A stretch of 63,298 bases of DNA, counting the filler, from Reticulomyxa filosa (taxonomy: Eukaryota; Protista; Foraminifera), in NCBI GenBank assembly GCA_000512085.1. It is 19 parts of 19 records of this genome, joined end to end, with 100 filler letters (N's around TTAATTAATTAA, not from the genome) between each part and the next. Parts side by side here need not be neighbours in the genome. Positions count along the whole stretch, not along the records: positions 23,935 to 39,591 come from ASPP01023936.1; 18 more parts are not named here. One strand, 5' to 3'. The notes beneath the pieces were generated by a model, which saw only the letters and a list, made by a program, of their open reading frames with translations, was not told where the DNA came from and searched no databases. How positions within the stretch are numbered: the stretch's first letter is position 1; the number at the start of each line of letters is the position of its first letter. Both the position numbers and the translations under genes were made by a program. This document shows, piece by piece, positions 1 through 63,298 of this stretch.

Positions 1-826
1 TGGCAGAATTTCCATAATATCTTGCCGAGCTTGTCATAAACGGTGTTACAGACTGATGTTCATCACTGGTCATTACTATCAAAAGATAGACCAAAATACA
101 AAGTGTACTATTCAAAAGTATAAACTACAAAAATAAAACCTGTCTCAAGCTCTTTTGTCTCGTTGTAATTATGCACTTTACCTAAAAACAGGTTATGTAG
201 AGTTTTTCTAATGAAAGAGAAAAATACTATTGACAGGTGCGCTTTTGCGAACGATTTAAAAACATTTTCTACATTTAAATATCTAAACAAAACTGTGAAT
301 ATAAGCAAATCAAAAATTTATTTCTTTTGTACGTTTTAACTGGTATAAAAAAAAAAAGAACAAAGAATGGACAAAAATGAAGCAAAATATTCACTTTACT
401 GAATTGTATTTTGAAAGACAAAAAGTCTTTGGCAGGAATGTTTTTCAAATTATGAAGAGTAAAAAATGCACGAGTTTTTTTTTTGAAAAATATTGTATTT
501 TATATGCGGGAATAAACAATATGAAAACGTTTACTTGTTTTTCTTCTTTCTCAAAGGATTATTATAATAATATTAAATATCAAGTATTTTCTTTAAAACA
601 GATTAAATTTCTGAAGACAAGAAATTTATATTTTAACGACCGTATTTTTTTATTACACAAAAACCTTGTCCAACAGTGTGACTCCAGTTCAAAAATGATA
701 TAAAAACGACAAATACTTTTTCTAACAACTAAGTAATATTGGAAAAAAAAAAAAATCCTTTGATGATTGCACTCAAATTAAGTTAATTAATTTCGTAACT
801 TTTTTTTCATTCTGGACAAAAGCAAA

Positions 827-2223
827 CTATCCCCAAATACAAACGGGACCTTGGTATGAACCAAAACATAAGTTTAAATCATAAGTATAATTACTTGTAC
901 TCTTGTTGTCTTCCCCTTTCTTTTTCAGTGATATAAATTTTAGACTCGTTATTCCACACTCGTTCTCTCCTCTAATCAAAAACACTTCCTTCATGTTTAA
1001 TCGGACATCCCAGAAGCGAATTGTATTATCACTTGATCCAGAGCACAGTACATTTGAACTACCGCCAATTTTGGTATTATTTACTACAAATGGTGAATAT
1101 GCAACAGCAGTGACATGATTCTTGTGTCCATAGAACTCTCGAATTAGTTTACCAGATCGAATATCCCACAAACAGACAACGCGATCATTTGATCCAGATA
1201 ATATTGTATTTGCTAATTCATTTGATCCATATTTTACACTTATCACTGCGTGTTCATGTCCTTTGAATTCAATCAACCGTTTGGCTGTTTCAATATCCCA
1301 AATACTAATGGTATCATCATATGATCCAGAACAAATTGTATATCCATTCCCACCAATCACGCCAATATTATTCATTTTATTATTATTATTATCATTGTTA
1401 TTATTGCTTTGTAATGGTGAAATATCAACACAACGAGCAGTATCTTTATGTCCATTGAAAACATGTAATGATTTTGATGTTTCAACATCCCATAAACGAA
1501 TAGTACTGTCACCAGATCCAGAACACAAATATCTACCACCATTAAATTGTGAAAATTCAAGGCCATAAACACCTTCATTGTGGCCTTTAAATATTTGCAA
1601 TTGCTTATTATCTTTGATATCCCAAAAAAGAATGGCTTTGCCATACGATGAAGAACAAACGACATTACGATGACTTTTATGATAATGATATGGTGAAAAT
1701 TTAACACAATACACAGGATTTAAATGTCCATTGAATGATTGAATTTGTTTGTCAGTGTCAACATCCCATATACGAATTATTTGATCAGACGATCCAGAAC
1801 AAATGAATTGACCATCATCAAATGTTGAAAAATCAACACTATTCACAACATTAGTATGTCCAGTGAAAGTCTTTCGTAATTTGGATGATGAACAAAATGC
1901 ATCAAGCATTAAGGTTGTATTTGCCTATGTTCAATTATAATTATGTGTGATAATAACAACAATACTGAAACACAGATTAGCAAAAGAGACATAACATAAT
2001 TGACAATGAATTTCTCAAAGTCATAGGTCCACACTAATTTAATTTTTAATGTTCGAATCCAATACTGGATAATCAATTTCATCTCTTCTTCTTTTGGCTT
2101 CTGCAATCGCAAATCACATACAACACAATAAAAGTTAAAGACTGCTAACTTCTGAAAACTTGAAAGAAAGCTTACCAATGCTGGCTGTATTAAACCTTGT
2201 TTGTCATTGCCAAGATTTTTCAT
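827..2223 (-). CDS. WD40-repeat protein of an expanded lineage-specific family (multi-exon; propeller in exon 827-1909)
   Basis: Six clear GH...SGSxDxTIxxWD repeats plus a degenerate seventh ending CIWG*. Upstream exon EEEMKLIIQYWIRTLKIKL..FEKFIVNY recurs as a relic at ~60980. Paralogous to 18402-18732 and 19634-20159. Confidence 0.93.
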
Positions 2224-2350
2224 TCCTTTGACCCTTTTTTATTTTTTCGCTTGATATTGTTTTATTGATTTAAAATGAAAATATTTGAACTTTTTTTTGA
2301 GAGTAATGAAGGGGGATTATCAAAATACTTGACTTTGGAAAAATAATCCA

Positions 2351-2421
2351 ACAATATCCTGTTCCCAAACAGCACTGCCCAATTGGACACCTGCCTGTCC
2401 CACTTCAATTGTCAGAATTTG
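2351..2421 (-). pseudogene. Tubulin (alpha-like) N-terminal relic
   Basis: Minus strand reads QILTIEVGQAGVQLGSAVWEQ then, after a 2-nt shift, YC. This matches the tubulin N-terminal signature GQAGxQxGxxxWE. No start codon or continuation. Confidence 0.75.
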
Positions 2422-2702
2422 ACACGAAAATGAAAAAAGCAAAACAAAAACAAAAAGTCAAAACTGGAAAGTTTTTTCTTGTTCCGTTCTGTTAAAAACT
2501 AATTAGTAAAATCAAAAAAGAGAAATAAGTGGTTTTTATTGGGTAAATTGGTTGTTGCATATCTCTCAAAGTTGCTGATCGACACATTACTGCGAAAATA
2601 ACTTTCATACACAAATTCCTAAAAAAAATTAAATGTGTTGATATAACCTTTGTTCCGTTATCATTACTCCATCAACACAATACAATTTTTGTTTAGAAAA
2701 AG

Positions 2703-3284
2703 TTAATTATTTTCATGTTTCACAAGGATTTGTTGTATATCCTCCGATTTTTCCATGCGACAAGCGAGTTCCAATGGAGTTTCTTTCAGCTTTGAAAAAA
2801 AACAAAAAAAACGAAGGAACCATAGCCACAGATCATATGTACGAAATGTTACAAGGAATAAAGCATAGAGAAATTGACATACTAAAGTTTGGTTTTTGTT
2901 ATCTAACAATGCATCCCAGATTTTGGGAGGCATTTTATCGCATAGACATTTCAAACAGTTTAATTCGTTGTTTTTTTTGTTAATAATAGCCAAGTGCAAC
3001 AAGTTGAACCGTTGCATATCATCGACCTTGTTCTGTATTTGTTTATATCATTTCAAGTCATTTTTTTTTTTTTTTAAGAAAAAAAAAAAATATATATATA
3101 TATGTATATGGGCTAAATCGCAGAAAAGATGTGAATTTTTGAAACAGAAAAAAGAATGGTAACATTAGTGGTCATTTTCCAAAACAATGTGCTTTCCTCA
3201 TCCTTTGGGATCAATAAGGATATTATGTCCCCGTTCATTTCTGGAGAATTCCTCAACGCACTCATCAATGGTGTTCGACCAAAC
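2703..3284 (-). CDS. Ankyrin-repeat protein, 3' part (multi-exon, truncated by contig end)
   Basis: Exons encode FGRTPLMSALRN, FNLLHLAIINKK and KETPLELACR, which are ankyrin TPLH-type motifs. Confidence 0.7.
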
Positions 3285-3339
3285 TATATACGTATACATA
3301 AGTATATACGTAATGTTTCCTTATACGCACCAAAAAAAA

Positions 3340-3439
3340 NNNNNNNNNNNNNNNNNNNNNNNNNNNNNNNNNNNNNNNNNNNNTTAATTAATTAANNNNN
3401 NNNNNNNNNNNNNNNNNNNNNNNNNNNNNNNNNNNNNNN
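3340..3439. other. Artificial contig spacer N44-TTAATTAATTAA-N44 (first of 18)
   Basis: Identical 100-bp spacers, with stops in all six frames, start at 3340, 8242, 12492, 15079, 17066, 18302, 20160, 22024, 23835, 39592, 41403, 45186, 46448, 47939, 54115, 55381, 59607 and 61200. Genes are cut off at them. Confidence 0.99.
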
Positions 3440-4368
3440 GTCCTAAAAGAAATTGTATGTTTGTAGTTGTGGAGTATTTTGGAATCTATGTATGGAATTG
3501 TTTTGGTTTGAGCGCTTGAAGCTAGCCTATCAAAACACACCATATTTTATCAATGTATACATTAAATACGGAGTCTACATAATATGTATCGTGGTGACAA
3601 CGTGGGTGATGACATTTGCACTGATCATTACAATTCAAGGCAGATGTGGACAGACGCTAGATCCCATCGATTTTAACCCATTTGGAGAAAACTATTCCAT
3701 TTACAATTGTGGAGGTTATAATCGATGGGTTGAATATGCGTACTTAGTTACAGGTGAGCAAAAGAATAATGAGCGTAGCTTTTTTTCTGTGATGTTATAT
3801 AAAAGGGGGATCACTATGAAGATACGTATTCTCAAAAAAAAACTTTTTTCCGAATGAATAGGTGGATGCGGTATTTTCATATTGAGCTCTTTATTGGCAT
3901 ACATGTATTTGTCGCGATTGCTTCGCATGGCAAACGAACATAAACATGAAGGACACTTTGACGCTACTGTATACAAAGCTATTCAACGGGCTACTATTAT
4001 TGCGGTCACATCAACATGTAGCAATCTGATCGCCGTCGTTGTCGCCGTTGCCTTGGTTGGAACGCTCGAAGCCGGTTACGTACTGATTCCGATTGATGCT
4101 TTGATTAATGCTGTTTGCATGATATGTGCGTTTCAATTTGGAAATAAGGTACGTCACACTTTTACTTTATTAATTTGTGTAGCCGTCATAACTCTGCATT
4201 CATCACTCTGTGCTTGGTCATTGTTGTTAGCTGTACCAAAATTTATTTGGCTGCTGTCGTAAAATGTGTCCTGTTCCAGGAGTACGTGCAGTTGTTAAAA
4301 GTAAAGAAATGCCTCCTTCGCCACAGTCCAAGGAACAACAACTTATCAATGAAAATCAAACTCTATAA
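3440..4368 (+). CDS. Multi-pass membrane protein, 7TM/GPCR-like, 5'-truncated
   Basis: Spliced exons give about five hydrophobic helices. ERL follows a helix, there is a Cys-containing loop, the last helix is IDALINAVCMICAF and a Cys-rich tail (LYQNLFGCCRKMC) ends at TAA 4366-4368. Confidence 0.55.
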
Positions 4369-5373
4369 AAGAGGATTTATTGTAGATATGTGTTCATGGA
4401 ATGCGTTGTTGGTATGTTTTTCATTGAATGTTCCCAACCTTTTTTCCCTTTTTCTTATAAATCGATCTATATTGCCACATTATATATTTCTTAACTGCAT
4501 TGCTGTTCACTGAAAACTAAGCCGTATTCAACGAATACTAAAATATTTTTTTTAAGTGAGAAAAACGGATACAAATATAATTCATGTCATTTGTTTTGCT
4601 TTCAAAATAATTTTTATGTGTGGGAAGTATCATAAAAAAGAAAAATCGTATTCGAAGCCTTTTGATTATGTCAAAATATATAAGTCATTTTAATTTTGAA
4701 GAGAGGAAATAGGACATACTACAAACAGTTCTATTTTTAACAGTATTATTGTAGGACAAATTGTTTATAGAAAGAAGATTCGAGCGAATCCCAGAGCCCC
4801 TTCTCACAAACTCTTTCTTGTTTCTTTTTTTGGTTGAAAATAATTCCTTCTATTTGTTGAATTTTGCTTCAAAGCGTAGCATTTGTCTGCTCTCCGTACG
4901 CTAAATTCATTAGTGTTAAAACAACTTAATTCAAGAGTGTTTTTTATTAGCACAAAAAAAAACCGTTTGCACTTACAATTTTTTGTATCGAATTAATTCT
5001 CTGTTATTCTTTTGATGCACTAATAATTATGTGTCAAATGATATTGAAAATTAAGTAATTTTTAATATAGAGTGAGCCGCATTATCTTCAAATTCCTTTT
5101 TCACATTCTCTTTTTATTGTAAATACTTACGCTATTGTAGCTTATTTCCTAAATAGTTTCCAAATTTTATTAAAAGTGAAACGCAGCAAATGACAGTACT
5201 ATCGGCGCTGAAAACGGGAGTTTTTAAAAAAGTGCTGAGTTGTAGTTTGAACGGACCTTTTTTTTTTTGGTATAAAAACGTTGTTTTCCGTGTTGTTTTA
5301 AAAGTTTAATCTAACTCGAAAGGTTTTTCTGTACTCTCTCTTTCTCTCTCTCTTTCGTTCCTAGAACTGAAAA

Positions 5374-7235
5374 ATGTCGTCTTCATTTCCTTCAACACCA
5401 CCGAGAAGTACGTCAAAATCAAGCCGTAAATTGACAGTTCCAGACTCACCAATGTTGATGGAAGCACCAATAACTCCGCCACGTAAAAAGAAGCAAGAAT
5501 TTTTATGTGAACTATGGTGTGCACTGACAAATAAATGTGGAAACATGGTGAATAAATCGGTTACGTTTGCGGAACTTAGTGGATTTTTACGTGATAAAAC
5601 GGGTAAGTTGATTTTATTATTATTTTTTTTTGAAAGAGATATATTTATTTATGAATATAAAAAAAAAAAAAAAATTAGTATTGGAATTAGTATGTCGTTA
5701 TTGGATGGTATTGCAATCCTTTGTGAAAAATACACGTTTGGAAAAAAGTGATCTAAAATCAGAAACACGTGATGCACGTGTTATATTGAGTAGTTTAATG
5801 ATTAATAGTTTTCCACAAGAAGTATTGGATACCCGAACAGATTCAATGAATCCAGTTAGTGAAAATTGTTATCAAAAAGCACAAGAAGTTGTTACAGAAA
5901 TTTTTCAATATTATCCAAATAATGAAGAAGTTTAAGTAGATGATATAATATACATAATCGGACTTTAAATATACTAAATTCCGACAAAATTTTTTTTTTT
6001 TGTATAATAAAAGTCCGCAAACAAAAAGTTTATTTTTATGGAAAATAAAAATAAAAAATAAAAATATATACATATATATAGAAAATATTTAGATTACAAT
6101 GTGTAGACAAAGTGAAAATAATTGAAGATTTTATGAAAGCATTTAAAGCTTGGCAAATACAAGATTGCAAAGAAGTAATGGGATCATTGAAAGTATATTA
6201 TGAAGAATGGCTTCGAAGTAAATTGGTGATAAGTCAAAGTTCAATGAATGAGGCTCAACGAACAACAATATTGGAGACAATGGATAAAAGTTTAAAAGAA
6301 ACGAAAATTAAAATGTCAAAATTGATTGGAAGTGAAGAAGCTAATGTTGTGTGCAAAGAGATTGAAGCAAATGTGGAAAGAACAGAACAAGAATCTAAAA
6401 TAATAAGAGAAAATAGTAATAATAATAACAATAATAATGATAATAATAATAATGATAATAATAATAATGATAATAATAATAATAATGATAAAACATATCG
6501 AGAGTTATCAACCTCAGAAAAATTACGAGCATATGGTATTCCATCCAAACTTCGTACAGGAAGATTAAATAGTCAAAACAACAATACTGACTTTCCTTGT
6601 GATCAAGAAAAAGTTGAAAATAATAATACTATTGGACAAGAAGAAAAACATAATGATCAAGATTTTGTCAAAAAACAATGGATCAATTTGGATACCATTA
6701 TCCAAGAAGAAGGAAATAAAAAATATTGGAAAGACTTTGAGGTTGAAATTGTGGAAGGAAAATTTCATCGCTTATTTGAGTTGTTAAATGAATTGTTGAC
6801 TCGCATTAAAGCCATTGCTCCTAATTCGAGTCATGATTTACTCGATGACATTATAGATGTTTCCTTTATTCATCACACAATTGAACATGGAACTTTAGGT
6901 ATATGTGTGTGCACCTTGTTGTTTTGTTTTTGTTTTTTTAAAAAAAATGTTTATCAATCTTTCATATAGATGCAACACAATTCTATTCCATTTTTAATGC
7001 AATTTGGGATATTTTAAAATCATTGCATGCTCCTGCTAAAGATAAACAATGGATTGAATGGCATGATAAAATTGTTCAAGATATGAATGCAACAGATGCA
7101 ACATGGTCAAAACTTTTACCTGCCATTTTTAATCAATTTTTAATCAAATTAGATGAAATTGAAGAAAGTATTCAACAATGTCAATCTTTTCTTAAACAAA
7201 ATTCTAAATTTCGACACAACACAAATAAAAATTAA
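5374..7235 (+). CDS. T-complex protein 11 (TCP11/SOK1)-like protein, multi-exon
   Basis: Motifs ARVILSSLMINSFPQEVL, FMKAFKAWQIQD, YWKDFE..LFELLNEL, LDDIIDVSFIHHTIEHG and HAPAKD follow the Tcp11 family pattern. Contains a poly-Asn insert and GT-AG introns. Confidence 0.72.
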
Positions 7236-7631
7236 ATTTTTTTTTACTAAACAAAAAAAAATGTCGCGTGTTTTTTTTTTTTTTTTTTGTGAGGAAAAAA
7301 AAAACAGCAAGAAGTATTTTTCTTTTTTTTCTCTTTTTTTTGTTGTTGAAGAGTAACTAACAAAAACAATTGAACTGTTTGGTTTTTTTTATTTTTTTTT
7401 TTTGTCTTTTGCGTGTTATATGTTCTCTACTATCCTTTTTTTCTGACAAATTTCTTTGTCAAAATCCAATTCCTTGTATTCATCTTTTTCTATCAAAGCT
7501 ATTTTATTCACACTTTATTCAAAACATGATCCATTTTTAGAGCAATCATCAAAAAAAAAAAATTGATTTAAACAATTATAACAATTTTACCAAAAAAAAG
7601 CAAAAAAGTTGTTCGATAATTCCTATACTAA

Positions 7632-7704
7632 TGTAAGGACAAGCTCCTACTGTACATGGCCGAAATCTAAAGGGCATGAAAAGTCCACAGTAGATTAAAA
7701 ACTT
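7632..7704 (+). repeat. Truncated copy of TG...CA LTR/MITE-like repeat
   Basis: TGTAAGGACAAGCTCCTACT...AAACTTC aligns with the 5' ends of the copies at 15009 and 28860. Confidence 0.6.
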
Positions 7705-8897
7705 CTTCAAAAATTTTTTCAAAAAGTAACTCAGTTTTGTATAAATATGATTTTTATGTAAATGTGTATTGCCATTCTATCAATTTATATCATTCAAAAA
7801 ACTATATTTCTAAAATGTGGTAATATAATTAATTATTAATATTAAACAGATATTTTATTAATTTTTTCAATTACAAATTTTAAAAATCTATTTTTAACAT
7901 AAATTTCATTAATAACTTTTTTAAATACAAATTTTATAAAAAGTTTATTTCATGTTATGATGTTATGTATTATAATTAAATTTCAAAGTTTTTATTATTG
8001 CATAAAAATACTCCTAATTGTTACTCAAGTCAAGGGCATCTTATTCATATATTTATTCATCAGTCTATAGAAAAAGATCAATTATTTATACAATATTTAT
8101 TTAACTTCTTTTAATTTTTACAAAATATTTTATTCATTTTATCTTTCAAAAAAAAATAATAATAATTGATTTTTACATTACATAATGATAACACAATCAA
8201 ATAATTTTATTGTTAGACGAAAAAAAAAAATATATACAGTANNNNNNNNNNNNNNNNNNNNNNNNNNNNNNNNNNNNNNNNNNNNTTAATTAATTAANNN
8301 NNNNNNNNNNNNNNNNNNNNNNNNNNNNNNNNNNNNNNNNNTTTAATTTTACGTTCTGGTCCATATGTTCTCACAGTACAGGGCCGCTTTTTTAATGTTG
8401 CAGGAGAGGGTCTCCTACAAAATTTTTTCAGTTGATGTCCTCTTTTTTACAGTACTCATATCAAGGACTAAAATCACTTTTATGGATGATATCAACAAGA
8501 TCTCCCACTCATATTTTTCAAAATTCAATAATATCTCTTCATCAATTGAAGTTCACTTTAATGAAATATTCTATGTTAACTCTATTTCAATAATCCTTTT
8601 ATATAACTATCATATTATTATCCACTTTTATCTAAGCTCACTCATATACTTCAAGTCAATTTCTTTGTTCACCCATTTGGATACAATATATTCCAATTCT
8701 ACCAATATTTAATTCGTTGTTGTAAAGGTCGCTTATAGTGTGTTCCTTCGTTAGTCTAAGCATACCAAAAAAGAGTTATCATGTTTAGTTAAATAGATAG
8801 ATAAAGATTTTTTTTTACCATTGTTTTTGTGTTGTTTACGAATTGGAAACATTTAAGTTGAAAAATAATGTCCTCTTTCCATTCAGTTTTTTTTTTT

Positions 8898-9430
8898 TTA
8901 ACTTGTGAGACGCAGGACACCTTTTTTTATTTTGGTATTTCCTCCACTTAGTTCCAATAATTTCAAATGACAGTGCTGTCTTAATTCTCCTTTCAATGCA
9001 CATTTCGTTAATTTTTTATCATTATTTGTTGATGTTGTTTCTCCTTCTACTGGCTGCTGGCATCCATTGTGTTGGTACTGTCGTGGACAAATAACCTTCA
9101 AATCATTGATTTGATTTCGAATGATGGCCACATTAACATAGATGCAATCGTAATGCTGACCAACTGGACACCGATTGTCATTTTTTTTTTAAGATATTGC
9201 TTGAGACAATATTCTCCAACCACAATAGCATCGCTGAGATTCTCATGCTCTTTGCAAGTCAATTGTGTTATTTGTTGGCAAACTGCACAAACAAAGTGCT
9301 TGAGTTTGCTTGCTTTATTCATTTATTGTATCCATTGCTTACTCATCACCAGTTGTTCGCGTTTCTCTTCTATAGTATTTAAAAGCAGCAGTTTTCTTCA
9401 GAGTTTATACCAAGAAATGATTTATTCTGG
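8898..9430 (-). pseudogene. RING-like/TRAF-type zinc-finger relic
   Basis: FVCAVCQQ..LTCKEHE..IVVGEYCLKQYL, then a frameshift in the A-run near 9185, then NDNRCPVGQH..INDLKVICPRQY. Decays downstream. Confidence 0.6.
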
Positions 9431-9885
9431 ATCTGGAGAAGGGGAAAAAAAGTTGAAAACAACACTAACTAAAGTTGTATTTTCAATCAATTGTTTTTTT
9501 AATCTAATCTCAATAAAGATAAAAAAATTTTAATAAATAATAACATGTGTCTATAATTTGATGTTTTATTGATAATTTTTCATTTAATTCGAAATTCTGT
9601 AATATCTGTTACTTAACATGTTAAGAAGCTGACAATTTTTTCAAGTTTTTCTTTATTCAAGTAATTTTACACAGTACTTAACTTTTTAAAAGTTTTATTC
9701 AAGGGTTGTTTTTTTTTTTTGTTCAAACTTTTGGCCATAGTTTAGAAAGGGATAAGTATTGTTGTTAGTATAAGTGCGGTTTGTACGTTTTGGATTCTTT
9801 TATAAAGTTAAGTTTAAGAAAAACTGACAGCACTAAAAAACATCTTGCTGGTACTTTTTTGAGCGTATGTTTGGAGCTTCTGTTG

Positions 9886-10196
9886 TTGCGTTGAAATGAA
9901 CTCATGGCTTGTTGACATTGTTTTTCTGCTTAAAAATTGAGAATTTTGTAGTTTATAGGAAAAAAACAACTAATTGTTGCACTATGCAAATCGCAAAGTA
10001 TTGTTTATAAAATAAATTGTCACTAATTGTGCGCACTTGCGTTAAAATGAACGCATGGCTTGTTGACATTGTTTTCTTAAAAGTTGCGAATTTTGTCGTG
10101 TATAAGAAGCAAAACAACCAATTGTTGCACTAGGTGCAAATCGCAAAGTATTGTTTATAAAATAAATTATCACTAATTGTGGGCACTTGCGTTGAA
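9886..10196. repeat. Tandem duplication, two ~150-bp units plus a stub
   Basis: TTGCGTTRAA begins at 9886, 10037 and 10187. The units share CATGGCTTGTTGACATTG and TGCAAATCGCAAAGTATTGTTTATAAAATAAATT. Confidence 0.9.
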
Positions 10197-10706
10197 TTGT
10201 TTTTATTTTTAAGTGGGGGAATGCTAAAATTTTGAGATAGAGAAAATGTGTTTTCCCAATGACTGATGGAGAAAATGAAAAAAGTTAATAAAATGAATTT
10301 GAAAAAAAGTTTCTTTTTTAGTAATACTGTTGAAGAGACAGGATATGGAAAAAAATCTCACATTATTTGTAAAATTTTTCATTATCTTTTTTTGAATAAA
10401 ATAAAATTTCGTATTTCATCTTTTGTTTTTGAATTATAGAAAAAATGATTGTATTATTCAAATTAATTTTTTCAATGAGTCTTTAGCCTATAAGGCGTAT
10501 AAACTTTTGTAACTATTCAAATGCAAATGACTCTACCATACACAACCCCCAAGAACATCGATTGATAATATCATTAACAGCAATTTCATGTAAAGTTGTT
10601 TTTGTCCAAGTTTGAATATGATAAAAAACTTATTTTTACCAAAAATAGATTGATGTTACATAATTTTGAGTTTACCATTGTAACGAGTTATAATGCTTTA
10701 TAAGCT

Positions 10707-10778
10707 TGCCAATGAAGAACTTCTATTGGAAAGACGTTACTATATTATGAAGCGTTAACAATAGAACAATCTGAGGCA
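10707..10778 (+). ncRNA. Putative box C/D snoRNA 1
   Basis: Terminal stem (AAGCT)TGCC/GGCA(GCTT), box C variant ATGAAGA, box D CTGA at 10771-10774 and an internal ATGAAG C'-like motif; ~72 nt. Confidence 0.6.
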
Positions 10779-10795
10779 GCTTTTGAAAACAATCG

Positions 10796-10869
10796 GCCGA
10801 TGATTAGGGACTTCCATTAGGAAGGGCGTTAAGTTTTAGGTGATGAAACGCCAGTTTAAACCCTGAGGC
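10796..10869 (+). ncRNA. Putative box C/D snoRNA 2
   Basis: Terminal stem GCC/GGC, box C ATGATTA, perfect C' GTGATGA inside a GGCGTT/AACGCC stem, and box D CTGA at 10863-10866. Lies in tandem with snoRNA 1. Confidence 0.65.
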
Positions 10870-12654
10870 ATTTGTAATTTTTCAAAATTTTTTTAACAAT
10901 ATTTTTTCTACAAATGTGAAATTACTTTTCAAATGTCTATTCTTATGTTTGTTTTGCGAAAAAGTGTCATTCAATTTAAGTTTTGGTCTCCAAAAAAAGG
11001 AGTAATCATGACTTGCAAGATATTTTAATGAATAGATACTATTGTAGAGTTGTCAAATATTGTTTGACTTTATTCAATAAAAAAAGACTTAAAAGTCTTT
11101 GTTCAATTAAAAAAAAGAAAAATAAAACACATTACACAAATGGTGCATCCAAATAAAACTCAAGACAACATTGTGCTAATTTCTTCAAGCACAAAACAAA
11201 AAAGGACTCACAAATTGAAATTCAATTGGAATCCACCATATCAACACACAAGCATGAAACACGCTATCATGTGGCAGGTAGCAAATCATACAAGTGGTCT
11301 CGCAATATGCTCCACATATAAACACGCTTTGGTGCTGTTTTCGTTATCACACAACATGCATGTACAGTCTGAGTTGCTTTCATCCACAAACCTTGCGCAA
11401 CTCAAATAATCGTCGTGTTTTTTCAATCTGTATAGATCCTTTTTTTTTAAAAAAAAAAGAATTTCAATCAAACAATAATTATTTTTTTTAGTTTTAGTTG
11501 TTCCTTCCACTTTTTTTTTTTTAACACCTTCCACAATTAAAGATGTGTACGTAGCCATTCACCAACCCATCAACAACAAATACATCAATTTAAAAAAAAA
11601 AACTAAACTTTAGATTTCAATTTTTCTTCATTTGGTGCATTGTTATCAAAATCACTCGCAATACAATCATACGATGGCGAAAATGCGTAAGTTACCGCCA
11701 ACTGCTTATTTCCATTTAATCCATTCCGGACAATTAATTTATCGTCTTATGTGACGGCAGTTCAAACCCTAATGCAACGCATACATTTTTCCAAAGTGTC
11801 ATATGCGTAGCTTCATATCCTTTCACTTCAGTATTTCCTGCGATCTTGAACAACATATTCTGGCCTGCATCATCCCAAACAAAACGCATTCAAACAATTT
11901 TTTTTTTTAGTTTTTTGGTTCATACTTTCGTTCCTTTTTTTTTTTTTGTGACAAAGGGTAAACTAAATAAAAAAACTTTATAAAAAAAAGAATAGAAACA
12001 GAAAATTGCATCAATTTGGAAAAGTTTGCAGCGTATTGGACGAGACGCCGTAGATTATTGTTGATCAGTGAAAAACCACCATACGTTAAGTGAACATTCG
12101 CATTGCAGCACCAAATGATTGAATTCGTCAGCAAAGCCATGGAAGAGGCTTCTTGGTGCTCTCAAAGATATAGAGATTCTATCATTCAACATTTTTTATC
12201 ACATTGGGGGTTGAAGTTCGAACTTTAAAACAGAACTTGTAACTTTTTTTCTTTTGAAAACAGAGAATTATTTTATCAATTTATAACATTTTGAGTGTTT
12301 ATTACTTTTTTTGATGTTAAAAAATGATTAAAAAGAAACATTCGACATCAAGAGTTACTAATGAACGCAAGCCTGCTTCAAATTTTAATGGAACTTATAT
12401 CATCCTTGATTTTTTGATTATCCACTTGTTAAAAACAACATCAAATTGCACATCTTGCCATTTCACATCTTCGGTGTCCCCCTTTTTTTTTNNNNNNNNN
12501 NNNNNNNNNNNNNNNNNNNNNNNNNNNNNNNNNNNTTAATTAATTAANNNNNNNNNNNNNNNNNNNNNNNNNNNNNNNNNNNNNNNNNNNNTTTTTTTTT
12601 TTTTTTTTTTGGAAAAGTCCCTGCAAATAACGTAAAACGGCTTTGAATTGTATA

Positions 12655-14600
12655 GTTTTTTTTGGGCACTTACGGATTTATATCATTGGCCTGTTTCATT
12701 ATGAGCGTCAGCCACTCGCCAGCATGGCGTCCGTCGTTTCACTATTATAATAAATACACTGCTCTGTGCGGGTTCGTCTTGTGTTTTGGTCTGATGCTTG
12801 CCACTTCGTGGATGTATGCACTCATGGCTTTTGGAATGGGCGCCGGCATATGCTGTTATATCATTTACAAAAAACCGGATGTTTATTGGGGATCCGCCTT
12901 GGACAGTCGAGCTAAATACAAGGTTTGCCGAATTTATTTATTTATTTTTTTTTTTGAATTAACTTATTTCCAAACTTTTTGCTGGGAAAGAAAAAACTTG
13001 AATGTAACAACAAAATTAGGCAAACGAAGCAGCTTTGGCATTGATAGATGTCAAATACCACGTAAAAAACTACCAACCTTCGTTTTTAGTGTTGAGTGGC
13101 GACCCAGAAAAAAGGCTCCCTTTGATCAAGTTTGTCCATACATTACGACATGGTAATGGAACAATCATCTACGGTGATGTCGTGTGTGGAAAACTTCGCG
13201 AGCAATTTAAATCGTTCAATGCAAACAGCCGTCGCTTCTTGCCCAAGCAATTAAAGATTCGTGCGTTTTACGAAAAAATTGTCGCTCCCGATTTGAGCAC
13301 TGGAGTAGAAGCATTGATGCAATTAAATGGCTTAGGAAAATTGAGAGCCAATATTTTGGTTATGGGATTCAAAAACAATTGGCATGATTTTACACCTACT
13401 GCACAAGCAGAGCAACAACTACTCGTCAACGCAAAAAAAAAACCATTGATAAAAAGTGTCACTTTTCCAATGAACAATACGTGCAATTATTGGACGATTG
13501 CCTTGTGCGCAAATACATTACTTTTATTTTTTTGCTTTTTCGTTTTTGTTTGTATACGTATGCCGTTGGAAAAAAAAAAAAAAGGACTACAAAATGGGTT
13601 TTATGATTTGTCGAGGCTTGGAAAATATTCCGTTTGGTAAGATGAAGTCAGGCAATGTGACAGTGAACATGAACGGGCTAAGGGACTTACCCGTATCTTC
13701 CAACATCACAATAATTGATGTATGGTGGCTATTGGATGATGGTGGACTATCGTTACTGATTCCTCACATATTGAGTATCGATCAATTTTGGAAAAAACTC
13801 AGTGCGTCACATCATAGACATGATACCACTGGAACAAATCACAACGATAAAGATGATGTGGTGAACAACAAAGACAATAACAAAACATTAATTCGAAAAA
13901 AACAACGGTATATTGTAAGATTATTCTTGGTTGCGGATGATAACATTGGGGGACCACATTCACATGACGAACATACTACTTCTACCCTCGCCGTTCCAGC
14001 TGCGTCACTTGTAAGATCCAACACCAGCGAAAAAAATGTTCACATGAGTATAACACATTCTTCCAAAAGTGATGAATATCACTTCCGAGAAATGTCGAGA
14101 ATTTCTTCACAGGGTTTGGTTGATATGCACTTGCTAAAAAATCTGGATGACACCACTGGTAGACCTTTTTTGTTTATATGCTTGTTTTTCTCTTTCATAT
14201 AATAAAGTGTCGCACATGTATAGCATGGCAGGCAGAATTGGCTGCGTTATTGCGCAAGTTTCGATTAAATATTAACGGCCCGTATCCAATACGATCGAAC
14301 TGTCGTGAACCAACAATCGAGACCTTTCAGACTTTTTGTAACTTGACAGGTTATCAAATGGCAAATCATGACTCTTGGAGTAATACCAAATTGAAACGCT
14401 GGCTACGTGTTAGTGAATTGATTAACATCTATTCGCATAATCAAGCTTGTGTATTTGTCACAGCACCTCATCCAAGTTCATTCATCGAGCCAACTATGTA
14501 TTTGGGAGTGCTAGATATGCTGAGCAGAACGAATGATAAAAGGGCCACCGTTTTGCTTCGAGGAAATGGTGATAACGTTCTCACTTTTTATTGGGAGTAA
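12655..14600 (+). CDS. Cation-chloride cotransporter (SLC12/NKCC-KCC family), 3' part, multi-exon
   Basis: SPAWRPSFHYYNKY, PDVYWGS, HVKNYQP, GLGKLRANILVMGFK, IDVWWLLDDGGLSLLIPHIL and LLRGNGDNVLTFY are SLC12 signatures. Confidence 0.95.
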
Positions 14601-14889
14601 TTTTTTTTCAATATTTTGTTTCTTTATTCTTTTTTATGTTTATGGGGCTTTTTTTTTCATTTTTTTGTAATCTGTTCGTTTTCGCTCCGATCTTAAGTTC
14701 CAGAATTGTTACAAATTCGTTTCCACAGATCAATCACATAAAAAATTCATCTCACATAAAATTTAACGCTGTACATATTGCAATGAACAGTTTTTAATAG
14801 TGTCGTATTATAAGTATGACCATAAAAATATTTTATAAATTAAATTCCACTGTTTATTGTTACAAAAATTTTTCCTGTGCACTTCGCCA

Positions 14890-15078
14890 AAGGTCTTTTC
14901 CTTGTTTCTTTACTTTCGTTTTTGTCTTGTGTTTCGTGATTTATTTTTATTTAATTTACTTTTGTTTTATTGAAGACTCATTCCAGCAACAATTCTTTCG
15001 TATTACATTGTAGGAGAAGCTCCTACTATATAGGTAGAATCGTTAAAGGGGCTGATGAGCTCCCGGTGGGTTAAACTT
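14890..15078 (+). repeat. Two abutting/nested copies of TG...CA LTR/MITE-like repeat
   Basis: 14930-15007 matches 28975-29048 (TTTAATTTACTTT..GTTTTA.TGAA...CTTTCGTATTACA). A new 5' end, TGTAGGAGAAGCTCCTAC, starts at 15009. Confidence 0.7.
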
Positions 15079-15178
15079 NNNNNNNNNNNNNNNNNNNNNN
15101 NNNNNNNNNNNNNNNNNNNNNNTTAATTAATTAANNNNNNNNNNNNNNNNNNNNNNNNNNNNNNNNNNNNNNNNNNNN

Positions 15179-16214
15179 AAAAAAAAAAAAAAAAACCATT
15201 TCGAATGAATCCTCCGGTCAACTCAAATTCGACAGCTAATTTGTGCAGGTCGATATCCTTGGCGGCAGACAAAAGTGATTGTGGGAGATGACTGTTCCAA
15301 ATTTGTTCTCGCAAGTGGACATCTGGAGGAGGGAACTCCACGACCAAGTGTATCCTCCGATGCATGGCCTCGTCCAAGTCAAAAGGGCGATTTGTGGCAA
15401 GCAATATCAAGTCGTCGTATTGCTCGATCATCATCAGTGCAACATGCACTTGGGATCCTCCAAATTGATTGTCACGTGATTCAAATAGCGATTCGCACTA
15501 TTGGATTGCGCACCACACATACAAAAAAAGTAATAAGACATATTATTTTTAAAAAAGGTATACATATATATATATATATATATAACATGAGTGAAAAATA
15601 AATATTGAAACTTCATCGAAGAAAATGACAGCATTTTGAATTTTGGCCTCTCGAAAAGCCAATCGCAGCATTTCATCGATAGCGTCCTTTTGCAAAGCAG
15701 GGAAATTCAAGACTAGCAGCTTGCGCTGGAAGAAATTGGCAATAGCATGTGCCATCATGGTTTTTGCCGGTGCCGGACATGCCAAAGAAAAGAACGACAG
15801 TCCCTTTGCCATAATCACTGGCCACGGCGTTGCGAGCAACAGCACCCTCTTGGGTCTGCGCTTGTGCATTACCTTGCCCTGTTTGCAGTCTTTGCAGTGT
15901 ACGTCGCAGCTCTTCCATCGACGAAATGGTGTTGACAATCAGGTCTTTCTTAGGCTGCGCCAAAACCACCTCGTCCAAACGGACAGTCGGAGAGTACAAT
16001 CCCGACCCTTGCACCAACGACCCAAACTCGCTGTCCAAACCCACAATGTAGTCCACCATCCTTCGGTCAATCTCCACTTGATAGTGCATCAAGTCGCTGT
16101 TGTACACAAACTCCGGCGCCTGCACATGCATTATGTCTTCTTTCACCAGTCGTGCGCTTTTGTAAAAATATTTGCGACAAGCAATTTGGCTTCGCAAATC
16201 TTCACACTACATAC

Positions 16215-16247
<33 letters not shown>

Positions 16248-17065
16248 GTATATATGTATATATGTATATGTGTATACGTATATGCATGTGCATATGTATA
16301 TATGTATAAATGTATTGATTCAATTAAAATTCAAGTCAATTGAAAGCAAATAAATGAATCACAAAACGAAACATGAATGGCTAGCATTTCACCAACAGTG
16401 AATGGCTCTTGTTGTCTTTGTGCTGCTTTTCTGTTGGTTTTTTTGATTTGTGTATTGCATGGGACGTGATCACAGATTTACACGAGAAAATGGAGAGAAA
16501 AATAGATTGTGTGATTGGACAGAGCACGAAACAAAATGTCGACAGACAAAATACATCCCACCAAAGTGAGGACAATCCATCGCTCAAAGTCTTGCAATTG
16601 TCTGTTTTGCACTAATTGCTCCATTCTTGGACACCATCGATTGGTATTGGAATTGCTTGCATTTAAATTCGAATTCGAATTCGAATTCGAATTCGAGTTC
16701 AAATGTGACTCTCCTATTGTCGCTTGTAGTCTTGCCATGCACTTTTTGTAAGCTTGCTTCTCTTTGTTTTTCAGCTCACGCAACGTCGTCTTTTGCGTTT
16801 TCTTCATAAACTTGCTACTGTCTGTTTCTTCTAAACTGCTCATGTAAATGAGAATGCGCAGCTCAATGACTTTGAAAAACTCTTGCAAATACTCGAGGTC
16901 GTCCGAGTATCCATCCATTTTTCCACTCATTTTGTTCTCTCCTTTACTCGAGGTACCATAGCTATCTGCAATGTCCATCTTTTTTTGTGTCGTTGTAGCT
17001 GTTTCTTTTTTATTGTCGTACTCGAGTTCTTCTTCTTTCTCAACATCACCATTTCCATTGTCATT
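15179..17065 (-). CDS. AAA+ ATPase (internal fragment, multi-exon, one apparent homopolymer frameshift)
   Basis: Walker A GMSGTGKT (extra A at ~15763), Walker B VIFFDE, sensor/arginine finger ATNRPFDLDEAMHRRI and ELTGGFIRN. Confidence 0.9.
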
Positions 17066-17165
17066 NNNNNNNNNNNNNNNNNNNNNNNNNNNNNNNNNNN
17101 NNNNNNNNNTTAATTAATTAANNNNNNNNNNNNNNNNNNNNNNNNNNNNNNNNNNNNNNNNNNNN

Positions 17166-17646
17166 CAAACTCAGTCATTCTTTTTTTATAATTTTGCTCA
17201 TTGTTATTTTGAAATTTCCATTGCTTAAATTCAAATAATAAGTCTATAGTCTCATTGATATTTCCTTGATACCAATTATTAAGTGCAACATAAATAATAT
17301 TTAAATCAATTTCATGATTCCATATTGCACTTATTTGCACAGCTTGTTGGATATGTTTGTGATATTGTCGTTTTTTCAAGTTGATTGCCAACGATTTTGA
17401 ATAATTTCATCAAATACTGTTGTTGCTGTAAAGTTGTGCTATATTAAAATATTAAGATATGGAAGCAATAAATTGATGTTTATATAGATTAAAAAAAAAG
17501 AAAAGAATAAAAATTTGTTGTTACGTGTTCTCAGTTAGCCATGTTAAAACACTTTTTATCTCATTTGGATTAATAATGCATTTCAACTCGTCTGAAATGA
17601 TCTCTTCATCTATCTTAGGAAACGTTTGTTGAAGTTGTACGAGCAT
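17166..17646 (-). pseudogene. Internally deleted paralog of the CUE-PUB-ART family (see 49268-52102)
   Basis: MLVQLQQTFPKIDEEII matches MLIQLQQIFPKIDKEVL. HIQQAVQISAIWNHEIDLNIIY..LLFEFKQWK..NNEQ matches the C-terminus of ORF 49268-50758. Confidence 0.8.
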
Positions 17647-18401
17647 GATAATGATGATTTTTTTTACTTTTGAAGATTCAGAAACTTGATTTAGAAATAG
17701 TAAGTACGTTTCATTATAAACTTGTAATTTATAAATTTTACTTGTTTTTTTATCTTGAAATAATCTAAATCTTTGCAATAAAATGAATCTTATAATTTAT
17801 TTAAACAACAAGGATTGAACGAAACGACAAAAAACATTTCTTTATAGGAATCGTGTGTTCACTTGTTACGCCAAGATTGTAAAAAACAAACTCTTGTTTA
17901 GGAGAGGGAAACCACTCAACAAAACAGCCCCTTTTTTCGCAATCGATATTGAAAATTCAGATTTATTTGTATACATCTTAACAATTAGTAAAAATGATTT
18001 TTTAATCAAATCTATTTTCTTGTCTCATGAAAAAGAAACAACTACCTCATTACAAACTGATATCCAATTTTGACCCTCTTGCTACTATTGGCACTACATA
18101 CTGACTAAGAAACTCAAAAACAGTGTTTTTAAAGTTCTTTTATACTGTGCAAAAAAAACAAACAGTATCTCTTTCTCATCAAGGAATGTCCTTTTCGAAA
18201 TGTTTTCAACACAAGTTTTTAAAAAGGAAAACATTAGAAAAATAAAATAAAATACAAATAAGTTATCATTTTGTCTGTAAAAACATGTTCTTGCTTTTAT
18301 TNNNNNNNNNNNNNNNNNNNNNNNNNNNNNNNNNNNNNNNNNNNNTTAATTAATTAANNNNNNNNNNNNNNNNNNNNNNNNNNNNNNNNNNNNNNNNNNN
18401 N

Positions 18402-18732
18402 GTTTGTGGGATATTCGATCTGGTCAACAAATTCAAGGGTTCAATAGACATACAAATTATGTATTGTCTGTTGAATATTCACCATTTGTAATAAAGAATA
18501 ATATTTGTAATTCGAATGTGATATGTTCTGGATCATTTGATAATACAATTCGTTTTTGGGAATTCGATCAAATAAGAATGAGTTGTATGTGATTAAAGGA
18601 AATGATGAAGATAATGAGATATATTGTCTTAAATTTATTATATTGAAAAAGAAAGATAATACAAAATATGTTAAATATGATTTGAATTTGTGTTATGGTT
18701 CACGCAAGGGTCCCATTTGTATTTGGGGATAA
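18402..18732 (+). CDS. WD40-repeat protein, 3' fragment (1-nt frameshift near 18561)
   Basis: LWDIRSGQQIQ..VEYSPFVIKNN..VICSGSFDNTIRFW...LCYGSRKGPICIWG*. Confidence 0.85.
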
Positions 18733-19633
18733 TTTACTTTTTATCGAATAATAAATGAAGTTGTTTTTTTTTTGAAAAGTTTGATTAAATGAAAAGTAAG
18801 TTGATAATTAAATTTGTTATCTTACTTTGTTGTTTGATAAAATTTAAAAAAAGTTGCGTTCAATGTTTTTAAATAATTCAAAAGTATAATCAAATTACAA
18901 AATATTTGAAGTATTGTTGTTATTGCTGTTGTCATATATTAAGTCATTCTGGTGTACAACAACAATTCAAATTTGGTATTATAAAGTACAAAATTCATTT
19001 AACGCAAGATATTCCATTCTTTAATTTTAAATAAATATGTTAATACATCCAGAAATAAATATATTAACAAAAATATTTTTCAATACTTGTTGTCAAAATT
19101 ATTCATTGAATAATTGGAAAATTATCTCAATACAAAGTGTTGAATTGATATTAAACTTTTTTGATCGTTGTGGATAATTTAATATTTACATATTTACATA
19201 TAATTTATGCCAATTATTCAGGATTTTAAAAACAAACAAAATGCATGATATATTTGATTTGTATGACAACTAAATGTTCAAATTAAACTTGAAAGATATT
19301 CACTTTTTACTGTTGGAATTAATATCTTTTCAACACATATAACATATTTTATATTATACTGTTTGACGATATTTTGAAGGAAAAAATTGAAAGAAGATTA
19401 CGAATAATTAAAAAAAAAAAAGTATTGAAGATGAATTATTCAAGCAAGTATTCTTGTTAACTTGGCTCAAATTATGCTTCAATGAGTTTGATTAAAAGAA
19501 AAAAATTTTAAAGACTTAACAACAATCCAAATCTTATATTGATGAATTGAAATGAAAATTAAAACGAACTTTTGTCAACGTCTTTTCACTTAAAAAAAAA
19601 AGTGATAAATCAAAAAATTTCATTCATATATGC

Positions 19634-20159
19634 TCATCCCCAAATATTTATTGAGCCATTGTTTAGACCATAACACAAGTTAATACAAATATTATTATTT
19701 GCATTTTGTTCATTCTTATTCACTTTTTTTAATTCTATCAATTTAAGACAAAATACCATCCCATTTACTTTCATCGCATGCAATTCGCTCTTATTTGATC
19801 GAACATCCCAAAAACGAATTGTAGTATCATTTGATCCAGAACATATCACATTTGAATTATCACTATTATTCTTTATTACAAATGGTGAATATTCAACAGC
19901 ATTCACAACATCTGTATGTCCATTGAACTCTTGAATTTGTTGACCAGATCGAATATCCCACAAACGAACACTTCCATCATCTGATCCAGATAATATTGTA
20001 TTTAATAGTTCATTTGATCCATATTTTACACTCATCACATAATATGTATGTCCTTTGAATACATTGAATTGTTTTGTTGTTTCAATATCCCATATTCGAA
20101 TAGTTTGATCATCTGATCCAGAACAAATTGTATATCCATTTCCACCAATCACACCAATA
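19634..20159 (-). CDS. WD40-repeat protein, 3' fragment, convergent with 18402-18732
   Basis: Three WD repeats and an ...INIWG* end; same family as 827-1909. Confidence 0.92.
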
Positions 20160-20259
20160 NNNNNNNNNNNNNNNNNNNNNNNNNNNNNNNNNNNNNNNNN
20201 NNNTTAATTAATTAANNNNNNNNNNNNNNNNNNNNNNNNNNNNNNNNNNNNNNNNNNNN

Positions 20260-22023
20260 ACTGTATAACAAGTGGAACAGAAAACTTAGCGGATCAGATA
20301 ATAAACTGAAGAAGCAAATAAATGAAGAATTATCAAGTGGTGGATTAACAAGCAGAAAAAGAATATCCGAAGCAGAAAGCAGAAGGTCGAAAACATCAAC
20401 AATAAGTGTGCATACGGTATCAGAAAGTCAAACCGAGATTTGAAGAAAAACAAATAGTAGGTCGAAATCACCGAAAGATCAAGAAGAAAATCAGAGAAAC
20501 AGATGATCGTCAAGAAGCGAAAGAGAAAGAGGTATATCAAAAAATTGAAGTAAGCGGCGAAGCAGGTTAATTGAAGGAAGTATAAGGAAATGAGATTTTA
20601 TCATGAGGTTATGTATGGAGGGAACAGATCAGGTGTTCTGTTTCTTGCAACTATCGGCAAAAATGATAGAGGTACAAAAAGCAAGAGCAGTAATGGGAAA
20701 AAAGGAATTCAAAGTGATATTTCTGAATATGCATGGGGATTTTCGAAATAAAATAAACAAATACTCACCATTCAGGATTTTCTTGAATAAACAAAAAGCG
20801 GACATAATCGGATGCTGCGAAACAAAATTAGTGGGAAATTTGAAACAAGGTTGTATCGATGATATAAAAATAATACATCAACTATCATATTACAGAGCAT
20901 TAACAAGCGAGATAAAACCAAGCAATGGAATGTGTATGATAATAGATAGTACACAAGAACACAAAGTTAAGTTAAACAAGTATGCATCGATTTTATAAGT
21001 ACGGCGATCTTTGAGGATATACCTATGGTGGTAATTTTAGTATATATCCCCCCGATGGATAAAATCAATGCAGTACATATAGATAGGGCGTGGCAGGACA
21101 TACAAAACGTAGTAAATGTCTTTCAGAGCCTACGATATGCAATACTACTGATGGGAGACATGAATGCAAGAACCAAGTATACGGGGGACAAAGTGAATAA
21201 TCAAAATGGAAATCGATTAATGGAACGGTGTCAAAGAAATGCGCTACTAATATTAAACATAGAGAACTGCAAAGGGCAAAGAACTTTTCATGCAAACAAG
21301 ACAGAGGCAAAAATATTCTCGATTGTTGACTATGCGATAGTCAATATTCACGAATTCTGGGAAGAATCACGAATAAAAATGGAAGTGTTAAAACAGCATG
21401 TGGCATCGGACCATTACCCAATAATGTGCACATTTGAACAAGGAAAAACTGGAAATACAAGATCAATGAGACTACATGCACCATACCACTGTAGGGTAAG
21501 TAACGAGACAGAACGGATCCAAAGGGCGGCTAAAGCATTCGTGGAGATGATGGAAACTAAGCGGAAGGAGGATATTGATGGTAGAACGGTAAAAGAGAGG
21601 TACAATATAATAATGGAGGAACTGTACAAAACATTAATTGATAAGAAAGTGTAACATTCAGAAAGAACACTACAGAATTGGCAGGAAATCGAAGGCCAGA
21701 GACTGAAGAGCTCCATAACATATTGGAAGAAATAAATAAAAAGATACAGATGAACGAGCATGAATCCGAGCGTGTAAATGATTTAATAGAAAAGTACCAA
21801 AATGAGCAACAAAAACAAAGCCAAAAGGAGATAGAAAGGTTATTGAATAAAATACAAGAGCAACACAAAAAGAGGAATGACTTTGAGGTATATAAAAGAA
21901 TCAGACTGGAGGATAAAGGAGAATGGTTCCCGGTGTACGATGAGTGAGAAATAGTAATCCAGCAAAGCGAAAAGATTAAAGTGATATCAAAGTATTACGA
22001 AAAATTATACAGTGAGGATGAAG
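20260..22023 (+). mobile_element. Decayed non-LTR retrotransposon (LINE): APE endonuclease domain and linker
   Basis: APE motifs FLNMHG, DIIGCCETK, VYIPP, LLMGDMNAR, NQNGNRL, RTF, SIVDY and SDHYPI, followed by KYYEKLYS. Contains stops and frameshifts and has a purine-rich sense strand. Confidence 0.92.
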
Positions 22024-22439
22024 NNNNNNNNNNNNNNNNNNNNNNNNNNNNNNNNNNNNNNNNNNNNTTAATTAATTAANNNNNNNNNNNNNNNNNNNNN
22101 NNNNNNNNNNNNNNNNNNNNNNNAAATGGGTACACGTATACAAATCGCTGGGTGAAAAAAAAAAAAAAAAGCTGGTTACATTTTCATTTATCGGTGCGTG
22201 GTGGGGGCCGAAAACAATTGCAGCCATAGGTGCAGACGGAATTTTTAATGGTTTTTTGGGAACGTCAGGCAGTTTCGATATTTTCTTTACTCACATAATT
22301 TTTGAGTATTTTTGTTGTTGTTGTTGTCCTTTTTGGTTTATTGCACAAATTTTTTTTTTTTTTGGTTCTCAAAAATATAAAGAAGAGAGGAAGGGAGAAA
22401 TTGAAACAATAGAGAAGGTTTCCTATGTCGTTATGAAAA

Positions 22440-23834
22440 AAAAAAACCACAAAACTTTTTGTAACTTATGTTTTGTTTGTGTGATAGCGAACGACATCTA
22501 CACATCGAAAATAGCCTGCTTTGTGATTTCGTCGGGTGAGTACACTAACATAAACAATTACCCGTGTTCGGGGAAAGCAGTGATGAACAAAAACTTTTAC
22601 GGCAATACCATACCGCAATCTGCCATTGTGTACTTTCGTTTTTTCAATCGCCAAGTAATCACTTGGAAAGGATATCAATGGTGGAAACAATATCTCAGTC
22701 AGACCGCTGCGCCAGGTCTTGTGGGGTCATGCCCTCTTTATATCCTTTTTTTTTTTCTTTCCTGCCCTCTCTCCTCCCTCCTCTAATTGCAGCCTTTACC
22801 TTATCAGCCTCCAAACCAAACCAAATCAAAACAAAACAAAACAAAAATAGGCGATAATTACTTCTCTGGTGATTCTCAATATATATACGTAGATGGAGAT
22901 GATTTGCTTCATATCACTATTACCTTGGATTCACCCTCGGGGAATCGTTATTGTACATTACTCAAAAACTTTGAGTACCTCGGATATGGTTAATCCGTAT
23001 ATTACATATGCATTTTTTTTTTTTTGGTATTATAACTCACGCAGCTGAAACGCATAAAAAAAAAAATTGAAATGGTCGCATAGGAAGTTACATGTGGACA
23101 ACAGCGAATCGAATCGATTTATTGGTTTGTTGTTTCTGTATGCTCTTGTGTGTATCTCACTTTTATTTGTTTGAATGCAATGAATGTTAATGGAGATAGG
23201 ACAAGAACGCAGTGTTTTCGGTAGGTTTATATGACTCAACAAAAGAGGCGCTGGTCGGAAACTCAGAGGTGAACATGACCGTAACCAATTGGGGGTCTAA
23301 CAATGTCAACATGAGCAGTCGCTACACCACCGTGAATACCAACAATTTTCAAATGCAGCATCTCTACAGCCTGCCCAACTTAACTAATGTGTACCACTCT
23401 TCCAGTTTGGGTAATGCTTACTACGTCACATTCGTCATGGTTTGGAAGCCTACATACATCTACTTTTCCACGTGGATTGGCTCTATTCTCTCAGTTCATC
23501 TTTCTCTCCTCCTTGTTACAAATTTGGAACTAGTGTTTGTTTGTTTTTTTTCCCTCCCCCCCCCCCCCCCTCCTTTGATCTTGCTTCCCCCCTTTTTGCA
23601 GACAAAACGGTGGTACCATGACTTCAACTTGACGAACAGCTCCAACGTCCCCGACCCACATTATGCAAGTCCATACGCGATCATTTGGAACAAACAGCGT
23701 TCCACTAGCGCCGTGTCGTCCGATCAAGAGGTTGTCATCTCTGATTTCGTGTATTGCACTGGCAATGTATTCGTCGACTCCAGCGGCTGCAGTCATAGTA
23801 TCAGTCCTTTTCAATGTTTCGTTTACATATATAT
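22440..23834 (+). CDS. GH16-like (ConA/laminin-G fold) protein with degenerate catalytic motif, multi-exon, truncated
   Basis: Spliced product ITWKGYQW..APGDNYFSGDSQYIYVDGDDLLHITI..LGYGSYMW..LDKNAVFSVGLYD..SEVNMTVTNWG..WKPTYIYF parallels a bacterial GH16 pattern (GPNYFS, VWVD.G.LHL, LGYG.Y, EIDIE..WG). Confidence 0.65.
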
Positions 23835-23934
23835 NNNNNNNNNNNNNNNNNNNNNNNNNNNNNNNNNNNNNNNNNNNNTTAATTAATTAANNNNNNNNNN
23901 NNNNNNNNNNNNNNNNNNNNNNNNNNNNNNNNNN

Positions 23935-23966
<32 letters not shown>

Positions 23967-23976
23967 GTTTGTTTAT

Positions 23977-24189
23977 TTATTTGTCTTTATCTTTTTTTTT
24001 CTTTAATGCATATTCTAACGTAACTGCTGTCAACTCGTAGTCCGGATGTAACAAGTCCTCATTGCCGTCGTAGTCGACAGTCTGTAGCTTTGCGTTACTC
24101 ATACTCGCCGTAGCAACAGCCAATTCCAAATTAGTTCGTTCATCTTTTTTCCCTTCTTCAGTATCTAAATTTCGTGGAGATTCCAGCAT
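23977..24189 (-). CDS. First exon of an unknown gene (truncated at contig end)
   Basis: ATG-initiated, hydrophilic and coding-like in composition; no recognisable motif. Confidence 0.35.
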   Translation of the reverse strand: MLESPRNLDTEEGKKDERTNLELAVATASMSNAKLQTVDYDGNEDLLHPDYELTAVTLEYALKKKKDKDK

Positions 24190-24616
24190 TTATTTGATAG
24201 GAAGAGACTTAAGAGTAAAACAAAAATCTAGTGCAAATACGGAAAAAAAAGCTCAAACGTTGGGGTGCTTTTTTTTTTTGCCTTTTCGCAAGTGGACAAG
24301 TTCGTTTAAAACAACCTACCAACAGTTTTATTTTTCTTGTCTCATAATAAAACCAACTGGTCTATACTAAAATTGCGTTTGAGAGAAAAAAAAAAATGGA
24401 GTCAATAGAAATGGTGTCAACAATGTTCTTACAACAGAATTTTTTTTTTTTTTTTACTTTGAATTGTATGCTATACTTGCATCTTGTTTCAATTTTTAAA
24501 TTCAAACACTGGAAAAAAAAAAAATTGAAGTAATTTGAACACTGATTTTGTGTGCATAAGTTTATTGTAAAAATATACTTCATCATCACAACTAAGCAAA
24601 AAAAAAAACAACTCTT

Positions 24617-27084
24617 TTACACATTGTTTTTTGTCAAAAGGATAAGTAAAAGACCAAGATGATGGTCACGAGTAATGTGACAGGAAAACTGGCTAAAATC
24701 TGCAACGGTGTGCAAATACTTGACATTGTCCAAACTTAGAGGGAGTTGCAAATATAGCTGATGAAGTTGACTTTCTCCAAATCCTTTGAGTACTCCAAAT
24801 ACTTTGTCGTCAAAATCCTCCTTTTCTTCATCCGCAGCTTTGCTTATTGTTTCAAAATGAGTTGACAACTCCGAAACTTTCTCCAATTGCAACGAAAAGC
24901 GTTTCAAATATCTGTTGTCGCTTTCAAACAACTCTTCCAAAAATGTATAGAGTCTGTCCAAATCAAATGGAATATTCAAATGCACTGGCTCTAGGAACAC
25001 CACGGTCATTTCTTCAATGAACAAATATGAGTTATATACAATACATTCTTTCAAAGCGGAAAGCACGCTCCGAACTTTTATGGCTGCAGGGAAGCTTACA
25101 TGCAACGACCTCAGCGAAGATAAAGCGATGCTATTGCCAAAAGAATCAGAGTCAGTTGCATCCGCACATTTTTTCAAATGCCACAAAAAGCCAAATGCAT
25201 CAACGTTGGTTTCGATACATGACAATTGATTCATATCGTTGGTAATGACAGTCTCTAAAATTTTGTTCCATGATAAGTTGTCTTCAATTAGTCTTGCCGG
25301 CAGTTGCAAATAGTCCCCGGAATGAACCACTTCATTGCTTGTGTTTACTATCAGAGTTTGCAAACTTGGAGCCATTTGAAGAAGATGCACCACATTGCTT
25401 TTTACATCATCAAATTTTACTGCGAATCTTTAGAAATGCATATATATATGCATATATGTACATACATATATATGTATACAATCGAATGTATAAAACAAAC
25501 CATATAATAATAATAACTTGAATTACAAACCTATAATAAATTTTCAAAGTCTCGAGACTCTGAAAAAAAATTTTCGAATTGGACGTAAAAGTTTGAGGAG
25601 AAGATAAGTCGAGTACTAATTCTTGCAAGCCGTTGAAAAAGGAGAGAGCCGTTACTTGTGTGATAGTGCTCCACTGCCAACACGACAGGCGCAAGAGATG
25701 AGTGCATAGATTGATAGAAAAGGGCAAGGTGTTTGTTTTGACTACGAGTTCTTGCGCCAAGGCAATGGGCTCGCAAATTTGTGTCAACGAATGGGTCATA
25801 TCAAATGTTGCGTTTATCACAAATGTTGGCACTCGGATCTGTGTCTGTTGCAATAGAGTGCACATAAGCTCATACGCCTTTGCACCTTTATACATATATG
25901 TACATATATTTATATAATATATTACACCATTGCATTTTTTTTTTTTTCCTTGCAAACTTTTTTCTTATATCCCTCTAAAAATCACAAGTTCAACTCAACT
26001 TGTGGGAACACGATAAGTAGGAGCTTTCCAATATTCGAGTATAGAACGGGTAATAGCTCGTTCTCTGTTTTCTATTTTATGGAGTGGAGAAAAGAATTGG
26101 AGCCAAGAGATGCATATCTTTAACTGCCCTCTAGTAAACGATGAGGTTTGCAGCGTTTCGGTAAACACGCCCGAGAATATAACTTTTTGGAGCGAATTGC
26201 GACAGATTTGGAGCAAAGCGCCAAGCAGCTGACAAAAGACAGATTTCCCAAAAAAACGTCGCTTGGTAGCACTCGCTGTCGAATTCAATCAACTTCACGT
26301 GTTGAAACCGCCACAAATCGTCTCTTGCAGATTTGACCAATGGATCAATATTTATCATTTCGCGCAATAATTCTGGCGCGTCTTCTTCTTTTCCCTCCAC
26401 GAATGCTGTTATTTTATCGACTGTTTCTCGGACTCGCTCTGGTAGTATTTTCTCTTGATCCCAAACTCTATATGACACACTCCATTTCGGAAATTTACTG
26501 CTGTCCTTTTCGATATTACTGTCATCTGGTAACGATTCTTTGTACAATTCCAACAAATTTTTGGCCGTAAGTGATGCCAGTTCCATTTTCACTGACTCCC
26601 AATTCATTCTTTCTTTCTTGTCTGTTCAACAAAATTTGTATACGTATGCTTCTTTTTTTTTTTTTTTTTTAATTTTGTCTTTGTGGAAAAGTTTCAAACC
26701 TTGCAATGAAATTTGTGGACTCAGAAAACGCCTGACAAATCTTTGGTTGATACACACTTGATCAATACTTAAAGGCTCCAAACACAATTGCTTCAGATCT
26801 CTGTGCACTTGAGGAATCACTTTGCACACTGCCTCAAAATTCAGAAATCGCAATACGTGACACAGCACATGAGTTGGAATGTCTAACAGTGTTATTCGCT
26901 TTACCGGCAACATTCTGGGAAAACTCGTTTTTTCATCATTCTCTTTGTTTTGTCGTTTTGTTTTAATCACAAAAGGCGATGCTTTTGCCAAAACCCAAGA
27001 CGGTTGGTTAGTCTGACGTCGATTATACTTTTCTTGCTGTTGCAAGCGATATTGTTGCAACTGGCTCTGGAATGACATGATCAC
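24617..27084 (-). CDS. F-box protein with LRR-like C-terminal region, multi-exon
   Basis: F-box LLDIPTHVLCHVLRFLNFEAVCKVIPQVHRDLKQLC, followed by LxxLxL units (LQELVL, LETLKI, LQTLIV, LRSLHV, LKRFSL, LHQLYL). Confidence 0.8.
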
Positions 27085-27949
27085 TAATGACTCGCACAGA
27101 TAATGCTTCAGGCTTCAAAGACAAATTTTTTTTACCTTTATTGATGTTATGTCCTGTTTGAGATTGAACGCTTTAAATTTGGAAATATATGATACATTTA
27201 AAAAAAATATTCAATTTTATTGCTCAATATAACTCCTTAAAAAAAAATCAAAGTGTTAATGACTCCATTTAACATTAACACTTCGTCGTGTGTATTTTGC
27301 AAACTTCTTATGCTTAGTACTGTTTAGAAAGCAGCAATTCTTGTACTCGTATACCTTTTGATGGCATCAAATAGTATATAATCGTCAACAAGCGAGGGCA
27401 TGACAGCTAAAACTCCAAAACTTTGGGGACAGCTTAAAAATAAAAAAAATAAGAATAATAAGAATAATAATTTTGAAAGCAACTAAAAAATTTAGAACAC
27501 TGGTCGTTATCACTACAAACAGGACATAACAAGGAAGATGTGGATATATTTTTTGACAGCAGGTTATGTATTCCACAAAGAGCAAAAAGGTTGGTAGAAG
27601 CAATATTGGACATACATTAATTGGACTTGCCAACAGATTTGTGTTTACTAATTGTGGACTACGAAGATCATAGAAAAATTTACATATGATACATAATGTA
27701 AAGTTATTCCCAACGTTATATACATTTATTGCTTATTTATGTCAAGATATTACGTTTGGTATTGGATGGATGGTACTTACTTTATTTGTTTTTTCAGGTT
27801 ATTATATACAATACATATATTTATCTATTTATTTATTTTTAAAAATTAAAATACTTATTTATTTATTTGTTTATTATAATTGGCATTATTTTTATTTTGG
27901 CGTAATCAATTTTATTATCGTTATGTACCTGTTGTTGGAAGCAAATTAA

Positions 27950-28520
27950 TAGATTGGTATGCCTGTTCAATGTTGGCATGGAATCGTAGACACAGTACAA
28001 ATAAAAAAGAAGAAAATAAGGGTGACGATGATATAGAAATAACAAAAAAGAATAAATAAAACATTGGTTAGATAAATTAAAAAAACATGAACAAGTATGC
28101 TCCACTTTAATCAATCAACTCACTCCAAAGTATTCTGAAATGAAACCATTTATGGCTGGAATATTATATGGTAATATTGAAAATAAAAAAGAGCCATCAG
28201 GATCAGGTTTATTATATTTTTGGAAATTGTTGCATTCATCGCCATGCATTGTTTGGATGCATACAAAGTGGACATAAATAGTTCATTTCTTCCACGTTCA
28301 CTCCAAACGTGTCATACAGCGCTTATTCATTCGTTCAAGTCATTACTTATTGATTGGATCAAAGTTGATAAAGATAAATGCGTTTACGATGTATTACTCA
28401 AACAGATCCTGAATAGACCATTGAACAATATAATGAAATTGTATTTACTCAGTTTTCAATATCTTCTTCATCATTCTGATATTCATTTATGAGTAATGCA
28501 ATTACTGCACAATCACAATG
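27950..28520 (+). pseudogene. Relic of the post-NACHT region of a NACHT/HEAT-repeat family
   Basis: HEQVCSTLINQLTPKYSEMKPFMAGILYGNIENKKEPSGSGLLYF, then a shift, then WKLLHSS and CLDAYK..HSFKSLLIDWI. Resembles a foraminiferan NACHT-HEAT family as I recall it; many lesions. Confidence 0.5.
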
Positions 28521-28859
28521 TCTTATAGACTTTTCTGGTGTCCATCCATTAAAAAAAAGAAAAAGGTTATTTAATGCTGTCTCTAAATAGGCATGTGTGT
28601 CACAGCTACAAAAACATTTTGAAACCAAAAGTGATAAGCTCCTGTGGGGAAATGATTGGTAATCATTGGAGGTGGTACTGTGTCAGACATTGTAACCACA
28701 CTGATATTCAAACAAATGAAAGATTAGTAACAAAATGTTGCAAAAGGGAAAACCCTTTTTCAAGTTTACAAAAGTATTGTGGTCGACAATTACAAATACT
28801 GAAAAAATACAGTGTTTTTATCTATAATCATAATATTAGTTTGGTTTTAAAAAAATTGT

Positions 28860-29081
28860 TGTAGGACAAGTCACTACTATAAATACTTGAACACAAATGG
28901 AACTGAGGAATCCCCAGTAAGCTAAACTTCCTCAACCAACTACTTCCTTGCTTTTCTTACTTCCCTTTTTGTCGTTTTGATTTATTATTTAATTTACTTT
29001 GTTTTACTGAAAGTCAATCTCATTCGAGTAAAACCCTTTCGTATTACATTTAGTGTAGCTCTTCGCAGTAGACTCCCCACA
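28860..29081 (+). mobile_element. Solo LTR-like/MITE-like element (~222 bp)
   Basis: Starts TGTAGGAC, ends CTCCCCACA and is flanked by the direct repeat TTGT (28856-28859 and 29082-29085). Has an internal TATAAATA. Related copies at 4750, 7632, 14890-15078, ~31920-32138 and a CTCCTACA end at ~8418. Confidence 0.65.
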
Positions 29082-29339
29082 TTGTTATTGTTTTTCGCTT
29101 TACAAAAAGACATATGTACTGTTTTTAATCACAGTAAGTATTGATAAAGAAATTTTAATCGATATACTTATATAATATGCAACGAATTACATTGAAATAG
29201 CTTTTTGGACAACATTCCGTTTTGTTGGACCGATTGAATATAGTGGAGTAAAAATTTTAAAAAACGTTGCTCTTCGACTTACACGAAAGAAAGGGAATGA
29301 AAAGCTAAGAGTTTTCAATTAAAATGAAATGTTTGGAAT

Positions 29340-31566
29340 ATGCAAGTTCTGTTGACGACATGTTTAATCCATTTAAAAACGAAGAAATTAAATCCGAATC
29401 TCTTAGGAGTTACAAAAGATTCAGATGTATATGAAAAAAGGGGAGACTTGGGGTTGAGAATTCGAGACCTTTTGGAAAATGTCGAAACAAGCATCAAAAA
29501 AAAAAATAATGTAAAAACATGTGAAGTTTGTATCATAGGTGGTGGTATCTCTGGTTTGACAGCGGCCGAACATTTGTCAAAATCAGGAAAATTGAAGAAC
29601 GTGGTGCTGTTAGAGGCGAACCGACGTTTAGGTGGCAGGGTCCGTGGTGAGAGATTAAAAGTATATGATGATATGAACGATTTGTCGAAAGTGAGCCATG
29701 TAATGGTGGACGTTGGTGCTTCATGGTTACATGGTTTGAATCAAGAGTCCAATGACACTTTCATTCATTTCTTACAAAAGAGCGGGATAGATTTTTCTCA
29801 AACCCAAATGACATTTTACCCTTGGCCAGTGACATTGTTTTCTCCAGACGAGCAAATGCCTTGCGACTACCAGCCATCGAACGAAAGCATGGTGGTACAC
29901 TCAAAGACGATACACCCGTTGCTGTTCAATTCGAAAAGTGCCACCACGTTCCGTCCGAGTGGGTTGTACATTAGTCCATCTTATGGTAAGGCATACGATC
30001 GCGTGCATATTTTCCACGACAAAAACCCCGTCGCAAACTCGGCTAATTTGAATCCTATTGACTTTGTCCGCAAAGCTAAACGACACTATTTTGACACTGT
30101 GTATTCGCCCGTCACCGTCAATTCGAAAGATTCTACACCAAAGCAAGGTACCCCTTTTTTCCCCTCACCTCCCTCCCAAAAAAATTTTTTTTTTTTTTTG
30201 CACCCCCCCCCTCCTGTTCGCGGTGATGCGAAAGTAATAAAAAAATAAATAAAAAAAAAAAAAAGAAGTGCAAAGAAGAAAAGGAAAAAGAAAAAGAAAA
30301 AGAAAAAGAAAAAGAAAAAGAAGAATGGAAATTGGATGTGTCAAAGTTGCCGGAGAGCACGGTAAGTTATGAGACGTGGCTACATTCGGAAATGAGGAAA
30401 GTGGAACCGAATGTGAAGGAGGAGTATGCGAAGCTGTGCGTGCTGTGCGAAGATGTGGTTCGTTGCAAGGAAGAAGGAGGAGATATTGACAAATGTTCGA
30501 TTCGCGACACATGTTTGTGTGACGAGCACTGGGATTACGGTTCTCATTTTTGTAATCTAGTCGGGCAATTCAGCAAAACGATTACCTTTTTGGAATCCCA
30601 AATTGCAAAGACAAACCAACAACAGCAACAGCAACATAAAATTGCTGACGAAGCAAAAATTCATGGTACCGAAATTCAATTGAATTCCAAAGTCTGTTGC
30701 ATTGACTATTCGTTTGAAAAAGAGAAAGACTGGATTGTAATTACATACAAAAAAGAAGGGAAGAAAAAAAAAAACAAAGCGTCACAAATGACGTTGCATT
30801 GTAAATATGTGATCATTACAGTCCCTTTGCCGATCTTGCAAAATGCCACCAAGTTTCGGTTTGTTCCGGAATTGAGCGTCCAAAAACGCAATGCCATCAA
30901 TCGCCTGTGGGTTTGCAAAGCTTGCAAACTGTTTGTACAAATCGTTTCGTCCAAAAAAGATGATTTGTGGCCGTTTGATGGCAAGACAAAAGTGGTCCAT
31001 TTGCGCTCGGTCATTCACCCCGATGACTTTACCACTGTTGCCGGACACACGATGCCGACCATTAGTGAAATGGAGTTTTTATTATGTCCGAGGATCCAAA
31101 CTTTGGAAAAACAGGACGACAAAACGTCGTCCAATCCATGCGTGGTGTTGATGTGTTGCTTCATTGGCACGCATGCCTTACAATCCATTGATTTTGTTGC
31201 CAAATTTGGTCAATCCAAACTGGCCGAACAAGTTGTCGCTTTTGTTCGTCAAATGTATGGAGTTGATCATATCTCCACCGGCAACTACATGTTTTGGAAT
31301 TGGGACTCTGTCGACTCCGTACAATGTGGATATCACGCACCGGTCTCATTTACTGTCGAGTCGGCTCATGAATTGCAATCTCCTATCTTGGATCGCATCT
31401 TCTTTGCTGGAGAACATACGGTATTCTTAATGTTGTTTTTTTTTTGAAAGGTCTAATGTCAAACTTACTGCTTAAATACATAAAGGTGGAGTCTTTTCCT
31501 GCTGTGCAAGAAACAATGAAAACTGGACGAAAAGCTGCGGAGCAATTACTCCATATCGTGGGTTAA
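29340..31566 (+). CDS. Flavin-containing amine oxidase (PAO/MAO/LSD1 catalytic-domain family), multi-exon
   Basis: IIGGGISGLTAA, LLEANRRLGGRV, VDVGASWLHG, VIITVPL, IFFAGEHT and last exon TGRKAAEQL. Start position uncertain. Confidence 0.92.
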
Positions 31567-31918
31567 TTATAATTGAAGTTTTTTCTTGTTGTTGAACGAG
31601 TTCCCAAGGAAAAAAAATCTACAATGTCTTTATTTTTTTATTTTTTAAAAAAATAAACTTTCATATAGATCGTTTCACATACAAGTCTGTTTTTCTCTTT
31701 ATTTGATGATTCCTCGGATTGAGTTTATACATTTTACTATTTTGATATTTTTTTATTCTTTCGCCGTTAAAGGGCTAATATGTAAATAGCATCTCAATAT
31801 CTTTGCAGTTTTTTTTATATCAAAAAGAATAGTCCTCTTCCAGTTCCACTTATATTGTGCAATAATTGCAAAGTTAAATTCTAGTCAAAAAAAAGACAAT
31901 GTATATGTCTACATTGGT

Positions 31919-32138
31919 GTACAGTACTCGTGCAGGTCAACTTGTTGACTACAAGGTTCCAGGAGAACGAACCTCCTTTTCTCAAAAACGTATTTACCCT
32001 CACTTCTCTTTCTTTTGTTTAGTTTCTTTTTGTTATTTAATTTTAATTTTGTATTTTATTGAAAGTCGCTCTTTTGAACAGCTTTCGTATTACTTTTCGT
32101 GCAATCTGGCACTCTTTCCAACACCGGTAGTTAAAACA
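31919..32138 (+). repeat. Diverged TG...CA repeat copy upstream of the PIWI gene
   Basis: Shares TTTAATTT..TTTTATTGAAAGTC...CTTTCGTATTAC with 28975-29048, and a GTTAAAACA end with the 4750-4923 copy. Confidence 0.5.
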
Positions 32139-32641
32139 GATGACGCGTCCATATTCTTTATCTATTGCAAATTTCATCAAAAATATAACATTTCTGCGAT
32201 CTCAGCAACATTTAGACTTTTCAAGCTAAAATGATAACTTTGAATGTCAAAGTAACAAATAAATCAATTATTAAATCTATTTTTGACATCAATTGCATTT
32301 TGGCTGTGCTAACAAAATTTTTTTGAAAATTATATGATTACTTTTTTTAGCTTTAGAGTTTATTTTCACGTATTACTTCTTGCGGTAGCAAAGTAAACCA
32401 GAATTAACATATCTGCTTAATAAAAGAAACAAAAAAATTCAGAGCTAGGAAAACTGTAGTTTAGAAGATAAAGAAATAAATTAAAACAAAACAAAAAAAA
32501 AGCAATGAGGATGTTTTTGCAGAGTTGTACCTGATCATTTTGATGTTTACAATTTTGAAAATGAATCTTTAGAGCTGGAAACAACCTTTTCAAAAAAAAA
32601 AAGTTGTCGTAGTTCTGTTTAAAAAAGAAGTAAAAAAAAAT

Positions 32642-35600
32642 ATGAGTTTTGCTGGTCGTGGACCAAGAGGTCGAGGCCGAGGACAAGGCCGAGGACAAGG
32701 AAGAGGACAAGGAAGAGGACGAGGACGAGGGGGTGATACAGGCAGAGGTGGAGGCCAAGGAAGAGGAAGAGGAAGGGGAAGAGGACGAGGAAGAGGCCGT
32801 GGTGAAAGTGCAAGAAGAGCCCAGCACAGATTTCACGACAAAGCAAGCCAAGCGTTAATGCAAGAAGTTGAAAAATTAAACCCAGATGTACCTGGAGTTC
32901 GTCCAGTCAAGTGTTGGATATTCGACAATGTTGAGTAAAGAAAAAAAATGCAAAACAGTACCTTAATTTTTTTTTTTTTTTAAATCTCGACCGACTCAGT
33001 CCTTTGAAATTTTATACGTAGACCCCATGGGTAAAAGCAGAGTCATTAACAAAAGAATCATTTTATTACTACAACCGCGAAACAAACACAAGAAATGACA
33101 CCATTCCATCAGAATTAAATGGAAAGACAGGACAACTGTGTTACGAAGAGCACAGAGCAAAATTTGAAGAGCGCCCATCTCGTTTTGGAGAGGAAAGGAT
33201 GAAACGAATACAGAATGTTGTAACAAATTCCTTCATCGTGACGGGAGAAATGCTCACTATCCCAATTGCACATTATTTGGTGACATTTGATCCAGACATT
33301 GACCCAAGGGATTTGGCCTTGAGGCAACAAATTGTTATTGGGACAGATAGGTTTGCTGAAAACACTTTTTTTTTTTTTTTTTTTGTGCATACGTACACTT
33401 TATACGCACACTCAAAAAAAAAAAAAAAGGAAAAGTCAAATGAAGAACGATAAAATTTTAAGAGATGCTTTTGATAAGTATGTATTTGATAATCACGCAT
33501 TATACGCTTTTGGCAAAAAGTCATACCCTCCAAAAGTACAATTAGATTTGTCACCACGAAGTTTTGCCTTTTTTTTTGTTTCTTTTTTTTTTTTTTTACG
33601 AGAGGTACAAGCTGGAGTGAAAAAATAAAATGTACAGACAAAGTTACATTTGTATGGTACGATTCATTGTACATTAATTCCCCGGAAATGACAACAGATC
33701 AGCAACAGGCATTGCTGAATATTTTTAATCGACGAATCATGCAGGAGTGTGGCCTGACGAGGATTTCAAGGGGATGGTTTTTGGGAAGACAGAGCGCAGA
33801 CCTGTCGAGCATGAAACCAATCGATGTTGATGGTTGTCGAGTATTACAAGGCTTTGAGGTAATGTTTTCCAAAAAAAACTGTCACTCTATCTCTTCCAAA
33901 TTTTTTTATCTTGTCTTATCTTACTTTTTTTTTTTTTTTTTTTTTTGTTGTGTGACAAAGTGCTCCGTGCAAGTATTGTCCACATCAACGAAAGCACCAC
34001 AAAGTGCAGTCTTTAAAGCTGATACAATATCCAAGTTAGTGTCTCGTGACACCGTTCATGACATGATTGAAAATGAATTTAATCAGTTTAATTTTAATTC
34101 ATCGGACGTTCAAGAGAGAATCAGAAAAAAGCTTAAGGACCGCTATTTCTGCGTAACGTATAGTAGACAAACGCAGTTAATTGACGACATTGATTTTTCA
34201 CAAACTGAAAACTCAACTTTTCAACTTAAAGTTAAGTTAACACCAAAACAAAGATTTTTTTTTTTTTTTTACATTTAAAGACAGTTCTACCAATGTTACG
34301 TATTGCATGAACAGACTGGCGATAAAATTAGTTACGCTAAATATTTGGAAAATGCGTACAGAATTGCAAGCCCACAGAAAGAGAAATTTGTCATCAAAGA
34401 TAACAAGGGTATGCGTTTGTTTGGTATTTTTACATTTTTTCCCTTTTTTTTTTTTCCTCTCATTTATGCATCACAAGATTTTTTTCAAAAAAAAAAAAAA
34501 TAAAATAGGCAGATGTTTTTTACCCCAGCATGTGCAACTGACATTGAAGTCAGACGATGTGGAAGACTATACACAAATATTGGAAAAAACCACGGCCCCA
34601 ATCCAAGACCGCCTTCATCGCATTGACGGATTGGTGGAGGTAATGCGCAAAACGGGTGAACGAATTGCCAGTAAAAGCAAAAAAAGGACCGAACCAGAGA
34701 TCCAAGAAAAAGAAGAAAAAAAAGAAGTAGCTGTCATGGAAACTTTTCCATTCAAAATTGATCCCAGGCCTATCCGGGTAAATGCAGTGCAATTGCAGTA
34801 CCCAAATATAATTTATATGACCAAAGATTACGATGACCCAATCAAAACAAGCGTAACAAATATTCAGTGGGGAAGAAGCGGGGGAGGCTACATTGGGGGT
34901 ATGGTGCCGTTAAGAAACTGGGCGATTGTGGTGAACAGCAAGGACAATTACGCAGACAACCAAATTGCAAACATTGAACGAGGATGGAATTCGTTTGTTG
35001 CGTCACGTGGTTTGCCAGAAAGTTCAGTGGCGAACCCCAGCGTTCTGCGTATCGATTTTGGTAACATTGACGGCTATCGTGCCATCCTTCAAAAAGCATA
35101 TCAACTGGTAATACTGGCATTGCCAGAAAAAGAAATTGGGTCGCAATACAAGTCACAATTTACTCGAATTTTGCAGTCGGACAAAGCAAGTAACAAAGCT
35201 TGTCTAATTCAATGTTTGTTGGGAAGAAACGCAAGTGATCCAAATGTTATTAAAGGAAGCTTCGATGCCATAATGGCAAAGATTGGAAATGTGCTTTTCC
35301 AAATTGATCCAAACCTCCCTAATGGGTCAAAGGTGATCAATATGAACAAAACATGGTGTGTAGGAATGGAGTTATCACACAGAGCAGAAAAACCTAGTGC
35401 AATTATACTCGCACTAAGTACGGCCCCATTAGAGGGAAGCCTTAGATCGTGGCACTTTACAACGCATTTAAATCCATCAAGAAAAGATGTAATTACATTA
35501 GAAGCTGCATCAACTTTGATGTTTGACGCATTAAAAATGGCCGTTGAAAATGTCGGATCAAGAAATTTACCAGAAAATATTATTTTTTTGCGAGGGGGGA

Positions 35601-36315
35601 TGCCAGATAATCGATTACACGAGCTTTATTCCAAAGAAGTGGTAGGGGTTGCAAGAGGGATCAACCGATTTAAAGGCCTTTTCGAAAAAACAGACGAAAA
35701 CGTTAAAAAATGGAAATGTAAGCTTACCTATGTGGTAAGATGCAAAAATGTCTTAGACCGATTCGGACAACTGCAAGAAGGGGGAAGAGTTGGCCCAATT
35801 GAATCACCTGCCGTCATTTTCGACGGAGTAACATCAGAAAGGTATGTTGTGATACAGCAACATAAACAAAAAAAAAAAGTTACTAACAATATACACAGAT
35901 TTTGGGATTTTTACGTTTGGCCGTATCATTTAAAAAAAGAAGAGTCAAAAACTAGACCATCTCGTTACGTGGTGCTAAGAGATGATATTGGTTTGGCCAA
36001 GAAAGGAGGAACATTTGATTTGTTCCAATTGATTTATTCGCTGTCTTACACATATGTGTTCTCAATCCCATTCCCACGTTATAGTTTTTTTTTGTACAGT
36101 GGTTTGCCCTTTTTTTTTTTAGAAAGTGTTGTTTGAAAACAGTGGGCCCAACAGCATCACCCGGACCATTGCAATATGCAAAGCATTACGCGGAAAGGTT
36201 TTCGCAAATGATTTTCAAGGCAGATAAGTCAATCGACATGTTAAAGCGAAGCAATAAGTTAATCAACCAACCGCAAGTCTCGGTGCCTGTGCAAGATAAC
36301 GAAACTACAAATTAA
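32642..36315 (+). CDS. piwi: PIWI-clade Argonaute, predicted non-slicer, with RG/RGG tail and WW-like domain; 9 exons (approx. 32642-32929, 33022-33350, 33430-~33535, ~33603-33858, 33961-34230, 34315-34408, 34509-35841, 35899-36077, 36143-36315)
   Basis: N: RPSRFG..VVTNSF..HYLVTFDP, YVFDNHALY. L1: LLNIFNRRIM..LTRISRGWF, VLQGF. PAZ: SKLVSRDTV, VTYSRQTQLIDDIDF..NSTF, ISYAKY. MID: NWAIV, LVILAL..QY, IQC, AKIG. PIWI: CVGMELSH, IIFLRGGM, WDFY, TRPSRYVVLRDD, LIYSLSYTY, SPGPLQYAKHYA. The exon 3/4 junction phase is unresolved. Confidence 0.93.
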
Positions 36316-36535
36316 CATTTAATGCAAAAGAGACAATTCAGTTAAGAATTGGTCATAAAAATGATTGTGCTATTTTTTTTTTTTTGGCAGTGTAACAATG
36401 CAATTTGGTTTGAAATTGCAAAGTAAAGATTTTTTAGAATTGTTTATCACAATTTGACCATTGAAAAAATGTAGAAATCCAAATATGAACAATTAGAAAA
36501 TTAATTGTTATTTGAAAAAAAAAAAAAAGAACAAT

Positions 36536-37714
36536 TTATGTAGCAACATATTCAGTAGCCTCATTTTCGTGCTGAGAAAAAACATACTTTTCCATTTTGT
36601 CACGAACAGTGGGCTCACCTTGAGCATCAACATTGCCAGAAGGAAACAAGGGTTTAGTTTCTTCGGCAGATTTGTTGTACTTTGTCTTTGGTTTTATTCG
36701 CGCTTCTTCATATTTAAGTAGCAAAAGCTCTTTTTCATTGTCAATATCAATGCCACAGTCACAAAGTTTGGGAATGCAGCAAAAGGCGCCAGTTTTTTCC
36801 ATGTAGTCAATATACTCTTGGCCAAACTGATGGACGAGCAATCGTTCCTCCTGTCGTATTCGCGAGCTGGCAACCGCGACATTGAATACCAAGCAAAGGA
36901 ACACCAGCCAGCTGCCGGTGCAAAGAAAAAATCCCACACTAAATAATGTCAATACAGTATACGTTGGATGTCTGGCGAATCGATAAGGTCCATTCTTTAC
37001 CAATTGGTGGTTTTCTACTCGACATATAAGCATTGTCCACATTTTACCTTTTCTCCCCCCCCCCCGTCACCATTACCATTATCATGTTATGTCATTGAAA
37101 CATTATCGTAGATTCAATTACAAAGACAATATATACGTATGTATTTGTACATAATAATATATAACATAAGTCATTTTTGTAATGTCGCTCTGGAAGCTAA
37201 TATATAAACCTTGAACATACCTAATGTCGACAAAACCCAACACATTAGAATATCTGCAATAAACAGCATTATCAAACCGATAAGTCGTATCACGTTGGGA
37301 ATGCCTATTGTTAGTTGGTCCGGAAAGAACAATGCCAATATTATTGATACGCCAATTGCCACAAACGAAATTCGTAACATTATTGGTCGGTTGTCGATCT
37401 GTGCTTCATTTTTGTCAAACGATTTTGAGTGTATGTTTTATCACTACTTTTTTTTCAAAAGTTAAACGTATCACACACTCAATACCATTCGTCTTTTTTC
37501 TTCAACCAAAAAAAAAACAAAAACAAAAAACATGGGATATCAAAAACGGGATACAAAAACGGGATATCAAAACTTGTTCTATGACAATTTGCCTCTCTGA
37601 ACCGCACGAACGTTTATACAAGAAATACACAAGGATGAGTATCATTAACCAAGCCAGAGCTTCTCCTGAAATCTCAACAATCTCAACAAAGCTTGGACCA
37701 CTCATGATCGATAA
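36536..37714 (-). CDS. Isoprenylcysteine carboxyl methyltransferase (ICMT/PEMT-like) membrane protein, multi-exon
   Basis: HQLVKNGPYRFARHPTY and RIRQEERLLVHQFGQEYIDY; upstream exons are hydrophobic. Confidence 0.88.
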
Positions 37715-40700
37715 TGTCACTTTGGTTTCAGCGCGCTTAGAGAGCTTCTCAAAATAAAAAAAATTTTAATTTGATACGTAAAATATTGCAAAAGACAAAG
37801 AAGGTTTTGAACACAATTTACTTTTAAAAATCTAAAGTTTTCAGTTTTTCTGTGTTTCTTTCTCTTGCACTTTTTTTTAAAAATGTTGGTTCTGTTTCTT
37901 CCGTTATTTGTAACGTTTATTCTTTAAATTTATTTTTAGAACGAAATATATCGACAGTTAAAGCGAATCGTTGTTTTTTTAGTGTCTTGTTCATGCATGT
38001 GCAAGCCTTTGACTCTCGCTCTCTCTTTTTTTTACATGCAGAAAATCATTTGCAATACGTAAAAAAAAAAAGAACTTTGGAAAGCGTTGGTAACAAAGAA
38101 AGTGGGAAAGAAACAAACTCTAAAGGAGTCTCAAATAAATGATTGTTTAAAAGTATATCGATATACAATGAATGAAAAGCATAAGGTATAGGAGCGTCGA
38201 ATAGTGTATATGACAGCGACGAGAAATTGATGGAATCGTACAAAACACTAATTGTAAACGAGATGAAACAACATTACGAAACTGGTTGGAATATTGCTCA
38301 AACTTCTTTGGCTGCAAACGAACGCACACGACTGGTAACAATTCAAATATTTTTTTGTTTTACTTGGTATACGTATTTTGCGTGATGTGTCCATGACTTA
38401 TTTTTAAGGGACTTGGCACTTTCGATGCACACTTTTATGATGATAGTGGTCAAGAGACTATGCTTGCAACTTTGCTAATTATGCTTACTTGATTGGCATG
38501 AATGCACATGAAAGTGTGTATTGGCATACCAGCACGAGTCCTGGCCCCTCTTCCTTTGTACATTTTAGAAGAGTGTATAAGACTTTGCACACGTAAGCAG
38601 GCAAATGAAGATCAATTTTCTTTGTACAGAACGGGTATGAATTAGTATGGTGGAAAGGAGGAAAAAAAATTAGGAAAGAAGACACGTTTATTAAAAAAAA
38701 AGAATTGCTGATGTTTTCCAATGCACGACCGAAACAAAAAATGTAATGGGCTGAAACCTAATGGCTGTTCTGACATGCAAAAGCCATATGTATTTTAGCT
38801 GTGGAAGTTTTTTTATTTTGATTCGTTCTTTGGCTCTTTGTTTTAATATAGAAACTGTGCAATTTAATTTTTTCTCATTTGTGCTGTTAAAAAAACGTCT
38901 GGTTTTTGTTTTCAATAATACTGACCTTCTATTAAAAAAAGCGTTTCATTTTTAAACGCCTTAAAAGCTGGTTTTCAATCATTCCAATTGTTTAGCTACA
39001 CTCACCAAGCTAAAAAAAAACTGTTGATCAAAAACTTTGACTATTTTTGTTTTATTCTTATTGATTGTAATTTTTATGTTTCTTTTTGTATAAATTTGTT
39101 AAAAATCTTTAACTATTCGACTCCTGCATGTTGGTATATGCTTGTAAAGTTATTACCTTTATTTTTTCTATAAAAAAAGAACATTTTACTGATTGATTAG
39201 CCGAGAGAACATTTGTGAATGATTAGCTTGTTATTTCATTAAAAATTTTTCATAATCTTGACAACACACATTGATTTAGTTCCACAAAAAATTAACACAA
39301 TTAATTGTGAAAAAAATAGTTTCAAATGTTGACACATATCATCCTTTTATTGATTTTTTTCACTGCTTTTATACTTACATAAAAATCTTTTCCATTTGGA
39401 TAAGTAATGGTTTGGAAGCCGTTGTTATTTGATTCCCTATAAGACATTGATGATAATTACCAGACTTAATTTCTTTGACAACAGTCATCGGTATTTTTCA
39501 ATAACAGTTTTTTGCACATTTCATTCACACGAATAATTTTTTATTTCAATTACAGTAGGTTGCAAAGAAAACTGAACGCCTAAAACGACATNNNNNNNNN
39601 NNNNNNNNNNNNNNNNNNNNNNNNNNNNNNNNNNNTTAATTAATTAANNNNNNNNNNNNNNNNNNNNNNNNNNNNNNNNNNNNNNNNNNNNAATTTGCAA
39701 TTTTTTGAAATATTTTGTCATTTTTGACAAAAAAATTTAAAAAAAAATTTTAAAATTTTTGTATTGATTTCTATAATTATGATTCCAAAAACGGATTAAT
39801 TACAGATAATTGAAAATTAAAATTGTTTTTTGAATGAATCATTACTTTTTTTAAGTAATGGTTTTTCTGTTGAAGAAAGTTTTCTTTTTAGAAAAAGTTC
39901 TCTTGTGCATTACGAATGTGGTTTTAGCTCTCTTCAAACAGCCTAACAATCCAAAGTATACAACATGAAGAGTTCCTTCACCAATGTATTCCTCTGCAAA
40001 GTGCAATAGTTGCAGAAAAAGAAAGAAAATAATCAGTGTAAACCCAACACACAAAACAACAACACCATTCGAAAAACAGGTGCTATCATCATGGCCCAAA
40101 CAAATACGCTTGCCTATTGTGATCTCTCCTGACATTGGCAACATTCAGGTTGACGTTGTACATCTGTCTTTAAGTCAAGAGAGTACATCATTTTTTTTTT
40201 GTTATTTCATTCAATCTATTTAGCAAGATCATGTTTTTATGTATTTTTTTTTATCACTTTATTGTGACCAAACTCACTTCAAATCTAATACTTCAATTGA
40301 CTATCCAGAACACTCTCGTTATCTTATAAAAAGGGATTCTGAAAAACAACGAATAAAAAAGTTAGAAATGATTCAATTTAAGAAGTTGAAAAGTTCTTCT
40401 TTTTCGGAATTGTCATCAATGGGAAAAATGTTCAATACCAAATACGAGAAAACAGAGGAAAAGCCACAGGTAAATGTGCATACAATCAACACGATGATAT
40501 TTGGCATGTACATTTTCAACAGTACTAAAAAAAAAGCGACGTGTTACCATTTTAACAAAATTATACTTTCTGAACATTCCAGGGGTGGGGATCAGATTGG
40601 CAAATATAAATTATTTTTTGCGTAGATGATGAAAAAGTAGTCGCTAAGGGGTGAGAAACAACGTATACAATAGCCTGTCAAAAACACACATTTTTTTTTT

Positions 40701-41254
40701 TTGAAGCTGTGATCTCTTGTCAAAAAGATGCAATTAAAAAAAAAAAGGACTCTCCAACAGTGGAAAGAAATAAACTTGACAAAGTTTGCAATTATTTTTA
40801 AAATCAAGACCCTCCAAAGCAGACATAACGAAAAAAGTGATCCTCGAAAAGAAAAATGCTACAGCTACATCGACAGTCGAGTACGCGTCAAGACCGTAGC
40901 ATACTCCAAGATAGAGGATATTTTGAAACTAATAGAAGAGTTGATGAAATAACGATGACAGATTTTGAAAATTGTGCGCAGCATGGGCGAACACAAGGAA
41001 GACGAACATTGTGACAAAAAGACACCATGAACAGGCCCTTTTACATATCTGTTGAAATGAATTTGTAAACAAAGTTGCATTGTACTAAATCGCAAAAGGT
41101 GATTCCATCACTCCACAATCGTCGAACTTCGCTGATTTTGACGACGACAGCACACCTGTAGACAGCAATGACGTGAATGAACCGTCGATGATCTGGCAAG
41201 TGCAATATCGTAAAAAGAACTTACTATAATGACCCATACTATTCAACAACTCGT

Positions 41255-41360
41255 GACTATGTCGTTGGTGATCGAGTTGAAATTGACTAATAATAAAAAA
41301 GATACTTTGAATGTAAGCCGCGAATGATATTGACTCAATCAGTGAAAATGCGCACGCACA
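41255..41360 (+). pseudogene. Possible CAP-Gly repeat relic within a decayed gene (39692-41402)
   Basis: YVVGDRV, then a shift, then KLTNNKK ... DIDSISENAH; heavily degenerate. Confidence 0.3.
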
Positions 41361-41599
41361 TGTGGGCGCAGCTTTATCGTGTTGAAGGAGTTGAGATCAT
41401 TTNNNNNNNNNNNNNNNNNNNNNNNNNNNNNNNNNNNNNNNNNNNNTTAATTAATTAANNNNNNNNNNNNNNNNNNNNNNNNNNNNNNNNNNNNNNNNNN
41501 NNAAAAAAAAAAAAAAAAAAAATAGACAAAATAGTTTTGTGCGAATGAAACAGAGATTTGTGTGTATGTTGATAGCAAAGGACTCTCAATGAGTTTGAA

Positions 41600-42416
41600 A
41601 TGTCGACATTGGAAACGGTAGAGCAGAATCGACAACAGCGACAATCGTCTTCCATTTACAAAAAAGCAACACCTAATCAAGAGATGAATGAACAAGCTCG
41701 TCCATCATTGCAAACTCAAACTCAAACTCGATCGAATCAGTCACATCGTTCTCAAAGTCCTTCTCATCAGCCACAATATTTCAAGCGCAATTCCATTCAG
41801 GGTCCTAAACACATTTCACGTAATGCAGTTAAAAATTAGTCCACCACATAATTGGTTATTATTATTTATGTATTTATTTATTTATTTATTTTTCTCTTGT
41901 CAATCGTAATTCGTGTTTACAATATTCATCCATGACTTGCGTTTGACCATAACAAGTTGCAATTGGATGTGCGTGCATCTTCTAAAGACTTCTGCAGTCG
42001 GTGGCGCGTCCAAAACGAAGTCGAAACAAAGCAACAGCACAGGACAGCGGTCGAGTGCAACTAGCTCAAATGTCTCACCCACTTCGGCAGCGTTGTCTAT
42101 GGACTCGAGTCGAACAAAGCCTGGTCATCAATCCTCTCAACATCAAAGGCCATTGGACTCAAGTGGCTCAAACTCAAACAAGATAACCCAAGAATCATCA
42201 CAACGTGCGATCAGGGCGGAGAATGGCAAAGGCAAGTCTGACAACGCTGGCAGCAATCACACATCCAAACATGTAGCAACCAATTCCCAAAGCCAAGACG
42301 TTGCGATTCAGAATGCCATTTCAATGCATCAGGCCAATGCAAATCACCAAATATTTAATGGTTTTATTTTGTTTGTTGTCTCTTCAAATTATGAAAACAA
42401 TCCAACCAAATTGCAA

Positions 42417-42448
<32 letters not shown>

Positions 42449-43988
42449 CGTATACATATATACATATATATAGAAAATAGAATGGAAATGATAAACAATA
42501 CGCACCACAAACCCTCTCTGTCATCGGGTAGTGATGGTGCATTCCATTCGAGCATTGGCAATATGAGCGAGAGGGAACGACGCAATAGCGACAGCATACC
42601 CCCACATTTACGACAACGTAGTCGACAAGAAATTCGAAGTGACCAAATGAAGCAGTTGCCTCAACTCCAGTTAAAGGACACACCCACTAACAACGCGGAT
42701 GAAGATGACGACGAGGACACAGCAGAAGAAAAAGACGAAGAAAAAGACGAAGAAGAAGAAGAAGAAGAAGAAGAAGAAGAAGACAGAGAAGAAGATATCT
42801 ACGCTTTGGATATGAGTCAAACCGAAGCACTAAAGAATCAGTTGAATGCATTGCGAAATGAAATCGCCAGTATGGAGCAAAAGATTTTCAAGAATGGAGA
42901 TATGAACACTCTTTTATGCGATCCTTCGGATAGCCTTAGCAATGCCAAACATCAAAAGGCGTTTCCGCCGTCTTCTAGGAAACACAAGGCGCCATCCGCC
43001 ACTTCTTCTTCTTGTGTGTACACATATACATATATATATATATATATATACATATATATGTATATAACAAATATACATGCAAAGTCAATACAAATGAAAC
43101 AAAAAAAAAAATAGCGTTTGGAAATCCATTTCGAAGACCGGCCAGTCCTCCAGCAGGGACAAGAAGCAACGAAAGGGACGGCAACGCAGCTTCGCATTCG
43201 CCTTCCAATTTGAACAACCTGATGAAAGCCCATCAGTACATGAAAACGCACAATTTGAAATCGTTGATTAAAGAGGAGACAGCCAGTTATGACAAGCAAC
43301 AGTTTGCGAATGGCGTCAACACATTTCCCAATCTTTCCAACACGCCCAACGATATAGACACAACAGACAACGAAGACTTGGTCATGTCTCCGAAATCGAT
43401 TGTCTCACAGCCCGTCACACCAAATTGTTGTCCCCCTTTTCCTCTTCCTCTTCCTCTTCCGCTTTCATCTGACCTTGTTCAAACAGAAGTGGATAGTGGA
43501 CACGACAAGTACTTGAAGACTCCTCAATTGACAGGTCACTTGATCCCCACTCAAGTCACACACAAAAGTAGTGCGATGGCGAGTTTGTCTCCATTGGCTG
43601 TAGCAGCTCAAACACCAACGTTTGAATTGGACGCTCCTTTGTCGCCATCGTCGATCACATACAGTGCTGCTCCTTCTCCTCCGGCCTTTGACAACGTATT
43701 CTCTTCATCCAATCCTTCGAGTACTCTCCAATCCTCCGCCCTTGCGCCAATCCAAGAAAGCGATGTTAATGCAACTGCAGACAGCTCTGCAAAGCGAAAG
43801 AGTTTGAATGACGGCAACGCAGATTCAACACCCGTCCCGGACATTGTGAAGAAATTAGTGAAAGCAAAGATAGAACAACAAAAGCAATTGATGGTTGAAA
43901 CTTTGCCATTGCCATCTCAAACGACAAATTCGATTATTCCAATCGAACAGCCTGCATCACATTCGAATGACAATCACAATGAAAGTGC

Positions 43989-44028
<40 letters not shown>

Positions 44029-45135
44029 GAAGAGAGAGAAGAAAGAAACAAAAATGACGATGAATATACTCAAAATGGCAAAAGTGATGGCGTTGCCAAT
44101 AGCAATGTGATCCAAATAAGTCCGAATGATAATTCTACAGCAAATCAAATTGTTGCTGCACAAGTTATTCTTTTTGATTACATTTATCCAAAAAAAAAAA
44201 AAAAAAAAAATAAATAAATAAAATAGCCAACAGCGAGAACAATGTCGGAAGAGATAGCATCAGCAAAGCTTGCAATGCTAAAGCAAATGAAGAAGCGACG
44301 AACCGCGAAAAAGCATTTGACAGGGTCGAATTCGACGGGCCGACTGACGTTGAAAGCGAGTCACTCATACCACGCACAAACGCAAGTGCAGCCAACGACG
44401 GCCAAGATGTTGGAGGAGGCAAGGAAGTTAAAGCGTCGAAAGTCGATCGAGCATTTGAACAGTCTGAGCGTGATTCGACAAAAAAAAGACGCGTTTGAGA
44501 AGCGAGCCAAAATGGCATATCAAACCCGCTCAATTCCAGAGGAGCATTCAACACATGTTCACGTACACGAAAAGCCAAGTGTAGACAAGCCACACCACAG
44601 TGGATCGTCGACCAATTCCATCTCTTCTTTGGTCTCTTCTGTCATCACATTGCGCACTGATTACAGTCGCAGTATTAGTAATGGTAGTGCACGCTTCTCC
44701 ACCGGCGATTCGCCGCAACAGCAGCAAAACTCGCCGTCTAAAGACGTCCCTCGTCCCAGACGCAGCAGCGTCAGACAACTGCAGGAGACCCAAACGGCGA
44801 GCAAACGCATCAAAAACTTGAAGCGATTCGAGCAGATGCAACAAAAGGCATTCGAGCAATACAATGTCGGAAACGCAGACTCGTCTGCGAATGACACTCC
44901 CAGTCGTCGCTCACGTCACACCACCATTGCCAACACCGATGAGTTCAAGAGAAAGCAGTCTGTGCCTATTCTCCCGGTTCAAGTCGATATCTGTCGCGCG
45001 TTGGCAGACTATCAGCTCGATAACGCCGGCACAACCACTGGCAGTATCACTAGCATCAGTAACAGCAGTGGGAATACCGGATACGAAAGTATGAGTGATA
45101 ACGCGACCACCACCAGTGACGACGGACAGTTTTGA
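41600..45135 (+). CDS. Large low-complexity (Ser/Gln/acidic, coiled-coil) protein of unknown function, multi-exon
   Basis: Long same-strand ORFs (41913-42473, 42482-43114, 43012-44217, 44242-45135) separated by GT-AG introns with (TA)n or A-runs; poly-E and poly-D tracts. Confidence 0.7.
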
Positions 45136-45285
45136 CACTTTTTAAAAAAAGCTTTTTTTAAAAAACTCCAAATTTTTTTTTTTTTNNNNNNNNNNNNNNN
45201 NNNNNNNNNNNNNNNNNNNNNNNNNNNNNTTAATTAATTAANNNNNNNNNNNNNNNNNNNNNNNNNNNNNNNNNNNNNNNNNNNN

Positions 45286-45900
45286 TTGGACATCTCTGCA
45301 GCATATGATAGTGTTTGGAGAAATGGATTGAGATATAAAATGAGAAATGAATTTAAATTAGATGGAAGATGTATTGGCGGATTGATAGCTTCTTATCAGA
45401 TCGACTTGAATGGAACCAATTCAGAATGGATGGAATTCAATACTGGTGTTCCTCAAGGATCTGCTTTATCCCCAATATTATTCATATTATATATTAATGA
45501 TCTACCGACAGTAATCCACAGCCTATTCAATATGGCATGTTCGCTGATGACGTGACGTTTGAATATTTACAAAAGATGTTAACGAGATGGACAATGAATT
45601 ACAATTATTACAGCAAAGTCTGGATGAAGTATCCATTTGGTCGAATAATGGAAGCTGATAAGACGCAGTGTATCACATTCAGACATCAGAATAAAATGAA
45701 TTCCCAAAGGTGAAATTGACATTACAGCAATCAAATCTGAAGGAATGCGATTACGTGAAGTATCTTGGATTGTTCCTCAATTCTCATATGACGTATTCAA
45801 TTACGTAAATGGCAAGGCAGCAAGGAGACTTGGATATCTGACATACTTATGCTCATACAAAGGAATCAGACCAAGTTTATCTACGTACAATCTATTAAAC
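45286..45900 (+). mobile_element. Decayed LINE reverse transcriptase fragment
   Basis: DISAAYDSV, GVPQGSALSPILF..YIND, FADD (after a shift) and VKYLG. Confidence 0.92.
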
Positions 45901-46200
45901 GGTTTCTTTTGACCCAACACGATTCATAACCAAATACATTAAATGTATCAGGCATGCTATTGAATGATGAATGCAAATCTCTTCGACATAACACTCCAGA
46001 TCTTCCTGTCTCACTCTAGTGATGAACATAAAGATACTGGAAATTATAATCAATGTCCTTCTTGCAATAAACAGATAAGGGCTGCTTCTGATTCAAATTT
46101 TGTTCTAATATTTGGGCCTTGGAATAAAATCCGTTGATGTTGTTCTGGAACACCAACATATCTATTCACTTCAGGATTAGTCACTGCTTCTTCACGCTTT
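45901..46200 (-). mobile_element. Decayed LINE APE endonuclease N-terminal fragment
   Basis: Minus strand reads LVFQNNINGFYSK..QPLICLLQE ... SETGRSGVLCRRDL ... GYESCWV. Confidence 0.75.
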
Positions 46201-46558
46201 TTCTTTGTTCAGCAGCGAAGAACCGACGACAATAGCCCCCCGAAAATGAATTGCAACAAAAACGTTGCCCAAATGGTGAAAAAGGTTAAAAACAACACAA
46301 TGCTAACAATATCACAAAAATCAAACTACTATAAAAAAATTTTTAATCACTATAAAATTAATTTACTAGTAAAAAAAAAATTTTGGACTTTGACTTGATG
46401 ATTCTTGTTGTGTTGAAACGACTTGGCTTTTTCGACGATTTTGATATNNNNNNNNNNNNNNNNNNNNNNNNNNNNNNNNNNNNNNNNNNNNTTAATTAAT
46501 TAANNNNNNNNNNNNNNNNNNNNNNNNNNNNNNNNNNNNNNNNNNNNTTTTCCCCCCC

Positions 46559-46592
<34 letters not shown>

Positions 46593-46648
46593 TAGATATA
46601 CGTACCAACAAGTTTTTTTTTTTTTGGAATGTTGAAAATTAACACAGC

Positions 46649-47170
46649 CAAGTGTTAAAAGATATTCGATTGCTTGTGAAAACGGCGAGTCGCGATCACA
46701 ACGGGGATGTAAATAAAACAGGGAATTTTCAGTCGCGTTTGGTGCAAACGGTGATTGAGTGGATGAAATTAGCTTGGCAAGAGGACTTCCACGGGGACAA
46801 GGAAGTGTTGGCGCAATTGGACTTATTGAAGGAAGATATCCTGGAGCACATTGAAAACGAGAGCATGCGAAAGATACTGATGAACAAGTTGGTAACAACG
46901 TGCGAAAAAGAAGAGGAAAAAATGTTCCGCAAGCTACGGCTCATGGAGCGTACGAGAACCAGCACCCGTACGTACCAAAAACTGTTGAAAGAACAAAAGA
47001 TGAAACGAAAGCAGTCGGAAATTAATCGTATTCAGCCCAAGCTGCCAGCTCCATCAGGACGTGTACAGCAACAATCTCAATTTGTAACAACCCTTGCAAA
47101 TAATCAGACGCCGTTTGTAAATGGAGGTTATGCTTGTAATCTATTATATATACGTATATATGGTGTATAC

Positions 47171-47205
<35 letters not shown>

Positions 47206-47938
47206 TAATTGAAAATTAAACAAAAACATAAAAATGCAGGGATAAAGAATAGCTCGACAGACGAAGTTAGTGATGGTTGCTATTTGAGTGATATGGAACA
47301 ATCGAGAGAGAATGTGGTGCCGATACTTGGCGAGACACCGCAAACAGCAATTGGAGGCTCCTCCTCGCTGCCAACAGGGTGGCGGTGGCGACGGCGACGG
47401 GTCTGGAGGGACAGACGCCGGCGAAGAAGATAGGAGAAGGACAGCCGCCGTCTTTGGCGAGCGTTGCGAACCATTTGTCGATAGAGACGTTGACGGTGCA
47501 TGACAGCAAACACAAGATGGACAGCAACAACAATAATAATAACAACAATAACAACAACAACACCATTCGAGGGAGCGTGACCTCCCAAACGGACACGAAC
47601 GTATCCGGCGTGACTACTAATCTCAATTTGGTGCTTAGCACCAGTATAAGCGGCGGCAGCAACAACCAAGGCATCCCGTCCCCTGTCAGCGATGGGAGTG
47701 GGCGTAGCAATTCGATAGAAAACGACATTGTCTCGCCGACGCAGATGTACGAGGACATTGCAATCGTCGGAAGGAAGACGACGACAGCGACAGCGACGAC
47801 AACGACAATAGCAACGACGATGACGAATAGTGGTCGAGAAAAGGAATATTCGACCTCGCACAGTGACACAGGTGGTGACGCCAATGCAATCAATCCAATC
47901 AATCCAATGAATTCGATCAATTCAAGTAATTCAAGTAA
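46649..47938 (+). CDS. Internal gene fragment: RasGEF N-terminal (REM)-like segment followed by low-complexity region
   Basis: RLVQTVIEWMKLAWQEDFHGDKEVLAQL fits the REM V..W.....DF pattern; coiled coil and N/T-rich tracts follow. Confidence 0.45.
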
Positions 47939-48038
47939 NNNNNNNNNNNNNNNNNNNNNNNNNNNNNNNNNNNNNNNNNNNNTTAATTAATTAANNNNNN
48001 NNNNNNNNNNNNNNNNNNNNNNNNNNNNNNNNNNNNNN

Positions 48039-48277
48039 TTTTCTTCATTGATTTGTTGGCTGCAGTTGAACCCAAAATTGTTGACTGGGGCTTGGTCACC
48101 GAAGGAATGACGGATGAGGACAAAATGCTCAACGCTCGCTACGCTATTAGCATTGCCAGAAAATTGGGAGCAATCATATTCTTGCTGCCTGAAGATATTG
48201 TTGAGGTTAGACCCAAGATGTGTCTGACCTTTGTTGCTGGTGTCATGGCAGAGGCATTGCGATCAAAGAAAGATTAA
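48039..48277 (+). CDS. Fimbrin/plastin, C-terminal CH4 domain (5'-truncated)
   Basis: NARYAISIARKLGAIIFLLPEDIVEVRPKMCLTFVA is the fimbrin C-terminal signature. Confidence 0.95.
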
Positions 48278-49267
48278 CTGATTCAAAACACAGTGACATA
48301 GAAAAGGAATTTTTTTCCCCTTTTGGTATAAAGATTTGAGTGTACTTTGGAAATTCCAATTTTCTTTAACCATTTGGAGATGTTGAATTCATTGTGGCCT
48401 TGTTGTTTCAACAGCATGGTCTTGTGCAGTGATCAGTGAACATATTATTTCTTTTTTACTTACAATTTTTTCAATAGTGATATCAATTACTACAACAAAA
48501 AGTTCATCTTTTTTTATCGTTCATACTAAGATATTCTAAGATAGCACTCCTAAACTTTCTGGTCATGTATTTAGTCGTAAATTGCTGTTTTTTCGCATGT
48601 TATTAATACTACATATTGGTATGTGAGAGGAGTCAGAAAAACATCATTAGAAGGTGGAACAAAAGCTGAACCAAGATGCACGGTGAAATGGAGAGAAAAA
48701 AAGGAATACCGTTCGAGTATGGGGCAAATGAAAAAAAATTTTCAAGCGAAACAAAAATTAAGAAATAGATATGCTTAGAATCATTCTATCAAGTCTAGTA
48801 TTGCAAGAAGTAATGTGTTGAGTAGAAAGCAACAGACAAATACTTATGACAATGGAGAAAGCAAAGAAATTAAAAGATTAATTTTAAAAAAACAACAAAT
48901 AGAAAGTCTATTTTGCTGAGATGTCCTTTGTTTTGTTTTAAACATCTTTTTTTTTTTCAAAGTGACTCGTACAAAGTGTTCGCAATGCACAATTCTATTG
49001 CTCGACTATACAAAAAAAATCATTTCAGAATACAATTTTCATTTAATTTTTTTATTTAGAATTTGTTTGAAAGAGCAAACAGCATCGTATTACACTTTGT
49101 TGTTAAAGACTCTTGTTTTTTCATCATTGGGAAATCATTCGCTTTAATTCAATTTTTAGAACAAATTTAAATTTGAACAAATAAGAAAAACTCAAATTAT
49201 TAAACAATTGCAATTGTTAGAATAAAATATATTTCCCCAAGGTCATTTCTCAAATCGATTCGACATA

Positions 49268-52102
49268 TTATCGTTTTTTGTCCATGTTTTTATCCTTCTC
49301 AACAAATGGTAAACCATTGTGAACAGTACTGTCGCACGTCCACATTGAGAGAAACATAAAAAATAAATTAACATTGTGATTGCAGCAACGTCGTTCCATA
49401 AATTCATTGACCCTATCCTTGTAGATTTGTTCATTGTTATGTTTTGATTTCCAATCTTCAAATTCGAACAACAATCCCATTATTTTATTGACGTCTTGTT
49501 TAAACCACCTAAGTGCAATATAGATAACATTCAAGTCAATAGAATGATTCCACATTGCACTGATATGCATAGTTTGTTGTATGAATTGATCATATCTTAC
49601 CCATGTCAATAATATCATTTGTGTGTATTCATCCTCACTCTCTACTTTTGCATTCCATGCAAAAAGTGTTTTATTTGTTTTTTCATTCATGTCAAAGCTT
49701 ACTGCAGACCTTGAAAATAAAATTGCACGTTCATGTTTGAATGGAGATATCCACGATACATCACAACTATGAATTCCACTAGATCGCCTCATGGAAGGAT
49801 GAAAATGTAAGATACACCCTTGATCACTTCTGTACATCTCTGCAACTTGTACATCATCAGAAGTGCTTACATGGCTAATAAAATACCCTGCTTTGATTTC
49901 TTTAATATTTTCTAATCTCACTGATTTCAGTCCACAATATAATTCCATTTCACTTTCTTCTCTTCGTTCGTGCTTGTGTAATATCATGATAGATCCCTGC
50001 AAATAATCATCCAAATAAGGCCATCGATGATGTCTAAATTGGATTTGATCATAACTGAATTCAGCATTACATGACCTGCCACAATACAATAATACTGCAC
50101 AAATATGATGTAATTGAAGTGGATATCCCATTTGTTTATGAATATCATCATGATACAATATCTTCAATTCATTTAATATTGTTAATGTTTTATCATTTAA
50201 TACCAATTCACATGGATTGGCTTCATTAAAACTAATTTGTTGTTTGATATTATCATAAAGTTGTTTTTTCTCTTGCTTATTATTTGTATGTTGGTATGTC
50301 ATTAAATCACACAGATAGCCATTCTGTATCATTTCGTGTAACAATTTGTGTAACTCGTTGTTTCTTGTTATCTTTAAATGCAATGTATCTTTAATGAGTT
50401 TAATTTTGTGTAAATTACATTCATACAAGAATGGATTGAATGTAGATTTCTTATTTGATCGGGTAATTTCGACACCTAATTCACCACTTTTTGGTAAAGT
50501 AATTCTTTCTATATCAATCGTGTGTTTGTAAGGCACTACAAAACGTCCTTTTATTTTCCAATAAACCTGAATAATCGGATAATGGGGAAGATGTTTATAA
50601 ATGTTATGTAATAAAATGTCTTTATCACTTATAGCTTTTGGGATTGGTGGCTCACTTTTATCAAATGCACATTCAAAGTATATTAATTCATCTGTTCCTT
50701 GAATAAATTGATCTCTCATTTGTAGTTTAACTTTGCAATGATGTAATACTTGTTTCAAGGATATTGAATAAGGATTTAACGAATCTTTATTTATTTGCCT
50801 GCTTCTGTCATTCCAGATGATCTGGAAAGAATTGAACTCCTTTTCGTATGTAAATTTGTGTTACGTCAGTTTTTTCACTGCAAATAGATTCCATTATTTT
50901 AATGACAAAGATATTTATTATCAATATTCTCTTTTTAACTGAGAAGCAATTTGATAAATCAGCTCTATCATAATGATTGATAGTACGAAAGTACCAAGAA
51001 TTATTGAGAATGAGACAAGCCCATTTGACATGCGCGCTATCGACGTCATTGAAATCATTGTACCATTGAATATGAACATTGAATTCCAATGATGATTTGT
51101 TTGGATTTCCAATTTGTAATGATTCAATTTGTAATGATTCAATTTGTAGGCGTTTTTTTATCTTTATTTTCATTAATTTTTGACAACATAATTGTTCGAT
51201 GTTGATAATCAAATACAATTTCGAAATTTTTCCGTTCTCCATTTTTTAACATGCACACTCTTCTTGGAATATTGTATCTTATTTTGTATCTGTTATTGAC
51301 AACCGAGTAGTTTCTGTTAAGCTATTGTATCATATCATTTATTGTTTTGTTAACAAAGACATACTTCAACGATACATGTTTTGCTGAATAATCCACATTC
51401 GATAGCATTTCTACAACCATAATAAATTAACGTCGATCTGGTCATACCAATCTTCATTATTTACTCTTTGGAATCCAAATTTTTGTAAATGTTTTGTCAT
51501 ATTTACAACACTTGATTTACGTCGATACTTAATTGCTGGCATTTCCCACTTCAAATTGTTATATAAACTTTGATTACTAATTTGGCGATATTTAGTATTT
51601 TTAGGATATTTCAAAATGTTCCACAATATATGTAAACACATTTCTCGTATTACCTTTAATTCATTCTTTTCCTTGAATCTATAATATCTCAAGTATCAAA
51701 ATGTTAAGTTAAGTTTTTCAACGGCAATAGTACATAATATATAAACATTTAACTCATTGACATTGCTAGCGGAACAAATCTCCATCAATTTCATTCCTGC
51801 TTCAAAGTAAAATTGGTTGCCTTTTTTCCAAGTTTGTGATATTATTTTTGTTTCAATTTTACTGCCAAAGCATTTGAGTAAGTTAATCAAATGACTTTGT
51901 TGTTGTGAATTTGCTCTATGTTTGCAACAATGAACAATATGATTTTAGTTTATTTTTAAAAAATACAATTTTTTTAACGTGTTTTCTGTGAGCCAAAGTA
52001 AGCGTCTTCTGTCTTGGATACGTTTCCCTTATAGTAGTTCCATGCTTCTACAAGGACCTCTTTGTCTATCTTAGGGAAAATTTGTTGAAGTTGTATGAGC
52101 AT
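49268..52102 (-). CDS. CUE-like + PUB + mono-ADP-ribosyltransferase-like protein (multi-exon; frameshifts in 5' exons, possibly a pseudogene)
   Basis: CUE-like LQQIFPKIDKEVL..YKGNV; PUB HILWNILKYPKNTKYRQI..LQKFGF; ART fold ICAVLLY, ELYCGL, HVSTSDDVQVAEMY, GCILHF and DVSWISPFKHERAILF. Confidence 0.75.
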
Positions 52103-52798
52103 AGCGATGGACTTACATTCAACAATCAATAAAACTTTTTTCCAACTTAAACGAACCAAAAAACCTTTTGTGGTTTGTTTTAAACAAAGAACGACCAGTA
52201 CTTATTTAATCTGTTTTTTTTGAAACTAAAGTTAGTTTCTTTGATTTTGTTCAATTTGCAAACCTAGTAATCAGCACCTTTCCAAGATTCGTATTGTATA
52301 TCTCGAATAAATTTTGTGCTTTCACTTTTGCATTTTAAGCAAATTTCACATTTCACAAAGGAGATTTGATAAAGATCAAATGAACATAAGCAAAAGAGTA
52401 AAATATCATTCATGCCTTTTGACAAAAAACCAGCTGTAAATGGTTTTATGTAATTACATTCTATCTAATTTTTTTTGCTCACGAACAACAGTTTTCAAAG
52501 TTTTTGTTCTCTCTTTCGGAGGGTTTTTCCAGTTTGAAATAGGTCTAGGTTTTTTACTGTTTTTTAGTTAGCAAAGTTGACTCTAATCTCTTTAATTTAA
52601 GGTAATGAATGTATCTTTACGTAAGAATGTTTTCAAAGCTACGACATTTGTATTGATTTGGATTGTTAAATTTTCACTCGTTTTTTTGTAAACGGAGAAA
52701 AGAGCGTTTTTACCTTCTAACATACAGAAAATATCCTTTGTTTTCTTTTTTTTTGTTGGGATAAGTAATACAGACCGCAAGTTACTTTAAGAGAAAAA

Positions 52799-53278
52799 AT
52801 GGGTGATACGCCTAGTAAAGAGCAGTCGATGAATTACGCAAAGGGGTATGGGGATTTCAGTCTAAGCATAAAAGGAGACGTAGTCGGCTTTATAGCCGGG
52901 GTCATCATCGGAATCGTGATTGGATGGGCTATAATAAAATCGTCCAAAAAGAGTCCAGCTCCTCATCGAACCGTATTTTTTAAGAGAACCGTGCTTGAAC
53001 ATGGTGCTAAAGCGGCCGGGTATAAAAATGCCGATTACACAAAACACAAAGAGAGCCTCAGAAAAGTGGCTCAAGCTTTAAGCGAAGCCATGCAACAAAT
53101 GGAGGCACAATATAATAATTGCAATAATATTGACACAAAATTGAAACAGCAAGAAGCAGAATTAGAAGGGTTGAGCAAAATTGAAAGCGAATTGAACAAC
53201 CAAATTCAAAAATTGTGTAAGATCCAAAACAGTTTTGACAATTGTGGTGGATATGGATGGGAAGCAATGGTAAGTTAA
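52799..53278 (+). CDS. Small single-pass membrane protein with coiled coil, unknown function
   Basis: ATG-initiated 159-aa ORF with a Gly-rich TM segment (VVGFIAGVIIGIVIGWAII) and a heptad-like C-terminal half. Confidence 0.55.
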   Translation: MGDTPSKEQSMNYAKGYGDFSLSIKGDVVGFIAGVIIGIVIGWAIIKSSKKSPAPHRTVFFKRTVLEHGAKAAGYKNADYTKHKESLRKVAQALSEAMQQMEAQYNNCNNIDTKLKQQEAELEGLSKIESELNNQIQKLCKIQNSFDNCGGYGWEAMVS

Positions 53279-56146
53279 ATCGAAAAATTGAAAGATGACA
53301 TCAGTCAGACTCTCAGTAGCGTAAAAGACCAAATATTAATTATAAACTAATTACTTTTTTTTGAAGAATGTTTTTGTGTAAACTGTCCTTTAGATGAAAC
53401 ATTTTTATCATTCATGTTCGTTTTTTGCACGTTTTTTGGTGATATAAAACCATGATTGGCAAAAAGGTTGACACAATACTAAATCAGATTTGCACACTCT
53501 TTCATCTTTTCAAAAGTAGTATTATGATATTTTTGATTTAAAAACATAGATCGTTTATTTGTTGACTTTTATCGGATACCAAAATCTTCTTTCAATATGG
53601 CCAATTTTAACCATCCATTATTTTAAATTTATTTTTAAGCGTATGGATATTTTTTGTTGCCTGAGTGAGATATCCCATGTATACGTATTTATCTGCTACA
53701 ATATTAATACACTTGTTTTAAAAAAAAACTGAGTTGATGAATTTTTCAAGCGGCCGTTTTTGAGGGTGATTGAACTTGAGATGAAAAAAGTATTAAAAGT
53801 CTTGTTTGACAAGTATACACTTCAAAGATAATTTCAGAAGTAGTAAATGAAACACTGTGATGAAAGTCCAAATTTTCAAAAAAAAGAGCTGCTTTTTCTG
53901 GTCACAAGTGTATTTTTTTTTTTGTGAAAAATCAAAAGTTTTGAGTTTTTTGTTCGACGTCAGCCTGATTTTCAAATTAAAGAAATGACAAGGCAAAGTG
54001 AAGAAGGTTGTAAAAAGAAGTTTAACCCACACAAACAGTAATTTTTTTTGACGATCAGCTTTTTTTTTCCTTTCGTTGACATATTGAGTTACAATTTTGT
54101 TATTTCACAGTATGNNNNNNNNNNNNNNNNNNNNNNNNNNNNNNNNNNNNNNNNNNNNTTAATTAATTAANNNNNNNNNNNNNNNNNNNNNNNNNNNNNN
54201 NNNNNNNNNNNNNNGCCGGTACACAAACTAGTTGATATGCAATTTTATGAGTCAGCCATTGATTCAGATGAATGATTGTATGAATCACATTGGTGTTAAA
54301 TGAAAAAAAAAAGAGAGCCATTGACTACCACTGCCGTCTTTCCAGCCATCTTTGCGATACATTGTAAAGATTTTGCAATATTAAACATGTGGATTTGATT
54401 GTATACTTGCTTGGAGAATTGTTTGCTTGGAATGAAATTGGTTTGCTTCCCAAACATGATAAAAGTGGAGCGATAATGGGCCAGTAGTTGGATTGAACGC
54501 ATCGCAATCAAGTGTGAAAAACTTCAAAGAAGTAGTAATTTTGATTCTTTGAAACGTGGAATCTTTCACATAATTGAATAAGTGCACCTTTTCGTATTGA
54601 CAATAACACACATATCGCCTCCCCGATATCTATAACAAATAATTTCTTGGACCAAGTAATTAGGCTTGATCATTTGACGCGTAGTTCTTTGATGGCATTG
54701 CACAACAGATTAGTCGCATTTTTTTCTTCCAATGTGAAACACTTTCAGAGCACATGCAAGACTTTTTCTCTATATGTGCAATACACCACGTTCTTCAAGC
54801 ACTTGCAAGGCTTCGGTTCCATGTCCTCTTAGTATATGTATCGCAAACAAATGTCTTGATAACAACTTTCTTTTTTTATCTTCAATTTGTTTTTTAAAAA
54901 TTTTTTAAAATTAAAACCAATGTATCATAAATACTTGTTGTCACTGGAACAGTTACAGCATTCATCACAATATCTTACGATATGTTCATCGACATCCATT
55001 AAATGCCGACCGATCTCTTTGAATGCATCGGATCTTTCCCTTTTTTCTTGTTGACGCTTCCACACGCACATCTACGTATACTTTCTTTGCCATTTGCCGC
55101 CTATATTTCAAAAAAACGCTTATTTTAGGATTGAAAAAAAAAATGAGGAAATACACTAGGATAGTATGTGAAGTGATAAGAATTCTGAAGGAGATGATTT
55201 TTTTTGTTATTGGAACTTGTTTTTGTGCTAATTCGTGTCGTCGTCTTCAATGTCTATTTTTTTATTTTAAACAATTCAATATAAAAAAGATGTATATTTG
55301 TTTATTCCACTTAACTATCCATTTGGTACCCGCATGAAATAACAATTTTTGGAGCATAGCTCCAACTTAAACAAAATATANNNNNNNNNNNNNNNNNNNN
55401 NNNNNNNNNNNNNNNNNNNNNNNNTTAATTAATTAANNNNNNNNNNNNNNNNNNNNNNNNNNNNNNNNNNNNNNNNNNNNTAAACCAAAGCCCCAACTAC
55501 GGCACAAACAACAGCCCACCCAAATGTTGCAGCACTTCCTTTAATCATACATTCAACAACACATCCAACAAGAATATGATCAACGTGTGAACCACATATC
55601 GTAGTAACTTGCTTGTATTTTTTTGTGTATGTCACAAGCTTAAGGTTATTATTTTATTGTGGAAGCATCTCAAAAATTTTGTGAAATTATGGGTTAGAAT
55701 ATTCTAAATTGATCATGTTAAAAAACACATTGACGTCTTTTTCTTATTTCTTACCCCTATATTTACATTGATTCATCCCAACGCCTTTTAGTTATTGAGC
55801 AAATTATAAGTTAAGATATAATATCATCACTAGTTCTCCTCCTGTGAAGAACTACGTTTGATATTTGAATATCAATTTCATTCTATTCATTTCGCTGATT
55901 TGTGAATTCAAAGTTGGTTTTATCTTCCTATAAAATTGGTAAAATAAAAAGTTTTCATAGATTATTGGTTCTTTGCACTAAGATTTGCAATTTGTAGCAA
56001 AAAGAAAAAAAAATCGTTTAGGACAGTCAATTTACAAATTTGCTTTCCACAAAGCAGGATTCTTCAATTTTGTCGAAGCAAACAAAAAGGAAGTTCGAAC
56101 ATTAAGGCCCCTTGGCGCATGTTAATAAAGAGTTGAATATCAGCCA

Positions 56147-58048
56147 ATGGATTCCAAACAAAATGATTTGAAACCATTTGTTGAAAAGTCTCCTTTACTG
56201 GTCGAAGAAAGATCCACTTCGTCAAAATCGAGAGCAGAAAAAGAGCCACAGAGAGTACGACGAGTTCATATTTGGATTGTGTTTACACTTTGTGTGGCGT
56301 ATTGTTTTTATCAAATTGATGACTATCTGATATCGGTGACAGTAAAAAATATTCAAAAATCACAACACTGGGGGAATGGTGATGGTACCGGTGTGCAATA
56401 TGACACATTGGTTGGTCCAATGTTCACATTGGTACATTTAGCGTGTGGATTGCCAGTAGGTTACTTTGTGGACAGAAAATTGATTCATCGAAGTCTGCTA
56501 TTAGGATGTGCAGTATTGATATGGAGTCTGTGTGCAGTTTTGACGGGTTACTCCACCGAGTATTGGCAGATTGCTGTTTTGCGAGTCATTTTGGTGTGTT
56601 TTGTAGATATATATTAACATGTACATATTGTTTCACCTGTACATGTATATATATATGATGCATGCATACGTTTTTTAAAAAAGGACATACATGTCAAAGT
56701 TTTGATGGGTCGGGAGGGTGGGACGAATGGAAAACTACACACAAAAGGCAATGGCGACTTCAATGACGAACCCTTTAAGTGCGTCGTTGATAGCTGAGTA
56801 CTTTCCAAATCATATGAAAGCCACGGCAATGAGTTTGTACAACGTAGCCGTATATGTCGGATTTTCGATCGCATTAGGACTTGGAAACATCATTCAGCAT
56901 AAATACTCTTGGCGTTATGTGTGGTGGATATTTGGGTTTGCCGGGTGTGTGTGGTCTATATTTGTATGCTTGCTTCCAACTCCAAACTCCAATTCCGACT
57001 CCAATTCTCTGGTGTTATTGTCTTCTGCCTCATTATCAAAGTCGTTGGCACTAGCGTCGTCAACCGACAATCGCAATGAAACGACGCTTGAATGTACCCC
57101 TTGCGATGATAATAATAATAATGATAATGATAATAACAATAGCAATACTAAGCACTCAATAACGAATGAAAATACTATCGACGCGCAATTGTTACCGGAA
57201 ACGACTGATTCAAAGGAAGTGGTTGAATTGATGGATATTTTGAGATATTTGATAAAAACTCCGAGTTTGATGCTACTGTTAATTGTAAGTTTGTATCGAA
57301 ACAGTGGGGGATACGTTTGGGCATACCAGGCCAATAACTATTTCGCAAACGTTAAGCATCAGTCGGACAATCAAATTGCCATCTACATGTTTTGGGTTCC
57401 TGCTGTCGGTGGGAGCATCGGTCTTGTTTCTGGCTCCATTTTTTCTGATCAATTAGTCAAACGAGGCTATCCTTGTTTTTTCAGATTGGTCTTTCTTAGC
57501 ATCTGCATCTTGATTTGTTTTCCATTTAGTGCTGGTCAGTTGTTCTAAAAAACAAAAATGCATTACTTTTTTATGTTTTCCTTAAGCATTATGTACGTAC
57601 ACATTCCAAAGAATTATTTTTGTTGTTGGATTGATAGGTACACTATTCTTGCCTCCGCCTTATTGCTATCTGTCCATGTTTGTAATGTATTTATTTAGTG
57701 AACAATGGATTAGCATTTGTGTCACTTTAGTAATGGAGCTGACCCCGGACAAAATGAAATCTACCATGTTGTCTGTGTATTATTTTATTGTCGGATTTGC
57801 TGGGTTTATGCCACAGTTGGTTACGCCCGTTCAAAATGCGATTCACTCCTACCGCTTCACCATTTTCCTTTTATGGTCTTGCGTTTATGGGTCTTCCGCC
57901 TTCTTTTTTTTATTCGCTTTTTTCACAGTTATATTACTCTCTTTTTTTTACGTGTGGTACAGTGTTCACTCGCCTCTGTTTTTTTAAAAAAATGATAATA
58001 TAGTTTCGAAGAGACCTGAAACGCAAAGGAGTAAATAATGAAAATTAA
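56147..58048 (+). CDS. MFS transporter (spinster-like), multi-exon
   Basis: YDTLVGPMFTLV..GLPVGYFVDRK (motif A), LIAEYFP..ATAMSLY and about 12 hydrophobic helices; stop at 58046-58048. Confidence 0.9.
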
Positions 58049-58300
58049 TTTGTTGTTTTTTTTTATTTTGAACGTGATAAAAATGTTGGTTATGATCCCT
58101 CTTTGGGAATTTTCCTTTTGAAAACTTTTTCTTTAAAAATGATGAAGGATTTTGTCACTTATGTTTTTATTTGTTAAACTTAGCAAAACTCAATAAAATT
58201 GTTCCTTCTTTTCCCCCCCTTCTTCACTCTCCCTACCCCAAGCAATACGTAAATATAATGTGATGCATTTACTAAATACGAAAATCGGAGATATTCCATT

Positions 58301-59530
58301 TCACCTGGTACCTCGAACGTAATTGGGGTCATATTCTATACCATTTCTCGTAAGTAGCTTTTTAAATTCTTCCGGGTTTTCTTTCTGTAGCTTTTGTTGA
58401 TACTCCAATTCACCTCGTTCCCTATAAATCAGATCAGTGATTGTATCCGTGTGTACGGTTGACTTACTTAACGACTTTTTAAAAAGTTTGGTGGACAGTT
58501 GAGTGCGTTGGAAAAAAAAAAGAGAACAATTGTACTAAACCATAACGTGCCCTGAGCGCGGGCTTTGTTTTTAAGATCTCGCATGCTGGTGCCAAACTCG
58601 TAATTGTTCCAATTCCACCAAATCCCGCATTGGCCACATTGCAAAATGTTGCATAATCCCTTGTCTTTCATAGTCGGAAATTGGCATTTTGGACAAAGCC
58701 GTAGCACGCCCGACTTTAGCAACTCTTGGAAGCCCTGATCCGATTTGATTGGATTTCGGCTCACTGTTTGAGCGAACCCGCAGCACGCACAGTGTCTTTT
58801 TTTTTCATCTTCTTTGCTTTGCAACACGACAAATCCATATCGGCATTCTTTAGTATTTTGGCATTTTATCCAATTCGGGTTTCTTGCCAAATGTTTCAAA
58901 AGAAAACTTTTTGCAAATTTGCATAATTCCTTTTGTATAAATATATACGTATATGTATATGTACATACATGCATATATAAAATATAAATTATAATGTTAT
59001 GTGAAAACAAAATAAATAAACTTCTCTATCCAAAGTCTCAAATAAGAGATGAGAAAAAATGGGTTGAAAGCAATTTGGAAAAGGACAGCAAAGCCATGGA
59101 AGGACATCCTCGTCTTTGACTTTTGACTTCAAATAATGTTTGAAACAGTCTTCGCAAATCATTGCATGATTGCAATGTTTTTGCATTCGAACGATCTTGC
59201 ACTGTTTCTAATCCATTCCTCAAATGCCGCCATTTGTTTTTTTTTTTCCAATTGTGGATATTTATGTCATTATATAAATTTACTATATATACTATTATAA
59301 ACATATTTTAAAAAAAACAATGTTAATAATAATAAGAATTAACTTGATCAAAATCCGAGAAGCAAACTTGACAGGTATGAAATGCTTCAGACTCTTCGGC
59401 TTCAGACTTCCGTGGCGGAACATATTTCATCATTCGTTCCAGCAATGTGGCATTAATAGATGATGCTCCGTATTCTTTGTTTGACGGGAAGTAATACACC
59501 ATGTTTAACATCTCAAATAAATCCAGCACT
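58301..59530 (-). CDS. RBR (RING1-IBR-RING2) E3 ubiquitin ligase, 3' part, multi-exon
   Basis: CQVCF..CNHAMICEDCF..CCPFPNC; IBR WIKCQNTKEC..CACCG; RING2 RLCPKC..KDKGLCNILQCGQC with the catalytic Cys present. Confidence 0.88.
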
Positions 59531-59566
59531 TCTTTTTGTTCATTTGCAATGCGATCATGATCGCTT

Positions 59567-59606
<40 letters not shown>

Positions 59607-59706
59607 NNNNNNNNNNNNNNNNNNNNNNNNNNNNNNNNNNNNNNNNNNNNTTAATTAATTAANNNNNNNNNNNNNNNNNNNNNNNNNNNNNNNNNNNNNN
59701 NNNNNN

Positions 59707-60522
59707 AAAAAAAAAAAAAAAAAAACAAACTTGGTTTTAAAGCTTCTGCTTCGATTAATCCTGGAACAGGTAAAAATATTGTTTGGCGTGTCGACGTTTT
59801 TATTACTACACATTTGCTTGACCTCGTTGTTGATTCATCCATTGTGGACTCATCTACTAATTCTTCATCATCTTTTGGCGGATCCAAAATCTTTATTATT
59901 ATTGTTATAATAATAATAATAATAATGTCATCACACAGACATACAAATTCGTTGAATGTGTCATTGATGCATTTTTTTTATTTATTTGTTTGTAGGTTTT
60001 TTAACTTCGACAACATTTGACACTAAGTAAGGTAATTGCTTGTGCAGTTTAATTTTGTCACGACTTTCTTTTACACGCGCTTCTGCCTGTTGAATTTGCT
60101 GCTTTAATCTGGTTTTTGTTTTTTTTTTTTTAGAAAAAAAAATTATACAATTTTGAAATGAAAAGTAACCTCAAAAAAAAAAAGGGGGAGGGAAAAAGGG
60201 GACGGAGAGAGGAAAAGGGAGGGAAACGATTTGATCTTATTGTGGAGATTGGGATTTGGATTACAGTTGGACGAGTTGAAACGGAATTGTTTTGTTGATA
60301 CCTCACAGTCTCAGATTGCATTATTCGGATATTGTTTTGAATCATTCGGATTCGGTTGCCCAATTCCTCGTTTGTTAATCCGTGAACGTCATACCCCAGT
60401 TGTAAAAGTCCTTGGATTGGGTCACTTGAGATCACCTCATCTGTTCCTGATTTGCCACTTTTGTCACCTGTCTTATCTTCCATGGCTGCATCACCACTTC
60501 CTCCTTTTGTTGGCTCACTCAT
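59707..60522 (-). CDS. RPT5: 26S proteasome AAA-ATPase subunit Rpt5/PSMC3, 5' part
   Basis: RIRMIQNNIRIMQSE, KQLPYLVSNVVE and KCVVIKTSTRQTIFLPVPGL..LKP. Confidence 0.93.
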
Positions 60523-60977
60523 TGAAAACTACGTCCCCACAGAGTTTATTAAGAAAATCTAAAGAAGGGGTTTTTTTTATTATACTTTTTTTTATCAAAG
60601 AAAAGGTTATTTGCTGCAAGAAGTATAAAAGATAACACCACATGATTTACTTTTTTTTCAAATTTTCATTGCAGCTAAGATAAGAACAAGTTCTTTTTCT
60701 AATATCTAGTTATGTTTTAATTTGAAAGATTATTCATACGAACTTTTCTCAAACTAGTGATGATTCATATATTGAAAAGTGATCATAAGCATGTATTACC
60801 AATTTACTTTTGTAACGTAGTCAACACCAGGGGATAGAACTTAAAAAATTTCAAGCAGTTAAAAAAACGGATAATAAAACGACTATTCAAAATGAAACAA
60901 CAAGCATTTGTAAGTTTCAAGTTAATACCTGAGAAAGTTAGTTCCTTTAAGTTAGTACAAGGTCTGTTGTTGAACCA

Positions 60978-61080
60978 GTTAGAAGAAGAACGCATTTAAA
61001 CTGTCATTGCGCACTGGATCAGAATATTAAACATCAAATTAAGATTGATAAATGGTTTTGGCAAAATAGTTGTCAATTAT
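60978..61080 (+). pseudogene. Relic of the WD40-family N-terminal exon
   Basis: EEERI*TVIAHWIRILNIKLRLINGFGKIVVNY is paralogous to the exon at ~1995-2095 and has an in-frame stop. Confidence 0.7.
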
Positions 61081-61299
61081 GTTATGTTTTTTTTTGTTAT
61101 TGTTTTTCATTCAATATCAATTAAATATTTATAATATGTAATCATTATTGTTACCTTTACTTTATAACATAAATTACTCAAAACTTTTTATGAGTTTACN
61201 NNNNNNNNNNNNNNNNNNNNNNNNNNNNNNNNNNNNNNNNNNNTTAATTAATTAANNNNNNNNNNNNNNNNNNNNNNNNNNNNNNNNNNNNNNNNNNNN

Positions 61300-62583
61300 T
61301 GGTTCAGGGCTGCGGTCTTGTCATTGGATGGCATCGAGGATGCTGCCGAAACGGCCGAGCCCTCCGCCATGCGCGCCAGCACGCCCTTCAGGCTGGCTTC
61401 CGAGTCGATCAGGAACTGGCCGGAAGCCACCACCTTTTGCCCCGCCGCTAGCCCGTTGAGTACGACGCTCTTGCCGCCGGCTTCCTGGCCAAGTTGCACC
61501 TCGACCGGTTGGAAGCGTCCGCCGTCGCCGGCGAGTAGCACCACGCTACGGGTGCCGGTGCGAATGATGGCTTCGGTCGGCACCACGATCGCCGGTTTGC
61601 CCGTCCCCGCCTCGAAACGCACCTGGGCGAACATGCCCGGCTTGAGCCGGCCATCGCGATTGGGCAACTCGATGCGCACGCGCAGGGTCCGGCTATCGGT
61701 ATTGGTTTGCGGCAGCACCGCGATGACCTTGCCCTTGAACGTCTCACCGGGATAGGCCGTCAACTGCGCCACCAACGGCTGTCCGGTCCGGACACGACCA
61801 GCCTGAGCTTCGGGGACGCCGCCTCCAGCCATACGCTGCCCAGCCCGTTGACCCTGGCCAGCGTCATGCCCATGCTGACGGTCATGCCACTGCGTACGTC
61901 CAGCTCCTGGATGACGCCGCCAAGCGGGGTAGAAATGGTGACAATGGGGTGAAGGGTGCCGGTTTGCTCGACGCGGCTGATCAGCGACTCCGGCATCCCG
62001 GTGAGGCGCAGGCGCTCCCGGGCGGCATTGGCCAGCGCCTTGCGCCGGTGTTGCGCATGGCCAAATATTCCTGCTGGGCGCCAGCCCACTCCGGCACCAG
62101 CAGATCGGCGATGGGGGCGCCGGCTGAAACCACATCGCCCGTGGCTCGGGCATACACTCTTTGCACGAAACCGGCACTACGAGCCTGGACGACGGCGACT
62201 TCCCGCTCGTTGAACCCGACGGTCGCCACCGCGTCGACCGCTTCCGTCAGGGTCTTGGATTCGACCATGGTGAGCCGAATACCCAGGTTCTGCACCACGT
62301 CGGGGTTGATCTTGACCCCGGCAGCCTCGCCCCCTTCGTCGGCGTACTTGGGTATCAGTTGCATGTCCATGAACGGCGACTTGCCCGGCTTGTCGAAGTG
62401 CTGGTTCGGCATCATCGGGTCGTACCAGTACAACACTTTGCCGCCTGTGGCGTCGGCCGCCGTGGCTGCAGGGCTTGCCGTGTGCTCGGTCTGACCTTGG
62501 CGGGCCAGCCAGTAGCCCCCGCCGCCGCTTGCCAGTGCCACAGCCACCACCAGGGCGACGAGTTTGCATTGCTGCTTGTTCAT
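61300..62583 (-). CDS. cusB: Bacterial heavy-metal efflux RND periplasmic adaptor (CusB/SilB family); two single-base frameshifts; 3'-truncated
   Basis: Signal anchor, YWYDPMMPNQHFDKPGKSPFMDMQL metal-binding motif, RTLRVRIELPNRDGRLKPGMF and VVASGQFLIDSEASL; frame slips at ~62043 and ~61818. Confidence 0.9.
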
Positions 62584-63298
62584 GATGCGTTCTCCCCATA
62601 GGCGAAGTAGAGTCGGGCGGCGCTACTGGCGCGCTGGTAGTCCAGCTCGATGAGCTTGAAGCGCTGTTCGATCAACTCGCGCCGCGCCGCCAGTACCACC
62701 GTCAACTCGGCCTTGCCCGCTTGGTAGCTGGCGGTGGCCAGGTCGACCTTTTGCTGCGCCAACGGCAGCCATTCTTGACGGGCCCGATCCAGCTGGCGAC
62801 CGAGTGCGACGTAATCCGCCACGTTGCTGTCCAATTCGTTGGCATGATCGCGTAGCAGCGCTTCGCGCTCGGCCTCGATCCTGGTCAATTCCTGCTGCCT
62901 GGCCGCAATGTTCGGGTCCTGGCGTGTCCTGGTGAAAAGCGGTAGGTCAAAGGTGAACTGCAGCGACACCATGTCGCCGAACTGGGCACCCCGTTTCTGG
63001 TAGGCCAACTCCACACCCCAGTCCGGTTTTTTCATGGCGACTGCTTCGCTTACTTCGGCTTCAGCCTTGTGCGCCGCCGCGCCGAATGCCGCGATTTCCG
63101 GGTGCTGGGACAGATGCAAGCGCAAGCTGCCGGCATCGAGGTTGAATGCTGGTGGTTCGCCTGCCAGCGGTTCATCGGCCGCGGGACCGATCAGGCGGCG
63201 CAGCTCGGCCTTCGCCTTGGCCAGGTCGCGAGTCAGGTCATCGTGCCGATCGGCCAGTTGGGCGGCCTCCTGCTTCGGCATCACCGCATCGGCGGGCT
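62580..63298 (-). CDS. cusC: Bacterial TolC-family outer-membrane factor of a heavy-metal efflux operon (5'-truncated)
   Basis: HPEI..PDWGVELAYQKRG..DMVSLQFTFDLPLF and YQAGKAEL..VL.ARR; ATGA stop/start overlap with the adaptor gene; high GC, no introns. Confidence 0.85.
   Translation of the reverse strand, partial: PADAVMPKQEAAQLADRHDDLTRDLAKAKAELRRLIGPAADEPLAGEPPAFNLDAGSLRLHLSQHPEIAAFGAAAHKAEAEVSEAVAMKKPDWGVELAYQKRGAQFGDMVSLQFTFDLPLFTRTRQDPNIAARQQELTRIEAEREALLRDHANELDSNVADYVALGRQLDRARQEWLPLAQQKVDLATASYQAGKAELTVVLAARRELIEQRFKLIELDYQRASSAARLYFAYGENAS

Follow-up and report, generated by a model that had tools for sequence, protein, structure and literature searches.

An Argonaute gene of the foraminiferan Reticulomyxa filosa encodes an intact member of a conserved subfamily with a fixed Glu-Asp-Gly-Lys (E-D-G-K) active site, and we consider it probable that its product is a non-slicing, small-RNA-guided binding platform that would act in silencing through recruited partners. 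The E-D-G-K site is frozen, where a different degenerate clade of 12 rows has drifted at its sites 3 and 4, and the subfamily sits in an Argonaute radiation that is apparently undescribed.

The gene model and its predicted fold

The window, by which we mean the whole stretch of DNA analysed (63,298 nucleotides), is a series of short contigs separated by runs of N, and the Argonaute gene lies on the piece at 23935–39591. Our model of the gene (32642..36315, + strand) has nine exons joined at homology-inferred GT-AG splice sites (32642–32929, 33022–33350, 33430–33560, 33638–33858, 33961–34230, 34315–34408, 34509–35841, 35899–36077 and 36143–36315) and encodes 1005 amino acids with no internal stop. 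It aligns end to end with P0007, a full-length relative, with 331 of 965 aligned residues identical. The open frame at 34511–36076 is 100% identical to the NCBI protein RFI_27655 of R. filosa, an annotation that is partial: it is without the N-terminal half of the protein and reads through a 57-nt in-frame intron (35842..35898, +), which has GT-AG ends, is absent from P0004–P0006 and has low pLDDT in the structural model. For the 65-nt last intron (36078..36142, +), relatives align without gaps over the junction. Both PIWI-domain introns are missing from the three JGI proteins of the subfamily, which occupy most of their own 1.1–1.2 kb contigs; this is consistent with spliced transcripts, though short of proof of expression.

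The N-PAZ-MID-PIWI layout of the protein is complete. The PAZ domain (34096..34540, +) extends across three exons, as seen from the P0007 alignment and from a Pfam PAZ match on its first, partial exon (E 9.9e-5, below cut-off), and it is followed by a Pfam Piwi match above cut-off (E 2.7e-8). An AlphaFold2 model of the L2-MID-PIWI part (pLDDT 90.2, pTM 0.90) contains a MID-PIWI lobe with an RNase H-like fold. It superposes about equally well by VIA on Siwi (Z 32.7, rmsd 3.0 over 459 residues) and on human AGO2 (Z 31.9), and human AGO2 is ranked first by Foldseek; phmmer with the single window protein against solved structures gave no Argonaute match, and profiles were needed to reach one. The preliminary description had stated that the fold motifs and long reading frames are intact, which agrees with the nine-exon model, its 1005 codons without a stop and the confident Argonaute fold.

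On the same contig, a flavin amine oxidase lies upstream (29328–31570, +) and an ICMT/PEMT-family methyltransferase downstream (36539–37405, −), neither with an evident tie to RNA silencing. Elsewhere the window encodes a WD40 repeat protein (830–1924, −), an SLC12 transporter (12656–14597, +), an AAA ATPase with a winged-helix domain (15552–16206, −) and an MFS transporter (56129–57545, +). An endonuclease of the endonuclease-reverse transcriptase family (20971–21651, +; Exo_endo_phos_2, E 9.9e-12) on a short contig is likely a retrotransposon fragment, and the last contig (61300–63298), with 65% GC over 61600–63298, no poly-A/T runs, and CusB/HlyD and outer-membrane efflux domains, is likely a bacterial contaminant of the assembly.

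A frozen E-D-G-K site

At the four tetrad sites the window protein has E732 in place of the canonical D (35369..35371, +), D771 in place of the canonical E of the glutamate finger (35486..35488, +), G807 in place of the canonical D (35594..35596, +) and K962 in place of the canonical H or D (36181..36183, +), and so departs from the DEDX tetrad (X = D, H or K) of slicing Argonautes. The motifs CVGMELSH (35369), RKDVI (35486), FLRGGM (35594) and QYAKH (36181) lie in frame as the preliminary description gave them. The register of the four sites is fixed because relatives with a DEDK tetrad anchor it: P0007 reads GLDISH, RKECL, FRDGISD and LAKHY where the window protein reads GMELSH, RKDVI, LRGGMPD and YAKHY, with no gap in any motif. 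The DEDK relatives likewise fix D771 as the glutamate finger, which had earlier been called probable. Alignment to reference proteins had been proposed as a check, and when human AGO2, fly Piwi and MIWI are aligned by HMMER the same placement results, with the finger moved by a single residue in one fly Piwi alignment. The gapless motifs and the matching reference alignments rule out a misregistered alignment. The A3 profile, which contains canonical PIWI-like rows, was used for residue register only and not for PIWI ranking.

Five relatives of the window protein emerged from the first search, two from R. filosa and three from JGI, and the resulting six proteins share 40–75% pairwise identity over MID-PIWI. 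E, D and G are found at sites 1 to 3 in all six, and K at site 4 in all five that reach the last helix; no further E-D-G-K member was found among 175 proteins examined. The R. filosa paralogs were inventoried by protein searches, and their counts are lower bounds. A 48-row tree combines the window model with 47 matches, picked by hand from those well covered, and leaves out sites 732, 771, 807, 813 and 962; in it the six proteins form one clade with support 100/99, and the end branch of the window protein is 0.045.

The five complete subfamily rows agree at 88 of 243 gap-free PIWI columns, so that invariance of the tetrad alone is just modestly unexpected (0.36^4, ~0.017). In a comparison with 20 DEDK-type relatives, picked by tree position and near-intact sites, six of the 48 columns conserved in both groups are fixed differently (697, 732, 771, 807, 813 and 958), and three of these six are tetrad sites (hypergeometric P 0.0044, calculated post hoc and with related sequences treated as independent). 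In contrast, the 12-row degenerate clade, which belongs to the same lineage and has 26–65% identity, shows six states at site 3 and seven at site 4. The earlier claim of a maintained subfamily rather than a decaying gene is thus supported: the residues are invariant although the six proteins diverge, the proteins are monophyletic, the reading frame is intact and the Argonaute fold is confidently predicted.

The tetrad had also been described as replaced at every position. All four sites do differ from canonical DEDH, but two of the replacements are shared more widely, as the 20 DEDK-type relatives have D19/N1 at site 1, E16/D4 at site 2, D20 at site 3 and K19 at site 4. None of the 20 has E at site 1 or G at site 3, and these two residues alone are unique to the subfamily; K is lineage-wide, and D at site 2 occurs also in otherwise intact sites of relatives. 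That all four changes define the subfamily is ruled out by the K in 19 of 20 relatives and the site-2 D in four of 20.

Adjoining site 3 are D811 and R813 (35606..35614, +). R813 is present in all six subfamily proteins, against Q in 16 of the 20 relatives, and is subfamily-specific. All 20 relatives, and canonical proteins as well, have an acidic residue at the place of D811, therefore D811 is no new compensating ligand and is ruled out as a new catalytic Asp. The finger-stabilising residues of human AGO2, given as H600, S610, R668 and E683 in a section of PMC7015924, have their counterparts in H735, S741, R806 and E821, so that the finger network of slicing Argonautes is present in the window protein; within the subfamily H735, R806 and E821 are kept in 6/6 and S741 in 5/6. 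The basic guide-channel residues K857 and R862 are also kept in the window protein. Because the finger network and both basic residues are retained, the site looks reshaped and held rather than eroded.

The wider lineage, its N-terminal module and its guide pocket

A profile search of 1.84 billion representatives, with the best 150 of 1951 matches examined, places the subfamily in a large divergent Argonaute lineage that is likely foraminiferan. The lineage takes up 38 of the 48 tree rows and is monophyletic (100/100) on a stem of 0.84. Atlas searches matched generic Piwi/PAZ clusters only, and two scans of metagenome contigs found no locus. One member of the lineage is R. filosa Argonaute-2b (P0163), which shares organism and G-S-x-x-K pocket with the window protein but has a DEDK tetrad and would be the natural slicer candidate. 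Because DEDK relatives, including P0163, carry K at site 4, this Lys is older than the subfamily. The preliminary description had overlooked three things, namely that the H-to-K change predates the subfamily, that R. filosa has a DEDK paralog, and that the lineage carries a WW-like module. On these sequences the simplest reading would be descent of the E-D-G-K clade from a DEDK ancestor; the branches that nest it inside DEDK proteins have support of 88/75 and 85/56 and are not starred.

Other altered tetrads in the lineage are ATDK, SQDS, KDAD, DSGQ, ARDL and DDKR, and the R. filosa pair RFI_07118/07119 is also degenerate. Across the 48 tree rows there are at least six state changes between intact and altered tetrads, and the several branches with altered tetrads suggest repeated slicer loss. 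Altered tetrads were seen in P0026, P0036, P0037, P0045, P0049, P0052, P0060, P0064 and P0078, and in some of these site 1 is Lys or Arg. P0163, P0007 and P0017–P0031 make up a broad eukaryotic Argonaute set with conserved DEDK or DDDK.

The assignment of the protein to a PIWI subfamily stands in part. Its leaning was judged with a lineage-only profile, for which the bit scores are 238 (MIWI), 153 (HrAgo1) and 144 (best human AGO); because MIWI scores above both, the lineage leans PIWI. In a tree of AGO-like and PIWI-like rows without a prokaryotic root, however, it forms its own long-branched clade, the 5′ pocket departs from the PIWI type, and no Piwi_N Pfam match was found among the long lineage members scanned. 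The lineage thus resembles MIWI, Siwi and EfPiwi in the profile scores and in an RG-rich N-terminus, and differs from them in its separate clade, the missing stacking Tyr and an extended C-terminus.

In PIWI proteins the 5′ pocket consists of Tyr, Lys, Gln, Gln, Lys and the C-terminal carboxylate. The corresponding MID pocket of the window protein (35138..35281, +) comprises G-S-x-x-K (G655–K659), Q679, D697/A698 and K702. G-S-x-x-K occupies the place of the Y-x-x-x-K of PIWIs, and neither alignment register gives the stacking Tyr an equivalent; the second Gln site holds A or D, being D or N in 26 of 32 relatives; and about 12 residues follow the canonical C-terminus (36277..36312, +; model residue 568 of 581 corresponds to human AGO2 858 and Siwi 898). 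The pocket alteration is lineage-wide. Beside the pocket (35264–35269), an acidic residue at 697, often with D or N at 698, is conserved throughout the lineage, and we speculate that acidic 697/698 could be a metal ligand replacing the displaced C-terminal carboxylate.

The N-terminus begins with an RG/RGG repeat (32657..32806, +; 17 RG within the first 60 residues), and a WW-like module follows (33025..33108, +) in which the first Trp and aromatic run are kept and the second Trp is Asp (33097). The window copy is weak alone (Pfam WW E 0.086 and 0.14). P0007 shows most of the WW hallmarks, which are a W, an aromatic pair, W-x-x-P and a three-stranded sheet. Its Pfam WW match has E 7.9e-6 and 26.2 bits, just under the cut-off of 26.9, the WW part is modelled as confident strands (96–101 and 106–111, pLDDT > 93), and alignment to solved Argonautes begins only at residue 138. 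A profile of 12 lineage segments, selected by eye for resemblance, matches PRPF40A WW domains (E 5.7e-14) and also TCERG1, Prp40 and Pin1. Pfam WW is found at E ≤ 1 in nine of these 12 segments, and a whole-protein scan gives WW at E ≤ 0.05 in three of 26 lineage members; the module is clearly missing from some. Unlike PRPF40A/Prp40, TCERG1 and Pin1, the lineage has a single copy, placed ahead of the Argonaute N domain, and the second Trp is kept in only two of the 12 segments.

A non-slicing reading and its alternatives

Slicing requires an acidic tetrad that positions two metals. Because the third Asp is a metal ligand and is lost here, two-metal cleavage would be expected to fail. We propose that three tetrad sites and R813 changed on the stem leading from a DEDK ancestor to the E-D-G-K clade and were then held, and that the retained carboxylates, K962, the new R813 and the finger network (H735, S741, R806 and E821) would keep the pocket shaped for target holding. 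The RG tail, and perhaps the WW-like module as well, would serve as the docking site for partners, and a nuclear, co-transcriptional role is plausible. Absence of slicing is likely, judging from the third-Asp loss, RNase H-fold chemistry and the behaviour of Siwi H874K, whose slicer activity is almost nil in a portion of PMC7015924, where fly Piwi (DVDK) also appears as a non-slicing binding platform. Target-bound structures employ human AGO2 D669A, according to the titles of structure entries. Counting against the non-slicing reading are the carboxylates still standing at sites 1 and 2 and D811 close by in sequence.

Two known systems invite comparison. The nematode WAGO clade has expanded within its own lineage and includes non-slicing as well as slicing paralogs. 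It is alike by analogy only, with no named WAGO in our tree, and differs in that the replaced residues of the window subfamily are invariant. Drosophila Piwi, the top VIA match of P0007 (Z 27.6, tied with EfPiwi at 27.0), likewise has Lys at site 4, a non-canonical tetrad in an intact PIWI fold and a proposed binding-platform role, but keeps both Asp and has lost the finger network (K617, A625; from part of PMC7015924). The window protein has instead lost the third Asp and kept the network, and it adds the WW-like module and the altered 5′ pocket.

The same invariance admits another reading, which we think unlikely, in which the site is remodelled and not dead: E732 would reach the space of G807, D771 and D811 would hold one metal, and K962 and R813 would replace the second, giving slow or atypical cleavage. 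Asp-Glu swaps are poorly tolerated by RNase H-fold sites, we know of no slicing Argonaute without the third Asp, and D811, acidic in DEDK relatives and canonical proteins alike, is hence not a new ligand. Invariant replacements with two acids kept, where the 12-row clade drifts, and an intact glutamate-finger network do fit such remodelling, as does lysine as a permitted fourth tetrad residue, so listed in portions of 10.1101/366930 and PMC12094033.

It is distinctly unlikely that the DEDK relatives were already weak or non-slicing, so that the E-D-G-K changes tune target holding or the partner surface and involve no loss of slicing. The near-inactivity of Siwi H874K, itself DEDK (same part of PMC7015924), and the six or more changes between intact and altered tetrads point that way, but 19 of 20 relatives have retained D-E/D-D across long branches, which suggests that metal binding is under selection, and the lineage also has DEDD members (P0042, P0044 and P0058).

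The non-canonical 5′ pocket would tell against taking guide binding by the window protein as given, and a protein that no longer uses a standard guide, serving as a scaffold or structural RNA-binding protein, would account for the missing stacking Tyr, the extended C-terminus and the several divergent paralogs within one genome. We regard this as very improbable, as the pocket changes are common to DEDK members of the lineage and the window protein retains K659, Q679, K702, K857, R862 and its PAZ domain. Gene decay, or an artefact of assembly or annotation, is scarcely credible despite the partial public annotation with its read-through intron, and a pseudogene is ruled out, given an open frame of 1005 codons, the occurrence of the same residues in five further proteins of separate records and the short end branch.

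If the protein is a non-slicing platform, the lost tetrad alone is ordinary because non-slicing Argonautes are common, at about 10% of eukaryotic ones in the part of PMC12094033 that treats them. Less ordinary is that the replaced tetrad stays frozen and does not drift. The same holds for the Argonaute radiation itself, which is divergent, has a WW-like module and a rebuilt 5′ pocket, and belongs to a group about whose small-RNA biology little has been described. Targeted searches of literature outside the subscription journals, and thus without the R. filosa genome paper, turned up no description of Argonautes from Foraminifera, of an Argonaute-WW fusion or of an E-D-G-K site; searches for DEDK gave no match, and Rhizaria are absent from the main text of PMC12477606 and PMC11217426. 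A possible biological setting is offered by Allogromia, in which a PIWI gene is up-regulated in Zerfall according to part of a preprint (10.64898/2026.10.21.760831).

A broader picture, possible though doubtful, is that Foraminifera own an Argonaute clade fused to a WW domain of the Pol II/spliceosome type (Prp40/TCERG1-like), with labour split between DEDK slicers and several independent non-slicers, in which the E-D-G-K proteins would be purpose-rebuilt target clamps that carry small-RNA guidance to nascent transcripts or to chromatin while the nucleus undergoes its extreme remodelling in the foraminiferan life cycle. With a DEDK paralog and at least three E-D-G-type paralogs in one organism, R. 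filosa would allow a direct test of whether a eukaryotic DEDK Argonaute slices and of what purpose Glu-Asp-Gly-Lys serves.

Follow-up and report, generated by a model that had tools for sequence, protein, structure and literature searches.

To reach their effectors, Argonaute and PIWI proteins usually rely on contacts of the GW/Trp-pocket type or on methyl-arginine/Tudor contacts. Animal PIWIs (MIWI, MILI, Siwi, Drosophila Piwi and EfPiwi) have an N-PAZ-MID-PIWI core together with an RG-rich N-terminal tail. The WW domains of Prp40, PRPF40A (FBP11) and TCERG1 (CA150/FBP28) occur in tandem, in proteins that also contain FF domains, while the group IV WW domain of Pin1 binds pSer/pThr-Pro; we take Arg17 in loop 1 of Pin1 to be the phosphate binder and Trp34 to be the ligand Trp. 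Our full-text literature searches found no account of a WW-PIWI or WW-Argonaute fusion, nor of the PIWIs of Reticulomyxa, and to our knowledge RNAi in the supergroup Rhizaria is almost unstudied. The initial annotation of the locus described here stated that no WW-PIWI fusion was known. That holds for the literature searched but not for databases, where the precomputed Pfam annotation of one relative already reads WW, PAZ and Piwi. The architecture is visible in databases, yet undescribed in the literature found.

The window analyzed here is a stretch of 63,298 nucleotides of Reticulomyxa filosa DNA, composed of 19 joined parts. One part, a 15,657-bp contig, carries the PIWI gene RFI_27655, so that the host had rightly been named a rhizarian protist. 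An ORF of 609 amino acids at 34307-36133 is 100% identical to RFI_27655, and all exons of the gene given below are on the + strand. Its neighbors are ordinary: upstream lies a two-exon flavin amine oxidase gene (29340-31447, + strand) and downstream a fragment of an isoprenylcysteine carboxyl methyltransferase gene (36536-37042, minus strand).

By translation, exon 1 (32642-32929; 96 codons) begins at the ATG at 32642, and its tail aligns to paralogs and relatives. It encodes RG/RGG repeats (approximately 32654-32803), within which a 6-nt DNA repeat extends from 32667 to 32796, and then a predicted helical segment, RFHDKAS...LN...VKCWIFDN (32828-32929). Intron 1 (32930-33021; 92 nt, phase 0) has the donor GTTGAG and the acceptor TACGTAG. 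The TAG at 33019-33021 both closes the downstream PIWI frame and supplies the AG acceptor (33020-33021); from 33022 the PIWI frame is open as far as 33453, and a mechanically called ORF begins only at the ATG at 33199, 59 codons further on. Exon 2 (33022-33350) ends in phase 2 before GTTTGC, at a donor position common to a paralog contig (L002), and encodes a WW-derived fold and, after a linker, the beginning of the Argonaute N domain. It reads T-P-W ... Y-Y-Y-N ... D-T-I-P. The WW-derived domain, supported by Pfam WW, AlphaFold2, Foldseek and PDB profile searches, comprises 27 residues (33028-33108) bounded by the first Trp and the closing Pro, with the first Trp at 33028-33030, an Asp in place of the second Trp at 33097-33099 and the Pro at 33106-33108. 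The acceptor, the 59 open codons above the ORF start and the peptide quoted in the initial annotation are all confirmed in the sequence, and so is its gapless Pin1-type alignment of the 27 residues from Trp to Pro, with Asp in place of the second Trp.

Is this segment part of the mature protein? The junction 32929|33022 joins exon 1 to exon 2 in phase 0, as had been proposed from the donor at 32930, and paralogs bear this out. On the paralog contig L004 (RFI_09739), exons and intron are laid out as in the window gene, the intron position and the phase of the donor agree, and the acceptor is identical (TACGTAG followed by ACCCCATGG); the exon there begins T-P-W-I-K. On L002, upstream of RFI_10474, the intron has the same position and phase, and the exon starts S-D-W-E-K. 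A third paralog, RFI_12797 (L005), has no intron at this place: a single ORF spans RGG repeats, helix and WW-like segment and continues into the N domain. The spacing across the predicted junction, W-I-F-D-N-T-P-W, equals that of the uninterrupted L005 ORF and of intron-free metatranscriptome ORFs. Over the first 32 codons of exon 2, comparison with L004 gives pS 0.63, pN 0.185 and omega 0.15, and over the whole of exon 2 omega is 0.07, values that come from paralogs saturated at silent sites. Because of the uninterrupted paralog ORF, the shared junction, the intron-free relatives and the low omega, sequence comparison shows 33028-33108 to be, as read here, a translated, selected and constitutive part of the PIWI gene.

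Several features of the gene models and introns were observed along the way. The public model of RFI_27655 (34352-36312) starts inside the gene, loses exons 1-5 and reads through a poly-T intron, which makes it unreliable. That of RFI_09739 (L004 4001-5338) uses another acceptor, so that the WW-like fold loses its first Trp. On L002 (529-534; ASPP01007722.1) exon 2 loses its frame at an A-run that has slipped by one base; the copy on L006 (ASPP01031731.1, same assembly) is intact, and the difference is probably an assembly error, or else marks an allelic or duplicate copy. Introns at the PIWI locus have long T or A runs on their flanks. The element GAC(C/T)GACTCAGTC is kept in intron 1 (32930-33021) and in the L004 intron, 25-45 nt upstream of the acceptor, and is possibly a branch site.

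How similar is the segment to known WW domains? The 39 amino acid piece from the window scores 12.6 bits (E-value 0.14) against Pfam WW, far under the gathering threshold of 26.9 bits, and the whole 110 amino acid exon 2 gives no Pfam domain match. Sub-threshold Pfam WW matches occur in several family members, with 17 and 20 bits in paralogs and 26.2 bits in the best relative, P0005. A phmmer search of the PDB with the 39 amino acid piece returns only four matches, all of them WW domains and none significant. At the level of profiles, similarity to solved WW domains is significant: a profile built from four Reticulomyxa copies, all without the second Trp, matches Prp40 (1.9e-7) and PRPF40A (2e-6) in the PDB as well as TCERG1, Pin1 and PCIF1, with WW domains making up 45 of its 46 matches, and a 19-sequence family profile reaches PRPF40A at 1.5e-12. 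When the N-terminal profile is run against 1.8 billion representatives, many multi-WW proteins are found besides the true relatives.

Structure prediction points the same way. For the 39-residue segment aligned with 19 relatives, AlphaFold2 predicts strands at residues 3-7, 14-18 and 23-25 (33028-33042, 33061-33075 and 33088-33096) with a pLDDT of 84-86, and the same three strands are predicted on the whole of exon 2. In a Foldseek search of the PDB, the best 50 matches are all WW domains (TM 0.48-0.73; rmsd 0.7-1.7 Å for matches of approximately 30 columns). With so short a domain their E-values are no better than 0.09-1, and we therefore rely on the uniformity of the WW matches and on the sequence profiles. 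The segment would thus form a three-stranded antiparallel sheet of approximately 30 residues, and it has W3, Y15-Y17, N18 and P29 (numbered along exon 2), with a span of approximately 26 residues from Trp to Pro; the second ligand Trp, expected 20-23 residues past the first, is Asp in the window copy. Taken together, profile searches and predicted models show 33028-33108 as encoding a small three-stranded fold that descends from a WW domain. The three-stranded WW fold for which the initial annotation looked to AlphaFold is predicted, at a pLDDT of about 85, for the 39 amino acid segment modeled by itself.

The segment is not peculiar to one gene. About 20 proteins have a common N-terminal plan of RGG repeats, a helical R-F-H-D-K-A-S ... 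L-N segment and the WW-like fold, whose family consensus is W-x-K-[IV]-[EQ]-S-L-S-x-G-x-x-Y-[YF]-[YF]-N, followed by a variable third strand and P-x-E. Approximately 20 residues past the fold, an F-x-x-P/R-P motif and a V-x-T-N-x-Y strand open the Argonaute core, and the full-length members contain PAZ and Piwi domains. The family comes from at least four Reticulomyxa paralogs, from the fragmented assembly GCA_024449935.1 and from intron-free JGI, MERC and Logan contigs (including run ERR1719206), contigs that we take to be Tara Oceans and culture metatranscriptomes. In GCA_024449935.1 (L010 1488-1660) the RGG-helix-WW-like module has an intron inside strand 1, so that intron positions within the module are not conserved. 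On two of the JGI contigs (L007 145-3900 and L008 71-3778) the JGI gene call misses the true start of the ORF, which lies further upstream; the upstream "genes" called there are RGG repeats read in the wrong frame, and a CCHC zinc knuckle, above the Pfam threshold at 30.8 and 35.8 bits, lies in the RGG tail of each of the two relatives.

In an alignment of 19 members, no sequence departs from S8 or Y15, and conservation of W3, L9 and P29 is 90% or more. The pattern of Trp, Tyr and Pro that the initial annotation expected in orthologs is accordingly conserved among the relatives that carry the segment (W3, Y15 and P29 at least 90% conserved in 19 members). Loop 1 carries a family-specific E-S-L-S-x-G motif, and the conserved columns cover the fold-keeping buckle, the second-strand Tyr and the unusual loop 1. 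The third strand is hypervariable, and many relatives have insertions of 3-6 residues in it. At the site of the second Trp, a Trp is found only in the marine clade P0005-P0007 and a Phe in several members of both subclades; the site is lost in the remaining members, often with 3-6 extra residues, and the Reticulomyxa copies have Asp (window) or Ser, Lys or Glu (paralogs). As read from these sequences, RGG repeats, helix, WW-derived fold and N-PAZ-MID-PIWI core make up a conserved architecture, and this N-terminal plan defines a PIWI subfamily.

Compared with the WW domains of Prp40, PRPF40A and TCERG1, which are its best profile and structure matches, the window segment has the same three-stranded fold, the G-x-YYYN-x-x-T core and the P-x-E-L tail. 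It differs in a loop 1 that is one residue longer, as in Pin1, and that has the family-specific E-S-L-S/T motif, in the absence of the second Trp, and in being a single WW-like copy fused to an Argonaute. With Pin1 it aligns without gaps at identical Trp-to-Pro spacing, and the two have in common the loop-1 Ser, the Y-Y-F/Y-N strand and T-N. The loop thus has the length found in group IV, but the position of Arg17 is Leu (at least 90% conserved in the family) and that of Trp34 is Asp in the window copy. Given these two replacements, phosphopeptide binding by the window copy is not expected.

The remainder of the gene encodes a PIWI-clade Argonaute with both PAZ and Piwi. The core starts in exon 2 (33163-33350) with an F-x-x-R-P motif and the strand region VVTNSF...G..L, which include the invariant columns R51, P52 and V66-N69. 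Exon 3 (33430-33560, 3' end approximate; N domain) follows an AG at 33428-33429 and was found by tblastn with P0011 and P0009; exon 4 (33605-33858, 5' end approximate; N/L1), found by tblastn with P0011, P0003 and P0018, has a GT donor at 33859. The middle exons with PAZ (33958-34420) were located with Pfam PAZ and tblastn, and their limits and an inner intron near 34235-34300 are approximate. A large exon (34508-36082), assigned by Pfam Piwi and by identity to RFI_27655, encodes L2, MID and the Piwi domain, and the last exon (36136-36315), found by tblastn of P0001, ends with a TAA stop at 36313-36315. Window exons were searched and folded singly, or by way of natural relatives, so that PAZ and Piwi were scored on separate exons: PAZ on 33958-34275 is a partial, single-exon match (23.6 bits, E-value 5.5e-5; 34.5 bits in the paralog P0003), and Piwi, with 33.6 bits, clears its cutoff of 28.9.

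The sequence is very divergent from the animal PIWIs, from which the window protein also differs in the additional helix and WW-derived module (and its relatives in the CCHC knuckle); it resembles them in the core and the RG-rich tail. A phmmer search of the PDB with the 609 amino acid PIWI exon gives no match, and a family profile was therefore needed for the comparison of clades. This profile scores 1e-46 to 1e-37 against PIWI structures (MIWI, EfPiwi, Siwi, MILI) and approximately 1e-26 against human AGO1-4, which places the family nearer to PIWI than to AGO proteins. In a quick tree with a midpoint root the family is separate from an outgroup of one animal Piwi and three AGO proteins; these outgroup members group together, and the tree is accordingly no test of PIWI versus AGO clade. 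An ESM Atlas search gives generic ArgoN clusters only.

At the first three positions of the D-E-D-H slicer tetrad, the window protein has Glu (35369-35371), Asp (35486-35488) and Gly (35594-35596) in place of the Asp, Glu and Asp of the animal PIWIs. The other Reticulomyxa paralogs have the same replacements, and the marine relatives keep D-E-D. The residues at these positions suggest that the window PIWI is probably slicer-dead and, like Drosophila Piwi, probably not slicing-dependent. Since the Reticulomyxa paralogs have lost three slicer residues, their silencing would probably depend on binding and recruitment and not on cutting.

What might the WW-derived module do in such a protein? The explanation that we favor, and regard as probable, is that it is a selected WW-derived fold that has lost the canonical groove and is put to non-canonical use, for docking or as a structural element, in a recruiting PIWI. 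In the ancestor, a functional WW adaptor for proline ligands would have tied the PIWI to a partner protein, a suggestion in which the ancestral aromatic residue is read from the quick midpoint-rooted tree. In Reticulomyxa the fold would have been retained and the canonical X-Pro groove lost, and the module would most likely act through the conserved face formed by strand 1, loop 1 and strand 2. For the RG tail beside it, the analogy with animal PIWIs suggests recruitment of Tudor-type partners. A predicted complex of the WW segment with the rest of the relative P0005 has a score of 0.00 and gives no evidence either way.

The initial annotation went further, suggesting co-transcriptional silencing in which a functional WW domain of the Pin1 type delivers the PIWI, loaded with its guide, either to phosphorylated Pol II CTD or to an effector rich in proline. 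Its proposed RGG-WW-PIWI fusion stands in so far as a WW-derived fold does lie between the RG exon and the PIWI core, but the canonical ligand Trp has been lost. The Pin1 length of loop 1 and the gapless alignment are what a Pin1-type domain would show; the best profile matches of the segment, Prp40, PRPF40A and TCERG1, act with the transcription and splicing machinery, a slicer-dead PIWI would need a route of recruitment, and a canonical WW persists in the marine clade P0005-P0007. Against this, the window copy has Asp at the site of the second Trp and the paralogs have Ser, Lys or Glu there, Leu stands almost without exception where Pin1 has its loop-1 Arg, and the hypervariable third strand takes up the insertions of 3-6 residues noted above. 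Because the phosphate-binding Arg and the ligand Trp of Pin1 are both absent, the idea of a CTD-bound guide carrier is unsupported for the window protein, and we hold it to be distinctly improbable. A related scenario, which we rate only slightly higher and still as doubtful, divides the roles: the canonical module of the marine clade would bind a proline-rich nuclear partner (Pol II CTD or a Prp40/TCERG1-type ligand), and the Reticulomyxa copies would have been re-tuned to a new ligand through the loop-1 face. If this were true, the module would be an effector-recruitment handle of a rhizarian PIWI subfamily, coupling small-RNA guides to transcription or splicing. The CTD route is a possible speculation, and it is most plausible for the canonical marine clade.

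A relic is a somewhat better candidate, although we still think it unlikely: the Reticulomyxa fold would then only keep the RG tail and the core apart and would itself bind nothing. One and the same lineage has lost both the ligand Trp and the slicer residues, and the third strand varies across the family, both of which fit decay. However, paralogs with saturated silent sites give an omega of 0.15, approximately 19 sequences show little or no change at S8, L9 and Y15, and the segment is kept in four of four Reticulomyxa paralogs. By far the least probable reading, to which we give hardly any weight, is that the resemblance arose by chance or that the segment is intronic or skipped, as in the alternative 32935-33093 isoform envisaged in the initial annotation, which would leave the mature protein without a WW-like part. 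The NCBI models of RFI_27655 and RFI_09739 do lack the first Trp, but the former is the model that reads through an obvious poly-T intron. An uninterrupted ORF in the intron-free paralog spans the segment, all the metatranscriptome relatives include it in intron-free ORFs, it is under purifying selection, and its profile matches to WW domains are significant. On these grounds both chance similarity and the alternative isoform were rejected.

The explanation that we favor, a WW-derived fold kept for non-canonical docking or structure, is one of function; the present evidence is a domain-architecture finding, not a mechanism. It corrects two public gene models in which the N-terminal third of the proteins had been cut off. 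A peptide-recognition fold built into a PIWI would add a third kind of wiring to small-RNA pathways, beside the GW/Trp-pocket and methyl-arginine/Tudor contacts, and the family, with its canonical Trp, Phe and lost states, is a natural series for probing the function of the module.
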